Part shown: piece by piece, positions 1 to 64,000 of the stretch
How the letters are laid out: every line of letters starts with the position of its first letter
How positions within the stretch are numbered: the stretch's first letter is position 1
DNA from: Escherichia coli
GTDB taxonomy: Bacteria; Pseudomonadota; Gammaproteobacteria; Enterobacterales; Enterobacteriaceae
Strand: one strand, 5' to 3'
Assembly: GCF_011045215.1 (NCBI RefSeq)
Contig: NZ_CP049201.1
Length of the DNA: 64,000 nt
Translations under genes and position numbers: made by a program
The notes under the pieces: model-generated
The model's input: the letters and a program-made list of their open reading frames with translations, nothing else
The model's database searches: none
What the model was told of the DNA's origin: nothing

Positions 1-1
1 T

Positions 2-784
2 ACCACCATTAATCCGGATACCAACGGCGATCTCTCCACGCTCGCCCAGCTTCTTTCCGGCTTTAGCGGTACGGCGGTTGGCGTGGTGAAAGGCGACTGG
101 ATGGCGCTGGTACAGGCGGTTAAAAACGACTCCAGCTCGAACGTTCTCTCCACGCCGAGCATCACCACGCTGGACAACCAGGAAGCCTTCTTCATGGTGG
201 GTCAGGACGTTCCGGTATTAACCGGCTCTACCGTTGGCTCCAATAACAGCAATCCTTTCAATACAGTAGAAAGGAAAAAAGTCGGCATCATGCTGAAAGT
301 CACGCCGCAGATTAACGAAGGTAACGCGGTACAGATGGTGATTGAGCAGGAAGTCTCGAAGGTGGAAGGACAGACCAGCCTCGACGTGGTGTTTGGTGAG
401 CGAAAACTGAAAACCACCGTGCTGGCTAACGATGGTGAACTGATTGTGCTTGGTGGTCTGATGGACGACCAGGCGGGAGAAAGTGTGGCGAAAGTGCCGC
501 TGCTTGGCGATATCCCATTGATTGGTAACCTGTTTAAATCGACGGCGGATAAAAAAGAAAAACGTAACCTGATGGTGTTTATCCGTCCGACCATTCTGCG
601 TGACGGTATGGCGGCAGACGGCGTGTCGCAGCGCAAATATAACTATATGCGCGCCGAACAGATCTATCGCGATGAGCAAGGCTTAAGCCTGATGCCGCAC
701 ACCGCGCAGCCGGTACTGCCAGCGCAAAACCAGGCCTTACCGCCGGAAGTACGTGCGTTCCTTAATGCCGGGAGAACGCGTTAA
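2..784 (+). CDS. gspD: Type II secretion secretin GspD, C-terminal part (5' end lies outside window)
   Basis: Open frame from window start with no stop; conserved secretin C-terminal motifs ([14 protein letters not shown]...); followed directly by gspE with overlapping stop/start. Confidence 0.85.
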
Positions 785-2277
785 TGGTGCCTGTAGCACA
801 GGAAACCACCGCCAACACCGTGCGTCTGCCCTACAGTTTCAGCCGTCGGTTTAGCCTGGTGGCATGGTGCGAAGCGTCGCTGGAGATCCTCCACGTTCAT
901 CCGTTGTCGCTCTCTGTTTTGCAGGAGCTGCAGCGGGGGCTGAACGCGCCCTTTACGCTGCGGCAAATCGACGAGGCCGAATTTGAACAGCGGCTGAATG
1001 CGGTCTGGCAGCGGGACTCTTCCGAGGCCCGCCAGCTGATGGAAGATCTCGGTTCTGCTGAGGACTTTTTTACTCTCGCTGAAGAACTGCCGGAAACGGA
1101 AGATCTGCTGGAAAGCGACGACGACGCGCCAATCATCAAACTGATCAACGCTATGCTGGCAGAGGCGATTAAAGAAGGCGCTTCGGATATTCACATCGAG
1201 ACATTTGAAAAGAGTCTGGTGATCCGTTTTCGTGTTGACGGCACATTACATGAAATGCTGCGCCCGGGGCGCAAACTGGCCTCGCTGCTGGTATCGCGTA
1301 TTAAGGTGATGGCGCGGCTGGATATTGCCGAAAAGCGCGTACCGCAGGATGGGCGTATTGCGCTGCTGCTGGGCGGTCGGGCGATTGACGTGCGTGTCTC
1401 CACCATGCCTTCTGCCTGGGGCGAGCGCGTGGTGCTGCGACTGCTGGACAAAAACCAGGCCCGCCTGACGCTGGAGCGTCTGGGGCTTAGCCAGCAACTG
1501 ACCGCGCAGTTGCGCCAGCTGTTACACAAACCGCACGGCATCTTTCTGGTGACGGGGCCGACGGGTTCCGGCAAAAGCACCACGCTGTACGCCGGATTGC
1601 AGGCGCTGAACAACCATTCGCGCAACATTCTCACGGTTGAAGACCCCATCGAATACATGATTGAAGGGATCGGTCAGACGCAGGTTAACACCCGCGTCGG
1701 CATGACCTTCGCCCGTGGCCTGCGCGCGATTTTGCGTCAGGACCCGGATGTGGTGATGGTCGGTGAAATCCGCGATACCGAAACCGCAGAAATTGCCGTC
1801 CAGGCATCGCTTACAGGGCACCTGGTCCTTTCCACGCTGCATACCAACACGGCGGTGGGGGCGATCACGCGTTTGCAGGATATGGGCGTGGAGCCTTTCC
1901 TGCTCTCTTCCAGTCTGACAGGTGTGATGGCGCAGCGGCTGGTTCGGACGCTGTGTCCCGACTGCCGTCAGGCCGCGCCTGCGACTGACGAAGAAAAACG
2001 CCTGCTGGGAATTACCGACGCCCGTACCGTCACTCTGTACCATCCACAGGGCTGTCCCGCCTGTAATCACAAAGGTTTTCGCGGACGGACTGCCATCCAT
2101 GAGCTGATCGTGGTGGATGCCACATTGCGTGATTTGATCCACCGTCAGGCCGGGGAGCTGGAGCTGGAACGTTATGTCCGACAACACTCTGCGGGTATCC
2201 GCAGTAACGGCATTGAGAAAGTGCTCGCCGGAGAAACCTCTCTCGATGAAGTTCTGCGGGTAACCATGGAGGCGTAA
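784..2277 (+). CDS. gspE: Type II secretion ATPase GspE
   Basis: 497 aa; Walker [10 protein letters not shown], GspE-type C-terminal CxxC pairs (CPDC...CPAC); operon position. Confidence 0.9.
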
Positions 2278-3500
2278 TGGCACTGTTTTACTATCAGGCG
2301 CTGGAGCGTAATGGTCGCAAAACCAAAGGTATGATTGAGGCGGATTCCGCGCGTCATGCCCGCCAGTTGTTGCGCGGTAAAGAGCTTATCCCCGTGCATA
2401 TTGAAGCCCGGATAAATACTTCGTCAGGGGGGATGTTGCAGCGTCGGCGGCACGCACATCGTCGCGTGGCGGCGGCAGATCTGGCGCTGTTCACGCGCCA
2501 ACTGGCAACGTTAGTACAGGCAGCAATGCCGCTGGAAACCTGCTTACAGGCGGTCAGTGAGCAAAGTGAAAAACTGCATGTAAAAAGCCTCGGAATGGCG
2601 CTGCGCAGCCGGATTCAGGAAGGTTACACCCTGTCGGACAGCCTGCGCGAACATCCCCGCGTCTTTGATTCCCTGTTTTGTTCGATGGTGGCTGCCGGAG
2701 AAAAATCCGGGCATCTCGACGTGGTGCTTAATCGCCTGGCGGATTACACCGAACAGCGACAGCGCCTGAAATCACGTCTATTGCAGGCCATGCTCTATCC
2801 GCTGGTTCTGCTGGTGGTGGCAACGGGCGTGGTCACTATTTTGCTGACGGCAGTGGTGCCGAAAATCATCGAACAGTTCGATCACCTCGGACACGCGCTG
2901 CCCGCCACCACCCGCGCGCTTATCGCCATGAGTGACACGTTACAGGACAGCGGCGTTTACTGGCTGGCGGGATTGCTGGGGCTTCTGGTGTTGGGGCAAC
3001 GGCTACTCAAAAATCCTGCGATGCGCCTGCGCTGGGATAAAACCTTGCTGCGCCTGCCTGTGACGGGGCGTGTTGCGCGCGGGCTGAATACGGCGCGTTT
3101 TTCCCGCACATTAAGCATCCTCACCGCCAGCAGTGTTCCGCTACTGGAAGGCATTCAGACCGCTGCCGCCGTGTCGGCAAATCGTTATGTCGAGCAACAA
3201 CTGCTGCTGGCGGCAGATCGCGTCCGCGAAGGAAGCAGTCTGCGCGCTGCGCTGGCGGAGTTGCGCCTGTTCCCCCCGATGATGCTGTACATGATCGCCT
3301 CCGGCGAACAGAGCGGCGAACTGGAAACCATGCTTGAACAGGCCGCAGTTAACCAGGAGCGGGAATTTGATACCCAGGTGGGGCTGGCGTTGGGGCTGTT
3401 TGAGCCGGCGCTGGTGGTGATGATGGCGGGCGTGGTGCTGTTTATCGTCATCGCCATCCTCGAGCCGATGCTGCAACTGAACAATATGGTTGGAATGTAA
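2277..3500 (+). CDS. gspF: Type II secretion inner-membrane platform protein GspF
   Basis: 407 aa, polytopic membrane protein with GspF-like duplicated domains; start overlaps gspE stop. Confidence 0.9.
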   Translation: MALFYYQALERNGRKTKGMIEADSARHARQLLRGKELIPVHIEARINTSSGGMLQRRRHAHRRVAAADLALFTRQLATLVQAAMPLETCLQAVSEQSEKLHVKSLGMALRSRIQEGYTLSDSLREHPRVFDSLFCSMVAAGEKSGHLDVVLNRLADYTEQRQRLKSRLLQAMLYPLVLLVVATGVVTILLTAVVPKIIEQFDHLGHALPATTRALIAMSDTLQDSGVYWLAGLLGLLVLGQRLLKNPAMRLRWDKTLLRLPVTGRVARGLNTARFSRTLSILTASSVPLLEGIQTAAAVSANRYVEQQLLLAADRVREGSSLRAALAELRLFPPMMLYMIASGEQSGELETMLEQAAVNQEREFDTQVGLALGLFEPALVVMMAGVVLFIVIAILEPMLQLNNMVGM

Positions 3501-3516
3501 TTTACGGAGTTATCAC

Positions 3517-3972
3517 ATGAATTCGTTATCCCGCACACAAAAACCACGGGCAGGTTTTACCCTGCTGGAAGTGATGGTGGTGATTGTTATTCTTGGCGTC
3601 CTGGCAAGTCTGGTGGTGCCTAACCTGTTGGGCAACAAAGAGAAAGCCGATCGGCAAAAAGCCATCAGCGATATCGTGGCGCTGGAAAACGCACTGGATA
3701 TGTACCGACTGGATAACGGGCGTTATCCGACCACAGAACAGGGGCTTGAGGCGCTGATCCAGCAACCGGCCAATATGGCGGATTCCCGCAACTACCGTAC
3801 CGGTGGGTACATTAAACGACTGCCAAAAGATCCGTGGGGCAATGATTATCAGTATCTCAGTCCGGGTGAAAAAGGACTGTTTGATGTTTACACCCTGGGG
3901 GCGGATGGTCAGGAAAATGGGGAAGGCGCTGGCGCAGATATCGGTAACTGGAATTTGCAGGAGTTTCAGTAA
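3517..3972 (+). CDS. gspG: Major pseudopilin GspG
   Basis: Prepilin leader and GFTLLEVMVV motif; ATG at 3517 with GGAG 8 nt upstream (ORF track begins at a TTG at 3490). Confidence 0.9.
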   Translation: MNSLSRTQKPRAGFTLLEVMVVIVILGVLASLVVPNLLGNKEKADRQKAISDIVALENALDMYRLDNGRYPTTEQGLEALIQQPANMADSRNYRTGGYIKRLPKDPWGNDYQYLSPGEKGLFDVYTLGADGQENGEGAGADIGNWNLQEFQ

Positions 3973-3975
3973 GCA

Positions 3976-4539
3976 GTGCCTGAACGCGGATTCACACTTC
4001 TGGAAATCATGCTGGTGATTTTCCTTATCGGCCTTGCCAGTGCGGGCGTGGTACAGACGTTTGCGACCGATTCTGAATCGCCCGCGAAAAAAGCGGCGCA
4101 GGATTTTCTGACTCGCTCTGCGCAGTTTAAAGACAGGGCAGTGATCGAAGGGCAGACACTCGGTGTACTAATCGACCCGCCGGGATACCAGTTTATGCAG
4201 CGTCGTCAGGGGCAGTGGTTGCCCGTTTCTGCGACCCGGTTATCGGCACAGGTTACGGTGCCGAAACAGGTGCAGATGCTGTTACAACCCGGAAGTGATA
4301 TCTGGCAGAAGGAATATACGCTGGAGCTGCAACGTCGCCGCCTGACGCTGCACGATATTGAACTGGAGCTGCAAAAAGAGGCGAAAAAGAAGACGCCGCA
4401 GATCCGTTTTTCGCCTTTTGAACCCGGTACGCCGTTTACGCTGCGCTTCTACTCGGCGGCGCAAAACGCATGTTGGGCGGTAAAACTGGCACACGATGGC
4501 GCGTTATCCCTCAATCAATGTGATGAGAGGATGCCATGA
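3976..4539 (+). CDS. gspH: Minor pseudopilin GspH
   Basis: GTG start; N-terminal GFTLLEIMLV prepilin motif; operon position. Confidence 0.8.
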   Translation: MPERGFTLLEIMLVIFLIGLASAGVVQTFATDSESPAKKAAQDFLTRSAQFKDRAVIEGQTLGVLIDPPGYQFMQRRQGQWLPVSATRLSAQVTVPKQVQMLLQPGSDIWQKEYTLELQRRRLTLHDIELELQKEAKKKTPQIRFSPFEPGTPFTLRFYSAAQNACWAVKLAHDGALSLNQCDERMP

Positions 4540-4907
4540 AGCGCGGATTTACCTTGCTGGAAGTGATGCTCGCGCTGGCGATTTTTGCGCTGGCTGCCAC
4601 GGCGGTGTTACAGATTGCCAGCGGTGCGCTGAGTAATCAGCACATTCTTGAGGAGAAAACGGTAGCTGGCTGGGTGGCTGAAAACCAGACCGCATTGCTC
4701 TACCTGATGTCCCGCGAGCAGCGGGCGGTCAGGCATCAGGGCGAGAGCGATATGGCAGGAAGCCGCTGGTACTGGCGAACCACACCGCTGAATACAGGTA
4801 ACGCGCTGCTCCAGGCGGTGGATATTGAAGTCAGCCGTCACGAAGACTTTTCGTCGGTGATTCAGTCACGACGCGCCTGGTTTAGCGCCGTGGGAGGCCA
4901 ACAGTGA
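4536..4907 (+). CDS. gspI: Minor pseudopilin GspI
   Basis: 123 aa, N-terminal GFTLLEVMLA prepilin motif; overlaps gspH stop. Confidence 0.8.
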   Translation: MKRGFTLLEVMLALAIFALAATAVLQIASGALSNQHILEEKTVAGWVAENQTALLYLMSREQRAVRHQGESDMAGSRWYWRTTPLNTGNALLQAVDIEVSRHEDFSSVIQSRRAWFSAVGGQQ

Positions 4908-5509
4908 GAAGGACTCGCGCTGGTTTCACGTTACTGGAAATGCTGGTGGCGATAGCCATTTTTGCCTCGCTGGCACTGATGGCTCAGCAGGTGACAAACG
5001 GCGTCACACGCGTGAATAGCGCCGTCGCCGGACACGATCAAAAACTAAACCTCATGCAGCAAACGATGAGTTTTCTGACCCACGATCTGACCCAAATGAT
5101 GCCGCGTCCGGTAAGGGGCGCTCAGGGCCAGCGTGAACCAGCGTTACTGGCGGGCGCTGGCGTGCTGGCGTCTGAGAGTGAAGGGATGCGCTTTGTACGC
5201 GGCGGCGTGGTTAATCCGTTGATGCGTCTGCCACGCAGTCATCTGCTCACCGTCGGTTACCGCATTCATGACGGTTATCTCGAACGGTTAGCCTGGCCGC
5301 TGACCGACGCAGCTGGCAGTGTGAAGCCAACAACGCAAAAGTTGATTCCGGCGGATTCGCTCCGTTTGCAGTTTTACGACGGCACGCGCTGGCAGGAGAA
5401 CTGGTCATCACTTCAGGCGATCCCAGTGGCGGTGCGCATGACCCTGCATTCGCCGCAATGGGGCGAGATTGAACGCATCTGGTTGTTACGCGGGCCGCAA
5501 TTATCATGA
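4904..5509 (+). CDS. gspJ: Minor pseudopilin GspJ
   Basis: 201 aa, N-terminal GFTLLEMLVA prepilin motif; translationally coupled to neighbours. Confidence 0.8.
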   Translation: MRRTRAGFTLLEMLVAIAIFASLALMAQQVTNGVTRVNSAVAGHDQKLNLMQQTMSFLTHDLTQMMPRPVRGAQGQREPALLAGAGVLASESEGMRFVRGGVVNPLMRLPRSHLLTVGYRIHDGYLERLAWPLTDAAGSVKPTTQKLIPADSLRLQFYDGTRWQENWSSLQAIPVAVRMTLHSPQWGEIERIWLLRGPQLS

Positions 5510-6483
5510 TCACCTCACCACCAAAACGCGGAATGGCACTGGTCGTGGTGCTGGTATTGCTGACGGTCATGATGATGGTAACCATCACGCTTTCCGGGCG
5601 GATGCAGCAACAACTTGGGCGAACGCGCAGCCAGCAGGAGTACCAGCAGGCGCTGTGGTACAGCGCCAGTGCAGAAAGCCTTGCGTTGAGCGCACTCAGT
5701 CTGAGCCTGAAAAATGAAAAGCGCGTGCATCTGGCACAACCGTGGGCTTCTGGCCCTCGTTTTTTCCCACTGCCGCAGGGGCAAATCGCCGTCACTCTGC
5801 GTGACGCACAGGCCTGCTTTAACCTGAATGCCCTCGCTCAGCCGACGACGGCGTCGCGTCCGCTCGCGTTACAACAATTGATTGCCCTGATCTCGCGCCT
5901 CGATGTGCCTGCTTATCGGGCCGAACTGATAGCCGAAAGCCTGTGGGAGTTTATTGATGAAGACCGCAGCGTGCAGACGCGTCTGGGCCGTGAAGACAGC
6001 GAATATCTCGCCCGCTCGGTGCCTTTCTACGCCGCCAATCAACCGCTGGCCGATATCAGCGAGATGCGCGTGGTGCAGGGAATGGACGCCGGGCTTTATC
6101 AAAAACTGAAACCGCTGGTCTGTGCGCTGCCGATGACCCGCCAGCAAATCAACATCAATACTTTAGACGTCACGCAAAGTGTGATTCTTGAGGCGCTGTT
6201 TGACCCGTGGTTAAGCCCTGTTCAGGCGCGGGCGTTATTACAACAACGTCCGGCGAAGGGCTGGGAAGATGTCGATCAGTTTCTTGCACAGCCGCTACTT
6301 GCTGACGTCGATGAGCGTACTAAAAAACAGCTAAAAACCGTCCTGAGCGTGGAAAGCAATTACTTCTGGCTGCGTTCAGATATCACCGTGAATGAGATTG
6401 AACTGACGATGAATTCGTTAATTGTCCGCATGGGCCCACAACACTTTTCTGTTATCTGGCATCAGACAGGAGAAAGTGAGTGA
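5506..6483 (+). CDS. gspK: Minor pseudopilin GspK
   Basis: 325 aa, N-terminal hydrophobic segment, size and position typical of GspK. Confidence 0.75.
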   Translation: MITSPPKRGMALVVVLVLLTVMMMVTITLSGRMQQQLGRTRSQQEYQQALWYSASAESLALSALSLSLKNEKRVHLAQPWASGPRFFPLPQGQIAVTLRDAQACFNLNALAQPTTASRPLALQQLIALISRLDVPAYRAELIAESLWEFIDEDRSVQTRLGREDSEYLARSVPFYAANQPLADISEMRVVQGMDAGLYQKLKPLVCALPMTRQQININTLDVTQSVILEALFDPWLSPVQARALLQQRPAKGWEDVDQFLAQPLLADVDERTKKQLKTVLSVESNYFWLRSDITVNEIELTMNSLIVRMGPQHFSVIWHQTGESE

Positions 6484-7658
6484 GTTCCATCCTTGAGATT
6501 TTTTTCCCACTTTGCGCCGCTAATCCCATCCGTTGGCAGCGCCGTACTCCCGACGTGGAGCACGGTATCTGGCCTGACGTTGCTGACGAACGTCTCCAAC
6601 AATGGCTGCAAACTGATGCGATTCGACTCTACATTCCCGGCGAATGGATCAGCATCTGGCAGGTTGAACTGCCTGATGTCCCTCGCAAGCAGATACCAAC
6701 TATTCTGCCCGCCTTACTGGAAGAAGAGCTGAACCAGGATATCGATGAACTGCATTTCGCCCCGTTGAAAATCGACCAGCAACTGGCAACCGTGGCAGTG
6801 ATTCACCAACAGCATATGCGCAACATTGCGCAGTGGTTGCAGGAAAACGGCATCACCCGCGCTACCGTCGCGCCAGACTGGATGTCTATTCCTTGTGGAT
6901 TTATGGCTGGCGATGCGCAACGGGTTATCTGCCGCATCGATGAATGCCGGGGATGGAGCGCCGGGCGGGCGCTGGCTCCGGTCATGTTCCGCGCCCAGCT
7001 AAATGAGCAGGATTTACCGCTTTCGCTAACCGTAGTCGGCATTGCACCGGAAGAGCTATCAGCATGGGCTGGCGCAGATGCTGAACGCCTGACCGTTACG
7101 GCTCTGCCCGCCATTACCACTTATGGCGAACCGGAAGGGAACCTGCTAACAGGGCCGTGGCAGCCTCGCGTCAGCTACCGAAAACAGTGGGCGCGCTGGC
7201 GAGTGATGATTCTGCCGATATTGCTGATTCTGGTTGCGCTGGCAGTGGAACGGGGCGTGACGTTATGGAGCGTCAGCGAACAGGTGGCGCAAAGCCGCGA
7301 CCAGGCTGAGAAACAGTTCTTAACGTTGTTCCCGGAGCAGAAGCGGATTGTGAATTTACGCTCTCAGGTGACGATGGCGCTGAAAAAATATCGCCCACAG
7401 GCCGACGATACCCGGCTGCTCGCCGAGTTGTCAGCGATAGCCAGCACCCTGAAATCAGCGTCACTTTCCGACATCGAAATGTGTGGTTTCACCTTTGATC
7501 AAAAACGCCAGACGCTTCACCTCCAGTTGCGGGCAGCAAACTTTGCCAGTTTCGACAAACTGCGTAGTGCACTGGCAACCGATTATGTTGTGCAACAGGA
7601 CGCGTTACAGAAAGAAGGTGATGCGGTTTCCGGCGGCGTAATGTTGCGGAGGAAATAA
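6480..7658 (+). CDS. gspL: Type II secretion protein GspL
   Basis: 392 aa, single central TM segment, position between gspK and gspM. Confidence 0.75.
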   Translation: MSSILEIFFPLCAANPIRWQRRTPDVEHGIWPDVADERLQQWLQTDAIRLYIPGEWISIWQVELPDVPRKQIPTILPALLEEELNQDIDELHFAPLKIDQQLATVAVIHQQHMRNIAQWLQENGITRATVAPDWMSIPCGFMAGDAQRVICRIDECRGWSAGRALAPVMFRAQLNEQDLPLSLTVVGIAPEELSAWAGADAERLTVTALPAITTYGEPEGNLLTGPWQPRVSYRKQWARWRVMILPILLILVALAVERGVTLWSVSEQVAQSRDQAEKQFLTLFPEQKRIVNLRSQVTMALKKYRPQADDTRLLAELSAIASTLKSASLSDIEMCGFTFDQKRQTLHLQLRAANFASFDKLRSALATDYVVQQDALQKEGDAVSGGVMLRRK

Positions 7659-7659
7659 C

Positions 7660-8196
7660 ATGTTACGCGATAAATTTATTCACTATTTTCAGCAATGGCG
7701 TGAACGCCAGTTAAGCCGTGGCGAACACTGGCTGGCACAACACCTGGCGGGGCGTTCTCCGCGTGAAAAGGGCATGTTACTGGCAGCGGTGGTGTTCCTG
7801 TTTAGCGTCGGATATTACGTCCTCATCTGGCAGCCGTTGAGCGAACGGATAGAACAACAGGAGACGATGTTGCAGCAGCTGGTGGCAATGAACACCCGAC
7901 TGAAGAACGCCGCGCCGGATATTATTGCAGCGCGAAAATCTGCCACAACAACGCCTGCGCAGGTATCGCGGGTCATCAGTGACAGTGCTTCCGCGCACTC
8001 GGTGGTCATCAGGCGGATAGCCGAGCGTGGGGAGAATATTCAGGTCTGGATAGAACCTGTGGTGTTTAATGACCTGCTGAAATGGTTAAACGCACTGGAT
8101 GAAAAATATGCGCTGCGGGTGACACAAATTGATGTCAGTGCTGCTGAGAAGCCTGGGATGGTGAATGTGCAGCGGCTGGAGTTTGGACGGGGGTAA
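7660..8196 (+). CDS. gspM: Type II secretion protein GspM (K-12 YghD-like)
   Basis: 178 aa, N-terminal TM helix, last gene of operon; sits 148 bp from the tRNA-Phe remnant, matching my recollection of the K-12 yghD-pheV spacing. Confidence 0.75.
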   Translation: MLRDKFIHYFQQWRERQLSRGEHWLAQHLAGRSPREKGMLLAAVVFLFSVGYYVLIWQPLSERIEQQETMLQQLVAMNTRLKNAAPDIIAARKSATTTPAQVSRVISDSASAHSVVIRRIAERGENIQVWIEPVVFNDLLKWLNALDEKYALRVTQIDVSAAEKPGMVNVQRLEFGRG

Positions 8197-8222
8197 AGTA
8201 TCAGGAGATTAATATCAATAAC

Positions 8223-8251
8223 ATTACTCTCGTTAACGTGGCGAGAGTAAT
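8223..8251. other. Perfect 10-bp inverted repeat (ATTACTCTCG / CGAGAGTAAT, 9-nt loop) after gspM
   Basis: Read directly; no U-run follows, so function as terminator is unproven. Confidence 0.3.
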
Positions 8252-8299
8252 TCCCCCAGACTTTATAAGCTAATTTTTTTCGTGAAGGTTATTGTCAGA

Positions 8300-8332
8300 T
8301 CCAAAAGCAAAAACCCGCCTTGTGGGCGGGTT
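8300..8332 (-). terminator. Rho-independent terminator downstream of the tRNA-Phe remnant
   Basis: GC stem CCCGCC/GGCGGG (8314-8330) followed on the minus strand by TTTTGCTTTTGG. Confidence 0.5.
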
Positions 8333-8343
8333 CTTAAGAATTA

Positions 8344-8362
8344 GTGGTGCCCGGACTCGGAA
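8344..8362 (-). repeat. 19-nt remnant of the tRNA-Phe 3' end (attachment-site core); not an intact tRNA
   Basis: TGGTGCCCGGACTCGGAAT is the reverse complement of the last 19 nt of E. coli tRNA-Phe including CCA; the match stops at nt 20. Confidence 0.65.
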
Positions 8363-8550
8363 TGAAACTGGTTATATAACCAATTGTTTTGTATTGACTG
8401 TTTTGCCTTTGCTGTTTTCGGGGCCACCAATGAGGCCCCCATGTGCAATTCGAATTCTTTTGACGCTATAATCCCTCTTTTTTGTGCTTTGCTGTAATCA
8501 TTTTGTCTGGTTCGATGTGTTGATGCGCGGAGTCGTACTTAACGCATTTG

Positions 8551-9498
8551 TTAGCTGGTCAGAACACTCAATGCTGTTTGTCTGAAACAGGAGTAGGCTT
8601 CTTCCCAGTCAATCTGTGTATTACCAAATACCATCGGTTTAACAAACCGTTGAAAACGCAATTTGTGTACAGGATCATCCCGGAGTGCATCCAGCCCTTT
8701 CTTAAGTTCATCAACTGGTGAGCTACAAAATTGTGGGTACTGGTTACCATAGCGTTCAATATCCTGTTGAATACATATCTGAACAAAATTTTTCAATACA
8801 GGAACATTCACACCTTTTTCCCTGACAATGCAGTAGTTGTCGTAAATGTGACGTACCAGGAACTCATCATCCTGTTGTTCGGGATTACGAAGATGTGCTG
8901 CTGTTCTTCGCATCATGGAGATGAGCTTTTCAGCCTGAGTGGACAAAATGGTGGCACAGGGGAATGCTGTTACAGGTGTACCTTTACCCGTTAACTCCGT
9001 GACAAGTGAATAAATATCTCTGCTTTCCGGATGTTCCAGCAGGGTGCTTTCCATCAACTCCAGCTTAATAAATGGACGAAGACAGGGGACTTGCGCAAAT
9101 GTCTGGGGATAACGTACCGAGATTTCGTTATAACGATACTCATCACGTGTTATACGGGCGTTTTCATTATCCAGGCTGAAAATGTCAGAATTATTAATAA
9201 CATCCGTGATTATTTGCACGATTTTCTTGCGAATTTTTCTTCTCTTGTCTCTGCCATTTTGCATAAAGTTCTCTGTTGGCACGAGCTTTATATCAATATC
9301 TTCTGACATTCTGTTCAATGAGATACCTGCTTTTGACAATGCGGTACCTCCTGCAAACACGAGAGTATGTGTTTCTGGTTTTATTTCTTTTAGTAACTTT
9401 AAAAGATTAACCACAAAATAATCTTTTTCGACGATAGCGACAGATTCAATATCCAGTGCGTTGGCAACGTCAGGAAATAATGATGTTAATTCAGGCAT
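8551..9498 (-). CDS. AbiEii-family nucleotidyltransferase (toxin of an AbiE-type TA/abortive-infection pair)
   Basis: 315 aa with the GGTAL...R.SEDIDI nucleotidyltransferase signature; overlaps the upstream AbiEi-like gene by 8 nt. Confidence 0.7.
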   Translation of the reverse strand: MPELTSLFPDVANALDIESVAIVEKDYFVVNLLKLLKEIKPETHTLVFAGGTALSKAGISLNRMSEDIDIKLVPTENFMQNGRDKRRKIRKKIVQIITDVINNSDIFSLDNENARITRDEYRYNEISVRYPQTFAQVPCLRPFIKLELMESTLLEHPESRDIYSLVTELTGKGTPVTAFPCATILSTQAEKLISMMRRTAAHLRNPEQQDDEFLVRHIYDNYCIVREKGVNVPVLKNFVQICIQQDIERYGNQYPQFCSSPVDELKKGLDALRDDPVHKLRFQRFVKPMVFGNTQIDWEEAYSCFRQTALSVLTS

Positions 9499-9886
9499 TG
9501 ATTTTACTTTTCCCTACAACTAACACTCTTTTAAAGCGAGGAGGTGTTTTGAACTCCGGAGACACCGGAATCTGTGTGGACTGACCTTTATTGTAGCATT
9601 CTGTTGCGCCGATCAAGCTGTATCTGATATTCAAAAGATCCAGGGCTTCGGTGATTACAGCAGCAGAGCCACCAGGTGCTGCAGGCATTATTTTTCCTGT
9701 AATAACGTTGCGACGGGCTTTGGTGTAAACACCATAGCCCACCTTCATCAACTTACCTTCGTTTACCAGTGTACGAAGAGCTCTGCCAACCTGATCATAG
9801 CCAGCGATATCCCTGAAGTCATCCCGGGTGAACACATAACGCTTTGAACGGTTCAGTCGGGACTGAATACGGTCTTTTGTAGTCAT
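9491..9886 (-). CDS. AbiEi-family antitoxin / winged-helix regulator
   Basis: ~131 aa from the ATG at 9886 (GGAGG upstream); wHTH-like N-terminus; operon partner of the AbiEii gene. Confidence 0.55.
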   Translation of the reverse strand: MTTKDRIQSRLNRSKRYVFTRDDFRDIAGYDQVGRALRTLVNEGKLMKVGYGVYTKARRNVITGKIMPAAPGGSAAVITEALDLLNIRYSLIGATECYNKGQSTQIPVSPEFKTPPRFKRVLVVGKSKINA

Positions 9887-9954
9887 GCTTCCTCCGAAAA
9901 ATATTAAGAATGATAGCAACAATACGGCATGTTTAATAGCGGGGCAGGGTCACA

Positions 9955-10803
9955 TTACCTTTCGGTCAATACATTTGGATAGTATTTCTCAATAATATCA
10001 TTAAGCCTGTCAACCAGTTCTGGTTTCCTGAACGTGATGTGTGCGGAGCCCTTCTTAAAGTATCTGATGCTGAACATCTTATCTTCATAGTCCTCTTTAC
10101 CCTGAACAGACTGGATGTGGTCATCCAGATGAATGGTGATGTTTTCCCGGTTGTCGGGGATCGGTTTGCCGCTGAACAGATACAGCATTCTTTCCAGGTC
10201 GGCAAGTCGATCTGCCTGTTGCCCGGTGATAAGATGAAACCCCCACCGGTCCCATCTCACCAGATTGTTGACGATAATTTTACTGCCAAATTTGCAGGGT
10301 GAGTTGGTTTTGTAATCCCAGCTCAGTCCCCTGAAGACGTTGATCACCCCTCGCTCAAACACCTCATCCTTATTCTGGTGCAGTTGTTCAAATGTGCTCA
10401 GGATATTCGCTTCACTGATTTCCGGAAAATTATCATATTCCAGTGACCGGTACCATGTATCACGGGCCTGTGCATCCATTAAGGACAGCATCCCGGAGCG
10501 TTGCATCAGGTCACGCCAGATTTCGCGGTCAAGATTCCGGGTAATGGCTTTCATTGCCGTTTCAGGTTTCTCCATCAGCCAGCAACCGCAGCGAAAATCC
10601 TGTTTCATGGCCCAGTCCAGAGCAGTTTTACCGCCAATACTTTCTGTCATTGCTGATATTTCTGCCAGTTGCCGGATAAGTGTGTCGATTTGCAGCAGCG
10701 TACTCTTTCGTACAGCCAGAATGTGGCGGATACTGGTTGAGCAGATAACGTCCATATGCCCGTTGACCACTTCCGGACGGGGGATTGTGATATCTGACAT
10801 CAT
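9955..10803 (-). CDS. Conserved island protein (DUF4942-like by recollection)
   Basis: 282-aa ORF with coding-like composition, lying downstream of the CbtA/CbeA module as in many E. coli islands; family name not verifiable here. Confidence 0.5.
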   Translation of the reverse strand: MMSDITIPRPEVVNGHMDVICSTSIRHILAVRKSTLLQIDTLIRQLAEISAMTESIGGKTALDWAMKQDFRCGCWLMEKPETAMKAITRNLDREIWRDLMQRSGMLSLMDAQARDTWYRSLEYDNFPEISEANILSTFEQLHQNKDEVFERGVINVFRGLSWDYKTNSPCKFGSKIIVNNLVRWDRWGFHLITGQQADRLADLERMLYLFSGKPIPDNRENITIHLDDHIQSVQGKEDYEDKMFSIRYFKKGSAHITFRKPELVDRLNDIIEKYYPNVLTER

Positions 10804-10884
10804 CGGTTTTCCTTCTTGTCTGTAAATGAAAAGGCCAGCCGTGTTCAGGCTGGCGTCAGTGGAATGAAGTCTGGTGAGTGAGAC

Positions 10885-11082
10885 TCACCGGTTCTGGTGC
10901 AGAAGCTGCAACTGGCGCAGTGTACGGATATCTTCCCTGGCCTGTTCAATGCAGGGCAGCAGTGCTGCCGAATCCGTTTTATCCTCATCGTTGTCAAAGA
11001 TAATTCCCGATTCGCAGTCGATATTGTCCTGCAGCCACGCAATCAGAATATCCAGCGCTGTTTCCGTGGTTAATGATTTCAT
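10885..11082 (-). CDS. Small hypothetical protein (YeeW-like position)
   Basis: 65 aa from internal Met MKSLTTETALDIL...; conserved position after the toxin module. Confidence 0.35.
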   Translation of the reverse strand: MKSLTTETALDILIAWLQDNIDCESGIIFDNDEDKTDSAALLPCIEQAREDIRTLRQLQLLHQNR

Positions 11083-11093
11083 GTTGTTTCTGG

Positions 11094-11582
11094 TTACCAG
11101 TCGAAAGTGGGTAAACCCGGCAGGCATTCAGCGCTGGCATCCAGATGAATGAGACTGACGCCATAACGTCGGGTAAGTGTGACAACCAGACGACGGAACG
11201 TTTTTGACAGGCCCAGGCGCTTAAGCCGCAGAACCGGGTATGACCACGCATCGGTACGTAACAGATATCCGCTACCTGTGAAATGAATCCATTCTGATTC
11301 GCCGGTGTCATTCGTCTGATGTGACAGCGAGTACAGCCAGGCGTTGTCCTTTTCCGTGATATGTGCGGTACTGCAGCGTATGCCGGTAAGGGCAGCAAAT
11401 GGTGGCGTGCAGTCTGCTGAGGTCCGGTCAGATTCATCAACAACACGAAGGGAGTAGCCGTTATCGCAGACCATGTTAATCAGTTCAGCGAGCTCAATAC
11501 CATCAACGTCAACGACAATGCGCCCCATGTTCAGTGCCTGCACGTTAATGCTGTCGGCTTCCAGCGTCAGGGCCAGTTTCAT
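11094..11582 (-). CDS. Hypothetical protein co-transcribed with the cbtA-like toxin
   Basis: 162 aa; its ATG overlaps the toxin stop codon (ATGA overlap). Confidence 0.5.
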
Positions 11583-11956
11583 TGTTTCGCCCCCGGATGT
11601 TTACCCTGGGTAATGTTATTTACCGTTCTGTAGTTGTCGCGTGTCATCAGGCCGGTTGCCCGGCGTGCCCGGAGGATATCGATGCTGTTTATTAACTGAG
11701 AACGGGTACAGGCGCTGAATCCCGGCTGGTCGGTACGCACCAGCGCGTATTTTTCCACGAGAAAGTTCACCGCATCACACAGTGAAATGCCAGCTTCAAT
11801 ATGCTGCTCAATCACACGTTCATCAGCGAACGGTGTGTCATTCAGTGTGAGACCGTAATGCTGGTCCAGCAGTCGGGTGAGCAGTGTCTGCCAGATGGTG
11901 ACGGGAGACGGGCAGCGCGATGCCTCCCGTACGTGTGTGTCAGGTAATGTTTTCAT
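11579..11956 (-). CDS. cbtA: CbtA/YeeV/YpjF-family toxin (cytoskeleton-targeting, type IV TA)
   Basis: 125 aa from MKTLP...; long near-identical stretches to recalled YeeV ([52 protein letters not shown]...). Confidence 0.85.
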
Positions 11957-12002
11957 CTTAAGTTCTCTGTAACTGGTAGTGCTAAAGGTGAGATATTCGG
12001 GG

Positions 12003-12377
12003 TTATGAGGTGGTTGCGGGTGCCAGTGTCGAATAAACAGCCATATAAACGTAACCACAGCTGCCGAGGGTGTCGGCTTCGCAGGTCAGCCCTCTGGCAT
12101 ACAGCGTGACGGTATGCTGATGGCGGGGATTCAGTTCACCGCTGGTGAGCATGAGTTCCAGTTGTTTCATCAGCAGCGGAAAGGCCTGGTCCAGATGATA
12201 CGCATCCGCGTCGCTAAACTGCCCCCTGATACCGGCGCGGTCGGCAAGGTAATGCAATTGATTGCCCTCCTGCACCAGACGTGCCCCGAAACAGGGCGTC
12301 ACGGTGCAGGGGAGCCCCCACCAGGGGCGGTCGTTGTTGTCGTTGGGATAATTTGTCACATGGAGTGTGTCTGACAC
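12003..12377 (-). CDS. cbeA: CbeA/YeeU/YfjZ-family antitoxin
   Basis: 124 aa; [23 protein letters not shown]...GELNPRHQH motif block; immediately upstream of the toxin. Confidence 0.85.
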
Positions 12378-12452
12378 GATAAAATCCTCACAAAAAAATC
12401 AGTTAAGAATGGTCCGGTGGCAGCGATAATTCTGCTCATCATTTCTCCTGAC

Positions 12453-12674
12453 TCAGTTCAGTGTGACGCTCATCAGCCGGACATACGGGCCAAAACTGTC
12501 CTTACGGCGTTCTGCAAACACGGCCAGCACACCGGGAATATCCTGCACTTCACGACCGGTATACGCCTCAGCACTGCCGTGCCAGCGGTATTTGCCGGTA
12601 CAGAACGGAAAAAGACGGGATGCAGGATGTTGTTGGTGAATACGCATGGCTTCACCACGGGTGATAATTTTCAT
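12453..12674 (-). CDS. yeeT: YeeT-like small protein (DUF987)
   Basis: 73 aa, MKIITRGEAMRIHQQHP... essentially as recalled for YeeT. Confidence 0.75.
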   Translation of the reverse strand: MKIITRGEAMRIHQQHPASRLFPFCTGKYRWHGSAEAYTGREVQDIPGVLAVFAERRKDSFGPYVRLMSVTLN

Positions 12675-12742
12675 GGTGGGATACCTCTGAAGACAGAAGA
12701 TAAAAGTGAAAACAGGTGTGATGTGGTTGTGACGGTGACGGG

Positions 12743-13219
12743 TTAAAGCAGACCGTGTTCCGCAAAGGAGAAAACCTGGTTGCCTCCGACTATCAGATGG
12801 TCCGGCACCCGGATGTCCACCAGGGCCAGCGCCTGTACCAGACGTTCGGTGATAAGCCGGTCTGCCTTACTGGGTGTGACTTCACCGGACGGATGATTGT
12901 GTGCCAGCACCACGGCTGCGGCATTGTGATACAGGGCGCGTTTAATCACTTCCCGGGGATGGACTTCCGTGCGGTTGATAGTGCCGGTGAAGAGGGTTTC
13001 ACCGGCAATCAGCTGATTCTGGTTATTCAGATACAGCACCCGGAATTCTTCACGCTCCAGTCCCGCCATGTTCAGAATCAGCCATTCCCGTGCCGCATGC
13101 GTGGAGGTGAAGGCCACGCCGGGTTCATGAAGATGGCGGTCCAGGGTTTTCAGGGCCCGCTGAATGAGACTGCGCTCGCCGGGCGTCATCTCTCCGGGCA
13201 GAAAGGAAAGCTGTTGCAT
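12743..13219 (-). CDS. RadC-like JAB/MPN-domain protein (YeeS/YfjY family)
   Basis: HNHPSG JAB metalloprotease motif; ATG at 13219 (ORF track extends to 13234). Confidence 0.8.
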   Translation of the reverse strand: MQQLSFLPGEMTPGERSLIQRALKTLDRHLHEPGVAFTSTHAAREWLILNMAGLEREEFRVLYLNNQNQLIAGETLFTGTINRTEVHPREVIKRALYHNAAAVVLAHNHPSGEVTPSKADRLITERLVQALALVDIRVPDHLIVGGNQVFSFAEHGLL

Positions 13220-13234
13220 TGCCCCTGCCTCCAT

Positions 13235-13720
13235 TCAGTCGATGATGCGCATAATGGCGCTGCATTCCGGATGTTGCAGGGCGTAATCCCGCAACCGATA
13301 ATAATGGACCGTCATGGCATAACACTCCGTACGACAGGCATGATGACTGTACGTCATCAGACAGGCGGCAATGCCGGCGGCTTCCGGACTCATTTCAGCG
13401 CGGTTACCGTTCATGGCATTGAACAGTACCCATGTTTCGTCATCATCGTCATCCGGTTCGGGTGCCATAAATGCCCCGCCGTTGTTCAGGGTGTACAGAT
13501 TCCAGATACCACCGCAGTAGTCTTCGCACAGACGGTCCATCCAGCCGAAGACACGGGGTTCCAGGGTCACCCACTGTGGAATGAGGCCAAAGTGCTGCGG
13601 CCAGAAGCTGATGCGCTGTTCATCAGGGACGGGAGTGGCAACCAACTGAGACTGGTTATTCCCTGATGCAGTAGTTACGGAAACAGAAGGTGTGGTGGAG
13701 CTATGCGAAAAGGTTGTCAT
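13235..13720 (-). CDS. Antirestriction protein (YfjX/KlcA-like)
   Basis: 161 aa, acidic stretch EPDDDDDETW, conserved position upstream of the RadC-like gene. Confidence 0.7.
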   Translation of the reverse strand: MTTFSHSSTTPSVSVTTASGNNQSQLVATPVPDEQRISFWPQHFGLIPQWVTLEPRVFGWMDRLCEDYCGGIWNLYTLNNGGAFMAPEPDDDDDETWVLFNAMNGNRAEMSPEAAGIAACLMTYSHHACRTECYAMTVHYYRLRDYALQHPECSAIMRIID

Positions 13721-13811
13721 GAGATGATTCCTTATAAAAAGTAAATGAATGGAAGAATGCCTGGGGATTGGTACAGACGTGAGTCAGGGCTGCACTTTCA
13801 GGGAAACAGCA

Positions 13812-14630
13812 TTAGCGCATGCTCTCCAGCAGCGTTTCTGCCATCACCCACAATGCGCGATTGAGCTTAATGTCCGTGTCGATGCTGTGAATGGCACGGG
13901 TGTGGATACGTTTTCCTTTAGCGCTGCGACCGGAAATTCCGCCTTTCAGCATATTCTCCTGAATGGTCTGATAAGCACTCCACAGGTCCTTACCGTAATC
14001 CTCCCTGCGTCGTGGTGTCAGAATGTCGGCGGTGGTGACGGGCTGATGTTCGTCACCATAACGGTAAGTCAGTGCCGCCTGTGCCAGCGCCTGGTGTGCC
14101 GGTGGCGGCAGAATCAGCGACTGCATGGCATCACGCTTTTCCTCAATCCGGTCAAAAACCCCCACCACCTCGTAAGCCCCTTCAATAACTTTCTCCACCA
14201 CATTTCCCCGGTGTGGAACACGCAATTCTCCCAGAGACTGACCGCAGACCAGTCCATTGGTACAAATGGCACGAAAATATCCGGGTAACATCTGGTAGCT
14301 GGATGAACCGTCATGGGAGTTGAGCAGAATAATTTCAGGGACATGCTGACCGGTTATCTGTCCGGCCCGCCGTAGACGCAGCATGTGTTTTGTGTATTCC
14401 CGGCGGCTCTGGTCGCGCACGCGGGTCTGGCAGGCAAAGAACGGCTGAAAGCCTTCCTTCTGCAGACTTTCCAGCACGGTGATGGTGGGGATCCAGGTAT
14501 AGTTCTCGCTTCTGGATGTGTGCTTATCTTCCCCGAATACGCTGGGAACGACCTGTATCAGTTCTTCGCGAGTTAAGGGGCGATCACGGCGTATCTGGTT
14601 TGCATAACCAAAACGACTTGCTAATCGCAT
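13812..14630 (-). CDS. DUF932-family protein (YfjQ/YafZ-like)
   Basis: 272 aa; size and position in the conserved module. Confidence 0.65.
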   Translation of the reverse strand: MRLASRFGYANQIRRDRPLTREELIQVVPSVFGEDKHTSRSENYTWIPTITVLESLQKEGFQPFFACQTRVRDQSRREYTKHMLRLRRAGQITGQHVPEIILLNSHDGSSSYQMLPGYFRAICTNGLVCGQSLGELRVPHRGNVVEKVIEGAYEVVGVFDRIEEKRDAMQSLILPPPAHQALAQAALTYRYGDEHQPVTTADILTPRRREDYGKDLWSAYQTIQENMLKGGISGRSAKGKRIHTRAIHSIDTDIKLNRALWVMAETLLESMR

Positions 14631-15016
14631 GATTTGCTCCTTATGAATGAGTTAGCGATATAAATGAAAAAGCCGCGTCTTGCGGAGAAGACGCGGCCTG
14701 ATGGGTGAAATGAATGACGTTTATTGTCTGAGAAACCCTTCACTGGCGAGCCACACATTAAGCTGTTTTCCGGCGTCAGACTCAAAATTCCAGCACCGCC
14801 AGCGTAGCTGCCCTTCAGCATTACGGATAACCCGCCGGAAATGCGTTCCCTGGTCATTTTCGATAAACACATTGCAGTAAGCTGTTGTGATGGTAAGTGC
14901 CTGTTCGCGAGAGAAGGACTTTCGGGTAGTAAACGGGACATATGTTTTGCAGAAGAAATCAGAGAAAAACGCCACCAGTACGGTGGCGCCAGTAATGAAA
15001 TAAATACAAGGATATA

Positions 15017-15556
15017 TTACTGAGGTGAGTTATCCCGGGGACGGGAGTCAGGCTCACCATAAATTATCCGGTGTTTTGCCAGCGATTCCGGCATGGTATT
15101 AATACAGTAATTGATGTAGAAAATGTGAAATAAAAATGTCCATACCGGATTCATTTTTAATTCAAAGCGGAACTGTGTCAGCGCATATTGTTGCAGAGCC
15201 GTTCTGGCTCTGAAAGCCCAGATGATGGTGAGGATAATCCAGACCAGTGAGATCAGCGTGGCAATGCCGTACATGGTTTCAGCACCGCGGCTGTAACCAT
15301 AGACGTCACCGTATTCGTCGATCTGAACCGGAAAAGCCATTTTCAGCATGGCGGATATTCCCAGGCATACTGCCATCCAGATAATCATTGCAGGAGAGGA
15401 GAATCGCTGACGGGTTTCATCCATGATGGTATCCTGATATTTATACAGCCACATCAGTGGATAAACACCATATGTGGCGGCTCCCAGTAATACCAGATGC
15501 CATGTGGATGTATTCAGTTTTTCTTTTAACGATGAAATAGTGGAATCATTCATCAC
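15017..15556 (-). CDS. Hypothetical inner-membrane protein
   Basis: 179 aa with about four hydrophobic helices; no family recognised. Confidence 0.45.
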
Positions 15557-15615
15557 GGTTTCCTTATCATTAATTACGTGTGTGGAATTTTCAGAAATAA
15601 AATATTGTGTTGTTT

Positions 15616-16917
15616 TTAGCGGACTGCTTCTCCTCTCACAGTGTAACCTTCAATAAAATTAGCCATATCCTCGTTGTCTTTGTGGCTGTTGTCAGGGAAC
15701 TGCTCAATGGCGAACAATTCAGAGAAAGTATTTCTGCAGTTCAGGGTGGCAATCCGGGTTCCCTGGTTAAACACGAGAATGCCATCAAATGCCGGTGTTT
15801 CTCCGTCGTAGCGCTGCACAACCACATAGTCGTATGAACCTTTATGAAAACGCAGATATTTCAGTTTTCCTTTACCCCGGTTAAGATCGCGCCAGTAATG
15901 AAAGGCACTGACGCCAAACATACCTTCTTTTAATTCCAGCTCCAGCGTGCCGTCTTTTTTGAGAAGGTGGTAGGTGTAGGGAAAACCATCCTGTGCAAGA
16001 ACAGACAGAGCCTTACCGTTTGTGAGCGTACAGTCTGCCAGTGCTGTCGCCGGGATCGCAGATTGCGAATCAGGTGCTGCTGGCCTGGCTTTTTCCGGTT
16101 CAGGGGGATTTTGCTCCCCGGACCCGGTATCGGTTTTCCCGGGAGAAGTGACGGTGGCATCGTAAGCCGGCGTCTGAATACGTGTATCCGGTGGATTGTT
16201 ATCGGCGTCATTAAAACGCTTTGTCGTTGATGAATAGCCTGCCTGTTCGTTGGTGTAGCCGCCTGTAGGCATCCGTGATTTCTTACGCCATTCTCCATTC
16301 ACTTTTTCATACCCGGATTCTGTCATCATCCGTTCCTGCAGACTGGTGATTTCTGTTTCAGGGGAGTGCGGTTGCCTGTCCCCGGAATACAGAAACTCGT
16401 CCAGTGTCATCTTTTTGTTCTTCCGGGTATCCGTGTGGATGAGAGATTTCGGAATAAATGTCTTACAGGCTTCGGTGAAGTTACCTTTACGGAAAGTGGC
16501 CGTTTTCCCTTCAATGGTAACGGTTGCTCCCATGAAGTGTGTGAAAGCCGGTATGGCACGGGCTGCCATATCCGGCGCTGCACGGGGGGTATCCCCCAGC
16601 GTCACCATTCTGCGAAATCCCGTGGCGCTGTTACATACCATGAGAGATTTCCAGGTCTGGTCGTTGATTCTGGTAGTGATAAAGCGGGTTCCCGGAAAAT
16701 CGAGATTATCCGGACATCCCTTGTCCATGCTCATAAAAACCATACCTTCATCAGAAATGAGGGCAGTTTCATTTCCTTCACTACTGATGGCCTGGCATGC
16801 GCCGTTTCTGATTTCCCAGTTGTCGGTAAAATAGTCGCAACCGGTAAGAACGGATATTGCCGAAGCTATCATCAGGGAATGACGTAATACCCGCATGTTC
16901 AGTTTTTTGTTCAGCAT
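15616..16917 (-). CDS. Hypothetical lipoprotein
   Basis: 433 aa; signal peptide ending in lipobox LTGC; Pro/Thr-rich linker in the middle. Confidence 0.5.
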   Translation of the reverse strand: MLNKKLNMRVLRHSLMIASAISVLTGCDYFTDNWEIRNGACQAISSEGNETALISDEGMVFMSMDKGCPDNLDFPGTRFITTRINDQTWKSLMVCNSATGFRRMVTLGDTPRAAPDMAARAIPAFTHFMGATVTIEGKTATFRKGNFTEACKTFIPKSLIHTDTRKNKKMTLDEFLYSGDRQPHSPETEITSLQERMMTESGYEKVNGEWRKKSRMPTGGYTNEQAGYSSTTKRFNDADNNPPDTRIQTPAYDATVTSPGKTDTGSGEQNPPEPEKARPAAPDSQSAIPATALADCTLTNGKALSVLAQDGFPYTYHLLKKDGTLELELKEGMFGVSAFHYWRDLNRGKGKLKYLRFHKGSYDYVVVQRYDGETPAFDGILVFNQGTRIATLNCRNTFSELFAIEQFPDNSHKDNEDMANFIEGYTVRGEAVR

Positions 16918-16959
16918 ATTGTCTCCATACCTGTCGGAACGGCTTTGGCAGGCCGGCGA

Positions 16960-17640
16960 TCACAGGTTAAAGGTGTTGATAAGTTTATGGATGAAAGGGA
17001 AATGTGGCAGAGCGGAGATAAAACGCTCTTCAGCGACCAGACTGTGGATGTGGTCTCTCCGTTCAAACCGTTCTGATGTCAGGCTGACCGATTTGATGTC
17101 TGCCAGGGGAAAGACCCGCAGTTTTTCCTTCTGTAACGCGATCAGATACCAGCTTCCGCTGTAATAAATGAGCCGGCAGGGTTCCAGTGACGGATACCAT
17201 TGCTCAGTCACCAGCGAGATGTGGATGCACTGTCTTATTGCCAGGATGAGTTGCGAGAAACACTCGGGGAGTGTTGCAGTGATATCCGGCGCCGGTAGCC
17301 AGATAAGGCAGGGAGAGGGCTCCTGGTTGTCGGTAAGACAGGTTATCAGTCGTCCGTTCCGGAGCGGAAGTATCCGTGCGATCCCCGTATTCTGTATAAA
17401 TGAAAGCATTTCAGGGAGCGCGCCCGGGTTGCTCTGCCGTCTGAGACTGTACCGGCCATTTCTGTACTCTAAGTCCAGGTGAACCAGACGCTGATGAAAA
17501 TCGCGCTGTAAGGTACGTTCTGTAACACCAAATTCATCTGACAGTGTTTTTAGTGACAGAGATTCTCCGGCCATCAGTCGGCTGATAATGAGTGATAAGC
17601 GAACCGCCAGGCGATCATGCCGGGAACGATTATCAGACAT
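16960..17640 (-). CDS. HTH plus WYL-like domain transcriptional regulator (YfjR-like)
   Basis: 226 aa; N-terminal HTH (LKTLSDEFGVTERTLQRD), C-terminal WYL-like segment (YYSGSWYLIA). Confidence 0.65.
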   Translation of the reverse strand: MSDNRSRHDRLAVRLSLIISRLMAGESLSLKTLSDEFGVTERTLQRDFHQRLVHLDLEYRNGRYSLRRQSNPGALPEMLSFIQNTGIARILPLRNGRLITCLTDNQEPSPCLIWLPAPDITATLPECFSQLILAIRQCIHISLVTEQWYPSLEPCRLIYYSGSWYLIALQKEKLRVFPLADIKSVSLTSERFERRDHIHSLVAEERFISALPHFPFIHKLINTFNL

Positions 17641-17842
17641 AGATGTGTACTCCGTAAGAAAACATCTTTTATTTCATGATGTTATTATGCATCATGATGT
17701 TGAAAGGATGTGTCGTATCCGAATCATCAGGAATAAAATGCAGCAGAAAAAATATTCCTTTAATTATCTGATTTTTAAGCAGGGTCTCATAAAAAGAAGA
17801 ATGCTTGTTAATCCAGCGACACATCCTGTCGGCGTGAGTGTG

Positions 17843-18727
17843 TCAGAACAGACGATCCCACAGTGTGACCAGCAGGTGGATAATGCGGTCCCGGGCCTTA
17901 CGCAGAAGCTGTAACATCCAGGCCGGAAAGCTGAACCGGGCAACGGTGTCGTCAAAGCTTTTCCCGATGGCGTCACCAAAAGTTTGTTGTGCGTGTTTCC
18001 GGGTCTGTTCAGAGCGGTTTTCCCTCCGGATATGTGAATAAACCGCGCTGGTTGCCTGTGGTGGCAGTGCGTGGATCATCAGCGATACCAGTGCCGGAAG
18101 ATTCCAGCCGACAGGTGCAGCAACGGAGAGTACCGGAAATGATGAAGGGAACAGGGTTGCCACCCGGGCTGTTACTGTTGCCAGTGAGAGTTCCTGCTGA
18201 CGGGACGGGCATTTTTCTGTGTCGTTCCATTCTTCAGCAGGAAACACGCGATCGGCATGGCTGAGAACAAACAGAAAACGCGAGGGATCTGCACCTTCAT
18301 TCAGTAAAAACTGATGCATGGCAATATCAGCAGCATACGCACGTTCATCACTCCGCAGGATCCAGATAATCAGATCCAGTTCCGGTAGCAGCTGACGATA
18401 AAGTGTCCGGTATTCCTGATCATGCTGCGGTGTTTCACCAATGCCGGGCAGATCGACCAGCGTCATTCTGTGTTCACCGAGCTGCAGGGTAAGACGATGA
18501 GCCTGGCGGGTGCAGCCGTTCAGAGGATGTGTGGCGCAGATACGGGACTGAAAAATGGCATTACACAGACTGCTTTTGCCTGTGCCGGATTTACCCATAA
18601 TGCCAATCACGGGCTCGTAATGAATAACACCGTGGAGATGTTCAAGGATTTTCTGGCGAATTTCTTCAGGAAGAAACGTCAGATATGATTTCACTTGTGC
18701 GGAGAGGGAAGAATGGCTGAATGACAT
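17843..18727 (-). CDS. YeeP/YfjP/YkfA-family GTPase
   Basis: 294 aa; G1 P-loop GKSGTGKSS; first gene of the conserved leftward module. Confidence 0.8.
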   Translation of the reverse strand: MSFSHSSLSAQVKSYLTFLPEEIRQKILEHLHGVIHYEPVIGIMGKSGTGKSSLCNAIFQSRICATHPLNGCTRQAHRLTLQLGEHRMTLVDLPGIGETPQHDQEYRTLYRQLLPELDLIIWILRSDERAYAADIAMHQFLLNEGADPSRFLFVLSHADRVFPAEEWNDTEKCPSRQQELSLATVTARVATLFPSSFPVLSVAAPVGWNLPALVSLMIHALPPQATSAVYSHIRRENRSEQTRKHAQQTFGDAIGKSFDDTVARFSFPAWMLQLLRKARDRIIHLLVTLWDRLF

Positions 18728-18911
18728 ACCGTTATCCTGTTGATTTCGCTGAACCGGATCACACTAATCCGGTTTATCATTCATGTAATATGGACGTGAA
18801 AAATGATGGAATGTCTGAATTACGGACATGATTGTTAAAGTGTAATGGAGTATGAAGTGAGTTTTTCCGAACGGGAACTAATGACATACTGCGGTTTCAG
18901 GAGATGAGAGG

Positions 18912-20042
18912 ATGACCGGACGTAAAAACAAATGTGTCAGAAAAAATTGTAACAATCAGGTTTTCTCAGTAAAAATGGCAGTGGAGAAAAGACTGTGCAG
19001 AAAACATTATGAGAGGTTTTGTGAGCTCAAAAAAAGAAGAGAGCAAAATCCTGTTCACAGATTAAATGAAGCATTGCCAAGAAAGATAAAAGAACCCAAA
19101 AGTAAGAAAAAATTAGTAAAAGAAAGAGAAATCATTAACAGCAGAAAAAAACATAAACAGGAGCAGGGACCATCGCTGGCTGAACTTAATAAAAAAGTTC
19201 GTGAGATACTGAAAACTCCGGCATGGAGAACGCTGGAAACGAGAATTCGAAGAAATGGCATCACATTTAAGTCAAAAGCAGAGTTAGATGCGCTTTCTGA
19301 ACTTTATGCAATTTATTCATGGGTTTCATATTGCAAACGGGGCGATAATTATTCTGTGTGGTTTTTGAATTGTCCGGATGTAAATATAAATCTTCATGTG
19401 TGCGAATGCCGGTCTTCTGAAAGCGATTGTTATCTGCCATCCCGTTTTATTATCCTCCCAGCTCCATTAAGGCAAAAAGTAAAAAGAAAATACTCTGCTA
19501 ATTCGTCTGGGGTACCAGGACATAATGATTCAAAAAGTCTTTATAAGACAGTTTTGTCTGTTTGTGGTGGGAAAAGAGAAACCGAATTGTTCTTTTATTC
19601 ACTGCCAGTAAAGACTAATCATCATCCTTACTGGATTAAAAGTGGTGTGGTTAAAAGATTTTCTCCTGTTTTTGGTTTGTTGTTTTATGAGCAGGAAAGG
19701 TTAACAGGAGGTGTTTTTCGTTATGTGTTGATAAGGTTTTATAATACTTTTAAGGAGAATTTGTTTTTTGTTGAGATTGTCTCGTGCTGTTTTCTTGTTG
19801 AGCTTTTTCATGATATTGATTCGTTTTTTATAAATCAACGATTAAGTAAGCTTGAAAGTTTTATAGATAAGTGGAAGGAGGGTAAAGAAATCTGGATAAA
19901 AGCATATCTACAACTTATACATAATACATTGGGAATAACTGAAACAGAAAAACTCGTCAATCTATATAATTCATTTTTTACTGATAAAGTGGTTCTCTGG
20001 GATGAATCAGTAAAAAAAGTTAAGTGGATTTATGAGAAATAG
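18912..20042 (+). CDS. Hypothetical protein, Cys/His-rich basic N-terminus, AT-rich gene
   Basis: 376-aa ORF; N-terminal C-x4-C-x15-C-x2-H-x4-C then a Lys/Arg-rich stretch; no family recognised. Confidence 0.4.
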   Translation: MTGRKNKCVRKNCNNQVFSVKMAVEKRLCRKHYERFCELKKRREQNPVHRLNEALPRKIKEPKSKKKLVKEREIINSRKKHKQEQGPSLAELNKKVREILKTPAWRTLETRIRRNGITFKSKAELDALSELYAIYSWVSYCKRGDNYSVWFLNCPDVNINLHVCECRSSESDCYLPSRFIILPAPLRQKVKRKYSANSSGVPGHNDSKSLYKTVLSVCGGKRETELFFYSLPVKTNHHPYWIKSGVVKRFSPVFGLLFYEQERLTGGVFRYVLIRFYNTFKENLFFVEIVSCCFLVELFHDIDSFFINQRLSKLESFIDKWKEGKEIWIKAYLQLIHNTLGITETEKLVNLYNSFFTDKVVLWDESVKKVKWIYEK

Positions 20043-21576
20043 TACCATTTAACTGAAAGCCACCATAACGTCTTTTTGATTACATTCATGATAATGCATC
20101 TCATTTTGTTTTCGTTTTTTTGTTCAGGGAAATTTTCCGAACATCAGTGATAATGAGGGTTTTGTTGTTTTTGTTTCTGCAATGTTTGAGGGCTGTTCCT
20201 GGAGATGATTCGTTGTTTGTGAGCAAGAGGTGGTCCGCTTTTCTGGACAAGTTTTGTATTTGTTGAGTGGTGAAATGGAAGTAAAAAGAGCCCCTTTCTG
20301 GCAATGACTGAAAAAGTCAGTAGCGTGTGACAGTAAAAACTAACATAAAGTGATTATCGTATGATTATGACAATAACTTATAACTTTTATGAAAAGAATA
20401 ACAGAAACTACGAGGCCATAGCAGATTCCTGAGATCATGTTTTCTGAGGTAGAGAAAATAATTCCAGAGTAAATCTGTTCTGTTTTTAGGACAGAAAACT
20501 CCATGTTGGCTGTAAAAGTGAAAAATCAACACCCAGTATGCATGGATGTCTGAAGATGTTGAGAATGTCGGTATGATACTATATACACATATTTTACTCA
20601 GTATTTTTACTAAGCATTTCAGTAAGTGTTATACACGTATTTTCATAAACAATTCTACAAGTGTTTTCATTAAGTATTGTTATACACATTGCTTTGTCTG
20701 ATACACATCCAGTTTAGTAAATTTGTTAGTCCTGTTTTTACGATAGCTAAAATCAGTTAACGTCACTACAAAACTCCCTGTCCTGTTTAAGCAGTCAATA
20801 TGCTATTCGATTTTACTGATGTTACATTTAACCTTTTATGAGTTTTCGTGTTTTTAGTCGTTAACCTGAGACAAGTGTTTTTATGTAAAACGCAAATCCG
20901 GCTGAGATAACCTGGCGTGATTTACTGTGTGCTTACGATGATTTTGTTAAATGGTTTTATAGATGATTTTGTAGCAATGAGATTGATGAGATGATTAACT
21001 GGCCCTGGTGTTTTTTCTCAGCGCAAGGTGATTATCTTCATCATAAGGCTCTTTTCAGGAAAAGCGTGATGATTGGTTCTGGTGTTTTGATTCAGATGAG
21101 ATTTACGTTATTGATGGTTAATCGTTTTTATGGTGTGTTGAAAAGTAACGTTTTCAGGATAAGAAAATCGATTCTGATATTGGTGGTTTTTGTTCTTGTG
21201 GCGGGGTTATCTGTAAACAGGTTTTAAGCGCGCTATTCGGCTCTGTGATTGAGTTGTGTGGTTAAGCTGTAGGTTTTGGTGTTGTTGTTGATTTACAGAG
21301 CCAGAAAGCGTTCTGATTGCGTTTTTGGTGTTTTGTTTGTACGTTCTGTGGATCCGTTTCCCTTCTGACTTTTCTCGTCGTCCATGTCGTTTTTAAATCC
21401 ATTCATGCTGTTGTTGCGTGTTTTGTTGTCGTGTGCAGGATTATCTTTTCGTTACGGGACGATTCATTCCGTTTTAATCAGGAGCTATTGGCGTTGCTCA
21501 TTGGTGGGATGCCGTAAAGTTTTACCGCGGCGATTAATGATGTGAAGTCAATCCAAATCAACGGAGATCTCTCATC

Positions 21577-22308
21577 ATGAATCAACCAATACACAATGCT
21601 TACTGGTTATCCCGTTTTGAAAGTATTCTCAACAGTGACCTGGTGCAACACCTTGCCGTTTCGTTAATCCGGGTGGATTTACGTTTCCCTGAGTATATGC
21701 CTGCCAGCATCATGGATACCGATTTAGATTCAGCGGTGATTTCTCGTTTTTTCGAATCCCTGAAAGCCAAAATCCAGGCTTACCAGCGGAAAAAACGACG
21801 TGCCAACAAGCGTGTGCGTGCAACCACTCTGCGTTATTTCTGGTGTCGGGAGTTCGGCAAGATGTATGGCAGGAAACATTATCACGTGATATTACTGCTC
21901 AACAAAGATACCTGGTGCTCGCTCGGGGATTTCAGCGAACCATCTTCGCTGGCGACGCTGATCCAGCTGGCATGGTGCAGCGCTCTGCATCTTGAGCCCT
22001 GGCAGGGTAATGGACTGGTTCATTTTTCCAGGCGGACTTCTTTCCGTCAACCGACTTCATCTGATGCTCCCCCTTCTTCCGATGATACGCCTTTGCCAGG
22101 TGGATGCTCTGATACCAGGAAGGCTTCTGACAAAAAATCTGGTGGATCCGCTGTACTCTGGGTCACGCGTGGTGATGTGGAAGCGGTACAGAAAGCCATG
22201 GAGAGAGCCCTTTATCTCGTGAAGTATGAGACGAAGCAGCATGACGGTTCAGGTCAACGTAATTATGGTTGCAGTCGTGGGGCGGGGCGTCTACTGGATG
22301 GCAGGTGA
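21577..22308 (+). CDS. YagK/YfjJ-family protein (inovirus Gp2-like by recollection), paralog 1
   Basis: 243 aa; shares block pattern with the three ORFs at 26673, 27467 and 28641 (R.DL.FP..., HYH.hLL..., ALYL.KY). Confidence 0.55.
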   Translation: MNQPIHNAYWLSRFESILNSDLVQHLAVSLIRVDLRFPEYMPASIMDTDLDSAVISRFFESLKAKIQAYQRKKRRANKRVRATTLRYFWCREFGKMYGRKHYHVILLLNKDTWCSLGDFSEPSSLATLIQLAWCSALHLEPWQGNGLVHFSRRTSFRQPTSSDAPPSSDDTPLPGGCSDTRKASDKKSGGSAVLWVTRGDVEAVQKAMERALYLVKYETKQHDGSGQRNYGCSRGAGRLLDGR

Positions 22309-22389
22309 ACCCGGTAAAATGGCATCCGGTGCCTGAGCATACGTCACGTAATTAACTGTCTTGACCAACAAAATTATGGAGTAACCTGA

Positions 22390-23042
<653 letters not shown>

Positions 23043-23064
23043 TATTGCCCATTCTTGCTAATGT

Positions 23065-23102
<38 letters not shown>

Positions 23103-23478
23103 TGGCTCAGCGTATGCGCCATTTGCTTACATACGGGCTTAAACCCTAAGGGGCACCAGGCTGCATACGTTTTGCCAAATCTGTTCTCTGCTCATGATAA
23201 CGAAGAACCAGGATACAAGGTGAAAGAAGATCCTCAACGCTCAGGGGCGTAATGTTCCCTGTGTTTCATGCCCCCATCGTTTGTTGCTGTGGTGCCAGAC
23301 TTCCGAGGCACTTCCATGTCGTTTTGTTTTTGTCAGCATCATAAATGCGTCGGGACTGGTGAATGGAGATAAGCCGTTTTATTATCGGGATCAGCGAACA
23401 TACTCACAATGTCGGAATGTTTCTGAACTGAACAATAAGTTTTGTGCTGATTACAGTATGTGAAGGAGGTCAGGCACA

Positions 23479-25083
23479 ATGAATCCTGCTTATATGCAAG
23501 CCTTGCAGATATCCCCCCACTTCCCCGCCAATATAACCAGGCGATTATTTCCTGGTGAGCTTGCATTCCTCATTGAAGACTTATATGCAAGTACCCAACT
23601 TCCGCTGGAGCTCATTTTTAATACTGTACTGGCAACGCTCTCACTCTCCTGTCAGTCACTGGTTGACGTTGTTCATCCTCACACCAACATGCCGGAACCC
23701 TGCTCACTTTATCTGTTGGCAATCGCAGAGCCAGGCGCGGGAAAAACAACGATAAACAGACTGGTGATGAACCCCTGTTACGAATTTGCTGATCGACTCA
23801 TTCAACAATACGAAGAGAGAAACAAAGATTATAAGACTGAACTACAGATCTGGAATACCCGGCAGAAAGCGCTTGCTGCCAATTTAAGAAAGGCTGTTAA
23901 CCGGGGGTATCCGGGGGAACAGGAAGAAGAGGCACTGCGTAATCACGAAAGAAATAAACCGACACGTCCGGTTCGACCGAATTTTATCTATGAAGATGTT
24001 TCGCTTAAAGCGCTTGTGGAAGGGCTCAATGAACATCCTGAGGTAGGGGTTATTTCTGATGAGGCGGTCACTTTTTTCAGAAGCTATCTGAAAAATTATC
24101 CGGGCCTGTTGAATAAAGCATGGAGTGGGCAACCGTTTGATTTTGGACGGGCTGACGAGAAATACCATATCACGCCACGACTGACATTTTCGTTAATGTC
24201 CCAGCCGGATGTCTTTACGAATTATATAAATAAAAATGACGTACTGGCGTGGGGAAGCGGATTTCTTTCCCGGTTTCTGTTCAGTCAGGTTGTAAGTTCT
24301 TCCTGGATACGTGATTATACGAGAGGCGAGTTCAGAACAATACCAACCCTGGAGAAATTTCATAAAAAGATTAACGGATTTCTGTTAAGCCATAACATTA
24401 ATTCCCCCGGCACGAGCACCGAAAGGAAGACATTAAAACTTGCGAAAAAAGCGTTGGGGGAGTGGCAGGAAAACCAGATTAAGATTGAAAGAAAAACGCT
24501 TGCAGGAGGGGAGTGGGAACACATCAGAGATATTGTGCTGAAAGCAGGTTCTAATATACTGAGGATAGCGGGTTTATTCACCTGCTATTGCTATAAAGAT
24601 GCTGAGGAAATTGAATCAATTGCGCTTTTTAAAGCTATGCATCTCATGGACTGGTATCTGGAGGAAGCGAGCACAATATTTTATCCCATGTCTGAACGAT
24701 GCCAGTTTGAACAGGATAGCCGTGAGCTGTATACATGGATTATGACCCGAATCAGACAGAATAACTGGTGTGCTATCAGGAAAACAGACATTGAAAGATA
24801 TGGTCCCAATCGTCTGAGAAGAGCAGAAAAACTTACACCTGTGCTCAATCAGTTAATCTGTCAGGGGTATTTATGTATCATCAGAATGCGAACGCATCAG
24901 ACACTTTATGTTTCTGTTCGTTATAATAATGGTTGCATCCCTCCTTTTGGCGCAATGTCTTACGAATCATTTGAGATTATTCCACCCGAGAATAGCCATA
25001 ATGCGAAAACATATCACGTTAATATTCCACCGGAATTAATTCCGCCATTTGCGTTACCTTTTTCAACCCATGGCTTATTTTGA
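23479..25083 (+). CDS. YfjI-like P-loop protein (DUF3987-like)
   Basis: 534 aa; Walker A AEPGAGKT; AGGAGG RBS upstream; integrase-proximal module gene in CP4-57-like islands. Confidence 0.55.
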   Translation: MNPAYMQALQISPHFPANITRRLFPGELAFLIEDLYASTQLPLELIFNTVLATLSLSCQSLVDVVHPHTNMPEPCSLYLLAIAEPGAGKTTINRLVMNPCYEFADRLIQQYEERNKDYKTELQIWNTRQKALAANLRKAVNRGYPGEQEEEALRNHERNKPTRPVRPNFIYEDVSLKALVEGLNEHPEVGVISDEAVTFFRSYLKNYPGLLNKAWSGQPFDFGRADEKYHITPRLTFSLMSQPDVFTNYINKNDVLAWGSGFLSRFLFSQVVSSSWIRDYTRGEFRTIPTLEKFHKKINGFLLSHNINSPGTSTERKTLKLAKKALGEWQENQIKIERKTLAGGEWEHIRDIVLKAGSNILRIAGLFTCYCYKDAEEIESIALFKAMHLMDWYLEEASTIFYPMSERCQFEQDSRELYTWIMTRIRQNNWCAIRKTDIERYGPNRLRRAEKLTPVLNQLICQGYLCIIRMRTHQTLYVSVRYNNGCIPPFGAMSYESFEIIPPENSHNAKTYHVNIPPELIPPFALPFSTHGLF

Positions 25084-26672
25084 AATAAACTAACACAGAT
25101 AAAACGAAAAAAATCAACCTTCATTCGAAGGTTGGTGGTAAGGCGTTTTGCATATCCCGCATCTGTGCAAATGTTCACCATCTATGGGGCATGAACGAAA
25201 ATTTCTCTGAAAAAATCGCTACGGTAGCAACAGTAGCAGCACATGCACTATATATGTGATTTGATTTTGTTTTCATAATGACCTGCTGTCAGAGTTGGTT
25301 GAATACAGGAGTGTGCGCACTGGTGGAAGAATGGCTTTCGTTTTTTATAAAAAGAAAGTGAACAGAAATGCTATTTTTAACATGTCTGAAGCTAATCATA
25401 TAACCATATTATGTGAGTTTTTATATATAACTTTTTTTGATTCTTGTCGTGATGAGTGCCGGCGTATATGACGATGTTGGTCTCTATTATGAATAATGAA
25501 TGGTTATCAGTCTGTTACTGGCAAGAGATGCTGTTCAGGTTTCAATGGGAGATTGAAGAAAAACGATTTGATCTTTTTCTGTAAGAGAATGTTTTTCTTA
25601 GGCTTGTATTCAGGACGTAGGATTTCTTATTTTTACTCATCAGATATGGATAATTTTAATTTAGGTTTATTACTATAATTAATATCTGTCTCTTTATTTT
25701 CTATCCATCTTTGTCATTCATCTCTCCTCTCTATCTTTACACATTCCATTACTATTATTTTCATCCAGTTATACTCACTCATGTCCTTCTCCAGTCTTCA
25801 CTGTCACTATTATAACAATATCCTCTCCATCCATATCTCAATCATGACGATTGTAACTCATATGATATTCAGGTGTATTCTCTACCATTCTACTGACAGA
25901 TATTCATCTGTTCTCATGTTCAGTGAGACAGTAATTGATTTTAATCTTGTCCGTCATGCGTTATCATTGTTTAACAATAATTGTTTATCTGAAGTGTTTT
26001 AACTATTCTGGTGAACATCAATTCTTCTGTCATCACTGATTAACTGAATGTTTACTCTTTGATAAGGTGTCTATGATTCCGTCATGTTTAACAGCGCAGG
26101 ATAAACAATGAAATTAACAGGGTGAATTCCTGATTATGTCTGTTCGTTTCTGATTATCTTTTATGTTAAACAAAATGAAAATTATCCATCAATGGTATGT
26201 TTCATTCTGGTACCGTGTACCCGTTAACGTTCATATCTTGAACATGAGTTGTTTTTAACAGATTAAATGAGAGTGTATGATTTTATCAGGTTACAGATAT
26301 GTGTTGGCCTTGTACACGTTTTTTCAGACTCACTGAGAGCAAGTTTGTAGTTTATGATGTTATTGGTCGTAATATGTTTCTTAATCTCCTGGTAGTGGGG
26401 GTTTATTGCGTATTTTGCAGTGTTTCATTGTGTTTTATTGAATCTGTATTTTTTTACTCCTCGTTTATCTCATTTCTTTAGTCAATGCCATCAGATGACC
26501 CATTCCCTTCAGCACAACGTTGCGTGTCGTTAATAACCGACGTATCCATTCTGTTACAGCATGCCTGATAAATACCGTCTGTAAGTTATTACCGTTTTAG
26601 ATCTGATTATGAGCGAAAGCATTAATTCGCTTACAGCACTTAAAACGTCATTAACTTTCAGGAGTCATCAGC

Positions 26673-27239
26673 ATGCCTAAATCTTACACACCAAACTGGT
26701 TTTTTACCGCTTTATTTGACAATCACATCAATCAAATGATAGCACGCTATTCCTGCCTGCGGGCCTTACGCATGGATTTCTTCTACAGGAAAGATACGCC
26801 TGATTTCTTACAACCTGATCATCGCTGGCTTGAATTACAGTTGCGTATGCTACTGGAGCAGGTGGAACAATTTGAAAATATCGTTGGCTTCTTCTGGGTG
26901 ATTGAATGGACGGCTGATCATGGTTTTCATGCGCATGCGGTTTTCTGGATCGATCGTCAGAGGGTTAAAAAAATATATCCCTTTGCGGAGCGGATTACGG
27001 AATGCTGGCGGTCTATTACGCATAACTGTGGTTCGGTGCACCGTTGTACATATCAGCCGCATTATGCATACAACATCAACATCCCCGTGCGCCATAACGA
27101 TCCTGAAAGCATCGATAATATTCGAGGTGTCCTGCATTATCTGGCGAAAGAAGAGCAAAAAGACGGACTGTGCGCATACGGTTGCAGTGAAGTTCCTGAA
27201 CGACCTGCTGCAGGGCGTCCTCGTAAGCCTCACTTCTGA
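26673..27239 (+). CDS. YagK/YfjJ-family protein, paralog 2
   Basis: 188 aa; motif blocks shared with the other paralogs; AGGAG RBS. Confidence 0.55.
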   Translation: MPKSYTPNWFFTALFDNHINQMIARYSCLRALRMDFFYRKDTPDFLQPDHRWLELQLRMLLEQVEQFENIVGFFWVIEWTADHGFHAHAVFWIDRQRVKKIYPFAERITECWRSITHNCGSVHRCTYQPHYAYNINIPVRHNDPESIDNIRGVLHYLAKEEQKDGLCAYGCSEVPERPAAGRPRKPHF

Positions 27240-27466
27240 AACTTAAATCCTGAGCTTCCTGTCCTGGAAACATTCCGTCGGTAAAACCTTACCACCTTGC
27301 TTAATGATGTGAACTGAAGTCAACGGAGATCATTCACTCTGAACCACATCCGGTGTTCTGTCCCTTGTCGGTGACCTGATCTTCCCGTTCTGCTTCGGTT
27401 CTTCACTTATTCCATCAACCCCATCCGCAAGCTATAACACGTCAGCTCATTCACGGGCAGGACGCA

Positions 27467-28072
27467 TTGTGGGCTGCGCATAACGGAGCATATCTTATGA
27501 ATGCTATTCCTTATTTCGACTATAGCCTGGCACCCTTCTGGCCATCTTATCAGAGCAAAGTTATCGGCGTCCTTGAGCGTGCGCTACGTGAGCAGTCCGG
27601 CTCCCGGATACGGCGGATCCTGCTTCGTCTACCGTGTGAATATGACAGTACCTTCAGCAGCAGAAAGACCTGGTTTGGTATGGATTTTATCGAAACCGTC
27701 AGTGCGCTGATGAATGCAACACCCGGACGTGACCTCTGCTGGCTCCTGACCCGTCATCCTGAAAAACCGGAATACCACGTGGTGCTGTGCGTCAGACAGG
27801 AGTATTTCGATGGCCCTGAGCTGGATCGGTTGATTCTGGATGCCTGGAGTAACGTGCTGGGCTTCGCGTCACCAGGTGAAGCAAAGCCGTACCAGAAGCA
27901 GATCACCCGGGATGTGGTACTGGATCGCCGGTCACCGGACTGCGAAGCCCTGTTTAAAGACCTTATCTGGGCGTTCAGTGATTTCGCCCGCGCTCGTCGT
28001 GATGTGTGCGATCCGGAAGCCCGTTGCCTCGCCGGTAATCCCGGGTATCCCGGATCTGCAGGGCCGTTCTGA
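27467..28072 (+). CDS. YagK/YfjJ-family protein, paralog 3
   Basis: 201 aa; shared motif blocks (LLRLPCEY..., YHVVLCVRQEYF). Confidence 0.5.
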   Translation: MWAAHNGAYLMNAIPYFDYSLAPFWPSYQSKVIGVLERALREQSGSRIRRILLRLPCEYDSTFSSRKTWFGMDFIETVSALMNATPGRDLCWLLTRHPEKPEYHVVLCVRQEYFDGPELDRLILDAWSNVLGFASPGEAKPYQKQITRDVVLDRRSPDCEALFKDLIWAFSDFARARRDVCDPEARCLAGNPGYPGSAGPF

Positions 28073-28140
28073 AAACACGGCTCAGCATCTTTCCCCGCAT
28101 TCGCACAACCTTCATAAATCTTACAGAGGATATTCTGACC

Positions 28141-28374
28141 ATGTTGACCACAATAAGCCACGACAGCGTGTTGCTGCGTGCCGACGATCCCCTGATCGAC
28201 ATGAACTACATCACCAGTTTCACCGGCATGACCGATAAATGGTTTTACAGGCTGATCAGTGAAGGCCATTTTCCTAAACCCATCAAACTGGGTCGCAGCA
28301 GCCGCTGGTACAAAAGCGAAGTGGAGCAGTGGATGCAGCAGCGAATCGAAGAATCACGAGGGTCAGCAGCATGA
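28141..28374 (+). CDS. alpA: AlpA-family phage/island transcriptional regulator
   Basis: Small HTH protein with the AlpA-like C-terminal W..E.E.W motif; alternative start at 28201. Confidence 0.7.
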   Translation: MLTTISHDSVLLRADDPLIDMNYITSFTGMTDKWFYRLISEGHFPKPIKLGRSSRWYKSEVEQWMQQRIEESRGSAA

Positions 28375-28640
28375 AACGTGTTGGGATGCCGGTACGCTGG
28401 CAATGTGCGAAATGCCGGCGCTGGTATTGTGGAACCCGGCCCTGTCCCTGGTACCGGTTACTCTCCCGTTAACCTTCCTGGTGGTATCCTCCGGTCAGTG
28501 AACGGTTTGTCATCATTTCCTGACTGATTCGTCCTTCCGTTCTTATTGTTTGTAACTGGCATTACACCGGTGCAGGCGTGTTTTCCTGCGTGTCTGTACC
28601 GGATCAGTAAAATTCAACAGGATTCGAAAAGGAACATTTC

Positions 28641-29204
28641 GTGCAAATAACCGAAGTATTACTTTCAGAGCCGGGAGACATCCGGCGTTTTGTTCAGCAG
28701 GCGGTGGACCACTGGCCGCGTCTGCTGGCAGTCCACTTCACGCTCCATTCGGCTGAAGGAAACATCAACGGACAACAGGTTCAGACATTCTGTACTTCCT
28801 TTTACCGACAGGTACACGAACGTATTACTGAACGTAATCACACGGTCAGTCCATCATCGCCGATGGTATTACGCTGGCTGCGGGAACAACATGGAGGAGC
28901 AACAATACGATGCCTGTTGCTGCTCAGTCAGACGAGCATTTGCCATCCGCGAGCCAGTGCCACGGTTGATGAAGAATGTTCGCAACTGGTGGATTTACTA
29001 CAACAGACCTGGCGGGTGATAAGTACTGGTGGACAATGCCGGGGGGAAAGGTGTTTTATGGTTGTCCGGCCTGATACATCAGGCCAGTATGATGCGTTAA
29101 AAACAACGGCGATGTGTTTTACATCACCGGTGATGTCCACCACAATCCGGTGTGGCGTTACCGGCGATGATGACGAAACATTACGGCGCAGAGCGCTTTT
29201 CTGA
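28641..29204 (+). CDS. YagK/YfjJ-family protein, paralog 4
   Basis: 187 aa, GTG start; shared motif blocks (AVHFTLHSAEG..., IRCLLLLSQT). Confidence 0.5.
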   Translation: MQITEVLLSEPGDIRRFVQQAVDHWPRLLAVHFTLHSAEGNINGQQVQTFCTSFYRQVHERITERNHTVSPSSPMVLRWLREQHGGATIRCLLLLSQTSICHPRASATVDEECSQLVDLLQQTWRVISTGGQCRGERCFMVVRPDTSGQYDALKTTAMCFTSPVMSTTIRCGVTGDDDETLRRRALF

Positions 29205-29302
29205 CTGCCACATCTGATTTCGGGTGTGTTTCGGCAAGGTTGTTCAGTAAGGCATTCCTTCGTAAAATCAGCCTGTTTTTTGCACGACGGAAACCGGCAG
29301 CC

Positions 29303-32152
29303 ATGAAAATCTGTCTTTATCATACCCTGAATCCAGAGATCATCCCGGGCTATAAAAAATTTGCACAGGCCATTGCGGCTGATAACTTTGTTCAGGCTGA
29401 TGTTCGTAAAATTGATACCAATCTTTACCGTGCACGGCTCAGTATCCGGGATCGATTGCTGTTTTCGCTGTATCGTTATCATGGTGAAACTGTCTGCCTT
29501 GTACTGGAATATATTCGCAATCATGCCTATCACACTTCACGTTTTCTTCGCAAAAATGTGGTTATTGATGAAGACTGCGTACAACAACAACCTGTGCCGG
29601 ATCCTGTTGATATAGCGACTGAAACACTGACGTATATCAATCCGTCTCACGGGCGTTTTCATCGTCTGGATAAAATGTTGTCCTTTGATGATGAGCAGCA
29701 GGCGTTGTACGAACATCCGCTACCGCTGGTGATTGTGGGATCTGCAGGGAGTGGTAAGACGGCGCTGGTACTGGAAAAAATGAAGCAGGCCGCGGGTGAT
29801 ATACTGTATCTCAGCCTCTCCACATTTCTGGTGGAAAAAGCACGAACGCTTTATAACGCGTCGGGGGAAGGGAGTGATGCGCAGAATATTGACTTTCTGT
29901 CACTGACGGAATTCCTGGAAACCCTGCGCATTCCGGAAGGCCGGGAGGTGACCTTCAGGGCATTCAGCGACTGGCTGCCCCGCAACAGGACCACCGTTGC
30001 GCTGGGGTCTGCCCATACCCTGTATGAGGAGTTCCGGGGTGTGATTGGTGCGGCCGTTTCCGGCAACGGACCACTGTCCCGGGAGGTGTATCTGTCGCTG
30101 GGGGTACGGCAGTCGCTCTACAGTATGGATGATCGCCCGACGGTCTATGCCCTGTTCGAACGTTATACGGCATGGCTGAAACAGTCGCGTCAGTATGACA
30201 GTAATCTGCTCAGTCATCAGTACCTGCCGCTGGCAGAGCCCCGTTACGATGCCATTTTTGTCGATGAAGTTCAGGATATGACGCCTGTTCAGTTGCAACT
30301 GGTACTGAAAACATTGCGTCATCCCGGCCAGTTTTTGCTTTGTGGTGATGCCAGTCAGATTGTTCATCCCAGCTTTTTCTCATGGAGTTCACTTAAGAGC
30401 CTTTTTTTCCGGCAACACCAGGGGAACAATGCTGCCATTAATATCCTGCAGGCGAATTACCGTAACGGGCACCATATCACCGCACTGGCTAACCGTCTGC
30501 TGAGACTCAGACAGGCCCGGTTCAGCGCCATTGATCGGGAAAGCCACCATTTCGTCAGAAGCTGTGGTCAGACGGAAGGCGCAGTCCGGTTACTGGAAGA
30601 CCGGGAAGAAAACCGACAGGAGCTGAACACCAAAACCTCACGTTCGAATCGGGTGGCGGTCATTGTGATGCATCCGGAACAGAAAGTACAGGCACGTTGC
30701 TGGTTCAGTACACCGCTGGTTTTTTCAGTTCAGGAGGTTAAGGGGCTGGAATACGAAACGGTGATCCTCTACAACATGGTCAGCGGTGTCCGGCAGGCGT
30801 TTGATGATATCTGTGAGGGGATTTTTCTGGCGGATCTTGAGGGTGAGTCCCGTTATTCCCGTCCGCGGGACAGGCAGGATCGTTCAGCGGAAATCTACAG
30901 GTTTTTTATCAATGCGCTGTATGTTGCGTTCACCCGTGCCACGCACAACGTGTATCTTGTTGAACAGCAGGTGGCGCATCCGTTGTGGCGCCTGCTTGCG
31001 CTCACGCATCAGGAAGAGCAACTGAATCTGCAGGAGGAGATTTCCAGCCGTGATGAGTGGCAGAAAACTGCACATTTGCTTGAGAAACAAGGGAAGCAGG
31101 AGCAGGCGGATACCATCCGCAGCCGGCTCCTGCAGCAGTCTGAAGTACCGTGGCACATCATTACCGCAGAGGAAGCCCGGCAGTGGAAAGAACAGATCCT
31201 CGCAGGCACGGCCAGTAAAGCCACACAACTGCAGGCGCTGGAGTACAGTCTGATTTACTCCCTGTTTCCGCTGTATAATGCGCTGTACCGGGAAGATTTT
31301 AAGCCCACCAGACAGTCCAGGGCGAAGAGTCTGCTGTTGCTGGAGCAGAAATATTTCCGGCCATACTCGGTGAATAACCCGGTTGCGGTGTTGCGGGATA
31401 TTGAGCGTTATGGTGTTGATCACCGCTCGCCGTTTAATCTTACTCCGCTGATGTCAGCAGCCCGGGCAGGCAACATTGCACTGGTTCAGTTACTGCTTGA
31501 CCGTGGTGCAGATCCCTTGCTAATCGGTAATGACGGGCTGGCAGCTTATCATCACGTCCTGTCAGCGGCGGTCAGTACGCCCCGTTATGCGCAACAGAAA
31601 AGTGCGCAGTTGTATACCCTGCTGAGACCAGAAAGTCTCTCACTGCAGGTGGAAGAACGGCTCATCAAACTGGACAACCGGCAGATGGCAATGTTTCTGG
31701 TGCTCCTGATGCAGGCACTGTTCTTCACGCATCTGGGGAGTGCTCTGGCCTTTTCGGAAGCTTTCAGTGCGGCACGACTGGCAGAGTGTGTGGCTCACCT
31801 TCCTGAAGCGTTGTTGCCGGAGCGCCGCAAAAGAAGGAATTATATCAGCAGCCAGCTTTCTCAACATGAGGTTAACAGCAAAAACCCTTATGGAAAAAAG
31901 CTCTTTCTGAGACTGAATCATGGGCAGTATATTCTTAATCCGGGGCTTAAAATCAGACAGGGTGACGTGTGGTGTGCGGTTTATGAGTTGCAGTCACCGG
32001 AAGATCTCGGTCATGATTTGCAGACTTATCTGCAGGACATGTCTCCGGAATTCGTGGAGATTCTGGGGGGGAGGAAGGATTTTTACAAACACAGTGAGGA
32101 GGTTGTCGGATACTGGGTGGAGGTGATTCGTCGTGCTGGTCTGAAAGCGTGA
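29303..32152 (+). CDS. Large SF1 (UvrD/RecD-like) helicase with unknown N-terminal domain and C-terminal ankyrin-like repeats
   Basis: Walker A GSAGSGKT, Walker B FVDEVQD, motif III GDASQ, motif V KGLEYETV, motif VI VAFTRAT; ankyrin-like LTPLMSAARAGNIALVQLLLDRGADPLLIGNDG; ATG at 29303 (ORF track starts at a TTG at 29240). Confidence 0.7.
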   Translation: MKICLYHTLNPEIIPGYKKFAQAIAADNFVQADVRKIDTNLYRARLSIRDRLLFSLYRYHGETVCLVLEYIRNHAYHTSRFLRKNVVIDEDCVQQQPVPDPVDIATETLTYINPSHGRFHRLDKMLSFDDEQQALYEHPLPLVIVGSAGSGKTALVLEKMKQAAGDILYLSLSTFLVEKARTLYNASGEGSDAQNIDFLSLTEFLETLRIPEGREVTFRAFSDWLPRNRTTVALGSAHTLYEEFRGVIGAAVSGNGPLSREVYLSLGVRQSLYSMDDRPTVYALFERYTAWLKQSRQYDSNLLSHQYLPLAEPRYDAIFVDEVQDMTPVQLQLVLKTLRHPGQFLLCGDASQIVHPSFFSWSSLKSLFFRQHQGNNAAINILQANYRNGHHITALANRLLRLRQARFSAIDRESHHFVRSCGQTEGAVRLLEDREENRQELNTKTSRSNRVAVIVMHPEQKVQARCWFSTPLVFSVQEVKGLEYETVILYNMVSGVRQAFDDICEGIFLADLEGESRYSRPRDRQDRSAEIYRFFINALYVAFTRATHNVYLVEQQVAHPLWRLLALTHQEEQLNLQEEISSRDEWQKTAHLLEKQGKQEQADTIRSRLLQQSEVPWHIITAEEARQWKEQILAGTASKATQLQALEYSLIYSLFPLYNALYREDFKPTRQSRAKSLLLLEQKYFRPYSVNNPVAVLRDIERYGVDHRSPFNLTPLMSAARAGNIALVQLLLDRGADPLLIGNDGLAAYHHVLSAAVSTPRYAQQKSAQLYTLLRPESLSLQVEERLIKLDNRQMAMFLVLLMQALFFTHLGSALAFSEAFSAARLAECVAHLPEALLPERRKRRNYISSQLSQHEVNSKNPYGKKLFLRLNHGQYILNPGLKIRQGDVWCAVYELQSPEDLGHDLQTYLQDMSPEFVEILGGRKDFYKHSEEVVGYWVEVIRRAGLKA

Positions 32153-53500: not shown

Positions 53501-53770
53501 ATGCGATTAATACCACCCGTGACAAGAACAGTGTATAATATTAATAACCTACATTTGTTTGCAGATGGTTGTAAGATTATAAAAAACAGCCTGAAGGAAC
53601 AAAGGGAACAATGTGGTCAGATAGCGTTTTCAATAAATGAAATAGCACGAATAACGGATATGAATATCCGCCATGTCTGTGTATGCTTAAGTATTCTGGT
53701 TTGCGCTGAGGTGATGAGCTGTATTACCAATGAATGTGGGGAAAGAAAGTGGTTTCTTGTAACGAAATAA
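53501..53770 (+). CDS. PapI/FaeA-like small winged-helix regulator (putative)
   Basis: ~89 aa, GGAGG RBS; C-terminus ...RKWFLV like the PapI-family ...YWFLK ending. Confidence 0.45.
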   Translation: MRLIPPVTRTVYNINNLHLFADGCKIIKNSLKEQREQCGQIAFSINEIARITDMNIRHVCVCLSILVCAEVMSCITNECGERKWFLVTK

Positions 53771-53806
53771 AACTATAAGAGAAGGGGACTACACAGAGGG
53801 GGGATT

Positions 53807-54022
53807 ATGCATTTAAAATATGATGGTTGTGAAGTAATCATTAAATTTATGGCGGAACGTGATACAACATTATTACCATTAACTACACGACAGATTGCGG
53901 ATGGTTGTGCCATGTCTGTTTATGCTGCGCGTTATTATTTACAGAAACTCAGCAAGCTGCATGTTGTTGGGTCTGACAGAGTCGGTAAAGGTAGTGCTGT
54001 TCGGTGGTATTTGCAGATATAA
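53807..54022 (+). CDS. PapI/FaeA-like small winged-helix regulator
   Basis: 71 aa; VYAARYYLQKL...AVRWYL matches the PapI block DYQARYYLLLL...ATYWFL. Confidence 0.55.
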   Translation: MHLKYDGCEVIIKFMAERDTTLLPLTTRQIADGCAMSVYAARYYLQKLSKLHVVGSDRVGKGSAVRWYLQI

Positions 54023-54176
54023 TGAGTGTATCGCAGGAGTGTGTGTTTTGTTGTGAATTTCTGAGCTTGTAGTAAATATACGAACATAATTTTTAAAATT
54101 TAAACATTTAATATTAAATACCAGAGCTTTTTTTTGTGTAATAACTCAGAGGGGATTATATGGTCCGGAGGCTGTA

Positions 54177-55019
54177 TTGTATATGACTATGGCTGATGCG
54201 CGTCATTTACCTGTATTAATGTATCACCATATCAGTAATAATCCAGGGCTGGTGACGCTTTCACTCCGGACTTTCCGTGAGCAGATGCAGTGGCTGGCTG
54301 AAAATGGCTGGAAAACTGTTTCGGCAGCTGAAATGGAATTCTTTTATTGTGGCGGGAAACTGCCACGCAAAAGCGTCATGCTGACCTTTGATGACGGCTA
54401 CCTGGATAACTGGTTTTATGCCTTTCCGGTGTTACAGGCATTTGGTCTCCGGGCTCATATCTTTCTTGTCACGGGGCTTATCGGTGATGGTCCCGCCCGG
54501 CAACATGAAGAAAGCGGGGGGCGTCATATGTTTTCTCACCGGGAATGCGAGACCCTGATTGCACAGGGGCGGGCTGATGATGTCATGCTGCGCTGGTCTG
54601 AGGTCAGGGAAATGAGCCGGAGCGGGCTGGTCGAGTTTCATCTGCACACACATACCCACCGTCGCTGGGATCTGCTGGATAACGTCCGTGAGCCGTCCGT
54701 CTTTCTTGAGTCCGATATTCTTCTCGGACAGGCGCGAATGAGGCAAATGACCGGTTCATGCAGTCGTCATTTATGCTGGCCGGAGGGGTATTACAATCCG
54801 GACTATATCAGGGTGGCGGAGAAACTGGGATTCACCCACCTCTACACCACTGAGCGGCGGATGAATTCACCGGTGGCGGGTCCCCGGCGTATCGGGCGTA
54901 TCAGTACAAAGGAGCGTGAACATTCCGGCTGGCTGAAGCGCCGTCTCTTTTATTACACCACTCCGTTTTTTTCATCGCTTCTGGCCCTTCATAAGGGGCC
55001 CCGGCTGAATGATGACTGA
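54177..55019 (+). CDS. Polysaccharide deacetylase-family protein (Shf-like)
   Basis: NodB-type motifs (LMYHHI, MLTFDDGY); followed by glycosyltransferase and VirK-like genes as in shf-capU-virK loci. Confidence 0.7.
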   Translation: MYMTMADARHLPVLMYHHISNNPGLVTLSLRTFREQMQWLAENGWKTVSAAEMEFFYCGGKLPRKSVMLTFDDGYLDNWFYAFPVLQAFGLRAHIFLVTGLIGDGPARQHEESGGRHMFSHRECETLIAQGRADDVMLRWSEVREMSRSGLVEFHLHTHTHRRWDLLDNVREPSVFLESDILLGQARMRQMTGSCSRHLCWPEGYYNPDYIRVAEKLGFTHLYTTERRMNSPVAGPRRIGRISTKEREHSGWLKRRLFYYTTPFFSSLLALHKGPRLNDD

Positions 55020-55022
55020 GAG

Positions 55023-56126
55023 GTGGTGATGAAAATTCTTTATACCGAATCCTCTCCCAATATTGGTGGTCAGGAGTTGCAGGCGCTGGCTCAGATGGCT
55101 GCAATGCAGCGTGCCGGGCACAGTGTCATGCTGGCATGTCGCGAAAACAGCCGGATAGCCGCGGAAGCGGTCAGGCAGCAGACTGCGGTTACATATATTC
55201 CTTTCAGGAACAGTCTGCATTTTTCATCAGTCTGGCGACTCCGTCGTCTTGTTCTGACTTTCCGGCCGGATATGGTGGTGTGTCACAGCGGACATGACAG
55301 TAACACAGTGGCTCTGACCCGGGCCACGCTTACCGGAGGGGCGGGCAGGTTCAGTATTGTCCGTCAGAAGACATATCTGACCCGAAAGATGGAGGTGTTT
55401 TCGCTGAATCACTTCTGTGATGCCGTTGCTGTCCCCGGACAGGCGATGAAGGAGGCGCTGCAGGCTGCGGGATGTACAAACACCATCCGGGTGGTTTCAC
55501 CGGGATTTGATTTTGATGCAATCCGGGAAGCCATGAGCATGCCCCTGCCGGAACATGTTCGTGAATGGCTGGAAGCGAGAGCACCTCATCCGGTCATTGT
55601 TCAGATCGGAATGTTACGTCCGGAGAAAGGCCTGGATTTCATGCTGAAAACACTCTTTCATCTGAAACGTGAGGGAGGCCAGTTTCACTGGCTGATAGTC
55701 GGTGGCGGGCGTCCGGAAGAGGAGCGCCTGTTACGCCGTAAAATTCATGCGCTGGGGATGGAAGGGGGTGTACTGATATGCGGTTATCTTACGCCGGTAT
55801 ATCCGCTCTACAGGGTGGCTTCCCTGATGGTGATGCCTTCCACCTGTGAATCATTTGGTATGGCTGCAGTGGAGGCTGCTGCATGTGGTGTGCCGGTAAT
55901 GGCCAGTAATACAGGAGGGTTATCTTCCGTCATTCATCATGAGCGGACCGGTATTCTGCTCCCGCCGGATAACCGGCAGGCCTGGCTGGAAGCCCTGCGT
56001 GCGTACCTGTCCGCACCGGCCGGGTTCGCGGAAATGGCGGCCATGGCCCGCAGGGATGTGATGAGTCGTTTCAGTATGGAGGTAACCCTTGACAGGCTGT
56101 TGTCGCTGGGCTGTCTGCCCTTCTGA
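55023..56126 (+). CDS. GT4-family glycosyltransferase (CapU/RfbU-like)
   Basis: 367 aa; C-terminal GT-B donor-binding region (ESFGMAAVEAAACGVPVMASNTGG). Confidence 0.7.
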   Translation: MVMKILYTESSPNIGGQELQALAQMAAMQRAGHSVMLACRENSRIAAEAVRQQTAVTYIPFRNSLHFSSVWRLRRLVLTFRPDMVVCHSGHDSNTVALTRATLTGGAGRFSIVRQKTYLTRKMEVFSLNHFCDAVAVPGQAMKEALQAAGCTNTIRVVSPGFDFDAIREAMSMPLPEHVREWLEARAPHPVIVQIGMLRPEKGLDFMLKTLFHLKREGGQFHWLIVGGGRPEEERLLRRKIHALGMEGGVLICGYLTPVYPLYRVASLMVMPSTCESFGMAAVEAAACGVPVMASNTGGLSSVIHHERTGILLPPDNRQAWLEALRAYLSAPAGFAEMAAMARRDVMSRFSMEVTLDRLLSLGCLPF

Positions 56127-56207
56127 TGTTGCCTGTACAGGAGACGGGTATTTTGTTTTTGAGTTATGGACTGTGTTATCTGATATCTGACATACCATCT
56201 GAATATT

Positions 56208-57149
56208 ATGAGTAATCTGTCTGTTATTTCGCTTGTTGTGAAACTGATGACTGGCCGTACTTTCCACAGAGGGAAGTGGGAGGACAGAAAGTTTCGTTAT
56301 AAATTTCTGCTGCGTTGTTGTTGTCATCCTCTGATCACAACCCATTATTTTCGTGCCCTGTGTGAACTGAGCGATATCGACGATCTTCTTGAGGTCAACC
56401 CGACCTTACCGGCCAAGATTCACCGTCCCTATCTCTTCCGGAACAGTCGCACCGGATTCCGGGTACAGGCAGTTCTTGACCATTATCATCTTATCCGGAG
56501 CCTTCCGCAGGAGGTCAGGCGAATGCTGAACGTCAGCCGGGAAACATCGCTTGTCCGCACCGAAGGGAAGGACGGCAGGTGGCTGGATATCAGTTGTTCC
56601 CCCTGTGGCTTTGACCGCGAGGGGGAGCTGATGCTGATACTGCGTTTTAATGGTGAGGTTATCACCCGTATTTCCTTCACACTTCTTTACTGGCAGGGGC
56701 ACCGGATGGTGTTTGTCGGGGGATTGCAGGGGCCTGCAGCGGGGACGGGCACAGCGATTATCCGGGAGGCCACCCGTGCCTGTTATGGCCTGTTTCCGCG
56801 CCGTCTGCTCTGTGAGGCACTGAGTGTGGTGGCAGGGATGTGCGGAGCCGGGGGGATAGTGGCTGTCAGTGAGGACAATCATGTGATGCGGCAGTTGCGT
56901 TATTTTTACCAGAAAAAGGGCCGGTTTGTTGCCCGTTACAGTGAGTGCTGGAAGTCTGCCGGAGGAAAATATTTTGATGGGTTCTGGTACCTGCCTCCGG
57001 AACTACCCCGTAAAGATGCCGGTGAAATCCCTGCAAGAAAACGGGCTGAGTACAGAAGGCGAAATGCCCTGCTTGATGAGGTACGGCGAGGGCTGATGGC
57101 TGCACAGCAGAATGGCTGTGATTTCAGAAACACAATAACGCTGATGTAA
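56208..57149 (+). CDS. VirK/YbjX-family protein (DUF535-like)
   Basis: 313 aa; size and position after the deacetylase and glycosyltransferase; family recalled, not verified. Confidence 0.55.
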   Translation: MSNLSVISLVVKLMTGRTFHRGKWEDRKFRYKFLLRCCCHPLITTHYFRALCELSDIDDLLEVNPTLPAKIHRPYLFRNSRTGFRVQAVLDHYHLIRSLPQEVRRMLNVSRETSLVRTEGKDGRWLDISCSPCGFDREGELMLILRFNGEVITRISFTLLYWQGHRMVFVGGLQGPAAGTGTAIIREATRACYGLFPRRLLCEALSVVAGMCGAGGIVAVSEDNHVMRQLRYFYQKKGRFVARYSECWKSAGGKYFDGFWYLPPELPRKDAGEIPARKRAEYRRRNALLDEVRRGLMAAQQNGCDFRNTITLM

Positions 57150-57154
57150 CCAGG

Positions 57155-58108
57155 ATGATGATGAAAAGCTGTATTCAGGCGGCCCTGATGGCTGCTGTTC
57201 TGCCGGGGGTATTCAGTCACCAGGCGGGGGCTGCTGAAGTGTCTGCTGCTCCGGAAGTCAGACGTGAACAGTCTGTACTGCCGTTTTTCCGGGAGCTGGC
57301 AGAAGGTTATGAACTGCCGGAACCATTTGGTGTTAATCTGAATTATATGCAAATCCGGCAGGGGATATCGGTGGACAGTATCCGGTTTTCCGGGTTACAC
57401 CTGGGCAGACTTCCTCTGGATAATATTGTACATATTGATGCCGGAAAGACCCGACAGAAAAGTCATACCGGAACACTCCGGTTTGATGCATGGGTGTTTC
57501 CTTTTATGAATCTGTATGGGCTTCTGGGAAAAACAACCGGACAGTCTGTATCAGATATCCGGGTCCGAACACCTCTGTTTACCGGCGGGGCGTTTCCGGG
57601 GGCCGGTACACAGAACCTGAAGTTCCGTCTGGATTTTCAGGGAACCACATATGGTGTCGGCACCACCCTGGTGGGCGGGATGAATAACTGGTTCACCTCG
57701 CTGGATGCCAATTATACGCAGACACGCTTTGATATTCTTGATGGTCATATTGATACTGTCACATTCTCACCCCGGGTGGGGTATTACTTTGATGTCCCTT
57801 CGGTACCGGTACTGCAGAGTTCTGCGGGCAGAATGAGTGTATGGGTCGGGGGGATGTACCAGGATGTTGAACAGCGCTTCAGGGGTAAACTGAATGACCT
57901 GAATATGCCATCACCTGCACTGCAGGCGGGGTTGTCACAACTGAATAAAACGGGGGATGCGCGTTTTGATGTCAGGCAGCATCTGAAAAAACCGTGGAAC
58001 ATGCTGGCTGGCATACGCTATGACCCCAGCCGGCACTTCAGTCTTATCGCCGAAGCGGGGTTTGAAAAGCGGAAAAGTTTTTTTGTTTCCGGTGAATACC
58101 GGTTCTGA
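57155..58108 (+). CDS. Putative outer-membrane beta-barrel protein
   Basis: Signal peptide, alternating beta-strand pattern, C-terminal aromatic residue (...GEYRF). Confidence 0.55.
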   Translation: MMMKSCIQAALMAAVLPGVFSHQAGAAEVSAAPEVRREQSVLPFFRELAEGYELPEPFGVNLNYMQIRQGISVDSIRFSGLHLGRLPLDNIVHIDAGKTRQKSHTGTLRFDAWVFPFMNLYGLLGKTTGQSVSDIRVRTPLFTGGAFPGAGTQNLKFRLDFQGTTYGVGTTLVGGMNNWFTSLDANYTQTRFDILDGHIDTVTFSPRVGYYFDVPSVPVLQSSAGRMSVWVGGMYQDVEQRFRGKLNDLNMPSPALQAGLSQLNKTGDARFDVRQHLKKPWNMLAGIRYDPSRHFSLIAEAGFEKRKSFFVSGEYRF

Positions 58109-58305
58109 ACCTGGAGAAGACAGCCCGGTGGATACGGCGATAATATAATTATCGCCGTATCAGGATAAATACCATGATTAGATTCAGCGGGTGCACAAAA
58201 AAGAAATAATGCCGGGCTGACGATAATAAAATTTAATATATTAATATCTTTGTGGAATATTTGTTGCAATGTGTATGTTATTCCCGCATGCACAGGAGAT
58301 TATCT

Positions 58306-58557
58306 ATGTGTGACAAAACCATGAAACGCAGGGACAATACCGCATTATATCAGGATGACTGTGAAGCACTGCTCCTCTGGATGAAATTCCGGGAGGATAA
58401 ATATGGTGAAGTCTTGTTTCGTGTTATTGATATTGCGTACGGACTGGATATGTCTGTGCGCCAGTGTTGTATCTGTCTGAATTTTTTGTATGAAGCCGGA
58501 CTGGTGGATTACGACGAAAATAATAACAGGTTGTCCAGACAGTGGTTTCTTGTCTGA
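58306..58557 (+). CDS. PapI/FaeA-like small winged-helix regulator (putative)
   Basis: ~83 aa from the ATG at 58306 (AGGAG RBS); paralogous to 53501 (DMSVRQCCICLNFL...QWFLV). Confidence 0.45.
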   Translation: MCDKTMKRRDNTALYQDDCEALLLWMKFREDKYGEVLFRVIDIAYGLDMSVRQCCICLNFLYEAGLVDYDENNNRLSRQWFLV

Positions 58558-58649
58558 CAAAGACAGGACGGAAATCTGATATCCGGTAATATCTGAAACG
58601 GCATTCATATATTACTGCGGAGTGAATTTCATAACCGGAATAATGCAGT

Positions 58650-59795
58650 ATGGGATATATTACTGACAGACAACAGAAAATAAAATGGTTGTTATTTTTG
58701 TTGTTATGGTGTTGTCAGGCGCAGGCCGCACTTCCGCTTCCTTTATGGCTGGACGGGAAGGAAATGACAACGAGTGCCTGGCCGGTTATGCCTCCGTTAT
58801 CCCCCCCGGAGGGGTTACGGGCCTGCTGTGCGTTTGGGTATGACCTGGGGGTGAGGGTGCCGTGGCTCCGTACACCATTGCCATTCTTTCATCTGGACAA
58901 TGTGGTGGAGGCCGGCAGTACCGGGGGACACCATTACAACGACAGTTTTGTTTCCGGCATGTTGTCTCTGACAGGGGGCGGAAGAGAGCATAACGGTATC
59001 ATTTTCACCACGCAGGGGGGATTTGTTGATACGGCGCATGTCCGTGATACGGCGGATATGACGGTGTTTATTTTTACCCGTCTGTGGCCACGTCTGGGGC
59101 AGGCGTTTGTGTTGTCTCCGGGCAGAGATGAACTGGCACAACGGCGGCTGGTTTTCCGGGCATTCACTCCCCCGTCTTCCGTCCGGGACCGTTATGTGCT
59201 GGCCGCGGAAATATCAGCCCGTCTGGCATACCAGCTGGCGGTATGGCATGAAATTGCACAGTGGTACGGCTTCGAATCCGTACCGGGTTATCCTGAAACT
59301 GTGTCGGCATTTTCACCGGAGGATCTGTGGTCCAATCTTCTGGGGGCAAGAGTGGCCCTCTCTCTTATCTTCAGCGGACAGACGGCAGACAGGCGAATGT
59401 ATGAAACGGCCATGCAGAATGCGCTGAAACAGGTGCTGGTTCATCTGGGAGGTGGCGCGGTGTCCCGTACCCGTTTTCAGCTCCGTATGCTGGACAGGGT
59501 GTGGTGGAACAGCCGGTGTCTTCTGCCGGACAAGTGGCTGGTGATAAAGCGCAATTATGATGTTGATGCGGACCGGCTTCCCGTATCTGTTCCGGGGGGC
59601 GATATGAAGCCACTGCGCCTGTCGCTCCCTCTCAGACCGGAAGCCGCGGTGCTGGCGGAATTACAGCTCTGGCCCGGACAGGACATGAAGCGTCTTCCGG
59701 TACCGGAAGGGTATTACACCGGGAAGGATTTTGCGGGGCTGGCGTCCCGGGCCCGGGCCGGGGACAGTGTCTCCCGTGACAGATTCTGTCCGTGA
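58650..59795 (+). CDS. Hypothetical exported protein
   Basis: 381 aa; N-terminal hydrophobic signal-like segment; no family recognised. Confidence 0.45.
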   Translation: MGYITDRQQKIKWLLFLLLWCCQAQAALPLPLWLDGKEMTTSAWPVMPPLSPPEGLRACCAFGYDLGVRVPWLRTPLPFFHLDNVVEAGSTGGHHYNDSFVSGMLSLTGGGREHNGIIFTTQGGFVDTAHVRDTADMTVFIFTRLWPRLGQAFVLSPGRDELAQRRLVFRAFTPPSSVRDRYVLAAEISARLAYQLAVWHEIAQWYGFESVPGYPETVSAFSPEDLWSNLLGARVALSLIFSGQTADRRMYETAMQNALKQVLVHLGGGAVSRTRFQLRMLDRVWWNSRCLLPDKWLVIKRNYDVDADRLPVSVPGGDMKPLRLSLPLRPEAAVLAELQLWPGQDMKRLPVPEGYYTGKDFAGLASRARAGDSVSRDRFCP

Positions 59796-59829
59796 GAGGG
59801 TGTGTTTTGGGTTGCAGGGAGTGGATGTT

Positions 59830-60708
59830 ATGAACATTCAGGTGGAACATCACAGGGGAGCATGGCGTCTCATTTTACTTCTGGCAGGTATTGTCATACC
59901 GGTTTACGGGTACAGTCATGAACTGTCAGGCACTTATGCCAGAATATTAAGTATGCATTTTTCGGATGACATCAGTGCTTCCGGATTGCGGACAGAGGGA
60001 GGGGGGAAATATTCCCGCTGGACTGTTCCCTGGCACAGCGAATGTCTGTATGACACGGGGATGGTCTGCTCCGGGGTGTACCTCAGGGGAAGTTATATTG
60101 ACCTGAAAGGGGATGTTGATGATGGTGCCGTGGTTCACTGGCGGTCATATGGCACGCTTGTGGGGACAGATGTCACCGTCAGGTTGTCTGAACATGTTTC
60201 AGTCAGGGGAGGTCTGGGCGTGGGATATGCCCGGGTTCGCAACATGAGTCGCGGGATGGAAGGTGATGAAAATTATGAAGAGGTGCTGGGGTGGGAGCGA
60301 AAAAATGCCCTGATTGTTTCCCCCGAAATCAGCAGTACGATAACGTCCGGTAATTTTACCCTGAGTCCGGGTCTCTCATTTTTATCCCTGCGTGAATTCT
60401 CATCATCCCGTCATGATATTGGTTCGCACGCGGGAAGTTATTCCGTCAGGATGACTTATACGTTCCGGGATGTGTTCCGTGTGATGGGGCGCGGAAGTGA
60501 TGTCATTGTGGAAAACAATACCGGAGGTTTTTACGGTCCGGGCTGGAAAGAAGACCTGGGATTCAGTCTGGTGAATGAGACGCAACTGTTGTTCAGTATT
60601 CCCTTCTGTGTTGGTGGTCATGTTTTCTCTCTGCGTGCCGGGCCGGGCTTCATAAAGGGGAACGGGGGAGTCAGAGGGGTGTCATTTTCTTTTGGTCTGA
60701 AAACATGA
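59830..60708 (+). CDS. Hypothetical exported beta-rich protein (possible outer-membrane protein)
   Basis: ~292 aa from the ATG at 59830; signal-like N-terminus; Gly/Ser/Tyr-rich alternating pattern. Confidence 0.4.
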   Translation: MNIQVEHHRGAWRLILLLAGIVIPVYGYSHELSGTYARILSMHFSDDISASGLRTEGGGKYSRWTVPWHSECLYDTGMVCSGVYLRGSYIDLKGDVDDGAVVHWRSYGTLVGTDVTVRLSEHVSVRGGLGVGYARVRNMSRGMEGDENYEEVLGWERKNALIVSPEISSTITSGNFTLSPGLSFLSLREFSSSRHDIGSHAGSYSVRMTYTFRDVFRVMGRGSDVIVENNTGGFYGPGWKEDLGFSLVNETQLLFSIPFCVGGHVFSLRAGPGFIKGNGGVRGVSFSFGLKT

Positions 60709-60728
60709 TGTGAAATCAGAAAAACAAC

Positions 60729-61568
60729 ATGAATGATAAAAAGACAGGGACGGCGCTGATACGGAAAATGACCATTGACAGGATTATCGAATATATCGAA
60801 CTTCATCTTGAAAGTGGTAAACGGATGAGCATTCATTCACTGAGTGCTTATTCCGGTTACTGCCGCAGACATCTGCAGCGTATTTTTCTGCTGGAGACGG
60901 GAATGCGGCTGGGCGAATATATTCGTCGCAGGCGACTGAGTCGGGCTGCCCTGCTCTGTCGCCTGTCGTTACGTGGGTTTCAGGATATTGCCTGTAGTCT
61001 GGGATTTGATTCCCAGCAGACATTTAACCGTGAATTCAGGAAAACAGCCGGCGTGACGCCCGGACAGTACCGCAGCCAGCCGGAATGGCGGCTTTTGCCG
61101 CTGGCAGGTCGTGCCGGCATCTCTTTTTCTGTTCCGGTCCCGGAGAGGGTTCATCTTCCGGAAGGCCGTATTGTGGGACGACCACTGACGTTTTCCGGCC
61201 GTATACATGAGGTCCGGGATAACGGGGCGGCGGCATTTTCCGAAAGTGTGTTTGCCTGTCAGCAGGAGGCTCAGTGGTTGGTGGTGACGGCAATAACGCC
61301 GGTGGGAGGCAGGAAAGGGGATTATGAGGTCCGTTGTGGTGTGGGCGCACCGGATAACCCGTGCGGAAACGTCTTCTCATGGGCCGAGGGGGATTACCTG
61401 TCTGTCACGTTTGAGACCACAACGACCACCCATGCGGCCCGTGCAGATTACATTTATATGAACATCCTGCCCGCTCATGGAGTTGTCCGTACGCCCGGGG
61501 TGGACATACTCGTCTTTCGTTACCATGAGGAGCGGGTGTTCTGTACGCTTTACATCCCGGTCAGTTAA
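60729..61568 (+). CDS. AraC-family regulator, Rob-like (N-terminal HTH, C-terminal GyrI-like domain)
   Basis: 279 aa; N-terminal AraC HTH pair; C-terminal ~150 aa effector-binding-like domain. Confidence 0.65.
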   Translation: MNDKKTGTALIRKMTIDRIIEYIELHLESGKRMSIHSLSAYSGYCRRHLQRIFLLETGMRLGEYIRRRRLSRAALLCRLSLRGFQDIACSLGFDSQQTFNREFRKTAGVTPGQYRSQPEWRLLPLAGRAGISFSVPVPERVHLPEGRIVGRPLTFSGRIHEVRDNGAAAFSESVFACQQEAQWLVVTAITPVGGRKGDYEVRCGVGAPDNPCGNVFSWAEGDYLSVTFETTTTTHAARADYIYMNILPAHGVVRTPGVDILVFRYHEERVFCTLYIPVS

Positions 61569-61786
61569 CCGGAAGGGCGGTGCCGGAGACAGACATTCAG
61601 GGGGGAGTAGTGAAATTTCGCTGATGCTGAATGATGAGTCCGGGGAGGGGCATGAGAAAGAAAACGGCCGGAGATTGTCAGGCGCGTTATCAGTGGGAGG
61701 GAGCGGAGAAATAATGTTTTATAAAAGATTAAAAAACCGGGCATGTGGTTCTGATTAACAGGAGTAATGTTTTACGGTGTAATATT

Positions 61787-62032
61787 ATGTTCAGGAAAAG
61801 ATGTTTATTATGTTACCCGGTACTGACCGTGTTATTCTGTATTACATCCTGTGTTCCGCCAGATGAAGCGATTTACAGCGGCAGGGAACAGATTATAACA
61901 GGAGGGGCAGGTACACCGATATATAAAGAGGACAGTAAAGGACATCAGAAGCGCGATATACGAATGGAACGAATCAGGGACCATGGGTGTGAAGATAACA
62001 GTACAGACTGTGGCAGACCATTTGGCTGGTAG
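61787..62032 (+). CDS. Small putative lipoprotein
   Basis: ~81 aa; signal peptide with lipobox-like ITSC. Confidence 0.3.
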   Translation: MFRKRCLLCYPVLTVLFCITSCVPPDEAIYSGREQIITGGAGTPIYKEDSKGHQKRDIRMERIRDHGCEDNSTDCGRPFGW

Positions 62033-62200
62033 TTATTGTCAGGAAGCGTCTGGTGTTTATTATTTTTATGCACACGTCGTGGCAGGGGATTAACAGAAGA
62101 TGATTTCTGATATGTGTTATTCCTGATTTTTCTCAGGGTTGCGCCGGGTGCTCAGGATATATAGCCAGGAGAATTCTTCGGGAAGAGGAGAGCCTCTTAT

Positions 62201-63451
62201 TTGTTAATGAGAAAAGCAGAAGTGAATGACTCTTTCATCACAAAAATCCTGACAGGTAATAACGTTCTGCGTGCTGCAATTGCCCGCATTGAGTGGGTTT
62301 TTGAAACATTTCCGTCGGTATGTCTGTCTTTTTCAGGTGGAAAGGATTCCACCGTACTGTTCCATCTTGTGGCAAATGTGGCCCGCAGGAAAAAACGTCG
62401 ATTCTCTGTACTGTTCATTGACTGGGAAGCCCAGTACCAGTGTACCGTTGAACATATTCAGAAGATGCGGAATATGTACGGGGATGTGACGGAGACCTTT
62501 TACTGGGTGGCACTTCCCCTGACCACGGTAAACGGTGTCTCACAGTTTCAGCCGGAGTGGATATGCTGGGAACCTGGTGTGACCTGGGTCCGTCAGCCAC
62601 CGGAAGAGGCCATTACGGATATGGCGTATTTTCCCTTCTACCGGTATGCCATGACCTTTGAAGAATTTGTTCCGGCATTTTCTTCCTGGTTTGCCGGTAA
62701 CCGGTGCGGTGTGGCGATACTGACTGGTGTCCGTGCGGATGAATCCCTCAACCGCTTTATGGGACTGGTGTCTCAGCGTAAGCTCAGATATGCCGATGAT
62801 AAACCCTGGACCACGGCATCACCTCAAGGGTTTTACTACACCATGTATCCATTGTATGACTGGAAAGCCCGTGATATCTGGATATATAACGCCAGAACCC
62901 GTGCCATCTACAATCCCCTGTATGACCTGATGTACCGTGCCGGTGTGCCGTTACGTAACATGCGTGTCTGTGAGCCTTTTGGCCCGGAACAACGTAAGGG
63001 GCTGTGGCTTTACCATGTTCTGGAGCCGGAAACCTGGGCCAGGATGTGTGAGCGGGTGTCAGGGGCTGCCAGTGGGGCGCGTTATGCCAATGAAAGCGGT
63101 GCCTATTTTGCCCTGCGTAAACGTATATCAAAACCGGCTCATCATACCTGGCGCAGCTATGCGATGTTCCTGCTGGATGTGATGCCGGAAAGAACGGCAG
63201 AACATTACCGTAACAAAATTGCTGTCTACCTGCGCTGGTATCAAACGCGGGGCTTCCCGGACGATATCCCGGATGAACAGGAAAATGACCTGGGCTGCCG
63301 GGATATTCCGTCCTGGCGACGTATCTGTAAGACACTCATAAAGAATGATTTCTGGTGCCGGACCCTCTCCTTCAGCCCGAACAAACCCCGGCACTATGAA
63401 CGTTACCTGCAGCGTATGAAAGAAAGGAGGAAGGAATGGGGGATTCTGTGA
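62201..63451 (+). CDS. PAPS-reductase-family (PP-loop) protein, IbrA-like
   Basis: PP-loop motif SFSGGKDS near the N-terminus; ~415 aa; stop overlaps the start of the downstream ParB-like gene; start TTG at 62201 or ATG at 62207. Confidence 0.7.
   Translation: MLMRKAEVNDSFITKILTGNNVLRAAIARIEWVFETFPSVCLSFSGGKDSTVLFHLVANVARRKKRRFSVLFIDWEAQYQCTVEHIQKMRNMYGDVTETFYWVALPLTTVNGVSQFQPEWICWEPGVTWVRQPPEEAITDMAYFPFYRYAMTFEEFVPAFSSWFAGNRCGVAILTGVRADESLNRFMGLVSQRKLRYADDKPWTTASPQGFYYTMYPLYDWKARDIWIYNARTRAIYNPLYDLMYRAGVPLRNMRVCEPFGPEQRKGLWLYHVLEPETWARMCERVSGAASGARYANESGAYFALRKRISKPAHHTWRSYAMFLLDVMPERTAEHYRNKIAVYLRWYQTRGFPDDIPDEQENDLGCRDIPSWRRICKTLIKNDFWCRTLSFSPNKPRHYERYLQRMKERRKEWGIL

Positions 63452-64000: not shown

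Follow-up and report, generated by a model that had tools for sequence, protein, structure and literature searches.

The DNA analyzed here is a stretch of 64,000 nucleotides of Escherichia coli, referred to below as the window, and its features are collected in Table 1. It begins within the core genome, in the operon for a chromosomal type II secretion system, passes through a short intergenic spacer into the last nucleotides of a gene for tRNA-Phe, and from there runs through a long series of accessory genes to its right end. Since the open reading frame (ORF) of gspM/yghD stops at position 8196, 148 nt (8197-8344) separate it from the tRNA-derived sequence, and in K-12 the distance between pheV (which ends at 3110441) and yghD (which starts at 3110590) is likewise 148 nt.

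Table 1. Features identified in the 64,000-nt window, with positions counted from its first nucleotide
Feature	Position	Strand	Basis or remarks
Chromosomal type II secretion (T2SS-beta, gsp) operon	1-8196		Whole stretch left of the spacer
gspM/yghD, last gene of the T2SS-beta operon, core-genome flank of pheV	7660-8196	+	ORF list; yghD/GspM annotation in matching genomes
Native pheV-yghD spacer, 148 nt, one mismatch to K-12	8197-8344		Alignment; K-12 coordinates
Native pheV intrinsic terminator, hairpin then T-run, now apart from the tRNA body	8308-8336	-	Terminator scan; fold; K-12 identity
Very probable attR core, a perfect copy of the last 19 nt of tRNA-Phe	8345-8363	-	Minus strand reads ATTCCGAGTCCGGGCACCA
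Non-coding terminal arm of the island	8364-8550		Matches ending at 8535 in many genomes; repeats
AbiEii toxin (8551-9498) and AbiEi-like antitoxin (9491-9886), first island genes	8551-9886	-	PADLOC E = 4.7e-125 and 7.3e-51; Pfam AbiEii and DUF6088 in relatives
'yee' backbone module: DUF4942, DUF957, YeeW (DUF5983), CbtA toxin, CbeA antitoxin, YeeT (DUF987), RadC/JAB, antirestriction protein, DUF932	9955-14630	-	ORFs; annotation and Pfam of collinear relatives
DUF905, DUF4234, 433-aa protein, WYL/HTH regulator, YeeP-type GTPase (17843-18727, minus), then 376-aa protein (plus)	14700-20042
Backbone: Gp2/YfjJ-like proteins, YfjI family (23479-25083), AlpA-family HTH (~28141-28374)	21577-29204	+
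Cargo: 970-aa ankyrin/UvrD-like helicase protein, MFS transporter, M20 aminoacylase, 774-aa AraC-type regulator, EAL-domain protein	29240-39878
ISEc8 (IS66 family): tnpC, tnpB, tnpA	40242-42575	-
Chaperone-usher fimbrial operon: PapB-like regulator, subunits, usher (45053-47629), chaperone; then three ~315-aa paralogous ORFs	43293-53483	+
Polysaccharide deacetylase, GT4 glycosyltransferase, VirK/DUF535, DUF4056, AraC regulator	54177-61568	+
ibrA (PAPS-reductase-like, 62207-63451) and ibrB, cut by the window end	62207-64000	+

The plus strand of the window at 8345-8363 (TGGTGCCCGGACTCGGAAT) is the exact reverse complement of nt 58-76 of pheV of K-12 (the reference copy being L003, 2867-2942), which on the tRNA strand gives TTTCATTCCGAGTCCGGGCACCA, a perfect core of the 19-bp class. 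Aligned with K-12, the window differs at one position in the segment that starts in gspM, crosses the spacer with its terminator and ends at the nineteenth nucleotide from the 3' end of the tRNA. The pheV terminator, a hairpin of 12 pairs followed by a T-run that extends from 8336 to 8308 on the minus strand, folds as expected and is identical to that of K-12. In a four-way alignment, the window and K-12 diverged completely to the right of the 19 tRNA nucleotides, whereas the island-bearing strains E24377A and AHM21C2872I still matched the window beyond the point at which K-12 broke off. When imperfect matches are also counted, 21 of the last 23 nt of the tRNA agree with K-12 (TTTC versus TTCG before the core). 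The original prediction, which was made from the sequence alone, had placed the final 19 nt of tRNA-Phe on the minus strand 148 bp past gspM, with a native-looking terminator behind them and with identity to the tRNA stopping at nt 20. These particulars proved to be exact, the alignment with an empty pheV site (K-12 or L028, a strain whose GspL protein is identical to that of the window) breaking at precisely that nucleotide.

The 19-mer occurs once in the 64-kb window even when up to three mismatches are allowed, the number expected by chance being 0.03, and a chance match is in any case irrelevant for this copy because its position is homologous to the K-12 site. No intact tRNA was found by ARAGORN in the 64 kb, including immediately beside the junction, as only nt 58-76 of the 76-nt cloverleaf are present, and an Rfam scan of 8000-8800 gave nothing above threshold, its two sub-threshold hits being driven by the terminator hairpin. 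A match to the 5' end of the tRNA at 41388-41403 (16 nt, all but one identical) was rejected as a chance similarity (E = 0.2) inside the transposase gene of ISEc8.

Comparison of the sequences to either side of the core in different genomes was particularly informative. At the empty site, in K-12 and L028, the left flank CTTAAGAATTAG and the core are followed by CGAACC..., i.e., by the rest of an intact tRNA. In the window and in L001, L002, L021 and L023, the flank CTTAAGAATTAG, which all pheV loci share, and the core are followed instead by GAAACTGGTTATATAACC. The pheU-linked loci L004, L018 and L022 and an IncF plasmid (L020) have the core and the same island arm GAAACTGGTTATATAACC but another left flank, in which the 12 nt that precede the core are TTGATATGAATT or TTTATATGAATT. 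The BLAST similarity of the pheU-linked and plasmid copies to the window begins exactly at 8345, and at the pheU-linked loci the same AbiEii gene adjoins cadC. At the far end of the island in ETEC4085 (L026) the order is island sequence, core and then the rest of the tRNA. The left flank thus varies by locus while the core and ~190 bp to its right travel together, which is the signature of an attR site. The core with its arm (8345-8550) was found in 1113 of the 5426 complete E. coli genomes, at one to three copies each. One further locus, H57, proved to represent the asn-tRNA/CP4-44 region and not pheV.

Based on these comparisons, 8345-8363 very probably represents the attR core of a GI-pheV-type genomic island that was moved by a tyrosine recombinase of the P4 type. 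The insertion lies at the 3' end of pheV with its junction at the att core boundary, the core and island end behave as a mobile unit with differing chromosomal flanks, and what follows is an accessory mosaic of deviating composition with mobility genes. We also considered that pheV was cut by an unrelated insertion or deletion, such that the 19 nt are a leftover stump with no site-specific integration involved. Seen locally, just 19 nt of pheV are left and a partner copy is not visible in the window, as such an event would leave them, but the break falls at exactly the nucleotide that bounds the att core of islands in more than 1000 genomes, and at the pheU-linked loci and on the plasmid this core and arm have other left flanks. 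On those two grounds a plain truncation of pheV was excluded, and we regard the stump explanation as scarcely credible. The prediction that this is the integrase-distal junction of an island in the 3' end of pheV was therefore upheld, given that the break is the att core boundary and that core and arm recur with other flanks. Its description of tRNA-Phe as "reduced" was apt insofar as 19 nt are present, but these are better viewed as a duplicated att core that has retained the native terminator, the gene itself being regenerated at the other end.

The non-coding arm to the right of the core has several features that would be in keeping with a role in recombination. These include a perfect 14-bp palindrome (TGGTTATATAACCA) located 5 nt past the core, a GGGGCC-N8-GGCCCC hairpin, a further palindrome (AATTCGAATT) and two copies of CTTTGCTGT, which form short direct repeats, and from the sequence we consider these palindromes and repeats to be candidate protein-binding sites. 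The segment ~8364-8535 is common to islands in which the next genes differ, e.g., ParDE in AHM21C2872I versus AbiE here, and its conservation next to differing cargo fits a functional recombination arm, presumably one carrying binding sites for the integrase or its accessory proteins. A search for k-mers common to the attR arm and the attL arm of ETEC4085 gave nothing convincing, with one shared 8-mer.

Assuming the attR assignment to be correct, the island would have been acquired by recombination, catalyzed by its integrase, between the attP site of a circular island and the last 19 bp of chromosomal pheV (attB). Integration would duplicate the 19 bp, with one copy completing the tRNA beside the integrase gene (attL) and the other keeping what originally lay downstream of the gene, from the terminator and the 148-nt spacer to gspM (attR). 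The island would then extend rightward from 8364 through the non-coding arm, the AbiE pair, the 'yee' module and the mosaic cargo with its insertion sequence (IS) elements, and the intact pheV and integrase would be expected beyond 64000, where the island sequence adjoining the core would be of the CTTTCACTTCCA type. As judged by sequence comparison, a complete attB, attL and attR set can be assembled across K-12 and L028, ETEC4085 and the window, respectively, the window itself containing only attR. The orphaned pheV terminator probably now ends the leftward transcription of abiE, and the toxin-antitoxin modules are likely to stabilize the island.

The far junction of an island at pheV is an ordinary, well-described arrangement that is present in about one-fifth of complete E. 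coli genomes. GI-pheV has been surveyed in complete E. coli genomes, including the islands PAI-I CFT073 and those of EC958 and E24377A (PLoS Genet 2024; PMC11537424). In that survey, the direct repeats derived from the 3' end of pheV measured 19 bp in 10 strains and 23 bp in 16, and the core class of the window is among those given for GI-pheV (Table 1 of PMC11537424). The same study found that the integrase gene intP4, immediately adjoining pheV, is the only conserved gene of GI-pheV, that yee, flu and ibr are recurring modules, and that the islands range from 9.7 to 110 kb, those that retain attR having a mean of 75 kb and quartiles of 52-87 kb (PMC11537424). The island in the window resembles these in its pheV site, in an attR of the 19-bp class beside native downstream sequence, in its integrase-distal yee module, in its ibr module and in being a mosaic separated by IS elements, and its length (>55.6 kb) is typical of GI-pheV islands that retain attR. 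It differs from the UPEC intP4.1 islands, whose core has a G-to-T substitution (TTTCATTCCGATTCC...), and from the many other islands in which the core has a 1-nt deletion, the core of the window being perfect. Membership of the 19-bp class would predict an integrase that is intP4.1-like or of the E24377A type. Nothing new about islands at tRNA genes is learned from the window, since the pheV repeat of 19 bp, the neighboring integrase of the P4 type and the distal yee module have all been published, and the kind of feature is already known, with just this mosaic being unrepresented among complete genomes.

The DNA from 8364 to 64000 is accessory and horizontally acquired. Its G+C content, in 2-kb steps, is 38-57% as opposed to 55-57% in the gsp operon, and its cargo is common to islands at selC and pheU and to plasmids. 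In K-12, the cryptic prophage-like elements CP4-44, CP4-57 and CP4-6 have the same yee/yfj/ykf backbone genes (GTPase, DUF932, antirestriction protein, RadC, CbeA/CbtA, YfjI and Gp2-like proteins). Those elements occupy different sites, are far smaller and have largely decayed. Because the window end cuts ibrB, the island must continue beyond 64000, and because its cargo runs from 8364 to 64000 with neither a tRNA nor an integrase, the island is at least 55,637 bp long with its integrase end outside the window. A tblastn search with the P4-type integrase of E24377A found no homologue in the window (best E = 0.01). The claim that the integrase end lies outside the window was accordingly corroborated, with no tRNA, second core or P4-type integrase up to 64000 and with the cargo uninterrupted. 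For the annotation of this genome, the value of the junction is that it places the left edge of a large accessory island at 8345/8363, with cargo to the right of 8364 that includes defence and toxin-antitoxin modules, a fimbrial operon, shf/capU/virK-like genes and ibrAB, and that it tells where the integrase is to be sought.

The pheV islands of E24377A and ETEC4085 share with the window the left flank, the terminal arm, the AbiEii/AbiEi pair and the yee module, with 94.8-96.6% identity across the junction and a collinear backbone to ~29 kb of the window, the junction and approximately the first 20 kb being common to all three. Past the AlpA-like gene the cargo differs, with raffinose and sucrose genes in E24377A and restriction-modification and other genes in ETEC4085. 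Both relatives could be traced to the far end, and both have an intact integrase there. In ETEC4085, in the orientation of the window, the integrase (856827-858017, minus strand) is followed by the intact tRNA-Phe (858194-858269, minus strand), then yqgA and speC, and this tRNA/integrase end is ~54.4 kb from its attR; an internal integrase fragment is also present. For E24377A, the reported GI-pheV is 101,767 bp in length, starting at 3,325,510 and ending at 3,427,276, with the attR TTTTATTCCGAGTCCGGGCACCA (PMC11537424). The core that we located in this genome is at the same coordinate, 3,427,276. Its integrase is beside a 48-nt copy of the 3' end of pheV, 29.9 kb from attR, and an SPI-7-type element is farther out. 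When IbrA, AbiEii, the 774-aa regulator and GspL were looked up individually, the hits were relatives with 97.5-99.7% identity. The contig of the closest relative, L038, ends at the equivalent of ~54 kb of the window, and in another relative (contig ADIM01000019.1) ibrAB is missing after the AraC gene. An exact search with a 70-mer from the window end gave no match among species-representative genomes. This combination of cargo at pheV was found in none of the 5426 complete E. coli genomes, where the best match at any one locus took in 75% of 8300-33000, with 92.9% identity.

Among complete E. coli genomes, the only match to the right half of the island is the IncF "plasmid A" of the bovine strain C5 (NZ_CP010123.1, 214 kb), which is 99.2% identical to the window over 39500-64000. 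The plasmid segment, at ~119-193 kb of NZ_CP010123.1 (L005, L020 and L024), has the same overall gene order as the window back to AbiEii, an identical core and, for core plus arm, 99.5% identity. It is unlike the window in that a P4-like integrase of 421 aa, and not the pheV terminator, directly follows the attR core. At the other end of the plasmid segment there are IS elements and plasmid backbone (RepB, ParM and CcdAB), with no integrase or tRNA, so that the cargo of 39.5-64 kb alone is no guarantee of a canonical far end. The similarity suggests that tRNA-Phe islands are exchanged between chromosome and plasmid. A stronger version of this idea, namely that the window holds an undescribed GI-pheV mosaic of at least 55.6 kb, the adhesin, fimbrial and ibrAB half of which is shared with an IncF plasmid through recent traffic of a whole island between chromosome and conjugative plasmid, is very doubtful in our estimation. 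If true, capture by a plasmid would be a transfer route for islands that are unable to transfer themselves.

These relatives also bear on what is to be expected beyond 64000. It is possible, rather than probable, that the island of the window is the outermost element of a tandem or composite array, in which case the next copy of the core would be a partial tRNA-Phe beside an integrase, with one or more further elements before the intact pheV. E24377A has exactly this layout, consisting of an SPI-7-type element, the 48-nt pheV copy, an integrase and an island of 30 kb that shares its distal end with the window, and both the internal integrase fragment of ETEC4085 and the C5 plasmid, where the attR core directly adjoins another integrase, point the same way. 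Against an array, no internal att remnant, second core copy or integrase remnant was found across the 55.6 kb of island in the window. Such an array is a variant of the attR explanation and does not contradict it. It is unlikely, by our assessment, that the island is degraded and immobilized, having kept attR but lost the integrase, attL or both through disruption by IS elements or rearrangement. The many IS elements would be consistent with degradation (ISEc8 is at 40.2-42.6 kb, and relatives have IS66, IS3 and IS110 just past ibrB), as would the C5 pheU island, which has no integrase near the expected place, and the 12 of 91 ST131 islands that are without a full-length intP4 (PMC11537424). 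Arguing against it, the core here is perfect, compared with a 1-nt deletion in each of the cores of ETEC4085 and L019, and the two relatives followed to the far end both retained their integrase. Furthermore, intP4 was the sole coding sequence conserved in 41 of 41 manually identified islands, although that set was chosen by the presence of an integrase gene beside pheV (PMC11537424).

Several other observations were made on the gsp flank and on genes of the island. The gsp operon (1-8196) is at most 98.8% identical to that of any complete E. coli genome, and typically ~97.5%. Either this locus varies to an unusual degree or the lineage of the source has few representatives. The loci L027-L034, which encode exactly the GspL protein of the window, have very different occupants at pheV. 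In L028 and 12 similar places pheV is unoccupied, while other strains with the identical GspL have a TacA/acetyltransferase pair and two ~1250-aa proteins, or islands with EAL-domain and autotransporter genes. The variety of these occupants points to rapid turnover at the site within a single gsp allele.

Within the island, 28641-32152 encodes a 187-aa protein (UCP030791 family) followed by the 970-aa protein, which has ankyrin repeats and a UvrD-like helicase core and gave weak PADLOC hits to the GajB, Nhi and AbiO helicase models (best E = 4.6e-12). On the strength of these similarities the two genes may be an uncharacterized defence pair. Directly downstream of the fimbrial operon, the tandem paralogous ORFs at 50579-53483 (319, 319 and 314 aa) matched no Pfam, NCBIfam or PADLOC family, and relatives have two or three copies of varying lengths. 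Lastly, the 774-aa AraC-type regulator (35928-38252) gave a full-length match to the Staphylococcus AryK model that fell short of the curated cut-off (E = 2.6e-93), and its gene adjoins divergently oriented genes for the M20 aminoacylase and the MFS transporter.

Follow-up and report, generated by a model that had tools for sequence, protein, structure and literature searches.

Two overlapping genes in Escherichia coli very likely form an intact, self-contained toxin-antitoxin or abortive-infection module of the AbiE superfamily, which belongs to the short-antitoxin branch (DUF6088; SanaTA type) and stands last among the cargo of a CP4-like island at tRNA-Phe. Gene order and overlap, family membership, intact catalytic motifs and purifying selection are established here for the copy in the window, as we call the whole stretch of 64,000 nucleotides that was analysed (Table 1). 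The module itself is already known: PADLOC annotates it as AbiE, NCBI has a name for it, SanaTA is a homologue, and earlier work has dealt with this very locus in E. coli. What we add to database knowledge is only the distribution of intact and frameshifted toxin alleles and a conserved motif upstream of the pair.

Table 1. Features of the gene pair and of the adjacent island boundary, in window coordinates.
Feature	Position	Strand	Description
Toxin gene	8551..9498	minus	315-aa DUF1814/AbiEii-family nucleotidyltransferase, SanaT-like, intact
Antitoxin gene	9491..9886	minus	131-aa DUF6088/short AbiEi, SanaA-like; N-terminal winged helix and small alpha/beta domain
Gene overlap, 8 nt	9491..9498	minus	ATGCCTGA; toxin start codon and antitoxin stop codon; read from the sequence
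Shine-Dalgarno GGAGGA	9890..9895	minus	4 nt 5' of the antitoxin ATG; from the sequence
Candidate promoter/operator	9910..9931	minus	CATGCCGTATTGTTGCTATCAT; conserved ATGYCGTAT-N-TTTGC running into extended -10-like TGnTATCAT
Island boundary, 19-nt tRNA-Phe 3'-end remnant (att repeat)	8345..8363	minus	TGGTGCCCGGACTCGGAAT
Terminator-like hairpin just outside the island	8308..8336	minus	terminator scan: 12-bp stem and T-run; first strong one downstream of the toxin gene

Read along the minus strand, which carries both, the antitoxin gene comes first and the toxin gene second. The 8-nt overlap between the two, which the preliminary description had already reported for a nucleotidyltransferase and a small winged-helix partner, is confirmed and suggests that their translation is coupled. 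An identical 8-nt overlap is found in E24377A and in Pantoea, and one of 4 nt in the Shewanella pair; in other genera, where the pair is found together in unrelated contexts, the antitoxin-then-toxin arrangement is kept. The program that listed the reading frames starts the antitoxin at a TTG (9491..9922, minus strand, 143 aa). Judged by its surroundings, the true start is the ATG at 9886, since GGAGGA precedes it and the homologues begin at the same methionine, as do all 33 of the 33 aligned (MT(T/I)K); this start yields the length of about 131 aa given earlier. The pair is not a chance assembly, because the toxin matches Pfam AbiEii (PF08843; E=2.6e-30, 106.5 bits against a cut-off of 22.5) and the PADLOC AbiEii model PDLC02297 (E=5e-125, residues 1-313, end to end), and the antitoxin matches the PADLOC AbiEi model PDLC02229 (E=7e-51), likewise end to end. 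Neither protein scores above the cut-off of any NCBIfam model. An RNA antitoxin is excluded, because no Rfam family was found anywhere in the window.

The toxin is a pol-beta-type nucleotidyltransferase of PF08843 with the GG and DxD motifs. Both strings on which it had first been recognised, GGTAL and SEDIDI (LVFAGGTALSKAGISLNRMSEDIDIKL; FAGGTALSKAGISLNRMSEDIDIKL), are present in the 315-aa protein and contain G50-G51 and S65-E66-D67-I68-D69. Across 28 homologues, G50, G51, S65, E66, D69, K71, E147, E150, R216, H217 and D220 are invariant, as is a string of residues within 246-290, and D67 is nearly so; the window toxin has all the invariant residues. It is also full length and collinear to its last residue with homologues from other genera, and its dN/dS is 0.18 when the window is compared with E24377A. 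The AlphaFold (AF2) model of the toxin (pLDDT 92.3) finds its best PDB match in MenT4/Rv2826c (6y56, E=5.7e-7, TM 0.62), followed by MenT3/TglT. PDB searches by sequence, run for both partners with the single proteins and with family profiles, gave nothing significant; the best match was MenT4, which aligned along the GG..DxD stretch with E=0.64. The tie to solved structures therefore rests on the comparison of predicted folds.

The preliminary description had raised the possibility that an antitoxin of this size is a new minimal variant of AbiEi. This does not hold, as 131 aa is native to a widespread and modelled family, which is found in Enterobacterales and outside that order. By its profile match, the short form is an already catalogued AbiEi subfamily, because PDLC02229 itself has 131 positions, and the protein also exceeds the Pfam threshold for DUF6088 (31.4 bits, cut-off 25; profile positions 5-120 of 172). 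It falls narrowly below the threshold of AbiEi_4 (22.8 bits, cut-off 25). It is not a canonical AbiEi, which has about 196 aa, a large C-terminal domain and a score above the cut-off of the NCBIfam equivalog NF047376: here the score is 14 bits against a cut-off of 150, and the C-terminal domain has about 65 residues. The identical 131-aa protein is held at NCBI as 'type IV toxin-antitoxin system AbiEi family antitoxin domain-containing protein [Escherichia coli]' and is found on 516 contigs. A length of exactly 131 aa is also shared by nearly all the homologues in Citrobacter, Klebsiella, Serratia, Pantoea, Dickeya, Pectobacterium, Photorhabdus, Xenorhabdus, Yersinia and Proteus. An exhaustive search of cluster representatives gave 682 relatives at E<=1e-3, mostly of 125-150 aa; a smaller group, at about 200 aa, has an added N-terminal winged helix, and its C-terminus is not longer.

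The AlphaFold model of the antitoxin, built on a 73-sequence alignment (pLDDT 95.4), has a winged helix-turn-helix in residues 1-60 and a small alpha/beta domain in residues 66-129. In Foldseek, its best full-length match is Rv2827c/MenA4 (1zel, TM 0.57, 125 columns), followed by S. agalactiae AbiEi (6y8q). A lack of any similarity to AbiEi had been named in advance as telling against an AbiE pair; such similarity is found, both with the PADLOC AbiEi models and in these structural matches, and together with the PF08843 match of the toxin it upholds the AbiE assignment. The antitoxin is itself under purifying selection, with a dN/dS of about 0.11 between the window and ExPEC alleles. In its C-terminal domain, only Q105, P107 and R120 are invariant or nearly so across the wide family, and the first two belong to the STQIP segment (103-107), which is located in the long loop after helix 5.

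[quoted passage not shown] 2013. A plasmid of that strain (NC_008573) carries a 136-aa DUF6088 gene that overlaps a 313-aa AbiEii gene beside a type I restriction-modification system, and we infer that this pair is SanaTA from the organism, the antitoxin length of 136 aa and the S65 of the toxin, in place of an accession. To its antitoxin, ours is 45% identical over 126 aa (E=5e-39), and the toxins are 42% identical over all 315 aa (E=3e-89). This end-to-end homology of both proteins places the window pair in the SanaTA type, subject to that identification. SanaTA has been described in two sources (bioRxiv 10.64898/2026.01.19.700257; PMC8230891). It has been validated by experiment as a toxin-antitoxin system, and it gives E. 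coli protection against T7 lacking gene 4.5. SanaA, of 136 aa, lacks helices and strands present at the C-terminus of AbiEi, RlegA and SdenA and keeps the essential loop, and S65 of SanaT is the counterpart of the AbiEii phosphoacceptor T65 (bioRxiv 10.64898/2026.01.19.700257).

Upstream of the antitoxin, on the coding strand, the motif ATGYCGTAT-N-TTTGC is present at seven of ten independent loci, namely those of the window, Shewanella, Pantoea, Proteus and three metagenomic sequences, and it is absent from the other three loci examined, the more distant ones. Each of the seven loci has a single copy or two direct copies at a spacing of 23-24 bp, and the proximal copy usually continues into an extended -10-like element, TGnTAT(C/G)AT. 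In the eight test loci, which are the set minus the two in which the motif was first seen, TGYCGTAT was found five times, while 5000 shuffles reached a maximum of three, and this once. The conserved motif points to an autoregulated promoter of the pair's own. A generic sigma-70 scan returned no promoter 5' of the antitoxin at its threshold. An 11-nt imperfect inverted repeat (9902-9938) was considered and set aside as the operator; it is not conserved in the other loci. The candidate operator is of the direct-repeat type, in contrast to the inverted repeats of the S. agalactiae AbiE promoter.

DUF1814 toxins such as MenT1, MenT3, MenT4 and AbiEii add nucleotides to the 3'-CCA ends of tRNA and so block aminoacylation, and the same has been proposed for Serratia AbiE-T2 (PMC7725324; bioRxiv 10.64898/2026.01.19.700257). 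Growth arrest by the toxin and rescue by the antitoxin have been shown for S. agalactiae AbiE, Serratia AbiE-2 and SanaTA (PMC3985639; PMC7725324; bioRxiv 10.64898/2026.01.19.700257). A point against the present reading is that none of 32 coliphages was held back by S. agalactiae AbiE (bioRxiv 10.64898/2026.01.19.700257). By analogy with AbiEii, MenT1/3/4, Serratia AbiE-T2 and SanaT, the window toxin would add nucleotides to tRNA 3'-CCA ends, which would block aminoacylation and translation and lead to a reversible growth arrest. The antitoxin would probably repress its own promoter through the N-terminal winged helix, presumably at the candidate operator ATGYCGTAT-N-TTTGC over the -10 region, and its small C-terminal domain would probably neutralise the toxin. 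If the antitoxin were lost, be it by a phage-induced shut-off, by Lon degradation (the proposal made for SanaA) or because the island itself disappears, the toxin would be free to act in phage defence, in island retention, or in both. The toxicity, tRNA target, phosphorylation, autoregulation and phage defence that we expect of this pair are transferred from homologues at no more than 45% identity.

How the toxin is neutralised deserves separate consideration. In 2014, AbiEi was classed as an antitoxin of type IV, which represses the operon encoding it and does not interact with the toxin (Dy et al. 2014, PMC3985639), while a 2026 preprint reports that AbiEi binds AbiEii and induces auto-phosphorylation of T65 via a conserved loop after helix 5 (bioRxiv 10.64898/2026.01.19.700257). 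Following the latter, the likeliest route for the window pair would be that the antitoxin docks on the toxin and induces auto-phosphorylation of Ser65, the equivalent of AbiEii T65 and SanaT S65, with the family-invariant STQIP loop as the candidate contact. With regard to such a putative type VII mechanism, the toxin has a serine two residues before the DxD motif, invariant in the 28 homologues, and the antitoxin has an invariant Q105/P107 loop after helix 5. It is possible, if somewhat doubtful, that the short antitoxin works unlike canonical AbiEi, either by binding the toxin directly while being subject to Lon degradation (type II-like, the original proposal for SanaA) or with no stable contact to it (type IV), and not by auto-phosphorylation. 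Neutralisation may indeed differ, as the closest solved pair, MenA4/MenT4, reportedly shows neither interaction nor phosphorylation; moreover, the additional helices and strands found at the C-terminus in AbiEi, RlegA and SdenA are missing from the short antitoxin, and a dependence on Lon and T7 Gp4.5 has been reported for SanaTA, in the Shewanella system only. However, the invariance of the phosphoacceptor-equivalent Ser65 and of the antitoxin loop (Q105, P107) argues for auto-phosphorylation, as does the AlphaFold model of SanaA:SanaT, which resembles the AbiEi:AbiEii crystal complex and places the antitoxin loop beside S65 (bioRxiv 10.64898/2026.01.19.700257).

The preliminary description placed the pair as the outermost cargo of an island, and the boundary bears this out. 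The att remnant, which we take to be the reverse complement of the 3' end of E. coli tRNA-Phe (TGGTGCCCGGACTCGGAAT), lies 188 bp past the stop codon of the toxin; where this island is inserted elsewhere in the chromosome, its matches start at window positions 8335/8345, and the left side of the pair beyond this point is occupied by the core genes gspE to gspL and yghD. The terminator-like hairpin is found there as well, and the operon may use it as its terminator. To the right of the pair, DUF4942, DUF957, DUF5983, CbtA, CbeA, DUF987, a JAB/RadC-like protein, an antirestriction protein and DUF932 make up the usual end of a CP4-like island. A tRNA search of the window found none, so there is no intact tRNA-Phe at the pair's end; island-type genes continue up to the right end of the window and, because the window is without an intact tRNA, the island extends past it. 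The neighbouring DUF4942 gene was rejected as a third component of the module: a query spanning DUF4942 and its flanks matches 5202 genomes while the pair is present in only about 650, and the unrelated neighbours of the pair in other genera speak against it too.

This position raises the question of whether the pair serves mainly for addiction (post-segregational), by which the tRNA-Phe island is retained in the chromosome, rather than for phage defence. The pair is terminal, at about 200 bp from the att remnant, and a second toxin-antitoxin pair, CbtA/CbeA, is close by. In addition, AbiE stabilises plasmids (PMC3985639), an AbiE system is reported to stabilise an integrative conjugative element in S. 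suis (PMC11062541), and maintenance of the capsule locus was proposed by McGarry et al. (PMC12488582). Nevertheless, most E. coli copies keep the island even though the toxin frame is lost, which argues that the toxin is unneeded for retention, and deletion of the locus in CFT073 changes the sensitivity to some phages (PMC12488582). Addiction is also compatible with defence and does not exclude it, as the protection by SanaTA against T7 lacking gene 4.5 illustrates. We regard a role mainly in addiction as possible but rather improbable.

Of 5426 complete E. coli genomes, 652 carry the pair, and PGAP names its members 'AbiEii/AbiGii toxin family protein' and 'DUF6088 family protein'. For strain C5, there is one record in which the whole pair matches the window at 100% identity. 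Of the toxin alleles in E. coli, the commonest, on at least 1000 contigs, is 305 aa long; it agrees with that of the window up to residue 243 and is read in another frame from there on, owing to a 14-bp deletion that corresponds to window positions 8754-8767. Among 39 full-length records, taken as an even sample down the match ranking, 35 span 1322-1323 bp and not 1336, and PGAP marks the toxin copies of JJ1887 and CFT073 as 'frameshifted'. Thus, the window holds the less common, intact toxin allele, because most E. coli copies carry the 14-bp deletion. A studied example is that of CFT073, where the AbiEi/AbiEii locus c3681-c3682 lies upstream of the kps capsule genes and is conserved in >500 genomes, and where its deletion alters the sensitivity to some BASEL phages (McGarry et al. 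2025, PMC12488582). The phenotypes of that deletion are modest, and the toxin of that strain is frameshifted. Although most E. coli copies are frameshifted after residue 243 and are called pseudogenes by PGAP, it is very unlikely that the window locus is a decaying, non-functional remnant, given a full-length toxin with all invariant residues, a dN/dS of 0.1-0.2, and a Shine-Dalgarno sequence, gene overlap and conserved upstream motif that are all kept.

A broader departure from canonical AbiEi may be entertained, unlikely as we think it is, in which a short SanaA-type antitoxin controls both the toxin and the promoter in a different manner, for example by Lon-labile binding without phosphorylation and at a direct-repeat rather than an inverted operator (ATGYCGTAT-N-TTTGC). 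Where the toxin is frameshifted, the antitoxin might then persist as a stand-alone regulator or an anti-addiction factor. For the preferred reading, an intact SanaTA-type module, the value of the present analysis is one of clarification, in that the short antitoxin is a native trait of its family. The intact window allele would be preferable for functional tests, the copies of CFT073 and most ExPEC being frameshifted, and the upstream motif provides a concrete operator candidate for the SanaTA/DUF6088 branch.

Compared with known systems, the pair shares its locus and island backbone (DUF4942, DUF6088, AbiEii) with c3681-c3682 of CFT073, at a DNA identity of about 94%. However, in CFT073 and most ExPEC the frameshifted toxin is followed by an IS110 remnant and the kps cluster, whereas in the window an intact toxin gene is directly followed by the att remnant. 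Mycobacterium tuberculosis supplies the best solved-structure matches of both partners, MenA4/MenT4 (Rv2827c/Rv2826c) and MenA3/MenT3. Its MenT toxins, which the window toxin resembles in fold, act as nucleotidyltransferases on the 3' end of tRNA; sequence identity is only 13-20%, MenA4 has 293 aa, and MenT4 is reportedly neither bound nor phosphorylated by it. With AbiEi/AbiEii of Lactococcus lactis and Streptococcus agalactiae (PMC3985639; PDB 6Y8Q), the pair has in common the bicistronic order of a winged-helix antitoxin gene and then a DUF1814 toxin gene, the GG and DxD motifs of the toxin and the phosphoacceptor position, and PADLOC files both under AbiE. Finally, SanaTA differs in its setting, a conjugative plasmid beside type I restriction-modification instead of a chromosomal tRNA-Phe island, in an overlap of 4 nt instead of 8 nt and in having two operator-like repeats instead of one; it was tested experimentally, while the window allele is known from sequence alone. 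Nonetheless, both systems place a short DUF6088 antitoxin (136 and 131 aa) upstream of an overlapping DUF1814 toxin of about 313-315 aa, both toxins carry Ser65 within RMSEDxDIK (RMSEDVDIK in ANA-3), and both loci lie on mobile DNA and have the upstream motif TGCCGTATT.

The antitoxin-toxin operon of the window is, at the level of its nucleotide sequence, a mosaic. When positions 8551-9886 were compared with L001 and L003, the comparison loci for E24377A and the ExPEC allele, the antitoxin gene was identical to that of E24377A (0 differences in 396 nt) but showed about 41 mismatches to the ExPEC allele over the same 396 nt. The toxin gene had 40 differences from E24377A, and over its first 729 nt it was nearer to the ExPEC allele (18 differences). 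These alignments suggest recombination within the pair.

The toxin gene of the window contains a 14-bp stretch at 8754-8767 (ACAGGATATTGAAC on the coding strand) that is missing from most E. coli copies (compare L003 3501-4434 and L012 39760-40694). This loss shifts the frame after toxin residue 243 and replaces a conserved C-terminus, and PGAP labels the JJ1887 and CFT073 copies 'frameshifted'. The antitoxin gene is still intact where the toxin is frameshifted. The published CFT073 'TA' phenotypes (McGarry et al. 2025, PMC12488582) were therefore obtained in a strain whose toxin is disrupted.

Upstream of the antitoxin, the motif ATGYCGTAT-N-TTTGC is a candidate operator for SanaA-type antitoxins. 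Besides the two sites tabulated, it precedes the antitoxin in the comparison loci L004, L005, L006, L007 and L009, occurs as one or two direct copies spaced by about 23 bp, and overlaps an extended -10-like element, TGnTATCAT. As far as could be ascertained, no earlier description of it was found.

Features of the window and of one comparison locus (L002)
Feature	Position	Strand	Remark
CP4-like island end, standard type	9955-12058	-	adjoins AbiE pair
DUF4942	9955-10803	-	
DUF957, DUF5983, CbtA-family toxin	within 9955-12058	-	
ATGYCGTAT-N-TTTGC	9910-9931	-	conserved, non-coding, upstream of antitoxin
ATGYCGTAT-N-TTTGC	L002 21845-21875		upstream of antitoxin
970-aa protein, UvrD/SF1 helicase motifs, ankyrin repeat	29240-32152	+	inside island
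IS66 transposase	40242-41780	-	island cargo
Chaperone-usher fimbrial usher, PapC-like	45053-47629	+	island cargo
PAPS-reductase/DUF3440 protein	62201-63451	+	island cargo

A second toxin-antitoxin module, with the CbtA-family toxin, directly flanks the AbiE pair; CbeA is expected immediately past this segment. Elsewhere in the island, the helicase-ankyrin gene may be a further defence-type gene, and the PAPS-reductase/DUF3440 protein presumably resembles IbrA. The island reaches the right end of the window, and no tRNA gene was found.

Some antitoxin relatives are longer. In P0263, P0266 and P0276 (about 200 aa) and P0246 (277 aa), the DUF6088 region lies at residues ~70-190 and is preceded by an additional AbiEi_4-type winged helix. 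Of the relatives of ~200 aa that were checked, the first three are thus lengthened at the N-terminus and not at the C-terminus, while P0269, P0308, P0326 and P0306 carry a C-terminal extension instead. Downstream of the DUF6088 genes at L005 2501-3929 (Proteus mirabilis) and L008 1501-2234, no toxin gene is called. Both may be orphan antitoxins or partners of decayed toxins, the latter resembling the frameshifted E. coli alleles.

Follow-up and report, generated by a model that had tools for sequence, protein, structure and literature searches.

Does the island module in this 64,000-nucleotide stretch of Escherichia coli DNA (referred to as the window) carry two envelope genes that were inserted into an otherwise conserved gene string, or do these genes belong to the module itself? 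The former had been proposed in a sequence-only reading, which described a stereotyped GTPase-to-CbtA/CbeA island module harbouring a lipoprotein and a membrane protein between its regulator and its DUF932 gene. All genes named in that description were found on the minus strand between positions 9955 and 18727 by analysis of open reading frames and Pfam searches, in the following arrangement:

17843-18727, minus strand: YkfA/YfjP/YeeP-type GTPase, at the start of the module (Pfam MMR_HSR1, 7.4e-15; 'GTPase family protein' is the RefSeq name of its homologues)
16960-17640, minus strand: YfjR-like HTH and WYL regulator, opening the presumed operon (Pfam WYL, YfjR homology)
15616-16917, minus strand: 433-residue predicted inner-membrane lipoprotein (lipobox, alignment, AlphaFold model)
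15017-15556, minus strand: DUF4234-like, putative polytopic inner-membrane protein, ORF of 179 residues (sub-threshold PF14018 match, hydropathy, names of RefSeq homologues)
14721-14975, minus strand: DUF905, YkfF-like (Pfam DUF905, 2.8e-22; 50% identity to K-12 YkfF)
13812-14630, minus strand: DUF932, YafZ/YfjQ-like (Pfam DUF932, 9.6e-48)
13235-13720, minus strand: antirestriction protein (Pfam Antirestrict, 2.4e-37)
12743-13234, minus strand: RadC-like JAB protein (Pfam RadC, 3e-45)
12453-12674, minus strand: DUF987, YeeT-like (Pfam DUF987, 5.4e-40)
12003-12377, minus strand: antitoxin of the CbeA/YeeU type (Pfam CbeA_antitoxin, 2.2e-54)
11579-11956, minus strand: toxin of the CbtA type (Pfam CbtA_toxin, 1.8e-63 on ORF 11579-12058)
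11094-11582, minus strand: DUF5983 protein (Pfam DUF5983_N and DUF5983)
10885-11082, minus strand: small DUF957-like gene (DUF957 is annotated at the syntenic position of strain C51)
9955-10803, minus strand: DUF4942 protein, at the end of the module (Pfam DUF4942, 7e-68)

The ordered, one-stranded set of GTPase, DUF932, antirestriction, RadC/JAB, DUF987, CbeA and CbtA genes is present, and both the Pfam matches across the gene string and the comparison of its order with the K-12 islands CP4-6, CP4-57 and CP4-44 agree with its assignment as a module of the stereotyped type. The CbtA domain begins at residue 35 of ORF 11579-12058, which is the RefSeq-style start, and a start of the same style at the ATG at 15553 shortens the membrane protein to 178 residues. 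The 80-residue DUF957-like ORF shows no Pfam match at E<=0.001. The module adjoins yghD/gspM, with an AbiE pair located by it at 8551-9922; no tRNA gene was found within the window, and a search of 8000-24000 with Rfam detected no RNA family and no isrC-like sRNA. The variant containing the lipoprotein and the membrane protein, hereafter the pair, resides in islands at two chromosomal sites, beside yghD and beside cadC, which we take to be the pheV and pheU sites, and in two strains the cadC-adjacent copies have an integrase remnant nearby.

The domain organization of the lipoprotein was obtained from alignment and structure prediction:

residues 1-27: signal sequence with lipobox
residues about 33-160: N-domain
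residues 186-212: helix and GY hairpin
residues about 213-292: linker
residues about 291-425: C-domain

Its signal consists of an n-region containing Lys/Arg, the h-region SLMIASAISVL and the lipobox L24-T25-G26-C27 followed by D28. The signal is present in all full-length homologues, among which G26 never varies and L24, C27 and D28 hardly do, in support of the earlier designation of this ORF as a lipoprotein. An aspartate at position +2 after the lipid-modified cysteine is the classical inner-membrane retention signal, and the protein is thus predicted to be held at the inner membrane on its periplasmic side. Structure prediction, the check proposed together with the initial description, was carried out with AlphaFold on an alignment of 48 sequences (pLDDT 77.8); a poor model based on 12 sequences (pLDDT 54.6) was left out of the fold search. 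The N- and C-domains are both confidently modelled, with pLDDT above 90, and the Pro/Thr-rich linker noticed previously, with about 75 residues and 14% each of proline and threonine, is predicted to be disordered, with pLDDT below 50. The model thus predicts two cysteine-containing beta domains that flank a disordered linker, with Cys41, 68, 95 and 151 in the N-domain and Cys296 and 394 in the C-domain conserved in alignments across genera. No family was assigned to the lipoprotein by Pfam, NCBIfam, PHROG or PADLOC, its predicted domains show no significant structural match to any solved fold family, and tblastn against phage and plasmid collections gave no match. The domain family as a whole is small, with only 78 matches among 1.84 billion representative proteins.

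The second protein of the pair contains two strongly hydrophobic and two weaker segments, consistent with its proposed location in the membrane. Its score of 24.4 bits against PF14018 (DUF4234) is slightly below the cut-off of 25.3, and many of its close homologues carry a precomputed PF14018 assignment or are named DUF4234 in RefSeq; no family was found in NCBIfam, PHROG or PADLOC. Yersinia has, outside the module, a gene for a C-domain protein that is followed after 2 nt by a DUF4234 gene. A 295-residue DUF4234 homologue (P0052) was considered as a Rosetta-stone fusion and rejected, as its N-terminal extension is unrelated and its neighbours are unrelated lipoproteins.

The pair is preceded by a regulator that matches Pfam WYL with 27.5 bits (cut-off 21.8), HTH_11 with 23.2 bits, just below the threshold of 25, and the PADLOC WYL model at 2.6e-19, and that shares 42% identity with K-12 YfjR (BLASTP E 1.5e-50). 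The upstream GTPase matches the PADLOC LeoBC model weakly. Two elements delimit the presumed transcription unit:

17641-17842, minus strand: intergenic region 5' of the regulator gene, presumed to hold its promoter/operator
14968-14990, minus strand: terminator-like hairpin, presumed end of the regulator operon (pattern scan: 10-bp stem with 6 GC pairs, T-run)

Within the intergenic region, we found short inverted repeats (17674-17681/17690-17697 and 17641-17651/17657-17667) and, on the minus strand, a weak match of the sigma-70 type (17790-17763), in a promoter scan that performed no better than on shuffled sequence. The short gaps between the regulator and the lipoprotein gene (42 nt) and between the lipoprotein and the membrane-protein gene (59 nt), together with the hairpin and T-run 27 nt past the membrane-protein stop codon, a position still within the variable cassette defined below, suggest at the level of sequence patterns that the pair is co-transcribed with the regulator. 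K-12 YfjR has been reported to regulate a single target, its own operon (PMC8249747), and no DNA binding was found for it by ChIP-exo (PMC8464067).

The equivalent islands of K-12 carry different cargo. In CP4-57 (yfjR-ypjK-yfjS-yfjT) and CP4-6 ((ykfK/L)-yafY-ykfB-ykfF), the same module contains the same slot, where a YfjR-type regulator is followed by genes for a small membrane protein, an inner-membrane lipoprotein (YfjS and YafY, respectively), a secreted protein and DUF905, whereas their cargo lacks detectable homology to that of the window, and their DUF932 gene lies ahead of the regulator, not behind the cassette. CP4-44 (yeeP-flu-yeeR-yeeS-yeeT-cbeA-cbtA) shares the module backbone and the placement of a large envelope cargo gene after the GTPase but, unlike the window, it does not contain a WYL regulator, and the product of its cargo gene flu, the outer-membrane autotransporter Ag43, shows no homology to the pair. 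The synteny comparison found neither the lipoprotein nor the membrane protein in these canonical modules, and the impression that both are missing from the K-12 versions was confirmed by BLASTP and hhalign, which detected no homologue in any of the three islands. BLASTP of the pair gave, at E<=10, no significant match to YpjK, YfjS, YfjT, YafY, YkfB, YeeR or Flu, and YfjT/YkfB, YfjS/YafY and YpjK were rejected as remote homologues of the N- or C-domain at hhalign probabilities below 1%. Since the K-12 modules place other envelope genes at this location, the slot appears to be a regular position for variable cargo. YafY and YfjS are near-identical slot alleles of two K-12 islands and, because one genome holds such alleles twice, a strict role in the exclusion of one island by another is disfavoured, at least for the YafY/YfjS type.

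The boundaries of the exchangeable part were defined by comparison with a variant that is common in E. coli:

14927-16871, minus strand: variable cassette (blastn against the common variant; breakpoints at 14926/16872 in the window and at 7939/8712 in L002, a locus of that variant)
16872-16959, minus strand: conserved junction with the regulator stop codon, RBS (GGAG), ATG and the first about 15 lipoprotein codons, at the right breakpoint (blastn)

The left breakpoint coincides with the 5' end of the DUF905 gene, and nothing of the cassette query except the junction at the right finds a match in another 107 E. coli genomes. The cassette spans 1945 bp in the window compared to 772 bp in strain EC21Z-147, where it encodes a secreted protein of 225 residues (WP_186217403.1), a pattern found in about a third of the sampled E. 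coli records (20 of 60 evenly spaced rows). The flanks of both variants are the same in kind, with 93-94% DNA identity, and the N-domain of the 225-residue protein is homologous to that of the lipoprotein (BLASTP E 1.7e-12 over residues 6-155, with C41, C68, C95 and C151 aligned; hhalign 99.9% for the N-domain profile against an N-domain-only member). In contrast to the window allele, the common protein contains a signal of the signal-peptidase-I type without lipobox, a B-domain replaces the linker and C-domain, and a DUF4234 gene is absent. Upstream of the 225-residue gene, the common variant has kept an in-frame fossil of the lipoprotein gene, comprising its RBS, its ATG and 14 codons. Because the start of the lipoprotein gene is retained in this way, the lipoprotein state looks ancestral at the site, and the window allele looks like the older occupant of the slot, with the common allele bearing the scar of a lipoprotein start. 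This polarity assumes that the 14 shared codons are native to the lipoprotein family; alternatively, they could mark a recombination junction.

A recent foreign insertion of two genes into an otherwise canonical module would account for the rarity of the pair, with 17 carriers among 5426 complete E. coli genomes, for the lack of homologues in the K-12 modules and for the slightly lower GC content of the cassette (47.3% compared to 50-52.5% in its flanks). It is, however, difficult to reconcile with the relationship to more distant homologues, which occupy the same slot in other E. coli, in a metagenome contig (L006) and in Serratia. These show 35-48% identity to the lipoprotein and 60-70% to the DUF4234 protein, and since their flanks have diverged too (GTPase 57-69%, regulator 54-69% where present, DUF932 70-76%), the pair appears to have diverged together with the module. 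The homology of the N-domain to the common occupant and the fossil in the common variant equally speak against an insertion, as do breakpoints at which neither repeats nor mobile-element genes were found and the single haplotype block, 97-99.5% identical, that the cassette forms with the regulator and the GTPase. We thus consider this scenario largely refuted and quite improbable. The idea that the two genes are decaying, functionless remnants riding along with the island could draw on frameshifts in neighbouring module genes of other strains (DUF4942 in C51, the regulator and DUF905 elsewhere), but appears barely credible in light of the conservation of domains and cysteines across genera and of the intact state of both ORFs, in the window as well as in the three further E. 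coli genomes with the pair whose annotation was read, out of the 17 cassette carriers. Both genes are also under purifying selection, with dN/dS values of 0.16-0.33 for the lipoprotein and of at most about 0.1 for the membrane protein in comparison to other E. coli alleles. These low values, together with homologues in several genera, identify the pair as real genes and not chance ORFs.

Of the initial proposal of a conserved module with two inserted genes, the conserved module and the absence of the pair from K-12 thus hold, whereas the insertion is not supported. Instead, we regard it as highly probable that the pair is one allele of a variable envelope cassette that is native to the module. 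The cassette is the next unit after the YfjR-like WYL regulator and probably forms one operon with it. In other islands, the N, GY-hairpin, B and C domains were found in this slot both as fusions and as separate proteins, with or without DUF4234; still others use unrelated envelope proteins such as YpjK/YfjS/YfjT, YafY/YkfB or Ag43. Two hypothetical proteins would thereby become part of a defined unit, a dedicated and exchangeable envelope-protein slot after a regulator, whose parts come from a small domain family not described before and are in some cases also found in jumbo phages.

As occupants of such a native cassette, the two proteins would alter the periplasmic face of the inner membrane and protect the host of the island, either by keeping out phage or mobile DNA or by neutralizing envelope-acting toxins. 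A regulator-controlled role in envelope protection or exclusion is proposed tentatively. It is favoured by the abundance of conflict genes in the island (AbiE, CbtA/CbeA, antirestriction), by the lipoprotein being the fastest-diverging of five genes compared and by the regulator, since WYL proteins are frequent controllers of defence systems. It is also favoured by jumbo phages, which carry DUF4234 homologues with 33-35% identity and proteins of about 150 residues, the size of a stand-alone C-domain, that match the lipoprotein model (Foldseek E 5e-6 and 2e-5). The proposal is weakened by the fact that neither protein matches a PADLOC or PHROG family and that dN/dS among close E. coli alleles gave no sign of positive selection. 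No N- or C-domain was found among the neighbours of the DUF4234 gene of Aeromonas phage D3, and the literature searched for DUF4234 and for the module yielded nothing on function. The entire explanation, combining a native variable envelope cassette with a protective function, has in our view about an even chance of being correct. Should the cassette prove protective, the defence and anti-defence repertoire of the islands would gain a layer at the envelope; if not, a corrected annotation and an evolutionary history would be the outcome.

Two other functions were considered, both of which we judge unlikely. By analogy with Ag43, whose gene flu holds the equivalent position in CP4-44, the pair might act as a surface, adhesion or biofilm factor, which would fit the resemblance of the long Pro/Thr-rich linker to the stalks of surface proteins and the label 'biofilm formation' attached to the yfjR operon (PMC8249747). 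The biofilm prediction for YfjR was, however, not validated (PMC8464067), the nearly invariant aspartate at +2 points to retention at the inner membrane, and the Pfam search and the AlphaFold model of the lipoprotein contain no autotransporter or outer-membrane beta-barrel domain. Alternatively, the pair might serve as a periplasmic sensor or envelope-stress modulator, in which the barrel of the C-domain would recognize a partner or a small ligand and pass the signal on via the DUF4234 protein or via host pathways, comparable to the activation of Cpx upon overproduction of YafY.

Returning to a protective function, its known counterparts include the entry-exclusion lipoprotein TrbK of RP4, the superinfection-exclusion membrane proteins of phages and the four-helix immunity proteins against pore-forming colicins. 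Like the pair, such proteins are small, located in the inner membrane or lipid-anchored in the periplasm, encoded on mobile elements, fast-evolving and rich in alleles, and the colicin A-type immunity proteins resemble the DUF4234 protein in size and topology class. This is an analogy of design, with no relationship in sequence or fold found and no membership claimed. The N, GY-hairpin, B and C domains with their DUF4234 membrane partner might form an unrecognized toolkit of periplasmic proteins, reshuffled from island to island, that sets the specificity of an exclusion or immunity function at the envelope directed against phage, mobile DNA or toxins, which we regard as a rather doubtful extension. 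If true, it would explain why many mutually exclusive slot alleles are kept in islands present in multiple copies. Most E. coli genomes contain island modules of the GTPase type, and those that do carry a median of three copies.

Window positions 1-8196 comprise the gspD-gspM (yghD) operon, which shares 98.8% identity with E. coli chromosomes, and island DNA extends from about 8200 onwards; no tRNA gene was found in the window by ARAGORN. The sequence-only reading had described a module running from a GTPase to CbtA/CbeA at 9955-18727, and our annotation bears this out, with every named gene present on the minus strand and supported by Pfam:

17843-18727, minus strand, GTPase (Pfam)
16960-17640, minus strand, HTH/WYL regulator, 42% identical to K-12 YfjR (E 1.5e-50; Pfam)
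15616-16917, minus strand, ORF of the 433-aa lipoprotein
15017-15556, minus strand, ORF of the 179-aa membrane protein
within 9955-18727, minus strand, DUF905, DUF932, antirestriction, RadC/JAB, DUF987, CbeA, CbtA, DUF5983, a DUF957-like small gene and DUF4942

Between the regulator and DUF905/DUF932, the module contains a variable slot, which in the window holds the lipoprotein and the membrane protein. Exchange breakpoints relative to the common variant are located at 14926 and 16872, thus defining a cassette of 14927-16871, whose GC content of 47% is slightly lower than that of its flanks (50-52%). Of 5426 complete E. coli genomes, 17 contain this 2-kb cassette, chromosomal in all cases and with identities of 97.8-99.1% among the full-length matches listed; parts of the backbone are found in 5042 genomes, with three places as the per-genome median. 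In the commonest arrangement with the same flanks, the slot is filled by one 225-aa secreted protein, a pattern encountered in 20 of the 60 rows sampled at even intervals from the ranking. The corresponding slots in K-12 contain ypjK, yfjS (an inner-membrane lipoprotein) and yfjT in CP4-57, yafY (an inner-membrane lipoprotein) and ykfB followed by ykfF (DUF905) in CP4-6, and flu (Ag43) in CP4-44. That these modules lack the two window proteins, as had been supposed, is supported by BLASTP, which found no homology to the K-12 slot proteins, and by hhalign, where profiles of either lipoprotein domain gave probabilities below 1%. The synteny comparison with the three islands thus upholds the absence of the pair but not the singularity of its position, since the K-12 modules likewise carry envelope genes in the slot, those for a lipoprotein and a membrane protein among them. 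In several module versions outside E. coli, DUF905 or DUF932 is directly preceded by the gene of an approximately 235-aa EcsC-like protein (L016 6624-7343; L023, from Kluyvera, 8079-8774; L024 11634-12350), which is absent from the window.

The slot allele of the window is made from a small, previously undescribed domain family. The lipoprotein carries the expected signal, with a lipobox at L24-T25-G26-C27 followed by Asp28, and the proposed Pro/Thr-rich linker is found at residues 213-292 (14% Pro and 14% Thr). Its structure model, based on a 48-sequence alignment, shows a mean pLDDT of 77.8 and the following organization:

residues ~33-160, N-domain, modelled confidently as all-beta (pLDDT >90)
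residues 186-212, helix and beta-hairpin with the conserved motif GYEK-x-G-x-W-x-KK (pLDDT 83-90)
residues 213-290, linker, disordered in the model
residues ~291-425, C-domain, modelled confidently with nine strands and bracketed by Cys296 and Cys394

Relatives are few: only 78 were retrieved when a profile was searched exhaustively against 1.84 billion representative proteins, and the lipoprotein was assigned to no family in Pfam, NCBIfam, PHROG or PADLOC. Foldseek searches of the model against the PDB returned nothing significant (best E 0.029). In a viral structure library, two uncharacterised jumbo-phage proteins of roughly 150 aa, from EL and PhiEaH1, were matched confidently (E 5e-6 and 2e-5), and their size suits a stand-alone form of the C-domain; at the sequence level, phage and plasmid collections contained no match to the lipoprotein.

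The 179-aa product is small and polytopic, in line with its earlier description as a membrane protein. Its score against PF14018/DUF4234 (24.4 bits) is slightly below the cut-off of 25.3, and close homologues are named DUF4234 by RefSeq. Near full-length homologues of 33-35% identity are found in Aeromonas jumbo phages, and no gene for an N- or C-domain is located near the phage gene in the neighbourhood examined, that of Aeromonas phage D3. Small proteins with a zinc ribbon at both ends and a glycine-rich hydrophobic middle (L010, from Yersinia, 5944-6234; L018 2036-2368) recur at two unrelated integrase-linked loci that also contain a DUF4234 homologue.

The view that the two genes were inserted into the module is contradicted by distant homologues residing in the same slot, by the relationship to the 225-aa protein, by a scar in the common variant and by the extent of the haplotype. 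Between WYL regulator and DUF932, another E. coli lineage (L008) encodes a lipoprotein and a DUF4234 protein with identities of 48% and 70% to those of the window, and equivalent pairs occupy the slot in a metagenome contig (L006; 35% and 61%) and in Serratia (36-42% and 60%). The flanks of these distant pairs have diverged as well, with identities of 57-69% for the GTPase, 54-69% for the regulator where present and 70-76% for DUF932. In the metagenome contig (5990-9844), the WYL regulator is missing and the GTPase is directly followed by a 225-aa-type gene, the lipoprotein and DUF4234, which illustrates that the slot genes can exist without it. The N-domain of the 225-aa protein aligns to residues 6-155 of the lipoprotein (E 1.7e-12) with four cysteines kept, and by this alignment the two are paralogues. 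In the common variant, the ribosome-binding site of the lipoprotein gene, its ATG and 14 codons (MLNRKLNIRLRHSL) persist upstream of and in frame with the 225-aa gene. As the MLNRKLNIRLRHSL N-terminus is also common to distant lipoprotein homologues, it is attributable to the lipoprotein family, and the simplest reading would thus make the rare state of the window the older one at this site. In strain EC21Z-147, the annotated 225-aa gene has a 35-codon in-frame upstream extension (L002 8649-8754) that begins at the fossil lipoprotein start codon.

Compared to C51, an E. coli strain that also carries the pair, identity is 97-99.5% across 15000-20400, a region spanning DUF4234, lipoprotein, regulator, GTPase and the next gene, and falls to 79.8% at 20401-20800, so that the cassette appears as part of a larger haplotype block with regulator and GTPase. 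The multi-copy part from DUF932 to DUF4942 (10000-14900) is 86-95% identical and mosaic-looking, and the step at about 14900/15000 suggests that this half recombines often among paralogous islands. The pair variant is located beside yghD in both the window and C51; in two other strains its neighbour is cadC, and the variant thus travels with the island. Taken as a whole, the evidence marks the pair not as an insertion but as a rare allele, probably the ancestral one, in a type of variable cargo slot that is already known.

Parts of the lipoprotein recur, fused or split, in the same slot of other islands. At proBA (L015), an N-domain-only gene is found beside a C-domain-only gene; Kluyvera has an N-domain gene, a B-domain gene and DUF4234; L024 encodes a 487-aa lipoprotein of N, B and C domains followed by DUF4234; and in L016 the WYL regulator precedes a run of lipoprotein, N-domain protein and C-domain protein. 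In an integrase-linked island of Yersinia that contains neither GTPase nor regulator, a 270-aa C-domain protein (hhalign 95%, E 4e-8) ends 2 nt upstream of the DUF4234 gene, an adjacency suggesting that both act together, in a coupling that is frequent though not obligatory.

The genes for regulator, lipoprotein and DUF4234 are closely spaced on one strand, and a 10-bp GC-rich hairpin with a T-run is located within the cassette, 27 nt past the last stop. A gSELEX study lists YfjR among single-target regulators, with its own operon as the target (PMC8249747), and no binding was observed by ChIP-exo (PMC8464067). We propose that the regulator would control the operon, whose products are predicted to reside on the periplasmic side of the inner membrane, the first as a two-domain protein with a lipid anchor and a long flexible tether, the second as its small polytopic partner. 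With dN/dS at 0.16-0.33 in the lipoprotein gene and no higher than about 0.1 in that of DUF4234, both genes are, by this measure, under purifying selection, which excludes their being junk. A role at the surface or in biofilms conflicts with the conserved Asp at position +2 of the lipoprotein, and for ligand-sensing or stress signalling the sole support is a weak fold resemblance. When overproduced, YafY, the K-12 slot lipoprotein, activates Cpx (PMC6538781). Among the island genes are an AbiE pair, CbtA/CbeA and an antirestriction gene; the lipoprotein is fast-evolving with shuffled domains, and the slot alleles are many. Together with the phage relatives and the WYL regulator, this context points to protection at the level of the envelope, either by excluding phage or incoming DNA or by conferring immunity to envelope-acting toxins, a role that we judge the most likely, if still doubtful.

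The AbiEii toxin (315 aa) and AbiEi/DUF6088 antitoxin (143 aa) are encoded on the minus strand at 8551-9922, with yghD on one side and the module's DUF4942 end on the other, a position taken in other strains by a ParDE pair or an EAL-domain gene. Divergent from the GTPase, a very AT-rich 376-aa ORF (18912-20042, plus strand; 34% GC), which had no match in Pfam, NCBIfam, PHROG or PADLOC searches, is kept beside the GTPase gene in both slot variants. A protein of the YagK/YfjJ type (inovirus Gp2-like replication) at 21577-22308 and one of the DUF3987 type at 23479-25083 are both usual components of the replication/primase region in such islands. The 970-aa protein at 29240-32152, with weak matches to UvrD-like helicases and ankyrin repeats of which no single stretch is significant alone, is possibly a defence gene. 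Farther along, the island contains an IS66-family transposase (40242-41780), a chaperone-usher fimbrial operon (43714-49700) whose usher has 858 aa, and a PAPS-reductase/DUF3440 protein (62201-63451).

Follow-up and report, generated by a model that had tools for sequence, protein, structure and literature searches.

By sequence comparison, the 376-residue open reading frame orf376 (18912..20042, plus strand, ATG start) is one of several alleles, deeply divergent and interchangeable as cassettes, of a backbone gene family, here called family X; it lies in a 64,000-nucleotide stretch of Escherichia coli DNA, all of which was analysed and which we refer to as the window. As judged from its homologues, the family is restricted to Enterobacterales, resides in P4-integrase/CP4-type integrative islands and has no name in any database. 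It comprises 37 clusters at 50% identity, and cassettes of the orf376 type are found in 462 of 5,426 complete E. coli genomes, at 95-99% identity. With so many relatives, and with homologous alleles in the same slot, the gene is not the orphan for which the first-pass annotation had taken it. From the motifs of distant members, orf376 appears to be the catalytically degenerate descendant of an HNH-type protein.

Beyond a chance open frame, orf376 is marked by comparison of its alleles as a functional protein-coding gene under purifying selection. An AGGAG resembling a Shine-Dalgarno sequence stands ahead of the ATG (18899-18903), and of the 462 genomes with this cassette type, 461 have an intact frame. 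Against an allele of 87.5% nucleotide identity, the ORF shows zero indels, as compared to many in the spacer downstream, and a dN/dS of 0.32; against the common allele dN/dS is 0.16. The databases hold 3,400 near-identical members, and full-length homologues extend down to 30% identity, and further by profile search. Being intact and under selection, orf376 is therefore no degraded remnant of some known gene, an outcome that the first-pass annotation had allowed for. Could it still be a spurious or decaying frame in H-NS-silenced junk DNA? The region is indeed AT-rich, and database annotation of the gene offers nothing beyond 'hypothetical protein'. However, the number and integrity of the copies, the constraint on an indel-free frame beside an indel-rich spacer, and the full-length homologues, which at 30-38% identity still show the conserved motif pattern, together with a confident structure prediction, effectively refute this idea. 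A literature search on the accessions, YfjJ/YagK, the GTPases and the backbone domain set returned nothing relevant.

The GC content of orf376 is 34.1%, and that of the 1,534 bp that follow (20043-21576) is 36.7%, as compared to 50-52% in the flanking genes; the earlier description of the gene as AT-rich was correct, its figure of about 30% GC slightly low. At 34-37% GC against 50-54% in flanking genes, the segment has the AT-richness of an H-NS-silenced xenogeneic gene, and silencing of the orf376 region is plausible on grounds of composition. The foreign origin that had been read into the low GC is questionable where it implies a recent import: four lineages from E. coli, Klebsiella and RIT691, mutually 16-30% identical, are all of 34-36% GC amid neighbours of 50-54%, and low GC therefore looks like a maintained trait of the family, not the signature of recent import. 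As a plasmid or phage gene orf376 was rejected, with one occurrence in 72,556 plasmid records and none in phage records.

The slot is fixed between the operon of the YfjP/YeeP-type GTPase and the gene for YagK/YfjJ, an HUH protein. On the left, the GTPase gene (17843..18727, minus strand; Pfam MMR_HSR1, 7e-15, and RefSeq annotation of homologous loci) opens a leftward backbone operon, with genes for a WYL regulator, DUF932, antirestriction, RadC and CbeA/CbtA further to the left. On the right, YagK/YfjJ ('inovirus Gp2 family'; 21577..22308, plus strand; Pfam YagK_YfjJ_C, 2e-37, and REP_ORF2-G2P, 3e-8) carries the HUH motif HYHVIL at residue 101 and a YLVKYETK motif at residue 213. The cassette in between (18805..20454, plus strand; 35.1% GC) comprises orf376 with a leader of 107 nt and a tail of 412 nt. 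Nucleotide similarity to the corresponding loci of 536, Ec55 and ECONIH1 ends at about 18803 and restarts exactly at 20455; the junctions, 18804/18805 and 20454/20455, are sharp to the base and identical in the three other allele classes examined, delimiting a discrete cassette between conserved genes. A Klebsiella homologue of 30% identity is found in this slot as well: it diverges from the GTPase, and AlpA and a Rep-like gene come after it. Other relatives adjoin a WYL regulator and YagK, directly follow AlpA, or sit upstream of a GTPase. A second, word-indexed homologue search with alignment A2 yielded no new members.

At least three family X cassettes that cannot be aligned with one another occupy the slot in E. 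coli, in 462, 976 and 742 of the 5,426 genomes; the three counted types make up about 93% of slot copies, and homologous alternative alleles occupy the slot in most of the other genomes among the roughly 1,880 that bear the island. By hhalign, both the 407-residue protein of the 536 type (probability 100%, E = 7e-46) and the 316-residue protein of the Ec55 type (probability 96.6%, E = 7e-10) belong to family X. They are 16-21% identical to orf376, as compared to 86-96% for the flanking proteins, and the GTPase retains 93-95% identity across islands with different X alleles. Moreover, the cassettes reassort against their surroundings: between 536 and ECONIH1, X is 99% identical and YagK only 87%, whereas between 536 and Ec55, X differs and YagK is 95% identical. 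For the partner genes of the Ec55-type cassette, no family matches were obtained.

In its backbone, the island resembles CP4-57, CP4-44 and CP4-6 of K-12, with which it has in common the YfjP/YeeP GTPase, a YfjR-like WYL regulator, DUF932, antirestriction, RadC, DUF987, CbeA/CbtA, YfjJ/YagK, YfjI (DUF3987) and AlpA. Inspection of two of these K-12 islands, CP4-44 and CP4-57, revealed no gene annotated at the equivalent divergent position beside the GTPase. The modules of CP4-57 are co-oriented, with the defence cargo abpAB and rnlAB between yfjJ and yfjP, whereas those of the window diverge from the X slot. This geometry also corrects the reading of the locus as a replacement for flu (antigen 43), for which the first-pass annotation had considered it the usual place. 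The order in CP4-44 is yeeP -> isrC -> flu -> yeeR, which places flu on the strand of yeeP and downstream of it, corresponding to the left of the window's minus-strand GTPase; orf376 is instead upstream of the GTPase, diverges from it, and has no autotransporter or other Pfam domain.

Does the variety in the slot reflect conflict? X could be a protein of defence, anti-defence or interaction with helper phages or plasmids, its diversity driven by an arms race or by balancing selection on recognition, instead of a housekeeping factor of the island. The extreme divergence of X inside a conserved backbone and the free reassortment of the cassettes would fit such a role, as would a neighbourhood rich in antirestriction, toxin-antitoxin and Abi genes and the presence of AbpAB and RnlAB in the yfjJ-yfjP interval of CP4-57. 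However, PADLOC 2.0 gave no match for orf376 at E <= 0.1 or, at E <= 0.05, for the partner genes and six further alleles; the occupants of the slot are all of one family, where a cargo hotspot would hold unrelated genes; and selection within the allele class is purifying. Furthermore, the orf376 type is nearer to the Klebsiella protein (30%) than to the other E. coli alleles, and the alleles are therefore old lineages and not the product of rapid local divergence. We consider a role in conflict unlikely.

The orf376 type occurs at 514 places in the 462 genomes, with a maximum of two per genome, as in strain MDR_56, which holds two islands of this type. Mutual exclusion of same-type alleles in one cell, as expected for immunity or incompatibility, is thus not seen, and the co-residence argues against a strict form of either. 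A chimeric query of left and right flank recovered a near-empty slot in one of 1,876 genomes, an internal deletion of an orf376-type cassette; intact empty target sites, which would provide the presence/absence pattern of a homing endonuclease, were found in none of them.

In the layout obtained from alignments and modelling, the protein begins with a CCCH zinc knuckle and continues with a basic, disordered linker and a helical domain that contains a putative beta-beta-alpha unit; a further helical domain forms its C-terminal part. The translation reproduces the motif C8-x4-C13-x15-C29-x2-H32-x4-C37 without deviation (codons 8-37; 18933..19022, plus strand), and the motif is modelled with a pLDDT of about 96. 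C8, C13, C29 and H32 form a set of four conserved putative metal ligands with fixed spacing (alignments A1 and A2): in the 27-member alignment, conservation of C8, C29 and H32 reaches 90% or more and C13 is present in most members, while C37 is lineage-specific, being conserved among close relatives only. From the Ec55-type allele the knuckle is wholly absent, and it therefore cannot be essential to a function shared by all alleles. The length of the ORF, its Cys/His motif, the zinc-finger-like N-terminus and the basic character of the protein (pI 9.7; 72 K+R versus 40 D+E; 12 Cys and 9 His) are all as first described, and the C-terminal half is hydrophobic in relative terms, with a GRAVY of -0.08 versus -1.2 for the N-terminus.

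An AlphaFold2 model with a mean pLDDT of 84.3 and a pTM of 0.71 was obtained from the 27-sequence alignment; with 10 close sequences the pLDDT was 45, and only the larger alignment gave a usable model. The hydrophobic C-terminal half is modelled as a soluble helical bundle with no transmembrane helices. One segment, with a Kyte-Doolittle value of 1.83 near residue 293, reaches the threshold for a membrane segment, but as a single borderline helix within a confidently modelled bundle, in a protein with a basic zinc-knuckle N-terminus, it led us to reject a membrane protein. The beta-beta-alpha unit (codons 158-194; 19383..19493, plus strand), with strands at 161-165 and 179-183 and a helix at 184-194, sits at the homologous position of an HNH-like motif in distant members (alignment A2). 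Further conserved residues of the family are W105, P183, R263, E288 and Y352 (alignments A1 and A2), and the C-terminal domain holds four of the most conserved ones, P252, R263, E288 and Y352. Profile searches against PDB sequences returned, for the full-length protein, only an echo of the N-terminal CxxC...CxxH finger of TtuA, which at E = 8 is not significant, for a mixed mid-domain profile only chance matches, and for the C-terminal domain no relatives. This last domain, which stands without sequence relatives, could hold an unrecognised active site.

What can be said of the ancestry of the family? On evidence that is supportive while below curated thresholds, family X descends from an HNH-type nuclease, of which distant members keep the H...N...N motif. 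This motif, LE(V/L)(C/S)H-x-YPN-x2-GG-x-N-x3-N-x2-I-x-P-x2-(I/L)N, is in register with LEVHHVIPLSSGGADTTDNCVALCPNCH of McrA. When the motif segments of 10 distant members are combined into a profile, its best match in the PDB is the catalytic motif of McrA (E = 0.69), and an hhalign comparison with K-12 McrA aligns at residues 224-250 (P = 2e-4). The only Pfam families matched by the 10 individual segments are HNH_4 (5 of 10, best 0.017) and HNH_5 (4 of 10, best 0.028), with E-values of 0.017-0.2 that lie under the gathering scores. In a BFVD fold search with the model of the window protein, 11 of the named weak matches are phage HNH endonucleases; in phage HNH proteins, an N-terminal Cys/His knuckle beside the HNH domain is common, an arrangement that these matches weakly echo. 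By contrast, orf376 itself matched nothing in Pfam, NCBIfam, PHROGs or PADLOC, its Pfam search remaining empty at E <= 0.1 and at E <= 1, including for PF01844, PF13391, PF13392, PF13395 and PF14279, and Pfam searches with 27 whole family proteins gave nothing meaningful. The likeness to McrA, HNH_4 and HNH_5 consists in the motif of the distant members and in the putative beta-beta-alpha unit modelled at its position, and there are differences from the HNH superfamily: family X lacks the CxxC zinc pairs found in classical HNH domains, the last metal ligand is Asn and not His even in motif-intact members, and the roughly 180 residues of the C-terminal helical domain have no counterpart.

In the E. 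coli and Klebsiella lineages, all three key HNH positions are replaced. The place of the catalytic His at the end of beta-1, which is His in 10 distant members, is taken by E165 in the window protein and by Lys in Klebsiella, and R178 and R187 align with N27 and N36 of alignment A3, invariant in the motif-bearing members. With E165, R178 and R187 at these positions, the window protein is therefore probably not a nuclease. This bears on a further scenario, in which a free-standing HNH homing-endonuclease gene gave rise to the cassette or still constitutes it. Such a gene would spread from island to island by cutting targets that are cassette-less or carry a rival, whereupon repair copies it in, and the E. 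coli copies would be degenerating remnants. An HNH ancestry, a discrete AT-rich cassette with base-sharp junctions, its own leader and a terminator-like tail, and the presence of rival cassettes at one site are what such a history might leave behind. However, it would also predict empty targets, which were not found in the 1,876 genomes, and decay, while the loss of all three catalytic positions goes along with purifying selection and no indels. As the slot is in addition conserved across genera at 30% identity, between neighbours that have themselves diverged, and the same allele type can occur twice per genome, we regard this history as quite improbable.

The non-coding DNA around the gene falls into parts of different allegiance. 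To the left of the cassette, a divergent intergenic part common to all cassette types (18728..18804) was delineated by base-by-base comparison of seven alleles. It contains a perfect palindrome, AACCGGAT-N7-ATCCGGTT (18752-18774), and a -10-like TAATAT within 18785-18793, and its local DNA fold is more stable than any other in the segment (z = -3.6). From these features it probably holds a promoter or operator for X, the GTPase operon, or both; a promoter scan found fewer sigma-70-like sites than in shuffled controls. To the right, the spacer of about 1.5 kb described in the first-pass annotation is AT-rich and non-coding as stated, and the comparison of alleles reveals it as a composite of the 412-nt cassette tail and a 1,122-nt leader of the HUH gene. 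The tail (20043..20454, plus strand) varies in step with the X allele, independently of the leader downstream, and contains a terminator-like hairpin (20233-20248). A 10-nt word, TTTTCCGAAC, is found in the tail (20133-20142) and again in the cassette leader (18863-18872), with no clear co-variation in an 81% variant. The leader of the YagK/YfjJ gene (20455..21576, plus strand) is conserved, G+T-skewed, of 36.9% GC and independent of the X allele; 1,879 of 5,426 E. coli genomes contain it, for the most part without annotation, and it is sometimes broken by an inserted gene of 176 aa. A ten-allele alignment of the leader shows frequent indels and no maintained ORF. Degraded ORFs, for which a tblastx check of the spacer had been proposed, left no frame-specific signal against related loci or the window itself, and Rfam produced chance-level matches only over 17500-23500. 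Scanned for a consensus RNA structure, the leader gave nothing strong, with tiny energies and unreliable z-scores, and a search for iterons and hairpins found only short, weak repeats.

Such a leader invites the proposal that X is an accessory specificity factor of YagK/YfjJ, which would recognise an origin or oriT-like site in AT-rich DNA and load or direct the HUH nickase there, with the leftward antirestriction/RadC/TA operon acting like a plasmid leading region. In keeping with this, YagK/Rep-like genes are linked to X and run in its direction in E. coli, Klebsiella and RIT691, YagK has HUH and YxxK motifs, the sequence between X and YagK is long, conserved, non-coding and strand-skewed, and the content of the leftward operon is leading-region-like. 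However, X alleles co-vary neither with YagK alleles nor with the leader, some relatives have no adjacent YagK, the leader has no strong conserved hairpin or iteron array, and the element is almost absent from plasmids. Accordingly, we rate this proposal as rather unlikely.

The explanation that we tentatively prefer as a whole, while granting it somewhat less than an even chance, is that X is a non-catalytic DNA-binding backbone factor derived from HNH stock and carried in swappable cassettes, a function that we infer from the features above. Such a factor would no longer cut DNA and would bind nucleic acid via its zinc knuckle, basic linker and dead HNH scaffold. It would serve a function common to all alleles within a module for DNA processing and regulation composed of AlpA, X, the HUH-Rep protein (YagK/YfjJ) and DUF3987, and would probably be expressed from the conserved divergent promoter region in common with the GTPase operon. 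Few mobile elements of E. coli, Shigella and Klebsiella are as common as the CP4-type islands, which carry virulence, resistance and toxin-antitoxin cargo, while their regulation, replication and movement are poorly understood. The island backbone is present in about 35% of complete E. coli genomes, and family X, as defined here by its sharply bounded, swappable cassettes and by an HNH link with the catalytic residues lost, gives experimental work on these islands a concrete starting point. The conserved 1.1-kb non-coding leader of the HUH-endonuclease gene is a candidate origin or regulatory region.

Among known systems, two invite comparison. T-even phages harbour free-standing homing endonuclease genes, including the HNH-type mob genes, and the X cassettes resemble these as AT-rich, self-contained units of HNH ancestry that lie between conserved genes and vary by genome. 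They differ in the missing presence/absence polymorphism, the lost catalytic residues, the purifying selection and the conservation of the slot across genera. The second comparison is with idiomorphic or mosaic specificity regions, as known from the immunity regions of lambdoid phages, stl of SaPIs and the agr groups of staphylococci. With a small probability, in our estimate, the slot is a true idiomorphic locus, in which ancient, mutually unalignable HNH-derived cassettes are kept under balancing selection, X is a recognition module and its C-terminal domain, with the invariant P252, R263, E288 and Y352, a new sensor or enzyme. If so, X could be a switch for self/non-self or helper recognition that times the activation of AlpA and the HUH-Rep protein, motif-intact relatives in Morganellaceae would still cut DNA, and about one third of E. 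coli genomes would contain a previously unrecognised regulatory or conflict system. X departs from these regions in having no helix-turn-helix and in the possible co-residence of two same-type copies. What it has in common with them are unalignable alleles of homologous function in a fixed slot with sharp flanks and free reassortment by recombination, and an orientation divergent from the neighbouring operon across a palindrome-bearing intergenic region.

What does the AT-rich segment upstream of the YfjP/YeeP-type GTPase gene (17843-18727, minus strand) encode? The first-pass annotation had described a 376-aa ORF for a basic, Cys/His-rich protein with a hydrophobic C-terminal half, followed by a non-coding tract, and these descriptions hold. 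The ORF (orf376; 18912-20042, plus strand) starts with ATG, carries AGGAG 8 nt upstream of the start codon, and appears in RefSeq as a 376-aa 'hypothetical protein' (WP_000147745.1), with the spacer behind it unannotated. Its translation has exactly the motif spacing claimed, C8-x4-C13-x15-C29-x2-H32-x4-C37, a pI of 9.7 and a more hydrophobic C-terminal half. Between about 18800 and about 21200, GC content is down at 31-36%, against 50-55% in the neighbors; orf376 itself has 34.1% and the 1,534-bp spacer (20043-21576) 36.7%. The whole 18700-21600 segment was found by megablast in 438 of 5,426 complete E. coli genomes. Compared with a divergent allele whose protein is 81% identical (locus L007), orf376 is 87.5% identical in nucleotides without a single gap, unlike the spacer, where indels abound, and the substitutions fall mostly on third codon positions (39/33/69 by position). 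Its dN/dS (0.32 with this allele, 0.16 with the common one) resembles that of the flanking GTPase and YagK genes. Judged by this substitution pattern, orf376 is a real gene under selection, and a non-functional ORF can practically be dismissed.

Nor is the protein the orphan it had been taken for. Full-length relatives with 81%, 38% and 30% identity came out of a word-indexed search of 5.8 billion proteins, those at 30% from Klebsiella and Atlantibacter. When 1.84 billion cluster representatives were searched exhaustively with a profile, 37 clusters emerged, of which about 20 are full length (370-432 aa); we call this family X. All named members are from Enterobacterales (Escherichia, Klebsiella, Lelliottia, Atlantibacter, Providencia, Proteus and Moellerella), and each is annotated 'hypothetical protein'. 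The family is matched by no Pfam, NCBIfam, PHROG or PADLOC model, and we found no mention of its accessions in the literature searched. One member of 465 aa (P0026) carries the N-terminal zinc-knuckle motif twice, in tandem.

The AlphaFold2 model of orf376, built on a 27-sequence alignment, is confident (mean pLDDT 84.3, pTM 0.71). A zinc knuckle with helices (residues 7-54, pLDDT ~96) is joined through a basic linker, which is disordered (55-80), to a helical domain in which beta-strands 161-165 and 179-183 and alpha-helix 184-194 make up a beta-beta-alpha unit; the C-terminal domain (210-353), also helical, has a small hairpin at its end. At the position of the beta-beta-alpha unit, ten distant members share the motif LE(V/L)(C/S)H-x-YPN-x2-GG-x-N-x3-N-x2-I-x-P-x2-(I/L)N. 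A 58-column profile of this segment has McrA as its best PDB match, with the catalytic HNH motif exactly in register (E = 0.69); the only Pfam families touched by the ten segments are HNH_4 (5/10, best E = 0.017) and HNH_5 (4/10, best E = 0.028); hhalign against K-12 McrA aligned to McrA residues 224-250 (P = 2e-4); and eleven of the named weak BFVD matches of the orf376 model, none significant, are phage HNH endonucleases. Each of these four signals is sub-threshold, and it is their combination that makes an HNH ancestry of the family likely. At the three key positions, however, orf376 has E165, R178 and R187, so the protein is probably no longer an HNH nuclease; the key positions are also lost in the Klebsiella lineage and in that of the allele type of E. 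coli strain 536.

The genomic setting of orf376 is that of one among several swappable cassettes in a fixed slot between the GTPase gene and the YagK/YfjJ gene (21577-22308, plus strand). Four times as many genomes as carry orf376, 1,879 in all, contain the 3' part of the spacer (20455-21576, 1.12 kb). Strains 536 and ECONIH1 have in the slot a 407-aa 'hypothetical' protein, which belongs to family X over its full length (hhalign probability 100%, E = 7e-46), and Ec55 has a 316-aa protein, also a member (96.6%, E = 7e-10) but without the zinc knuckle, together with a convergent 262-aa gene unrelated to X. Zinc-knuckle-less alleles (310-320 aa) are always paired with such a convergent gene of 262-284 aa, the ends overlapping (L016 5671-6459, L018 1310-2164 and L021 1636-2445, all minus strand, in locus coordinates); the partners match no family and do not resemble X, and the pair may represent the cassette in a two-gene form.

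While the proteins around the slot are close to those of the window (WYL regulator 94-96%, GTPase 93-95%, YagK 86-89% identity), the X proteins are only 16-21% identical. In all three comparisons nucleotide similarity stops at about 18803, just past GTGAAAAA, and restarts exactly at 20455, with AAAATAATTCCAGAGTAA, which delimits the orf376-type cassette as 18805-20454; among local DNA folds across the whole segment, the top two in stability are found at these junctions. Some 78 nt beside the GTPase start are common to all alleles, base by base, and hold a TAATAT hexamer and the palindrome AACCGGAT-N7-ATCCGGTT (18752-18774). In the window this is a perfect 8-bp inverted repeat, AACCGGAT-CACACTA-ATCCGGTT, kept in every cassette type; it resembles the operator of a dimeric regulator, and the adjacent WYL/HTH protein would be the obvious candidate for that regulator.

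The orf376 type is carried by 462 genomes, the 536 type by 976, and the Ec55 type with its sub-variants by 742; of about 2,590 slot copies, some 2,400 are of these three types, and further sub-variants exist. A chimeric query joining both flanks revealed a near-empty slot in only one of 1,876 genomes, and this is an internal deletion of an orf376-type cassette that kept leader and tail. Strains 536 and ECONIH1 share 99% identical X but only 87% identical YagK, whereas 536 and Ec55 differ in X with 95% identical YagK: X alleles reassort freely against their flanks. One genome can hold the same allele type twice. A selfish cassette derived from a homing endonuclease is improbable, given the lack of empty sites, the purifying selection and the synteny across genera. 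That X is a conflict protein, acting in defense, anti-defense or helper recognition, we consider unlikely, although a little less so: a cargo or defense hotspot is at odds with occupants from a single family and with the lack of PADLOC matches.

The spacer is composite. Its first part (20043-20454) belongs to the cassette, with a terminator-like hairpin at 20233-20248 and a 10-nt word recurring in the cassette leader, while 20455-21576 is the leader of YagK/YfjJ, conserved, AT-rich and G+T-skewed. Ten leader alleles are alignable with frequent indels and maintain no ORF; where open stretches recur, they do so in an A-poor tract, and in the window their frame is broken. The tblastx check for degraded ORFs suggested at first pass gave no frame preference in the spacer, Rfam had nothing there, and consensus folding energies of the leader are negligible. 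In some islands a 176-aa gene (WP_000778605.1; weak NikA-like match, E = 0.011) is inserted in the leader, whichever X allele is present (L017 6777-7307 and L027 7136-7666, both minus strand). YagK/YfjJ, an 'inovirus Gp2 family' protein, carries the HUH motif HYHVIL (residue 101) and YLVKYETK (residue 213). These suggest that the island, supposedly cryptic, has an active HUH nickase or Rep, and they make the leader, by reasonable inference, a candidate origin or regulatory region. X could then assist the HUH protein as an accessory factor, at an origin or oriT within the leader; we hold this to be doubtful, since an allele-specific Rep partner would be expected to co-vary with YagK, and X does not.

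Is X a recent import? Its low GC had been read as a sign of foreign origin. However, the motif-degenerate, zinc-knuckle-bearing lineages (two E. coli types, Klebsiella and the Enterobacteriaceae isolate RIT691), with mutual identities of 16-30%, all have 34-36% GC beside neighbors of 50-54%, which argues that AT-richness is a maintained property of the slot and does not point to recent import; it is compatible with putative H-NS control. The proposal that orf376 sits where antigen 43 is usually found was mistaken, because K-12 CP4-44 runs yeeP, isrC, flu, yeeR on a single strand, placing flu downstream of the GTPase, whereas orf376 lies upstream and is transcribed divergently; no flu/Ag43 was seen among the large ORFs of the island that were checked. 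In Klebsiella the position of orf376 is taken by the 30%-identical X: a 50%-identical GTPase gene diverges from it, and AlpA and a Rep_ORF2-G2P gene come after it. RIT691 has a 410-aa member between a WYL regulator and YagK-AlpA. Members that keep the HNH-like motif directly follow an AlpA-like gene in three of the five loci examined, the other two being uninformative; one of these is followed by DUF3987, DUF932 and antirestriction genes, another by the GTPase. X occurs in one of 72,556 plasmid records and is essentially absent from phages. Judging from this synteny, X is a backbone gene of P4-integrase/CP4-type islands, not cargo. A motif-intact homolog also lies on the 5,130-bp contig LR733917.1 of Enterobacterales bacterium 8AC, with only AlpA-like, ParM/StbA-like and unknown 307-aa genes; the short contig could represent either a small replicon or only a fragment.

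Elsewhere in the island, the interval from the WYL regulator to the DUF905/DUF932 genes holds a 433-aa ORF (15616-16917, minus strand) that encodes a lipoprotein-type signal (…LTGC); it matches nothing in Pfam, NCBIfam, PHROG or PADLOC, and the homologous islands examined have a 225-aa 'hypothetical protein' in its place. The broken ORFs on both strands at 22400-23300, between YagK and the DUF3987 (YfjI-family) gene, are probably an IS110 remnant, as the matching interval of locus L021 is annotated as a frameshifted IS110-family transposase fragment; locus L002 has an IS110 fragment elsewhere in the island. Possible defense cargo comprises an AbiEii-type nucleotidyltransferase toxin (8551-9498, minus strand; Pfam 3e-30) and a UvrD-like helicase of 970 aa that includes an ankyrin-repeat region (29240-32152, plus strand).

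For X itself we infer, tentatively and at somewhat less than even odds, that it would bind nucleic acid without cutting and would serve a function common to all alleles within the AlpA/X/HUH-Rep/DUF3987 module, and that the conserved divergent promoter region would drive its expression. The locus, a very common one, gives tractable access to CP4-type island biology. To our knowledge and in the literature searched, a cassette structure of its slot is unreported. Belonging to no curated family, X is best filed as an undescribed derivative of the HNH superfamily whose architecture is new and whose population structure is unusual.

Follow-up and report, generated by a model that had tools for sequence, protein, structure and literature searches.

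The 1.6-kb gap between a yfjI-like gene and a YagK/YfjJ-like gene in an Escherichia coli genomic island was analyzed within a 64-kb stretch of DNA (contig NZ_CP049201.1), hereafter the window, and it is a conserved, gene-linked control region and not a dead gene. Taken as a whole, it is an ordinary island regulatory spacer with a few notable conserved pieces. In the reading that we favor, to which we give a probability of about one half, the 3′ ~1.0 kb represents the control region and long untranslated leader of an H-NS/Rho-silenced operon encoding a Rep-like protein and an AlpA-family regulator, while the 5′ part carries a small minus-strand transcript. The features on which this reading draws are listed in Table 1.

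Table 1. Features of the spacer and the adjoining gene, in coordinates of the window.
Feature	Position	Strand	Basis or remark
Whole AT-rich, ORF-poor spacer	25084..26672	.	Between the yfjI-like gene and the YagK/YfjJ-like gene
Terminator-like hairpin CAACCTTC-GAAT-GAAGGTTG (25134-25115), then T7	25105..25134	-	Hairpin/terminator scan
Conserved ~200-nt core of the yfjI-linked half	25140..25345	-	Homologue alignment, RNA fold
Palindrome/hairpin CTTTC(G)...(C)GAAAG	25335..25358	.	Alignment; stem conserved, loop clade-specific
Conserved AT block, core TTTTAATTTAGGTTTATTACTATAATTA (25654-25681)	25644..25698	+	Left edge of the widespread part
G-poor pyrimidine tract, rut-like composition	25684..25905	+	Composition; hypervariable among homologues
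AT-rich middle of the putative leader	25906..26545	+	Weakly constrained; some natural variants do without it
Inverted degenerate copy of the left part of the AT block (19/22)	26168..26189	-	Overlaps promoter-like TTTTCA-17-GATAAT, 26181-26153
Most conserved proximal block CCATTCTG(Y)TACAGCATGCCTGATAAATACC(R)TCTGTAAGTTATTACC	26546..26593	+	41 distinct sequences
23-codon upstream ORF (MSESINSLTALKTSLTFRSHQHA)	26609..26680	+	Read from sequence; stop overlaps the YagK-like ATG
YagK/YfjJ-like gene (inovirus Gp2/HUH Rep-like), putatively served by the leader	26673..27239	+	Pfam, motifs

The spacer is bounded on the left by an ORF of the DUF3987/YfjI family (23479-25083; Pfam E 3e-73) and on the right by the 188-aa YagK/YfjJ-like ORF. 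Its GC content in 200-nt windows is 0.30-0.40 across 25100-26600, compared with 0.42-0.52 in the flanking genes, and A/T tracts of at least 4 nt are denser than in the window overall (20 vs 12.8 per kb). Equally AT-rich kilobase bins are present elsewhere in the window, at 19-21, 39-40, and 43-44 kb. The longest ORF of the spacer encodes only 73 aa (25781-26002, + strand), and no minus-strand ORF of at least 30 aa was detected between 25640 and 26672. These results confirm the initial annotation, which had described an AT-rich gap of 1.6 kb with only short ORFs between a YfjI-like gene and a YfjJ paralog, and had placed TC-rich runs at 25680-25900, where the tract indeed consists of 69% pyrimidine and 7% G.

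Homologues of the spacer were identified in 1566 of 5426 E. coli genomes (~29%), 329 of which contain it at full length, and their distribution reveals two parts. E. coli C5 is one carrier of the element (NZ_CP010122.1, 5213923-5215514). The 5′ ~550 nt were found solely alongside the yfjI-like gene (332/5426 genomes), and the 3′ ~1030 nt (about 25640-26672) are present in all 1566. The 3′ part always lies directly upstream of a module of YagK (188 aa), a hypothetical protein, AlpA, and a YagK-like protein, regardless of the gene further upstream, which may be yfjI, dsdA, a sugar kinase, IS fragments, or an H-NS paralogue. Among E. coli plasmids, spacer sequence was present in only 12, with nothing annotated beneath it. 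No similarity to the spacer was found in 50,697 phage records, and the AT block had no match among viral contigs.

The spacer is non-coding, without detectable coding potential. A six-frame Pfam scan identified no family and gave only two chance-level matches (E 0.006 and 0.012), and tblastn of 11 neighbouring island proteins against a database of the 1.6-kb spacer returned noise (best E 0.04). Among the genomes listed, no RefSeq gene or pseudogene lies beneath the spacer match, except for an IS5 insertion and one 41-aa call. A heavily decayed protein gene, such as a former YagK paralogue between the AT block and the present gene, would find room in the ~800 nt from the TC tract to the gene, which could accommodate a ~190-aa gene and a spacer, and the island does contain several YagK paralogues, one of them degenerate. 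However, the YagK paralogues have no tblastn match in the spacer down to E 50, the indels among aligned homologues (1, 2, 4, 13, 14, and 22 nt) are not multiples of three, and the translated spacer ORFs are either absent from the protein collection or found only in a 6-member 'hypothetical' cluster. Together with the missing Pfam families and RefSeq pseudogenes, these observations make a decayed gene extremely improbable. The initial annotation had raised this option and proposed a comparison with E. coli island proteins; the Pfam, tblastn, phage, annotation, and indel evidence all speak against it, and clear homology to a known intact coding gene, which it had named as contrary evidence, was sought and not found.

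The YagK-like protein that follows the spacer contains HAH and Y-L-A-K (YLAK) motifs, so that an HUH-type initiator gene adjoins the region. Both of its Pfam scores lie just below the curated cut-offs, namely REP_ORF2-G2P (E 2e-5, 25.1 bits vs 27.8) and YagK_YfjJ_C (E 8e-5, 23.0 bits vs 25.8), and RefSeq names its homologues 'inovirus-type Gp2 protein'. Identities at the three codon positions of the gene are 0.96-0.995, 0.97-0.995, and 0.88-0.97, which indicate purifying selection. The AlpA-family gene of the module is located at 28141-28374, 1.5 kb downstream (Pfam Phage_AlpA E 1e-10). A literature search for YagK/YfjJ proteins or their upstream region found no functional study. A YagK-like gene of Budvicia is likewise preceded by ~1.3 kb of AT-rich sequence without ORFs of at least 80 aa.

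The left edge of the 3′ part is marked by the AT block, of which 25654-25683 are near-invariant in 14 E. coli loci picked without regard to it. In each of six independent upstream contexts, the breakpoint falls in a ~60-nt span immediately to the left of the block. Conservation extends across genera, as 29 nt of the block are 84-93% identical in six non-E. coli loci, assigned to Citrobacter, Enterobacter, Salmonella diarizonae, Mixta, and a MAG labelled Bacillota, where they lie ~148 nt upstream of YagK-like genes whose proteins are ~50% identical. In metagenome loci that contain the block and enough downstream sequence, a YagK-like gene follows on the same strand in 69 of 72, at a distance of 642-1066 nt (median 970) in the E. 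coli class and 145-154 nt in a short class. Invariance of the block in this metagenome set is partly by construction, as the search pattern required it, and the unbiased estimates are those from the 14-locus E. coli alignment and the other-genus loci. The E. coli version appears to be an expanded leader, because the relatives in other genera pack the same block and a pyrimidine leader into ~148 nt.

Promoter-like hexamers within the AT block comprise TGGATA (25647-52), TACTAT (25671-76), and a perfect TATAAT (25674-79) without a -35. The block resembles a sigma-70 promoter whose spacer is conserved and could bind a regulator. In a relaxed hexamer scan, TGGATA-18-TACTAT matches the consensus at 4/6 + 4/6 positions, a score of 8/12; numerous other sites scored just as weakly, which is to be expected in AT-rich DNA. 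A stricter consensus scan called no promoter on the + strand, neither within the block nor close to the YagK-like gene. The short-leader class has GTGAAA-16-TAATAT at the equivalent place. The sequence TTAATTTAGGTT, which would be the spacer of the putative promoter, is near-invariant.

The AT block occurs once in the window and, by nhmmer, once per locus, with no extra diverged copies upstream of other YagK paralogues. An element upstream of the first YagK gene in L021 resembles it by eye only. The inverted copy of its left part was matched equally well in inverted orientation in only 1 of 100 dinucleotide shuffles and is present in window-type variants only. A MITE bounded by the 22-nt inverted repeat was also considered; a target-site duplication was not seen, and the right arm is variant-specific. 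We rejected an attachment site or island end, since the block is single-copy in the window and the upstream breakpoints are spread over ~60 nt and are not precise.

Adjoining the AT block is the pyrimidine tract, whose 222 nt comprise A53, C61, G15, and T93 (69% pyrimidine, 27% C, 6.8% G), with a GC skew of -0.61 at 25700-25899. Its (C-G)/80 nt value peaks at 0.30, which ranks at the 99.9th percentile when every 80-nt window from the two strands of the 64 kb is considered, and values of at least 0.25 occur in only three + strand regions. RNA folding predicts the tract to be essentially unpaired in both the MFE and centroid structures. Its sequence is only 60-75% identical among homologues, with many indels, and some strains contain a 9-nt VNTR, as in L008 with (TCCACCTTC)x8.3. 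A C-rich, G-poor leader is nevertheless present at the equivalent place in the short-leader relatives and upstream of the second YagK gene in L021. The tract thus has the composition expected of a Rho-dependent attenuator, that is, at least ~80 nt of C-rich, G-poor, predicted unstructured RNA on the putative transcribed strand.

Apart from the AT block, strong conservation within the 3′ part is limited to the last ~130 nt. The proximal block is invariant or nearly so in 41 distinct sequences and is kept in deletion variants, and the last 100 nt of the spacer are 92-99% identical. This segment contains an AGGAG Shine-Dalgarno sequence (26660-26664) ahead of the YagK-like gene and the 23-codon upstream ORF, which has no family match and is intact in most of the 41 sequences; the exceptions are one with an internal stop, one without the ATG, and one that has lost the stop. 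The AT-rich middle evolves at 74-97% identity; the adjacent gene shows a similar 81-88% at its four-fold sites. A 350-nt stretch (26194-26543) is deleted in L082, L108, and L134, and the leader of NZ_CP063369.1 contains an IS5 about 200 nt upstream of the ATG. Because these insertions and deletions are tolerated, much of the leader length may be functionless.

This pattern raises the possibility that the region is mostly functionless filler, in which only the ~130 nt by the gene (promoter, Shine-Dalgarno sequence, and upstream ORF) matter, the remainder is mosaic debris of inter-island recombination, and an older promoter left the AT block as a relic. Such a view would accommodate the divergence near the synonymous rate, the range of leader lengths, the tolerated deletions, IS5, and VNTR, the mosaic tracts of identity among leader homologues, and the whole-leader RNA fold, which is not unusually structured (z -1.16). 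A relic, however, would not remain near-invariant beside hypervariable sequence, nor would it keep 84-93% identity to genera whose YagK proteins are ~50% identical, and the six upstream contexts would not be expected to break so close to its left side. Moreover, the deletion bias of bacteria should have purged a useless 1 kb, yet the 3′ part persists in 1566 genomes. We therefore consider filler rather unlikely as an account of the whole region.

Under the preferred reading of a silenced leader, the 3′ ~1.0 kb would act as the upstream control region, and probably as the long untranslated leader, of an operon encoding the YagK/YfjJ-type HUH Rep-like protein, a degenerate paralogue, and the AlpA-family regulator. 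Four sections may be distinguished: the AT block would provide a sigma-70-like promoter, with a possible regulator site in its spacer; the G-poor, C/U-rich, unstructured tract resembles a Rho loading (rut) site in composition; some 600 nt of AT-rich sequence may be filler in near-neutral evolution; and the conserved ~130-nt proximal segment would supply the Shine-Dalgarno sequence and the short overlapping upstream ORF. We infer from this arrangement a transcription start at the promoter-like sequence and a region that keeps the island operon silent, in which the AT-rich DNA would be covered by H-NS, transcription of the C-rich leader would be cut short by Rho, and read-through might need an island factor such as AlpA. 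A 5′ UTR of ~985 nt would be unusually long, which speaks against a leader of this kind, and the conserved proximal block could instead harbor the true promoter, with the distal AT block being something else.

AT-rich foreign DNA is generally a target of H-NS. The H-NS-bound silencer suggested in the initial annotation is plausible because of this general knowledge and the composition of the spacer, as a GC content of 0.30-0.40 over 1.5 kb, in a window of ~0.50, is in the range of H-NS-silenced xenogeneic DNA. The high-affinity H-NS motif TCGATAAATT has no exact copy in the spacer, where the best matches are 8/10 (TGGATAATTT at 25647 on the + strand and 26179 on the - strand). The best matches to the RfaH ops element GGCGGTAGnnTG have two mismatches, and none lies in the leader in sense orientation. 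AlpA-family proteins of E. coli are better known as activators or excisionase-like factors, and to our knowledge antitermination has been shown for none of them.

The 5′ ~550 nt form the 3′ flank of the yfjI-like gene. A minus-strand hairpin with a T-run sits 32 nt beyond the stop codon of this gene, and its stem is retained in all clades. L103 has a single compensatory double change (CAACC/GGTTG to CAATC/GATTG), the loop is flipped in the L004 clade, and the variant of the L002 clade pairs only on the + strand (U-G, versus a C-A mismatch). In the adjacent core, 5-9 columns per 30 nt are variable at about 25190-25340, compared with 12-20 in the flanks further right. The core folds with a z of -2.57, and three pairs of its consensus fold show compensatory change. 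At its right end, the loop of the second hairpin differs by clade, with TTTTTTATAAAAA in the window, TTTTTTATTGAT among L002-clade members, and TTTCAGATATAA among those of the L004 clade. The 5′ part thus probably carries a candidate small minus-strand transcript that would end at the hairpin and T-run at 25134-25105. With respect to the small RNA that the initial annotation had thought possible, a known family is not supported, as a search with the Rfam 15 covariance models gave no match at E <= 1 on either strand of the spacer and blastn did not find Esr41 in the window; the 5′ core with its minus-strand terminator-like hairpin remains as one candidate.

The core also contains a 33-codon minus-strand ORF (25276-25175), which is open in 17 of 18 distinct homologues and was considered as a putative type I toxin or small membrane protein. 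Its variable columns number 10, 7, and 8 at codon positions 1, 2, and 3, a distribution without coding signature; the hydrophobic stretch of the product is only ~15 residues long, the product has no NCBIfam match, and the exact 33-aa peptide is missing from a set of 15 billion proteins.

A broader proposal is that the spacer encodes non-coding RNAs and is not a leader at all. These might be an antisense or convergent pair across the TC tract, with the + strand transcript starting from the AT block and the minus-strand transcript from the inverted copy (26189-26153), or else a small minus-strand RNA or peptide within 25105-25345. The former could draw on the minus-strand promoter-like site of the inverted copy, but its hexamers vary between variants and are not conserved. 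The latter could draw on the compensatory change in the terminator, the fold and covarying pairs of the core, and the open ORF, but covariation is sparse, the ORF has no third-position bias, and Rfam offers no match. We regard this replacement of the leader by non-coding RNAs as unlikely.

The proximity of the AT block to a Rep-like gene raises the further question of whether the adjacent HUH Rep-like YagK uses it as an origin or nick site (dso or oriT), with the spacer as an origin region comparable to that upstream of gene II in filamentous phages. The HUH and YxxK motifs and weak Rep_ORF2-G2P/inovirus Gp2 similarity of the YagK-like proteins would fit, as would the constant position of the block upstream of their genes. 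In the short-leader class, a 7-bp GC-rich inverted repeat, GGGAGTG...CACTCCC, encloses the block as its loop (DNA fold -8.2 kcal/mol, z -2.93), and in the window it has a different flanking stem, CAGATAT/ATATCTG (z -2.08). However, the hairpin is absent in many E. coli variants (L004 type, z +0.59), the stem variants in 21 short-leader sequences are wobble or disruptive and never compensatory, and neither a conserved, covariation-supported hairpin nor iteron families were found. We know of no HUH nick sequence to which the AT block bears evident resemblance. A P4-type origin, with TGTTCACC iterons by the DUF3987 gene, was rejected, as these repeats are not enriched (two in the spacer; four in the window vs 2.7 expected). 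One spacer copy of TGTTCACC is part of a small conserved hairpin. An origin is thus a very doubtful explanation of the block. Equally speculative is a combined scheme in which the block, as shared across Enterobacterales ahead of YagK/YfjJ genes, is a nick or origin site for the uncharacterised HUH Rep-like proteins that they encode and the island AlpA gates their expression through the silenced leader; if it held, the common YagK-AlpA module of E. coli would be a latent rolling-circle replication or mobilisation unit.

Among complete E. coli genomes, about 29% contain the YagK/YfjJ-AlpA module with its ~1-kb unannotated upstream region, often more than once. The control region, the cross-genus cis element at its 5′ edge, and the rut-like tract offer starting points for the study of silencing and switching of island genes; if the mechanism is ordinary H-NS/Rho silencing, the value lies chiefly in better annotation.

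Several known systems resemble parts of this region. Esr41-type Hfq-binding sRNAs of E. coli islands (SpLE1/OI-43; PMC5286369, PMC8565820) share the intergenic island location and a hairpin with poly-U terminator, here on the minus strand (25134-25105), but the Esr41 sequence is not in the window, and the present candidate, a putative transcript without Rfam match, is linked to a yfjI-like gene. The intergenic origin of Ff phages upstream of gene II, like the dso of rolling-circle plasmids upstream of rep, is a non-coding AT-rich region adjoining an inovirus Gp2/HUH Rep-type gene, with an AT-rich core within an inverted repeat, as in some versions of the spacer only. In contrast to these origins, most E. 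coli versions have not kept the hairpin, covariation and iterons are lacking, the element is chromosomal, and the literature search found no functional study that would assign YagK/YfjJ proteins a role in replication.

Rho anchors on C-rich RNA and works with H-NS to silence AT-rich foreign DNA (PMC6797219). The spacer lacks an exact nucleation motif and has a hypervariable tract, in which it differs from the H-NS/Rho-silenced regulatory regions of acquired islands, and our comparison is at the level of sequence; it resembles them as foreign island DNA of 30-40% GC in a ~50% GC genome, with a long ORF-free upstream region and, in the sense orientation of the downstream operon, an unstructured tract rich in C and poor in G. 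Antiterminator loading sites provide the closing parallel. AlpA of Pseudomonas aeruginosa has a loading element (ABE) between -35 and -10, after which RNA polymerase bypasses downstream terminators (PMC7969949, PMC9371919). Although its motif GGGACGN5GGTA (PMC7969949) is absent from the AT block and the promoter here is putative, the region shares with this site and with the QBE of lambda Q a conserved sequence in a promoter-like spacer, a long leader with terminator-like and rut-like features behind the element, and an AlpA-family gene in the same module.

The spacer between the yfjI-like gene and the YagK/YfjJ-like gene (window 25084-26672) has a GC content of 0.30-0.40 versus 0.42-0.52 in the flanking genes (200-nt windows), and its longest ORF is 73 aa. 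Its pyrimidine tract (25684-25905) contains 15 G in 222 nt, is 69% pyrimidine and has a C-over-G excess at the 99.9th percentile when every 80-nt window of the 64-kb window is ranked, both strands included. The initial annotation was therefore correct in describing an AT-rich region with a pyrimidine-rich tract and only short ORFs. The island has several further patches of comparable AT-richness. A second C-rich, G-poor tract is located on the + strand at 27374-27454, directly 5' of the next module gene (27467-28072), and is among only three + strand regions of the window with (C-G)/80 of at least 0.25.

The suggestion that the spacer is a decayed gene found no support. Six-frame translations match no Pfam family beyond chance, tblastn of eleven proteins from this and related islands returned only noise, and indel lengths among spacer homologues are not multiples of three. 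In the listed RefSeq records, the only annotation under the spacer match is an IS5 insertion and a single hypothetical call of 41 aa. No phage similarity was identified in 50,697 phage records, and only 12 plasmids carry spacer sequence, none with annotation under the match.

Sequence homologous to the spacer was identified in 1566 of 5426 complete E. coli genomes. The whole 1.6-kb spacer is present in only 329 genomes, every time with the yfjI-like gene, and the remaining ~1240 have only ~25630-26672 in common with it. In all loci examined, this 3' part lies directly 5' of one module, which comprises a YagK/YfjJ-like gene (188 aa), a ~190-aa hypothetical protein, an AlpA-family HTH protein and usually a further YagK-like gene. 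Because the module is constant and the gene beyond the 3' part varies (yfjI, dsdA, a sugar kinase, IS fragments or an H-NS paralogue), the 3' ~1 kb belongs to the YagK-AlpA module and not to yfjI. The yfjI-yfjJ gap of E. coli K-12 is only ~150 nt and unrelated to the spacer. Several islands have an H-NS-family paralogue ~1.4 kb 5' of the YagK-like gene (L009 2120-2560, L010 1241-1681, L014 1146-1586), with IS fragments between it and the conserved AT block at the left edge of the 3' part. The best spacer match in RefSeq complete genomes is 96.7% (strain C5); window 1-8000 carries gsp type II secretion genes with identity to E. coli of up to 99.2%.

The 201-aa 'hypothetical' protein of the module (27467-28072) is very remotely related to YagK/YfjJ: it shares 19.7% identity with K-12 YfjJ (E 1.6e-4) and has a single His of the HUH motif. 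RefSeq homologues of the 187-aa ORF at 28641-29204 are named YagK/YfjJ-domain proteins, and no Pfam model matched it. Counting the 243-aa copy at 21577, the island has up to four YagK/YfjJ paralogues.

Features of the spacer, its flanks and a homologous locus
Feature	Position	Strand	Remarks
DUF3987/YfjI-family ORF	23479-25083		left flank of spacer; Pfam E 3e-73
Hairpin	25115-25134		followed by T7 on minus strand only
33-codon ORF	25276-25175	minus	open in 17/18 distinct sequences
AT block	25654-25681		near-invariant, left edge of 3' part; TTTTAATTTAGG(T/C)TTATTACTAT(A/T)ATTA
23-codon upstream ORF	26609-26680		overlaps YagK ATG; mostly intact in distinct sequences compared
YagK/YfjJ-like ORF, 188 aa	26673-27239		right flank of spacer
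IS5-family element	L143 (NZ_CP063369.1) 2123-3091		in spacer

The 5' part (25084-25640) was found in 332 genomes, every time with the yfjI-like gene. Compared with locus L002, that gene has 91% amino-acid and 94.7% nucleotide identity, and its near-equal identities at codon positions 1, 2 and 3 (0.948/0.957/0.936) suggest relaxed constraint; its last ~100 nt are far more divergent than the remainder, which points to a recombination breakpoint. Among 17 distinct homologues of the 5' part, 5-9 of 30 columns are variable at ~25190-25340 versus 12-20 in flanks further right. Every clade retains the hairpin stem, in which one clean compensatory change occurs alongside a flipped loop; for a variant in one clade, pairing is better on the + strand. 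Of 200 shuffles, 199 fold less well than the minus-strand RNA, three covarying pairs are present in the consensus fold, and the 33-codon ORF shows no third-position bias or family match. The 5' part is a reasonable candidate source of a small convergent transcript, the only place where the small RNA of the initial annotation retains a candidate; the spacer has no Rfam match at E <= 1, and the EHEC island sRNA Esr41 (query from the supplement of PMC5286369) is absent from the window.

Sections of the 3' part, or putative leader, were delimited by aligning 14 loci. To the left of the AT block, six different upstream contexts break off, all within ~60 nt. The pyrimidine tract is hypervariable in this alignment (60-75% identity, many indels); in the UPEC locus L008 it contains a perfect 9-nt tandem array, (TCCACCTTC)x8.3, at 3159-3233 (~window 25825), and the otherwise identical L005 has about two copies, indicating a VNTR in the leader. 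Identity in the middle ~600 nt is 74-97%, comparable to that of four-fold degenerate sites in the adjacent YagK gene (81-88%), whose codon positions 1 and 2 are 96-99.5% identical. The last ~130 nt are 92-99% identical, with an essentially invariant 48-nt stretch at 26546-26593 (41 distinct sequences) and AGGAG 8 nt 5' of the YagK ATG. Either 26194-26543 or most of the pyrimidine tract is missing from natural variants, and two genomes, both poultry isolates, have an IS5-family insertion ~200 nt 5' of the YagK ATG with the YagK gene intact. Such tolerated disruptions and near-neutral drift support functionless filler, in which most of the leader length may be idle and only the proximal 130 nt functional, although the conserved AT block and the persistence of 1 kb across 1566 genomes speak against it.

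A protein-anchored scan with one genome per species revealed loci with ~50%-identical YagK-like proteins, assigned to Citrobacter, Enterobacter, Salmonella enterica subsp. diarizonae, Mixta and one MAG labelled Bacillota. Their sole DNA similarity to the spacer is a 29-nt copy of the AT block, 84-93% identical. In this short class the AT block lies ~148 nt 5' of the YagK-like gene, is bracketed by a 7-bp inverted repeat (GGGAGTG...CACTCCC) and precedes a C-rich, G-poor leader; many E. coli versions can still be seen to share the first bases of this leader, CACTCCCTTTTTAC.... In the Enterobacter locus, a second YagK gene shows a looser form of this layout. A distant Budvicia relative lacks the block; the ~1.3 kb 5' of its YagK-like gene are likewise AT-rich and contain no ORFs of at least 80 aa. 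On the Bacillota-labelled contig (L017, JAEWTL010000095.1), the YagK locus with the AT block is of Enterobacterales type, and the label probably reflects misbinning or contamination.

In metagenome contigs, a pattern search recovered 120 loci with the AT block; its invariance there is built into the search pattern, the unbiased evidence being the 14-locus alignment and the other-genus loci. A YagK-like gene follows on the same strand in 69 of the 72 metagenome loci having at least 1.7 kb downstream. Block and gene are 642-1066 nt apart (median 970) in the E. coli class; for the short class the figure is 145-154 nt.

The HUH and YxxK motifs of YagK-like proteins make the AT block a possible origin or nick site for them. 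Hairpin folding is significant in the short class (z -2.93), and the stem flanking the window block is a different one (z -2.08); however, the hairpin is absent from many E. coli versions (z +0.59), stem variants are never compensatory, and iterons were not found. Converging transcripts may also form an RNA pair in this window, where 26168-26189 repeats the block's left part in inverted, degenerate form (19/22; 1 of 100 shuffles as good) and is overlapped by a minus-strand promoter-like site at 26153-26181, but this copy is confined to variants of the window type. In L082, L108 and L134, the natural deletion begins at 26194, right after the copy.

The 3' part is most likely a promoter or operator of the YagK-AlpA module, the AT block, with an expanded and silenced leader after it. 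What is observed is the composition, the linkage and the conservation; where transcription starts, and whether H-NS, Rho or AlpA act there, is inferred. A perfect TATAAT is present within the block at 25674-79, overlapped by TGGATA-18-TACTAT, and the short class has GTGAAA-16-TAATAT at the equivalent place. Because a strict consensus promoter scan made no call at the block, its assignment as a promoter is tentative. If it is one, the transcript would start with ~220 nt of C/U-rich, G-poor RNA that is predicted to be unpaired; the whole leader RNA is not unusually structured (z -1.16). Rho prefers such unstructured RNA and works with H-NS to silence AT-rich foreign DNA (PMC6797219), and both might act here; the H-NS silencer of the initial annotation is plausible, though generic.

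A promoter at the AT block would also place the conserved sequence in the spacer between the hexamers, the position at which processive antiterminators such as lambda Q and P. aeruginosa AlpA are loaded (PMC7969949; PMC9371919). The module includes an AlpA-family gene, whose product might have a role at the leader. The published AlpA motif is absent, and the likeness is therefore one of analogy and not of membership. The spacer is an unannotated, new example of a familiar type of island regulatory spacer, and the main gain is the assignment of its 3' kilobase to the YagK-AlpA module, with a cross-genus cis element at its edge.

Follow-up and report, generated by a model that had tools for sequence, protein, structure and literature searches.

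A candidate single-gene defense protein of Escherichia coli combining a RelE-like fold, a UvrD/GajB-like helicase and an ankyrin-like module

The window, a 64,000-nt stretch of E. coli DNA, contains on its plus strand a long open reading frame with the following features:

29240..32152, + strand: uninterrupted ORF, 970 aa counted from TTG 29240
29303..32152, + strand: CDS including the stop codon, encoding the 949-aa protein from the conserved ATG 29303
29303..29557, + strand: N-terminal domain of RelE/YoeB/HigB fold, aa 1-85, putative endoribonuclease effector
29558..29677, + strand: poorly ordered linker, aa 86-125 (pLDDT <50 at aa 103-129; mean identity 33%)
29666-29701, + strand: Q-motif region, LDKMLSFDDEQQ
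29678..30997, + strand: SF1A UvrD/GajB-like helicase core, aa 126-565, assigned by Pfam, partial PADLOC GajB matches, motifs and hhalign to ArmD
29738-29761, + strand: Walker A, GSAGSGKT, aa 146-153
30263-30277, + strand: motif II, DEVQD, aa 321-325
30344-30358, + strand: motif III, GDASQ, aa 348-352
30455-30466, + strand: motif IV, NYRN, aa 385-388
30740-30763, + strand: motif V, KGLEYETV, aa 480-487
30923-30943, + strand: motif VI, VAFTRAT, aa 541-547
30998..31162, + strand: helical connector, aa 566-620, defined by alignment invariants and AF2 helices
31163..31627, + strand: ankyrin-like solenoid of helical repeats, aa ~621-775, putative sensor for binding a protein or ligand
31409-31570, + strand: the single canonical ANK repeat, aa 703-756
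31628..32002, + strand: basic α/β C-terminal domain, aa 776-900, conserved
32003..32149, + strand: variable helical tail, aa 901-949 (mean identity 7% across phyla; dN/dS 0.25-0.81)

The ORF is real. Sequence searches return thousands of full-length homologs, and the dN/dS of the whole gene against 90%-identical copies is 0.14-0.17, indicating purifying selection; together these exclude a chance ORF. In the alignment, the start position is common to all orthologs and M1, encoded by ATG 29303, is nearly invariant; the EC958 copy is annotated from the equivalent ATG. The product is therefore likely to have 949 aa, which agrees with the size of ~950 aa proposed in the initial annotation.

Upstream of the gene lie, in this order, a YagK/YfjJ-type gene, a hypothetical gene, an AlpA-like HTH gene and a 187-aa ORF; downstream, the E. 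coli and Shigella copies are followed by an MFS transporter gene or IS elements. The island encodes AbiEii, CbtA/YeeU, RadC, an antirestriction protein, DUF932 and a YeeP-like GTPase, and E. coli islands with the helicase gene also carry AbiE and SIR2 genes. The annotation of the neighbors thus bears out the earlier description of a gene placed directly after an AlpA/YfjJ block in an island rich in toxin-antitoxin (TA) and antirestriction genes. No tRNA marking an island boundary was found within the 64,000 nt of the window. Given this gene order, the protein could be a helicase for replication or transfer of the island, acting with YagK/YfjJ ("inovirus Gp2"-type) proteins as Rep, PcrA and UvrD act with rolling-circle initiators; in strain C5, PGAP names the 187-aa ORF "inovirus-type Gp2". 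We consider such a role highly improbable, as it leaves the RelE-like and ANK domains unexplained, and as the 187-aa ORF has a weak YagK/YfjJ Pfam match (E 0.037) and is confined to enteric islands, with no counterpart in Shigella, in Salmonella or at any distant locus. For the latter two reasons, the 187-aa ORF was also dismissed as a partner or Gp2-like initiator.

The helicase core has Pfam matches to AAA_19, UvrD-helicase and UvrD_C, as well as weak matches to PhoH-type (RNA helicase-like) families. All of motifs Q, I, II, III, IV, V and VI are located, as in SF1A (UvrD/Rep/PcrA-like) helicases, and their key residues are invariant in 79/79 homologs from many phyla. The five motifs quoted in the initial annotation are all present, and NYRN is added to them; the label "UvrD/RecD-type" holds in its first half only, since the pattern, judged by these motifs, is that of UvrD/PcrA-type SF1A and not of RecD. 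UvrD, PcrA and Rep share this motif set and differ in the additions at both ends. A PDB sequence search with the core gave only marginal matches to PcrA (E 2e-3) and UvrD, while NCBIfam equivalogs reach 17-32 bits where 400-965 bits would be required (RecB, the best, 32 vs. 696; PcrA, 26 vs. 911; HelD, 25 vs. 419). Assignment to the UvrD, PcrA, Rep, RecB, AddA or HelD equivalogs was rejected, all being under the NCBIfam cut-offs; with partial matches far below these thresholds, the protein is not a full-length member of a characterized repair or conjugation helicase family, in line with the earlier proposal.

The initial annotation saw an N-terminal domain of ~150 aa without any known motif. 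We instead find a domain of ~85 aa followed by the linker. The structure predicted for aa 1-85 has an α/β fold of the RelE/ParE superfamily (β-α-β4-α), and the Foldseek comparison that had been proposed for this domain indeed returned the RelE superfamily, with weak E-values (best 8.5e-3). The predicted fold is the sole basis of the assignment. Pfam (PF05016 and relatives) gave no match to the domain among 19 family members, nor did NCBIfam among ten; a profile search of PDB gave none; and hhalign yielded no alignment with the N-terminus of ArmD and a probability <1% against YoeB, RelE and a 23-sequence RelE profile, the latter being narrow since no sequence returned by the search for RelE homologs had less than 68% identity to it.

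The catalytic residues are K52/K54/R61/R81/Y87 in RelE and E46/R65/H83/Y84 in YoeB. In our domain, K36, Y42, R51, E69, H74 and Y76 are 100% invariant among 79 homologs from many phyla. The candidate active-site residues, all invariant or nearly so, are K36, R43, R45 (R or K at this position), R51, E69, H74 and Y76, several of them within the motifs LYRARL (aa 41-46) and NHAY (aa 73-76); they can be placed by eye on the RelE set, for which the RelE sequence was confirmed. The dN/dS of the domain is 0.05-0.13. With its RelE/YoeB-like toxin fold, aa 1-85 would be a plausible effector. Were the domain ParE-like, it would poison gyrase or topoisomerase, and the protein would be a DNA-directed helicase-toxin blocking the replication of invader or host DNA. 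This is quite improbable, given that the RNases RelE, YoeB, HigB and YafQ all score above ParE structures in the fold comparison, and that the invariant K/R...R...E...H-x-Y pattern resembles the catalytic sets of RelE and YoeB.

C-terminal to the core, the connector has the invariant residues W586, Q596, G597 and K598 (QGKxEQA) and P616 and W617 (VPW). It leads into the ankyrin-like solenoid, where at least one ANK repeat is found by profile and the fold is that of an ANK solenoid; the ankyrin-like repeat reported earlier in a C-terminal region of ~390 aa was therefore correctly recognized. With a dN/dS of ~0.22-0.26, the ANK region evolves under purifying selection. The basic α/β domain is marked by the motif RRKRxxYISSxLSxxE...F-R-xxx-G-x-Y-xxNP...W and may bind nucleic acids. 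Within the family the C-termini differ, some having longer ANK arrays, duplicated ANK modules or a DUF1186 and SEC-C extension, and this variability fits a swappable sensor.

As the initial annotation had supposed, the protein cannot be placed in a named defense system: it matches no family in PADLOC-DB v2 (PDC and HEC candidates included) or NCBIfam. PADLOC helicase matches span just 80-150 residues of profiles 370-625 positions long. The best of them, GajB, has E 4e-12 and aligns aa 312-456 with profile positions 174-313 of 540. Gabija was rejected, the match being partial and no GajA being adjacent in the window, in the E. coli and Shigella copies or at 93 loci of homologs; at locus L015 an unrelated AAA_15 gene lies 7.7 kb from the homolog. 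Nhi (E 8e-6, aa 313-401 only) was rejected as well, because the profile match is not full-length; the Nhi-type nuclease domain is missing here. In the full-text literature, we found no paper on the protein accession or on an ankyrin-UvrD protein in defense, on pINV, or in BREX.

The protein had been called undescribed, which holds as far as papers and families are concerned; its design, however, has a validated precedent and is less unprecedented than was initially assumed. ArmD of ARMADA type II, a four-gene system described in a 2025 preprint (bioRxiv 10.1101/2025.09.15.676423), joins a RelE-like domain to a UvrD helicase resembling GajB (bioRxiv 10.1101/2025.09.15.676423; PMC12458937); it is essential for phage defense and requires its Walker A lysine (PMC12458937). 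Our protein has the same combination, the N-terminal RelE-like domain being recognized by fold search. Its helicase core is homologous to that of ArmD from E. coli NCTC 12900 (WP_000218177.1; hhalign probability 97%, E 4.6e-11, 23% identity). The similarity, at 21-23% identity, is restricted to this core, and the two are not full-length orthologs: ArmD has 704 aa, with ~240 aa ahead of Walker A and neither ankyrin repeats nor the 385-aa C-terminal region, and the N-terminal domains are unalignable by sequence. Moreover, ArmD acts only together with ArmA (BrxHII/RapA-like), ArmB (a PglX-like methyltransferase) and ArmC (a YprA-like helicase), encoded in a strict operon. Genes for ArmA, ArmB and ArmC are absent beside our gene in the window, in the E. 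coli and Shigella copies and at the 93 loci (the true ArmD locus is L102). As ArmD needs three partner proteins, activity of our protein on its own is not guaranteed.

Further likenesses are more distant. The CnuH SF1 helicases of CoCoNuT, multi-gene McrBC-type systems predicted to target RNA in defense, carry an RTL domain of RelE/colicin-D fold that was recognized only by structure comparison (eLife 2024, PMC11090510). Compared by description only, CnuH differs in having RTL between an OB-fold and the helicase and no reported ANK module (PMC11090510). The type II toxins RelE, YoeB, HigB and YafQ and the CARF-RelE protein Cami1, a type III CRISPR accessory, have no detectable sequence similarity to our protein, which, unlike them, combines the domain with a helicase and an ANK module and lacks an antitoxin gene. 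A combination of effector, NTPase and repeats is also that of immune sensors such as Avs/NLR-like STAND proteins and RNase L. There is no homology to these, and the NTPase of our protein belongs to the SF1 helicases and is not a STAND ATPase or pseudokinase.

Members of the family, always about 950 aa long, occur in at least 390 species. Members from different phyla share 40-53% identity, and this implies horizontal transfer. In E. coli the gene is found in 115 of 5426 genomes (2%), including ST131 (EC958). It is present on all sampled Shigella pINV lineages; among 133 matching plasmid records, 127 have an intact copy, including pINV of S. flexneri, S. sonnei and S. dysenteriae, and a plasmid search with a Halomonas homolog as a query again ranked Shigella first. 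Other plasmid carriers are Piscirickettsia, Methylosinus, Deinococcus and Thermus. No homolog was found among 50,697 phage records. On pINV, the gene stands alone between IS elements, with ospG and ipaH9.8 adjoining. This location, the ANK repeats, the Piscirickettsia plasmids and the homologs in Endozoicomonas symbionts would suit a secreted ankyrin effector by which host-associated bacteria target eukaryotes. That is extremely improbable: the family is equally present in free-living bacteria (Halomonas, Nitrococcus, methanotrophs, purple sulfur bacteria, Nitrospirae and others), a 950-aa protein of a helicase and a RelE-fold domain has a prokaryote-type conflict architecture, and neither a secretion signal nor a gene for a chaperone was observed.

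The gene had been regarded as a single-gene unit, and its neighborhoods agree. Neither clustering of the neighbors at 93 loci nor 12 Pfam-annotated contexts revealed a recurrent neighbor family, so that the proposed survey of homologs for conserved partners yielded none; clustering gave merely generic ABC ATPases and a subclade of four loci with an SNF2 helicase downstream. Comparison of neighbors at the 93 loci likewise showed no small ORF conserved on either flank that could be a cognate antitoxin, and a type II TA module was rejected on this ground. A search seeded for BREX, type I R-M, HipA and PIN found one homolog of ~93 (L021) inside a type 1 BREX operon, with pglZ on one side and brxL on the other, and two adjacent to type I R-M. 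A regular BREX component was rejected, as L021 is the sole case; this copy looks like embedded cargo, not a core gene. Other homologs adjoin BrxR, type I R-M or an OLD/GajA-like ATPase, and others HipA, MazE-PIN or further TA genes. Several distant homologs (Halomonas, Pistricoccus, Roseospira) have ordinary metabolic neighborhoods, and many copies are chromosomal and outside recognizable mobile elements.

These data bear on two alternatives, each of which we regard as unlikely. The first is a role in the maintenance or competition of mobile elements, either as an addiction-type module stabilizing plasmids and islands such as pINV or in the exclusion of rival plasmids. It would account for intact copies in nearly all matching plasmid records even though pINV itself is heavily eroded by IS elements, and for the toxin-fold domain and the adjoining TA loci. 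It fits less well with the many chromosomal copies outside recognizable elements and with the lack of an antitoxin-like partner or labile component, and our literature search found no study of pINV stability that names the gene. Such a role overlaps with defense, its target being mobile elements rather than phages.

The second alternative is an accessory role in RNA metabolism or ribosome surveillance, where the RelE-like domain would dock the helicase on stalled ribosomes or RNA and the motor would remodel or degrade mRNA, in stress or quality control rather than immunity. In SecA, the SEC-C motif is a binding site for SecB and ribosomes, and a SEC-C zinc motif together with DUF1186 closes the sequence of some family members; the PhoH-type matches, the strong full-length conservation across phyla and the ordinary neighborhoods in Halomonas, Pistricoccus and Roseospira point the same way. 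A housekeeping function does not, however, predict a gene found patchily, in 2% of E. coli, and on plasmids, in islands and in BREX, R-M and TA clusters, and the UvrD/GajB-like helicase belongs to a DNA-helicase clade.

We estimate a probability of about 0.5 that the gene product is a conflict or defense protein of three-part design, complete in a single polypeptide, as its architecture and context suggest; on the same grounds, defense by this single gene against phages or plasmids is credible. The N-terminal RelE/YoeB-like domain would be the toxic effector, most likely an endoribonuclease cutting mRNA, possibly at the ribosomal A site; the central UvrD/GajB-like SF1A ATPase-helicase would be a motor or switch, and the ankyrin module with the basic α/β domain a sensor or target binder. 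In an uninfected cell the RNase-like domain would be kept inactive within the same polypeptide, inactivation in cis being proposed because an antitoxin gene is lacking. Contact of the helicase or the C-terminal module with a sign of invasion, for instance a foreign nucleic-acid structure or a phage or plasmid protein, could cause ATP-dependent remodeling that uncovers the RelE-like domain, and translation shutdown would lead to growth arrest or abortive infection. The RNase activity, autoinhibition, trigger and defense phenotype are what we infer here. In favor of defense are the domain architecture, the conserved ATPase and putative RNase residues, single-gene organization, mobile and patchy spread, defense-type neighborhoods, variable C-termini, and the precedents of ArmD and CnuH. 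Against it stand the ordinary neighborhoods of several homologs and the few BREX and type I R-M cases (one of ~93 loci and two, respectively); and conservation in the family is higher than is usual for an immune sensor, with purifying selection extending to the ANK region.

It is conceivable, if doubtful, that here, for the first time, a RelE-type nuclease is coupled to a helicase in a stand-alone protein. The protein would be a new immune system consisting of one gene, and an autonomous, minimal form that was ancestral to ARMADA's ArmD module or derived from it; its ankyrin/C-terminal sensor and UvrD-like motor would release or deliver an A-site-type RNase onto translating or invader RNA. This immune system would then be present in hundreds of bacterial species, E. 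coli ST131 and every sampled pINV lineage. If the protein is active alone, a helicase can replace the antitoxin and the signaling domain as a controller of a RelE-type toxin, and the protein would be a compact model for effector delivery by ArmD and the RTL-helicases of CoCoNuT. The hypothesis is directly testable, since the family is large and conserved, one gene is involved, the point mutants are clear and the host is E. coli. If true, it would provide a function for a gene that is conserved and intact and has so far been ignored, both on the Shigella invasion plasmid and in pandemic ST131; this function could have consequences for susceptibility to phages, the stability of plasmids and phage therapy.

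The ORF underlying the ~950-aa protein of the initial annotation is real, as an overall dN/dS of 0.14-0.17 against the ~90%-identical copies of E. coli EC958 and Shigella pWR501 rules out a chance ORF:

29240..32152, plus strand: helicase ORF, 970 codons

In homologues from many taxa, the protein always starts at the methionine of ATG 29303, and the annotation of the EC958 copy starts at its counterpart; therefore, the gene product is most likely 949 aa long. In the same two comparisons, the first 85 codons have the lowest dN/dS of the gene, 0.05-0.13. A 99.3%-identical copy on the E. coli RM8082 chromosome (locus L001, 15001-17912) is annotated as frameshifted, and hence decay of the gene is under way in one lineage or more.

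All five helicase motifs noticed earlier are present: GSAGSGKT (aa 146-153), DEVQD (321-325), GDASQ (348-352), KGLEYETV (480-487), and VAFTRAT (541-547), as is motif IV, NYRN. Pfam yields weak matches to UvrD-helicase, AAA_19, and UvrD_C. The core (aa 126-565) is of the SF1A type and far removed from helicases of solved structure (PcrA, E 2e-3); GajB-type profiles of PADLOC are the nearest, with a partial match. The suggested ankyrin-like repeat was recovered by Pfam, which finds one repeat at aa 703-756. In an alignment of 108 homologues, residues 1 to ~900 are conserved and the tail is variable. The region of aa 575-949 was modelled with pLDDT 91.5, and its α/β domain (aa 776-900) carries an invariant basic and aromatic motif. 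The C-termini of some members have longer ankyrin (ANK) arrays, a duplicated ANK module, or DUF1186 with a SEC-C motif. Given the repeats, one could think of a secreted ANK effector, which we consider extremely improbable. The extra DUF1186 and SEC-C zinc motif is found on the tails of homologues P0125 and P0131, among others, while in Endozoicomonas a separate DUF1186+SEC-C gene (L006, 11873-12922) follows the helicase gene at a distance of 3 kb; a link between the fusion and the neighbour is possible.

A model of the first 135 residues, built on an alignment of 19 sequences, predicts a β-α-β4-α fold for aa 1-85 (pLDDT >90). The top Foldseek ranks are YoeB/ParE, YafQ, HP0892, Sa2YoeB, and Cami1, with probabilities of 0.9-0.99 and every E-value at least 1e-3; the RelE-type relationship was not detected by any sequence method. 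Across 79 homologues of many phyla, K36, Y42, R51, E69, H74, Y76, S79, and F81 are 100% invariant, with R or K at positions 45 and 80 throughout. On the verified RelE sequence, 'Y42-R-A-R-L...R51-L-L-F' was overlaid by eye onto 'Y51-K52-I-K54-L...R61-L-V-Y', and 'H74-A-Y76' onto 'R81...Y87'. K52, K54, R61, R81, and Y87 of RelE have catalytic roles, and from this overlay by eye we infer that residues of the N-domain may map to RelE catalytic positions. A ParE-like toxin directed at DNA would be a quite unlikely alternative.

No common neighbour was found across 12 Pfam-annotated contexts, and when the 1095 neighbour ORFs of 93 loci were clustered all against all, no recurrent partner emerged, ABC ATPases recurring only at random distances. 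Thus, the reading as a single-gene defence protein is partly supported: the single-gene part holds, and the protein is a credible candidate for defence. Many neighbourhoods are of conflict type. In particular, one homologue (48% identical) sits between pglZ and brxL of a BREX type 1 operon, another has BrxR, an OLD/GajA-like ATPase, and a type I R-M system as neighbours, and others neighbour HipA, MazE-PIN, or other TA genes. Ordinary genes surround several copies, and a non-immune role in RNA or ribosome surveillance is conceivable, if doubtful.

The most economical reading, to which we assign a probability of about 50%, is a single-chain conflict protein in three parts: the N-domain would be a RelE-type effector, presumably an RNase, the UvrD-type ATPase a motor or switch, and the ANK/C-terminal region a sensor. 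As the family has no antitoxin gene, restraint of the toxin-fold domain would have to act in cis. Once the helicase or the C-terminal module sensed a cue, the domain would be set free and translation arrested.

SIR2 and SLATT genes are found near the E. coli C5 copy. On C5 'plasmid A' (L009, 1-9712), a SLATT gene beside a truncated SIR2 pseudogene, and also a cluster of intact SIR2, ATP-binding protein, and KTSC genes, lie ~10-20 kb from a nearly identical helicase copy; all of these seem to be additional defence cargo carried by islands of this type. In a subclade of four loci from gammaproteobacterial MAGs (L027, 3300-7206; L028; L033; L034), the helicase gene is followed, with gaps of 11-95 nt, by genes for a ~930-aa SNF2 helicase, matching PADLOC ZorD, DpdE, and BrxHII-like models (E up to 6e-134), and a ~360-aa protein. 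This layout, reminiscent of the BrxHII-like ArmA of ARMADA, might represent a multi-gene variant, or no more than shared synteny.

As initially proposed, no named defence system fits: in PADLOC-DB v2, with its PDC and HEC candidates included, all matches are partial and confined to the helicase core, and no NCBIfam family scores above its cut-off. The design principle has precedent in ArmD and CnuH. ArmD (WP_000218177.1, 704 aa, found in E. coli O157:H7) is the RelE-like and UvrD helicase protein of ARMADA type II, in which phage defence depends on each of the four genes and on the Walker A lysine of ArmD; the paper does not mention ankyrin (PMC12458937). CoCoNuT CnuH helicases also have a RelE-like domain, detected by structure comparison only (PMC11090510). 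The helicase core of ArmD is homologous to that of our family (hhalign probability 97%, E 4.6e-11, 23% identity), whereas no alignment was obtained between the N-domains; an ANK and C-terminal region is missing from ArmD, and ArmA, ArmB, and ArmC do not accompany the gene of the 949-aa protein. Therefore, the family would act in the manner of an ArmD-type module, as a stand-alone variant with a putative sensor region of its own, and does not belong to ARMADA.

The island setting was described correctly. Past the gsp type II secretion operon come AbiEii/DUF6088, DUF4942, CbtA/YeeU, RadC, an antirestriction gene, DUF932, DUF905, a YeeP-like GTPase, YagK/YfjJ-type genes, YfjI, and an AlpA-like HTH gene, and then the helicase gene:

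8551-9885, minus strand: AbiEii/AbiGii-family nucleotidyltransferase toxin (PADLOC AbiEii, E 5e-125)
21577-22308, 26673-27239, 27467-28072, and 28641-29204, plus strand: YagK/YfjJ ('inovirus Gp2')-type or Gp2-like ORFs upstream of the helicase gene
23479-25083, plus strand: YfjI-family (DUF3987) protein (PHROG 'DNA helicase' family, E 1e-41; primase families also matched)
33008-38252, directly downstream of the helicase gene: MFS transporter (minus), M20 aminoacylase (minus), 774-aa HTH-domain regulator (plus)

At the island edge, directly after the gsp/yghD operon, the toxin gene adjoins the DUF6088 gene, and the two look like an AbiE-type abortive-infection or TA pair. For ORFs 27467-28072 and 28641-29204, the Pfam YagK_YfjJ_C matches are weak (E 0.32 and 0.037), and pairwise comparison finds no similarity between the two. 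The YfjI-family gene could serve the island in replication or as a primase-helicase; that the 949-aa protein is itself the island's replication helicase is highly improbable. The downstream block looks like metabolic cargo, and beyond it are an EAL-domain gene, an IS66 element, and a chaperone-usher fimbrial operon. The G+C content is very low at 19000-21000, 25000-27000, 43000-44000, and 50000-54000 (34-38% vs. ~50% elsewhere), and hence the island is a mosaic with horizontally acquired DNA. The stretch 25100-26670 has no long ORF, and its C5 counterpart holds IS remnants.

A word-index search gave 4424 relatives, the best 120 being almost all ~950 aa long, and an exhaustive profile search gave 67 full-length 50%-identity clusters among the best 150. 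With one genome taken per species, a scan detected the family in at least 390 of them. Its best 80 loci come from Gamma-, Beta-, Zeta-, and Deltaproteobacteria, Nitrospirae, Aquificae, Deinococcota, Bacteroidota, Chlorobi, PVC, and Firmicutes, and are 40-53% identical over residues 1-900; such identity across such wide taxa implies that horizontal transfer has been extensive. The gene is present in 115 of 5426 complete E. coli genomes and 133 plasmid records, and the family is absent from 50,697 phage records. A role in the maintenance or competition of mobile elements is an alternative that we regard as unlikely. Shigella virulence plasmids (pINV) of S. flexneri, S. sonnei, and S. dysenteriae make up 103 of the 133 records, nearly all with an intact copy. 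On pINV (pWR501, L016, 8938-11850; pSS_046, L017), the gene lies between IS elements and adjoins shf-capU-virK-lpxM(msbB2), with ospG and ipaH9.8 nearby; we found no publication naming it. The family is of interest for its autonomous architecture, its very wide, conserved distribution, its occurrence in ST131 and on the Shigella virulence plasmid, and the ease with which the proposed defence phenotype could be tested.

Follow-up and report, generated by a model that had tools for sequence, protein, structure and literature searches.

A FaeA/PapI family regulator and two remote, cysteine-rich relatives encoded 3' of a P-like pilus operon on an Escherichia coli IncF plasmid

In the pap system, for which the Lrp/Dam/PapI mechanism has been described (PMC11316696, PMC9820224), papI is divergently transcribed directly 5' of papB and has its own PapB-activated promoter (PMC11316696). 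The E. coli DNA analyzed here (64,000 nucleotides; hereafter, the window) departs from this arrangement. A preliminary description noted three small proteins with PapI-like C-termini that are encoded far from the papB-like gene, two in tandem just after the adhesin genes of a pilus operon and one (here, ORF3) after a cluster of shf-like genes. This raises the questions of whether all three genes are real, whether they belong to the FaeA/PapI family, and whether they could act on a pilus switch from where they lie.

The window is a segment of an E. coli IncF plasmid with a P-like chaperone-usher pilus operon (Table 1), and it matches plasmid A of E. coli C5 at 99.6% identity. Cattle E. coli are the host setting of this plasmid pilus operon. 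The operon encodes a major subunit, a PapH-like protein, an usher, a chaperone, a PapJ-like protein, two minor subunits, and three tandem adhesin-like proteins of ~315 amino acids each (50579 to 53483, the third at 52539 to 53483). On the upstream side, homology with the related locus L009 starts near position 42712, a place occupied in L009 by a different insertion sequence. PGAP names the papB-like gene a PapB/FocB family regulator, and the Pfam match of the 317-amino-acid OMP-like gene, to OMP_b-brl, is weak.

Table 1. Features of the pilus operon and its flanks, in window positions
Feature	Position	Strand	Basis
IS66-family element; upstream bound of the conserved fimbrial module	40242..42575	-	ORFs and annotation
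Predicted Pap-type switch region, ACGATC/GATCGT	43143..43252	+	Sequence reading, pattern search
papB-like regulator gene (longest ORF; start uncertain)	43292..43603	+	PapB PF03333, E 6e-28
P-like chaperone-usher operon	43714..53483	+	ORF list, PGAP of ~99% identical plasmid, Pfam in L009
ORF1, 89 aa, predicted winged-helix protein, PapI/PefI-like but divergent and Cys-rich	53501..53770	+	Homology, AF2
ORF2, 71 aa, canonical FaeA/PapI family regulator (predicted)	53807..54022	+	PF04703, PDB matches, PGAP
shf-like polysaccharide deacetylase, GT4 glycosyltransferase, VirK/DUF535, and 317-aa OMP-like genes	54177..58108	+	PGAP
ORF3, 83 aa, predicted to join ORF1 in the divergent PapI/PefI-like subgroup	58306..58557	+	HMM, AF2, Foldseek
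Module remainder: DUF4056 protein, hypothetical protein, AraC-type regulator	58650..61568	+	Pfam; kept with ORF3

The T-rich DNA 5' of the papB-like gene contains two inverted sites, ACGATC (GATC at 43145 to 43148) and GATCGT (GATC at 43247 to 43250), with 102 bp from GATC to GATC. The pattern ACGATC-N(85-115)-GATCGT occurs once in the window, against a chance expectation of 0.04. The window resembles pap in this respect, as the latter also has two inverted ACGATC sites 5' of papB, and its GATC1028 and GATC1130 are likewise 102 bp apart. A 102-bp GATC pair is also found 5' of the PapB-like genes of L002, L006 to L008, L009, L011, and the pef operon of pSLT. Judging from these motifs, a Pap-type Dam/Lrp switch is predicted to precede the papB-like gene.

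All three small ORFs proved to be present and intact, and each is preceded at 6 to 8 nt by a Shine-Dalgarno sequence (AGGAGG for ORF1, GAGGGGGG for ORF2, and AGGAG for ORF3). Their C-termini (...RKWFLVTK, ...VRWYLQI, and ...RQWFLV, respectively) are PapI-like, as had been noted. ORF1 begins 17 bp past the stop codon of the third adhesin gene, 36 bp separate it from ORF2, and ORF3 lies 3' of the deacetylase, GT4, VirK, and OMP-like genes. We scanned HMMs of three PapI-like groups against all six-frame ORFs of at least 40 amino acids in the window and the fetched loci (5161 ORFs). Within the window, these HMMs matched the places of ORF1, ORF2, and ORF3 alone, and no unrelated ORF among the 5161 was matched. 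Because the scan matched only those three places, a chance pattern is excluded, and the reported absence of a PapI-like ORF upstream of the papB-like gene is borne out.

PGAP annotates ORF2 as a "FaeA/PapI family transcriptional regulator," and ORF3 is annotated as a "hypothetical protein." ORF1 has no annotation in the RefSeq record of a 99.6% identical plasmid, was missed by gene callers in six other assemblies, and is surrounded by AT-rich DNA, all of which might suggest that the ORF is spurious or that it is a pseudogene in decay, leaving ORF2 (and perhaps ORF3) as the functional gene. We regard this as highly improbable. The AGGAGG of ORF1 stands at the optimal distance, and the ORF is intact in all homologous loci, keeping its full 89 codons at 100, 95.6, 91.5, and 79% nucleotide identity in independent loci, with a dN/dS of 0.38 (the other value obtained was 0.51). 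ORF1 is moreover a paralog of ORF3, its fold was predicted confidently by AF2 from an alignment of six sequences, and, near the tandem, DNA similarity between two operon types is detectable in ORF1 alone.

The founding member of Pfam family PF04703 is FaeA of K88/F4 fimbriae. ORF2 passes this profile with an E value of 3.7e-10 and 40.4 bits, the curated cut-off being 20.7 bits. Its best sequence match in the PDB (phmmer) is PefI of pSLT (2JT1, E 3.4e-5, ~33% identity), and PapI of uropathogenic E. coli, a member of the same family, is also matched (2HTJ, E 1.7e-3). Helix 3 of ORF2 reads ARYYL and thus includes the family motif R-x-Y-L. By sequence, ORF2 is a clear member of the FaeA/PapI family and presumably an ordinary PapI/PefI-type regulator.

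ORF1 and ORF3 are different in that neither matches PF04703, even at E <= 10, or an NCBIfam FaeA model; the sole matches for the ORF1/ORF3 set are weak ones, to MC6 and to YmcE_antitoxin (E 0.01, under the cut-off). Tested by profile search, the PapI/FaeA likeness proposed for all three proteins therefore holds for ORF2 and fails in its direct form for ORF1 and ORF3, for which it stands as a remote relationship. The two are paralogs of each other (30% identity, BLASTP E 8e-13). An HMM built from nine canonical FaeA sequences found ORF3 among the 5161 ORFs (21.8 bits, E 4e-5) and did not find ORF1 at E < 0.01. The HMM of a bridging group, whose proteins are encoded at the 3' ends of pilus clusters, matched ORF3 (3.7e-17), ORF1 (2.5e-6), ORF2 (1e-6), and PefI (1.7e-8). 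When we searched 1.84 billion proteins (1.84e9) with a profile built from ORF1, ORF3, and close homologs of the two, six matches were obtained in total. Three of the four outside the ORF1/3 clusters (P0008, P0009, and P0010) pass the PF04703 cut-off, and the fourth (P0011), which has two HTHs, sits right at the E limit of 1e-3. A search of PDB sequences with the ORF1/3 profile did not find PapI or PefI.

Profile-profile alignment (hhalign) of the ORF1/3 set with canonical FaeA/PefI/PapI sequences gave 95.6% (P 1.2e-8, score 45.3) over 67 collinear columns, whereas the best of 100 column shuffles reached a score of 15.1 and 1.7%. The ORF1/3 set aligned with the bridging set at 98.7%, and the bridging set with the FaeA set at 98.5%. 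The ORF1/3 and FaeA sets share D-x-C (helix 1), I-A (helix 2), and a W-[FY]-L end. It could still be argued that ORF1 and ORF3 belong among the generic small winged-helix proteins, for instance as antitoxin-like proteins or as regulators of plasmids or mobile elements, that their likeness to PapI/FaeA is convergent or confined to the fold, and that pilus regulation does not involve them. The missing FaeA matches in Pfam and NCBIfam, the weak matches to other families, Foldseek matches to generic winged-helix-turn-helix families at E ~3e-3, and the mobility of ORF3 with a nonfimbrial module would all be in keeping with this. Yet the exhaustive search beyond the ORF1/3 clusters reaches, P0011 aside, only Pfam-positive FaeA proteins, the hhalign match is full-length and well above the shuffles, the motifs of both helices and the C-terminus are common to the two groups, and ORF1-like genes are invariably adjoined by a FaeA gene 3' of pilus operons. 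A generic origin seems decidedly unlikely to us; the exhaustive profile search, the profile-profile alignment, the AlphaFold models, and the genomic context together support remote homology of ORF1 and ORF3 to FaeA.

The AF2 models of ORF3 (pLDDT 84.7) and ORF1 (pLDDT 81.7) both show three helices followed by a beta hairpin (H-H-H-E-E), i.e., a single-domain winged helix of ~70 to 90 amino acids as in PapI (2HTJ) and PefI (2JT1). In Foldseek, PefI was the best compact structural match of the ORF3 model (TM 0.70/0.80, rmsd 2.2 A). PefI was missing from the top 50 matches of the ORF1 model, which were generic MarR/Zur/Zalpha winged helices. As the fold search does not separate PapI/PefI from other winged-helix-turn-helix proteins, the structures are proof of the fold class alone.

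What sets ORF1 and ORF3 apart from PapI is helix 3, in which the columns read VCVCL in ORF1 and CCICL in ORF3, that is, C-x-C-L in place of R-x-Y-L. The latter is present in all aligned canonical and bridging sequences except those of L002 (A-L-Y-Y-L) and L011 (A-L-H-C-L). Cys19, Cys55, and Cys57 (ORF3 numbering) are invariant throughout the ORF1/3 subgroup. Judged from this change, ORF1 and ORF3 may have lost the canonical DNA/Lrp interface. One or both could be antagonists or sensors rather than switch co-activators, either as decoys titrating Lrp or FaeA or as thiol- or metal-responsive modulators whose cysteines would couple expression of the pilus or of the envelope module to redox or metal status. 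Besides the cysteines and the altered recognition helix, the conserved tandem with a canonical FaeA gene and the presence of the Cys-dependent metal sensors CadC, SmtB, and CzrA among the best Foldseek E values for ORF3 speak for such roles. ArsR/SmtB likeness in Foldseek is, however, generic for winged helices, and the ORF3 matches to these sensors have high rmsd or partial coverage. Neither ORF1 nor ORF3 matches the Pfam HTH_5/ArsR profile despite the C-x-C, and the C-V-C of ArsR-type proteins is located in a different helix. Repressors of the ArsR/SmtB type are dimers of ~100 to 120 amino acids whose metal site contains Cys. Taken jointly, the decoy and sensor roles appear quite unlikely.

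The preliminary description placed the three genes away from the Pap switch. They do lie away from the canonical site, but this is not an oddity: it is the pefI-type 3' layout, which pSLT and related operons of E. coli share. The structural genes are followed on their own strand by a PapI-family gene, with none 5' of the papB-like gene, in the window, pSLT, L002, L006 to L009, and L025. The tandem of an ORF1-like gene and a FaeA gene follows the same P-like operon in L009 and a Pef/F18-type operon in L006 to L008, and in these loci, as in the window, the chaperone-usher operon that it accompanies has both a gene for a PapB-like regulator and a GATC pair in its promoter region. ORF1 and the FaeA gene form a conserved two-gene unit. 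L002, a related operon on a chromosome, likewise has a FaeA gene at its 3' end.

PefI offers a close parallel to ORF2, both being small FaeA/PapI winged-helix proteins whose genes close a plasmid-borne chaperone-usher operon at its 3' end. The pSLT segment pefI-srgD-srgA-srgB-rck-srgC also recalls the window, in that small regulators, outer membrane proteins, and an AraC gene follow pefI as they do ORF2. The operons themselves differ, as that of the window is P-like (PapH/PapJ-type subunits and three adhesin paralogs) and not Pef-type. ORF1 differs from SrgD as well: it precedes the FaeA gene and is PapI-like, whereas SrgD is LuxR/GerE-like, and ORF1 has no GerE match in Pfam at E <= 10. The gene after P0010 (L025) is GerE/SrgD-like, with a weak GerE match. 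In contrast to the divergent upstream papI, the window genes lie at the 3' end of the operon, probably on its transcript; they also differ from faeA, which in fae sits at the 5' end, in the regulatory part. StdE and StdF are encoded at the distal end of the Salmonella std operon. PapX and MrpJ (MarR-like or HTH) are likewise 3'-encoded pilus regulators (PMC3224193, PMC9820224). These four resemble the window regulators in their distal position and are made in the ON state, acting on motility loci or on the switch of their own operon, but they are larger and belong to unrelated families, and in Pfam we found no sequence relationship of ORF1, ORF2, or ORF3 with any of them.

ORF3 must be considered separately. 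Its start is 4.3 kb farther downstream than the tandem, within a deacetylase-GT4-VirK module that recurs with ORF3 in other plasmids, where neither the P-like operon nor its GATC switch is present, and ORF3 is kept together with the DUF4056, hypothetical, and AraC-type genes in many assemblies. Directly 5' of ORF3 is its own AT-rich region of ~200 bp without a GATC. These facts would suit a local regulator devoted to the deacetylase-GT4-VirK-OMP-DUF4056 envelope module and to no pilus. Against this, relatives of ORF3 (P0008 to P0010 and the L004 protein) are encoded at the 3' ends of pilus operons, the module already has an AraC-type regulator, and the copy on C5 plasmid B, which is the closest ORF3 paralog, is a 665-bp fragment detached from the module. 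This paralog adjoins a Pef-type operon that wholly lacks GATC upstream, which, like the occurrence of the module without the P-like operon, speaks against our overall reading below. We consider a purely local role rather unlikely; lying inside a movable deacetylase-GT4-VirK-OMP-DUF4056-AraC module, ORF3 most likely works on its own as a small regulator or modulator.

The explanation that we favor overall, with reasonable but not strong confidence, is that ORF2 is a 3'-encoded PapI-type co-regulator and that ORF1 and ORF3 are its diverged paralogs. As the most likely mechanism, ORF2 would bind Lrp-DNA complexes at the ACGATC sites, bias which GATC escapes Dam, and so set the ON or OFF state. 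ORF1 would be a strongly diverged winged-helix paralog, almost certainly on the same transcript as the pilus genes; the ORF1/ORF2 pair would therefore be produced in the ON state of the operon and would feed back on the switch. As for the direction of regulation, PapI activates and FaeA represses. A passage of PMC12388093 citing Huisman and de Graaf (1995) presents FaeA as a local regulator that modulates how Lrp controls a fimbrial promoter sensitive to Dam, and pefI is a papI homolog acting as a repressor (PMC12388093). PefI-SrgD represses flagellar class I expression (PMC3224193), and the ORF1/ORF2 pair may similarly act on further targets, such as motility genes. The reality of the genes, their family relationship and fold class, the conserved synteny, and the switch motif are shown by the data above; Lrp dependence, the direction of regulation, feedback, and any targets in trans are what we infer. 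The behavior of PapI, PefI, and PefI-SrgD makes action in trans on the GATC switch and cross-regulation of other fimbrial loci, both suggested in the preliminary description, plausible by analogy.

In sum, the gain is a modest one in annotation and not the recognition of a new kind of system: on sequence grounds, ORF1 and ORF3 represent a rare, Cys-rich, and mostly unannotated offshoot of the PapI/FaeA family whose members are putative regulators.

The three small ORFs under study are genes of one family, one of them canonical (ORF2) and two remote (ORF1 and ORF3), and our analyses also demonstrate that the fold is a winged helix, that synteny is conserved, and that a GATC pair of the Pap type is present. 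The plasmid lineage of the window is common in ruminant E. coli, and positions 53000-59000 match plasmid A (IncFIB/FIC, 214 kb) from the bovine E. coli strain C5 at 99.6% identity.

Features of the window discussed in the text (window positions)
Feature	Position	Strand	Description
Island among IS fragments	~15000-26000		SIR2-family, ATP-binding, KTSC, and SLATT-domain genes (annotation)
AraC-HTH/EAL pair	35928-39878		774-aa protein with AraC-type HTH domain and adjoining EAL-domain protein
IS66 element	40242-42575		Directly upstream of the P-like operon
GATC motif 1	43143-43148		ACGATC
GATC motif 2	43247-43252		GATCGT
P-like chaperone-usher operon	43.3-53.5 kb	+	Gene list and annotation
papB-like regulator		+	First gene of the P-like operon; Pfam PapB, E 6e-28
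Structural and assembly genes		+	After the papB-like gene, in order: major subunit, PapH-like subunit, usher, chaperone, PapJ-like protein, two minor subunits
Three tandem adhesin-like genes	50579-53483	+	~315 aa each; end of the pilus operon
ORF1	53501-53770	+	89 aa; starts 17 bp past the last adhesin gene
ORF2	53807-54022	+	71 aa; starts 36 bp past ORF1
ORF3 module	54177-61568		Deacetylase, GT4, VirK, OMP, ORF3, DUF4056, hypothetical, AraC
ORF3	58306-58557	+	83 aa; behind the deacetylase (shf-like)-GT4-VirK-OMP genes; ~200-bp AT-rich upstream region

The adhesin cassette has a Pfam MrpH_C match, a weak one, only in the first of its three paralogs, and the otherwise near-identical operon of another locus (L009) carries a single 335-aa MrpH_C-type adhesin in their place, which suggests that the cassette is exchangeable or expandable. 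Two other regions of the window deserve mention in their own right. The AraC-HTH/EAL pair just upstream of IS66 and the pilus operon is possibly linked to c-di-GMP or adhesion control, and the island among IS fragments (165-176 kb in the near-identical plasmid NZ_CP010123) looks like anti-phage defence cargo.

All three reading frames of the preliminary description are present in the ORF list where it had placed them, each with a good Shine-Dalgarno sequence. ORF1 is without annotation in RefSeq NZ_CP010123 and was left uncalled by gene callers in six other assemblies, though it is intact there. Its full 89 aa are preserved in independent loci at 100, 95.6, 91.5, and 79% nucleotide identity. 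ORF3 is labelled "hypothetical" in RefSeq, and its protein occurs in 609 blocks of the indexed assembly collection. The dN/dS values are 0.38 for ORF1 and 0.51 for ORF3. On this sequence evidence we consider both to be genes, and ORF1 looks like a systematic annotation gap. A promoter and terminator scan of 53000-58800 gave no enrichment over shuffles.

ORF2 is clearly, by sequence, a member of the FaeA/PapI family. It matches Pfam FaeA (PF04703) with an E value of 3.7e-10 and 40.4 bits (cut-off 20.7), PGAP names it a FaeA/PapI family regulator, and its only two sequence matches in the PDB are PefI (2JT1, 3.4e-5) and PapI (2HTJ, 1.7e-3). The preliminary description had called all three ORFs PapI/FaeA-like and had proposed a profile search as the check. 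By that direct route the description holds for ORF2 and fails for ORF1 and ORF3, for which neither Pfam nor NCBIfam gives a FaeA match, even with the limit relaxed to E ≤ 10; their sub-threshold matches to other models (YmcE_antitoxin, MC6, and Brr6-like) we treated as noise. A word-indexed homolog search likewise returned close relatives only (2, 5, and 2 matches), and the joint ORF1/ORF3 profile found nothing significant among PDB sequences, the best being a TFE winged helix at E 0.34.

More sensitive methods recover the relationship. ORF1 and ORF3 are paralogous (30% identity over 81 residues, E 8e-13), and an exhaustive search of 1.84 billion representatives with a profile of both and their close homologs matched six proteins. 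These include the two clusters to which ORF1 and ORF3 themselves belong and three "bridging" proteins, P0008, P0009, and P0010 (E 2e-5 to 1e-4), which pass the Pfam FaeA cut-off with 22.8, 32.2, and 20.7 bits, respectively. Profile-profile alignment of the ORF1/ORF3 set with nine canonical FaeA/PefI/PapI sequences (PapI entered by hand, the others taken from databases) gave 95.6% probability and a P value of 1.2e-8 over 67 collinear columns. The ORF1/ORF3 set aligned with the bridging set at 98.7%, and the bridging set with the canonical set at 98.5%. The highest score among 100 column-shuffled controls was 15.1 (1.7% probability), against 45.3 for the real ORF1/ORF3-canonical comparison. Profile search, profile-profile alignment, and AlphaFold2 modelling thus link ORF1 and ORF3 to the PapI/FaeA family as remote members.

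The AlphaFold2 models of ORF3 (pLDDT 84.7) and of ORF1 (pLDDT 81.7, from an alignment holding ORF1/ORF3-group sequences only) are both winged helices of three helices and a beta-hairpin. Foldseek against the PDB singles out PapI/PefI weakly for ORF3, whose best compact match is PefI (TM 0.70/0.80, rmsd 2.2 Å), and not at all for ORF1. Because the ORF1 search yields generic MarR, Zur, and Zalpha winged helices, with PefI absent from the top 50, structure fixes the fold class but not the family. In a joint alignment, helix 1 carries D-x-C, helix 2 I-A, and helix 3 L..L in all three groups, which also share a terminal W-[FY]-L. One difference is sharp: where every bridging sequence and most canonical ones carry the helix-3 motif R-x-Y-L, ORF1 and ORF3 have C-x-C-L. 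The C-x-C of this recognition helix supplies two of the three cysteines that are invariant across the ORF1/ORF3 subgroup (ORF3 Cys19, Cys55, and Cys57, equivalent to ORF1 residues 24, 60, and 62). What is mildly new here is a rare, Cys-rich branch of PapI/PefI proteins that is invisible to Pfam.

The preliminary description had also placed the regulators away from the canonical site upstream of papB. Their position is as it stated but is no anomaly, since a 3' regulator is the known PefI-type arrangement. On the Salmonella virulence plasmid pSLT, pefI sits between pefBACD-orf5-orf6 on its upstream side and srgD, srgA, srgB, rck, and srgC on its downstream side. In E. coli, a related operon on the chromosome (usher region 84% identical at the DNA level) has a FaeA gene at its 3' end, with a DsbA gene after it. 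The description saw something real and read it mostly correctly, the corrections being that only one of its three ORFs passes the direct profile test and that the "displaced" position is an established one.

The tandem pairing of ORF1 with a canonical FaeA gene is conserved. An ORF1-like gene and a FaeA gene stand in tandem behind the same P-like operon in L009 and also behind a quite different, Pef/F18-type operon (L006-8), where DNA similarity to the window around the tandem is detectable only in ORF1. The bridging proteins, too, are encoded at the 3' ends of pilus clusters: P0008 behind an MrpH_C-type adhesin gene, one of Salmonella Abortusovis behind fimbrial genes, and P0009 in the order PapB-FaeA-DsbA-P0009-Ail-AraC-deacetylase-GT4-VirK. 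Downstream of P0010, itself placed behind a Pef-type operon, comes a 115-aa protein whose match to GerE/LuxR is weak (L025, 9001-10008), an arrangement that reproduces the pefI-srgD pairing outside pSLT. ORF1 was rejected as an equivalent of SrgD, since SrgD is a 116-aa protein of the LuxR/GerE type and no GerE signal shows up in ORF1.

Upstream of the papB-like gene, T-rich DNA holds an inverted pair of ACGATC motifs whose GATCs are 102 bp apart. The composite pattern occurs once in the window, against 0.04 expected by chance, and its geometry is the same as that of the pap GATC-dist/GATC-prox pair, whose spacing is also 102 bp. This spacing recurs upstream of PapB-like genes in the related chromosomal operon (L002), L006-8, L009, L011, and pSLT pef. 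In L009 and L010 two GATCs with this spacing of 102 bp closely precede the ORF1-like gene; they lack the ACGATC and T-rich context, and we judged the match to be chance. In C5 plasmid B, the T-rich DNA that precedes the PapB-like gene in a Pef-type operon (L003, 2300-2620; e.g., ...TTTTATGACCTTTTT...) resembles a Pap-type regulatory region. It is without any GATC, and the switch of this operon may have lost Dam control.

HMMs of the three groups (ORF1/ORF3 relatives, bridging, and canonical) were run against all ORFs of 40 aa or more, 5161 in total over six frames, from the window and a set of comparison loci. They matched PapI-like genes only, and within the window only ORF1, ORF2, and ORF3, which bears out the earlier statement that no PapI-like gene lies upstream of papB. 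A papI destroyed there by the IS66 insertion might have left a remnant; the region contains no PapI-like ORF of 40 aa or more. The regulatory DNA is kept in L009 from about window position 42712 on, and homology stops near that point, with IS66 beyond the edge in the window lineage and an IS3-family element in the L009 lineage (window 42576-42712; L009 1-390). This boundary of the module looks like a hot spot for IS elements. Because the conserved DNA ends there, with a different IS beyond it in each lineage, the conserved module itself is one without an upstream papI, which may have been lost from it long ago.

ORF3 is a fixed part of its module, which behaves as a movable unit. Elsewhere, on plasmids from E. 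coli and E. fergusonii (L016 and L021), the P-like operon is absent and the module lies behind genes for a YadA-like adhesin and an AraC protein, and in L011 a related deacetylase-GT4-VirK trio lies behind a pefI/srg-like region. C5 plasmid B has an ORF3 copy, 81% identical, 0.5 kb behind its Pef-type operon. As proof that ORF3-like genes sit at the 3' ends of Pef operons this case is weakened, the copy lying inside a 665-bp fragment homologous to the OMP 3' end and ORF3 of the window.

How these genes would act we infer from the established PapI/Lrp/Dam mechanism, in which Lrp binds the distal sites with higher affinity when PapI is present and the state is locked once Dam methylates the GATC left unprotected (PMC11316696, PMC9820224). 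ORF2 probably works with Lrp at both ACGATC sites, and its effect could be positive or negative, since PefI and FaeA are negative regulators and PapI is a positive one (PMC12388093). Because ORF1 and ORF2 abut the structural genes, both are probably made from the operon transcript, and they would then exert feedback on the switch. The two may have targets elsewhere as well, by analogy with PefI-SrgD, which represses flagellar class I expression (PMC3224193). Given the change in their recognition helix, ORF1 and ORF3 may work as modulators or as antagonists and not as ordinary co-regulators, and ORF3 may serve the envelope module in which it travels. A fuller version would have this previously unrecognised Cys-rich PapI/PefI branch consist not of ordinary Lrp co-regulators but of modulators responsive to thiol or metal status, or else of proteins that antagonise the canonical FaeA partner; Dam/Lrp epigenetic pilus switches would gain from them either an input from the environment or a second bistable layer, with ORF3 tying the envelope-modification module (deacetylase/GT4/VirK) to that circuitry; we think this quite unlikely to be correct as a whole.

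The Pap-type Dam/Lrp switch is the textbook bacterial epigenetic switch, and its logic is usually described with one PapI-type protein. The plasmid lineage studied here has a canonical PapI-type gene with a conserved, very divergent paralog in tandem and a third copy in the neighbouring envelope module, and current Pfam and NCBIfam models miss the ORF1/ORF3 branch. Should the divergent copies prove to modulate the switch, they would constitute a second locally encoded input to a Pap-type switch and would also offer a handle on cross-talk among pili, envelope modification, and perhaps motility.
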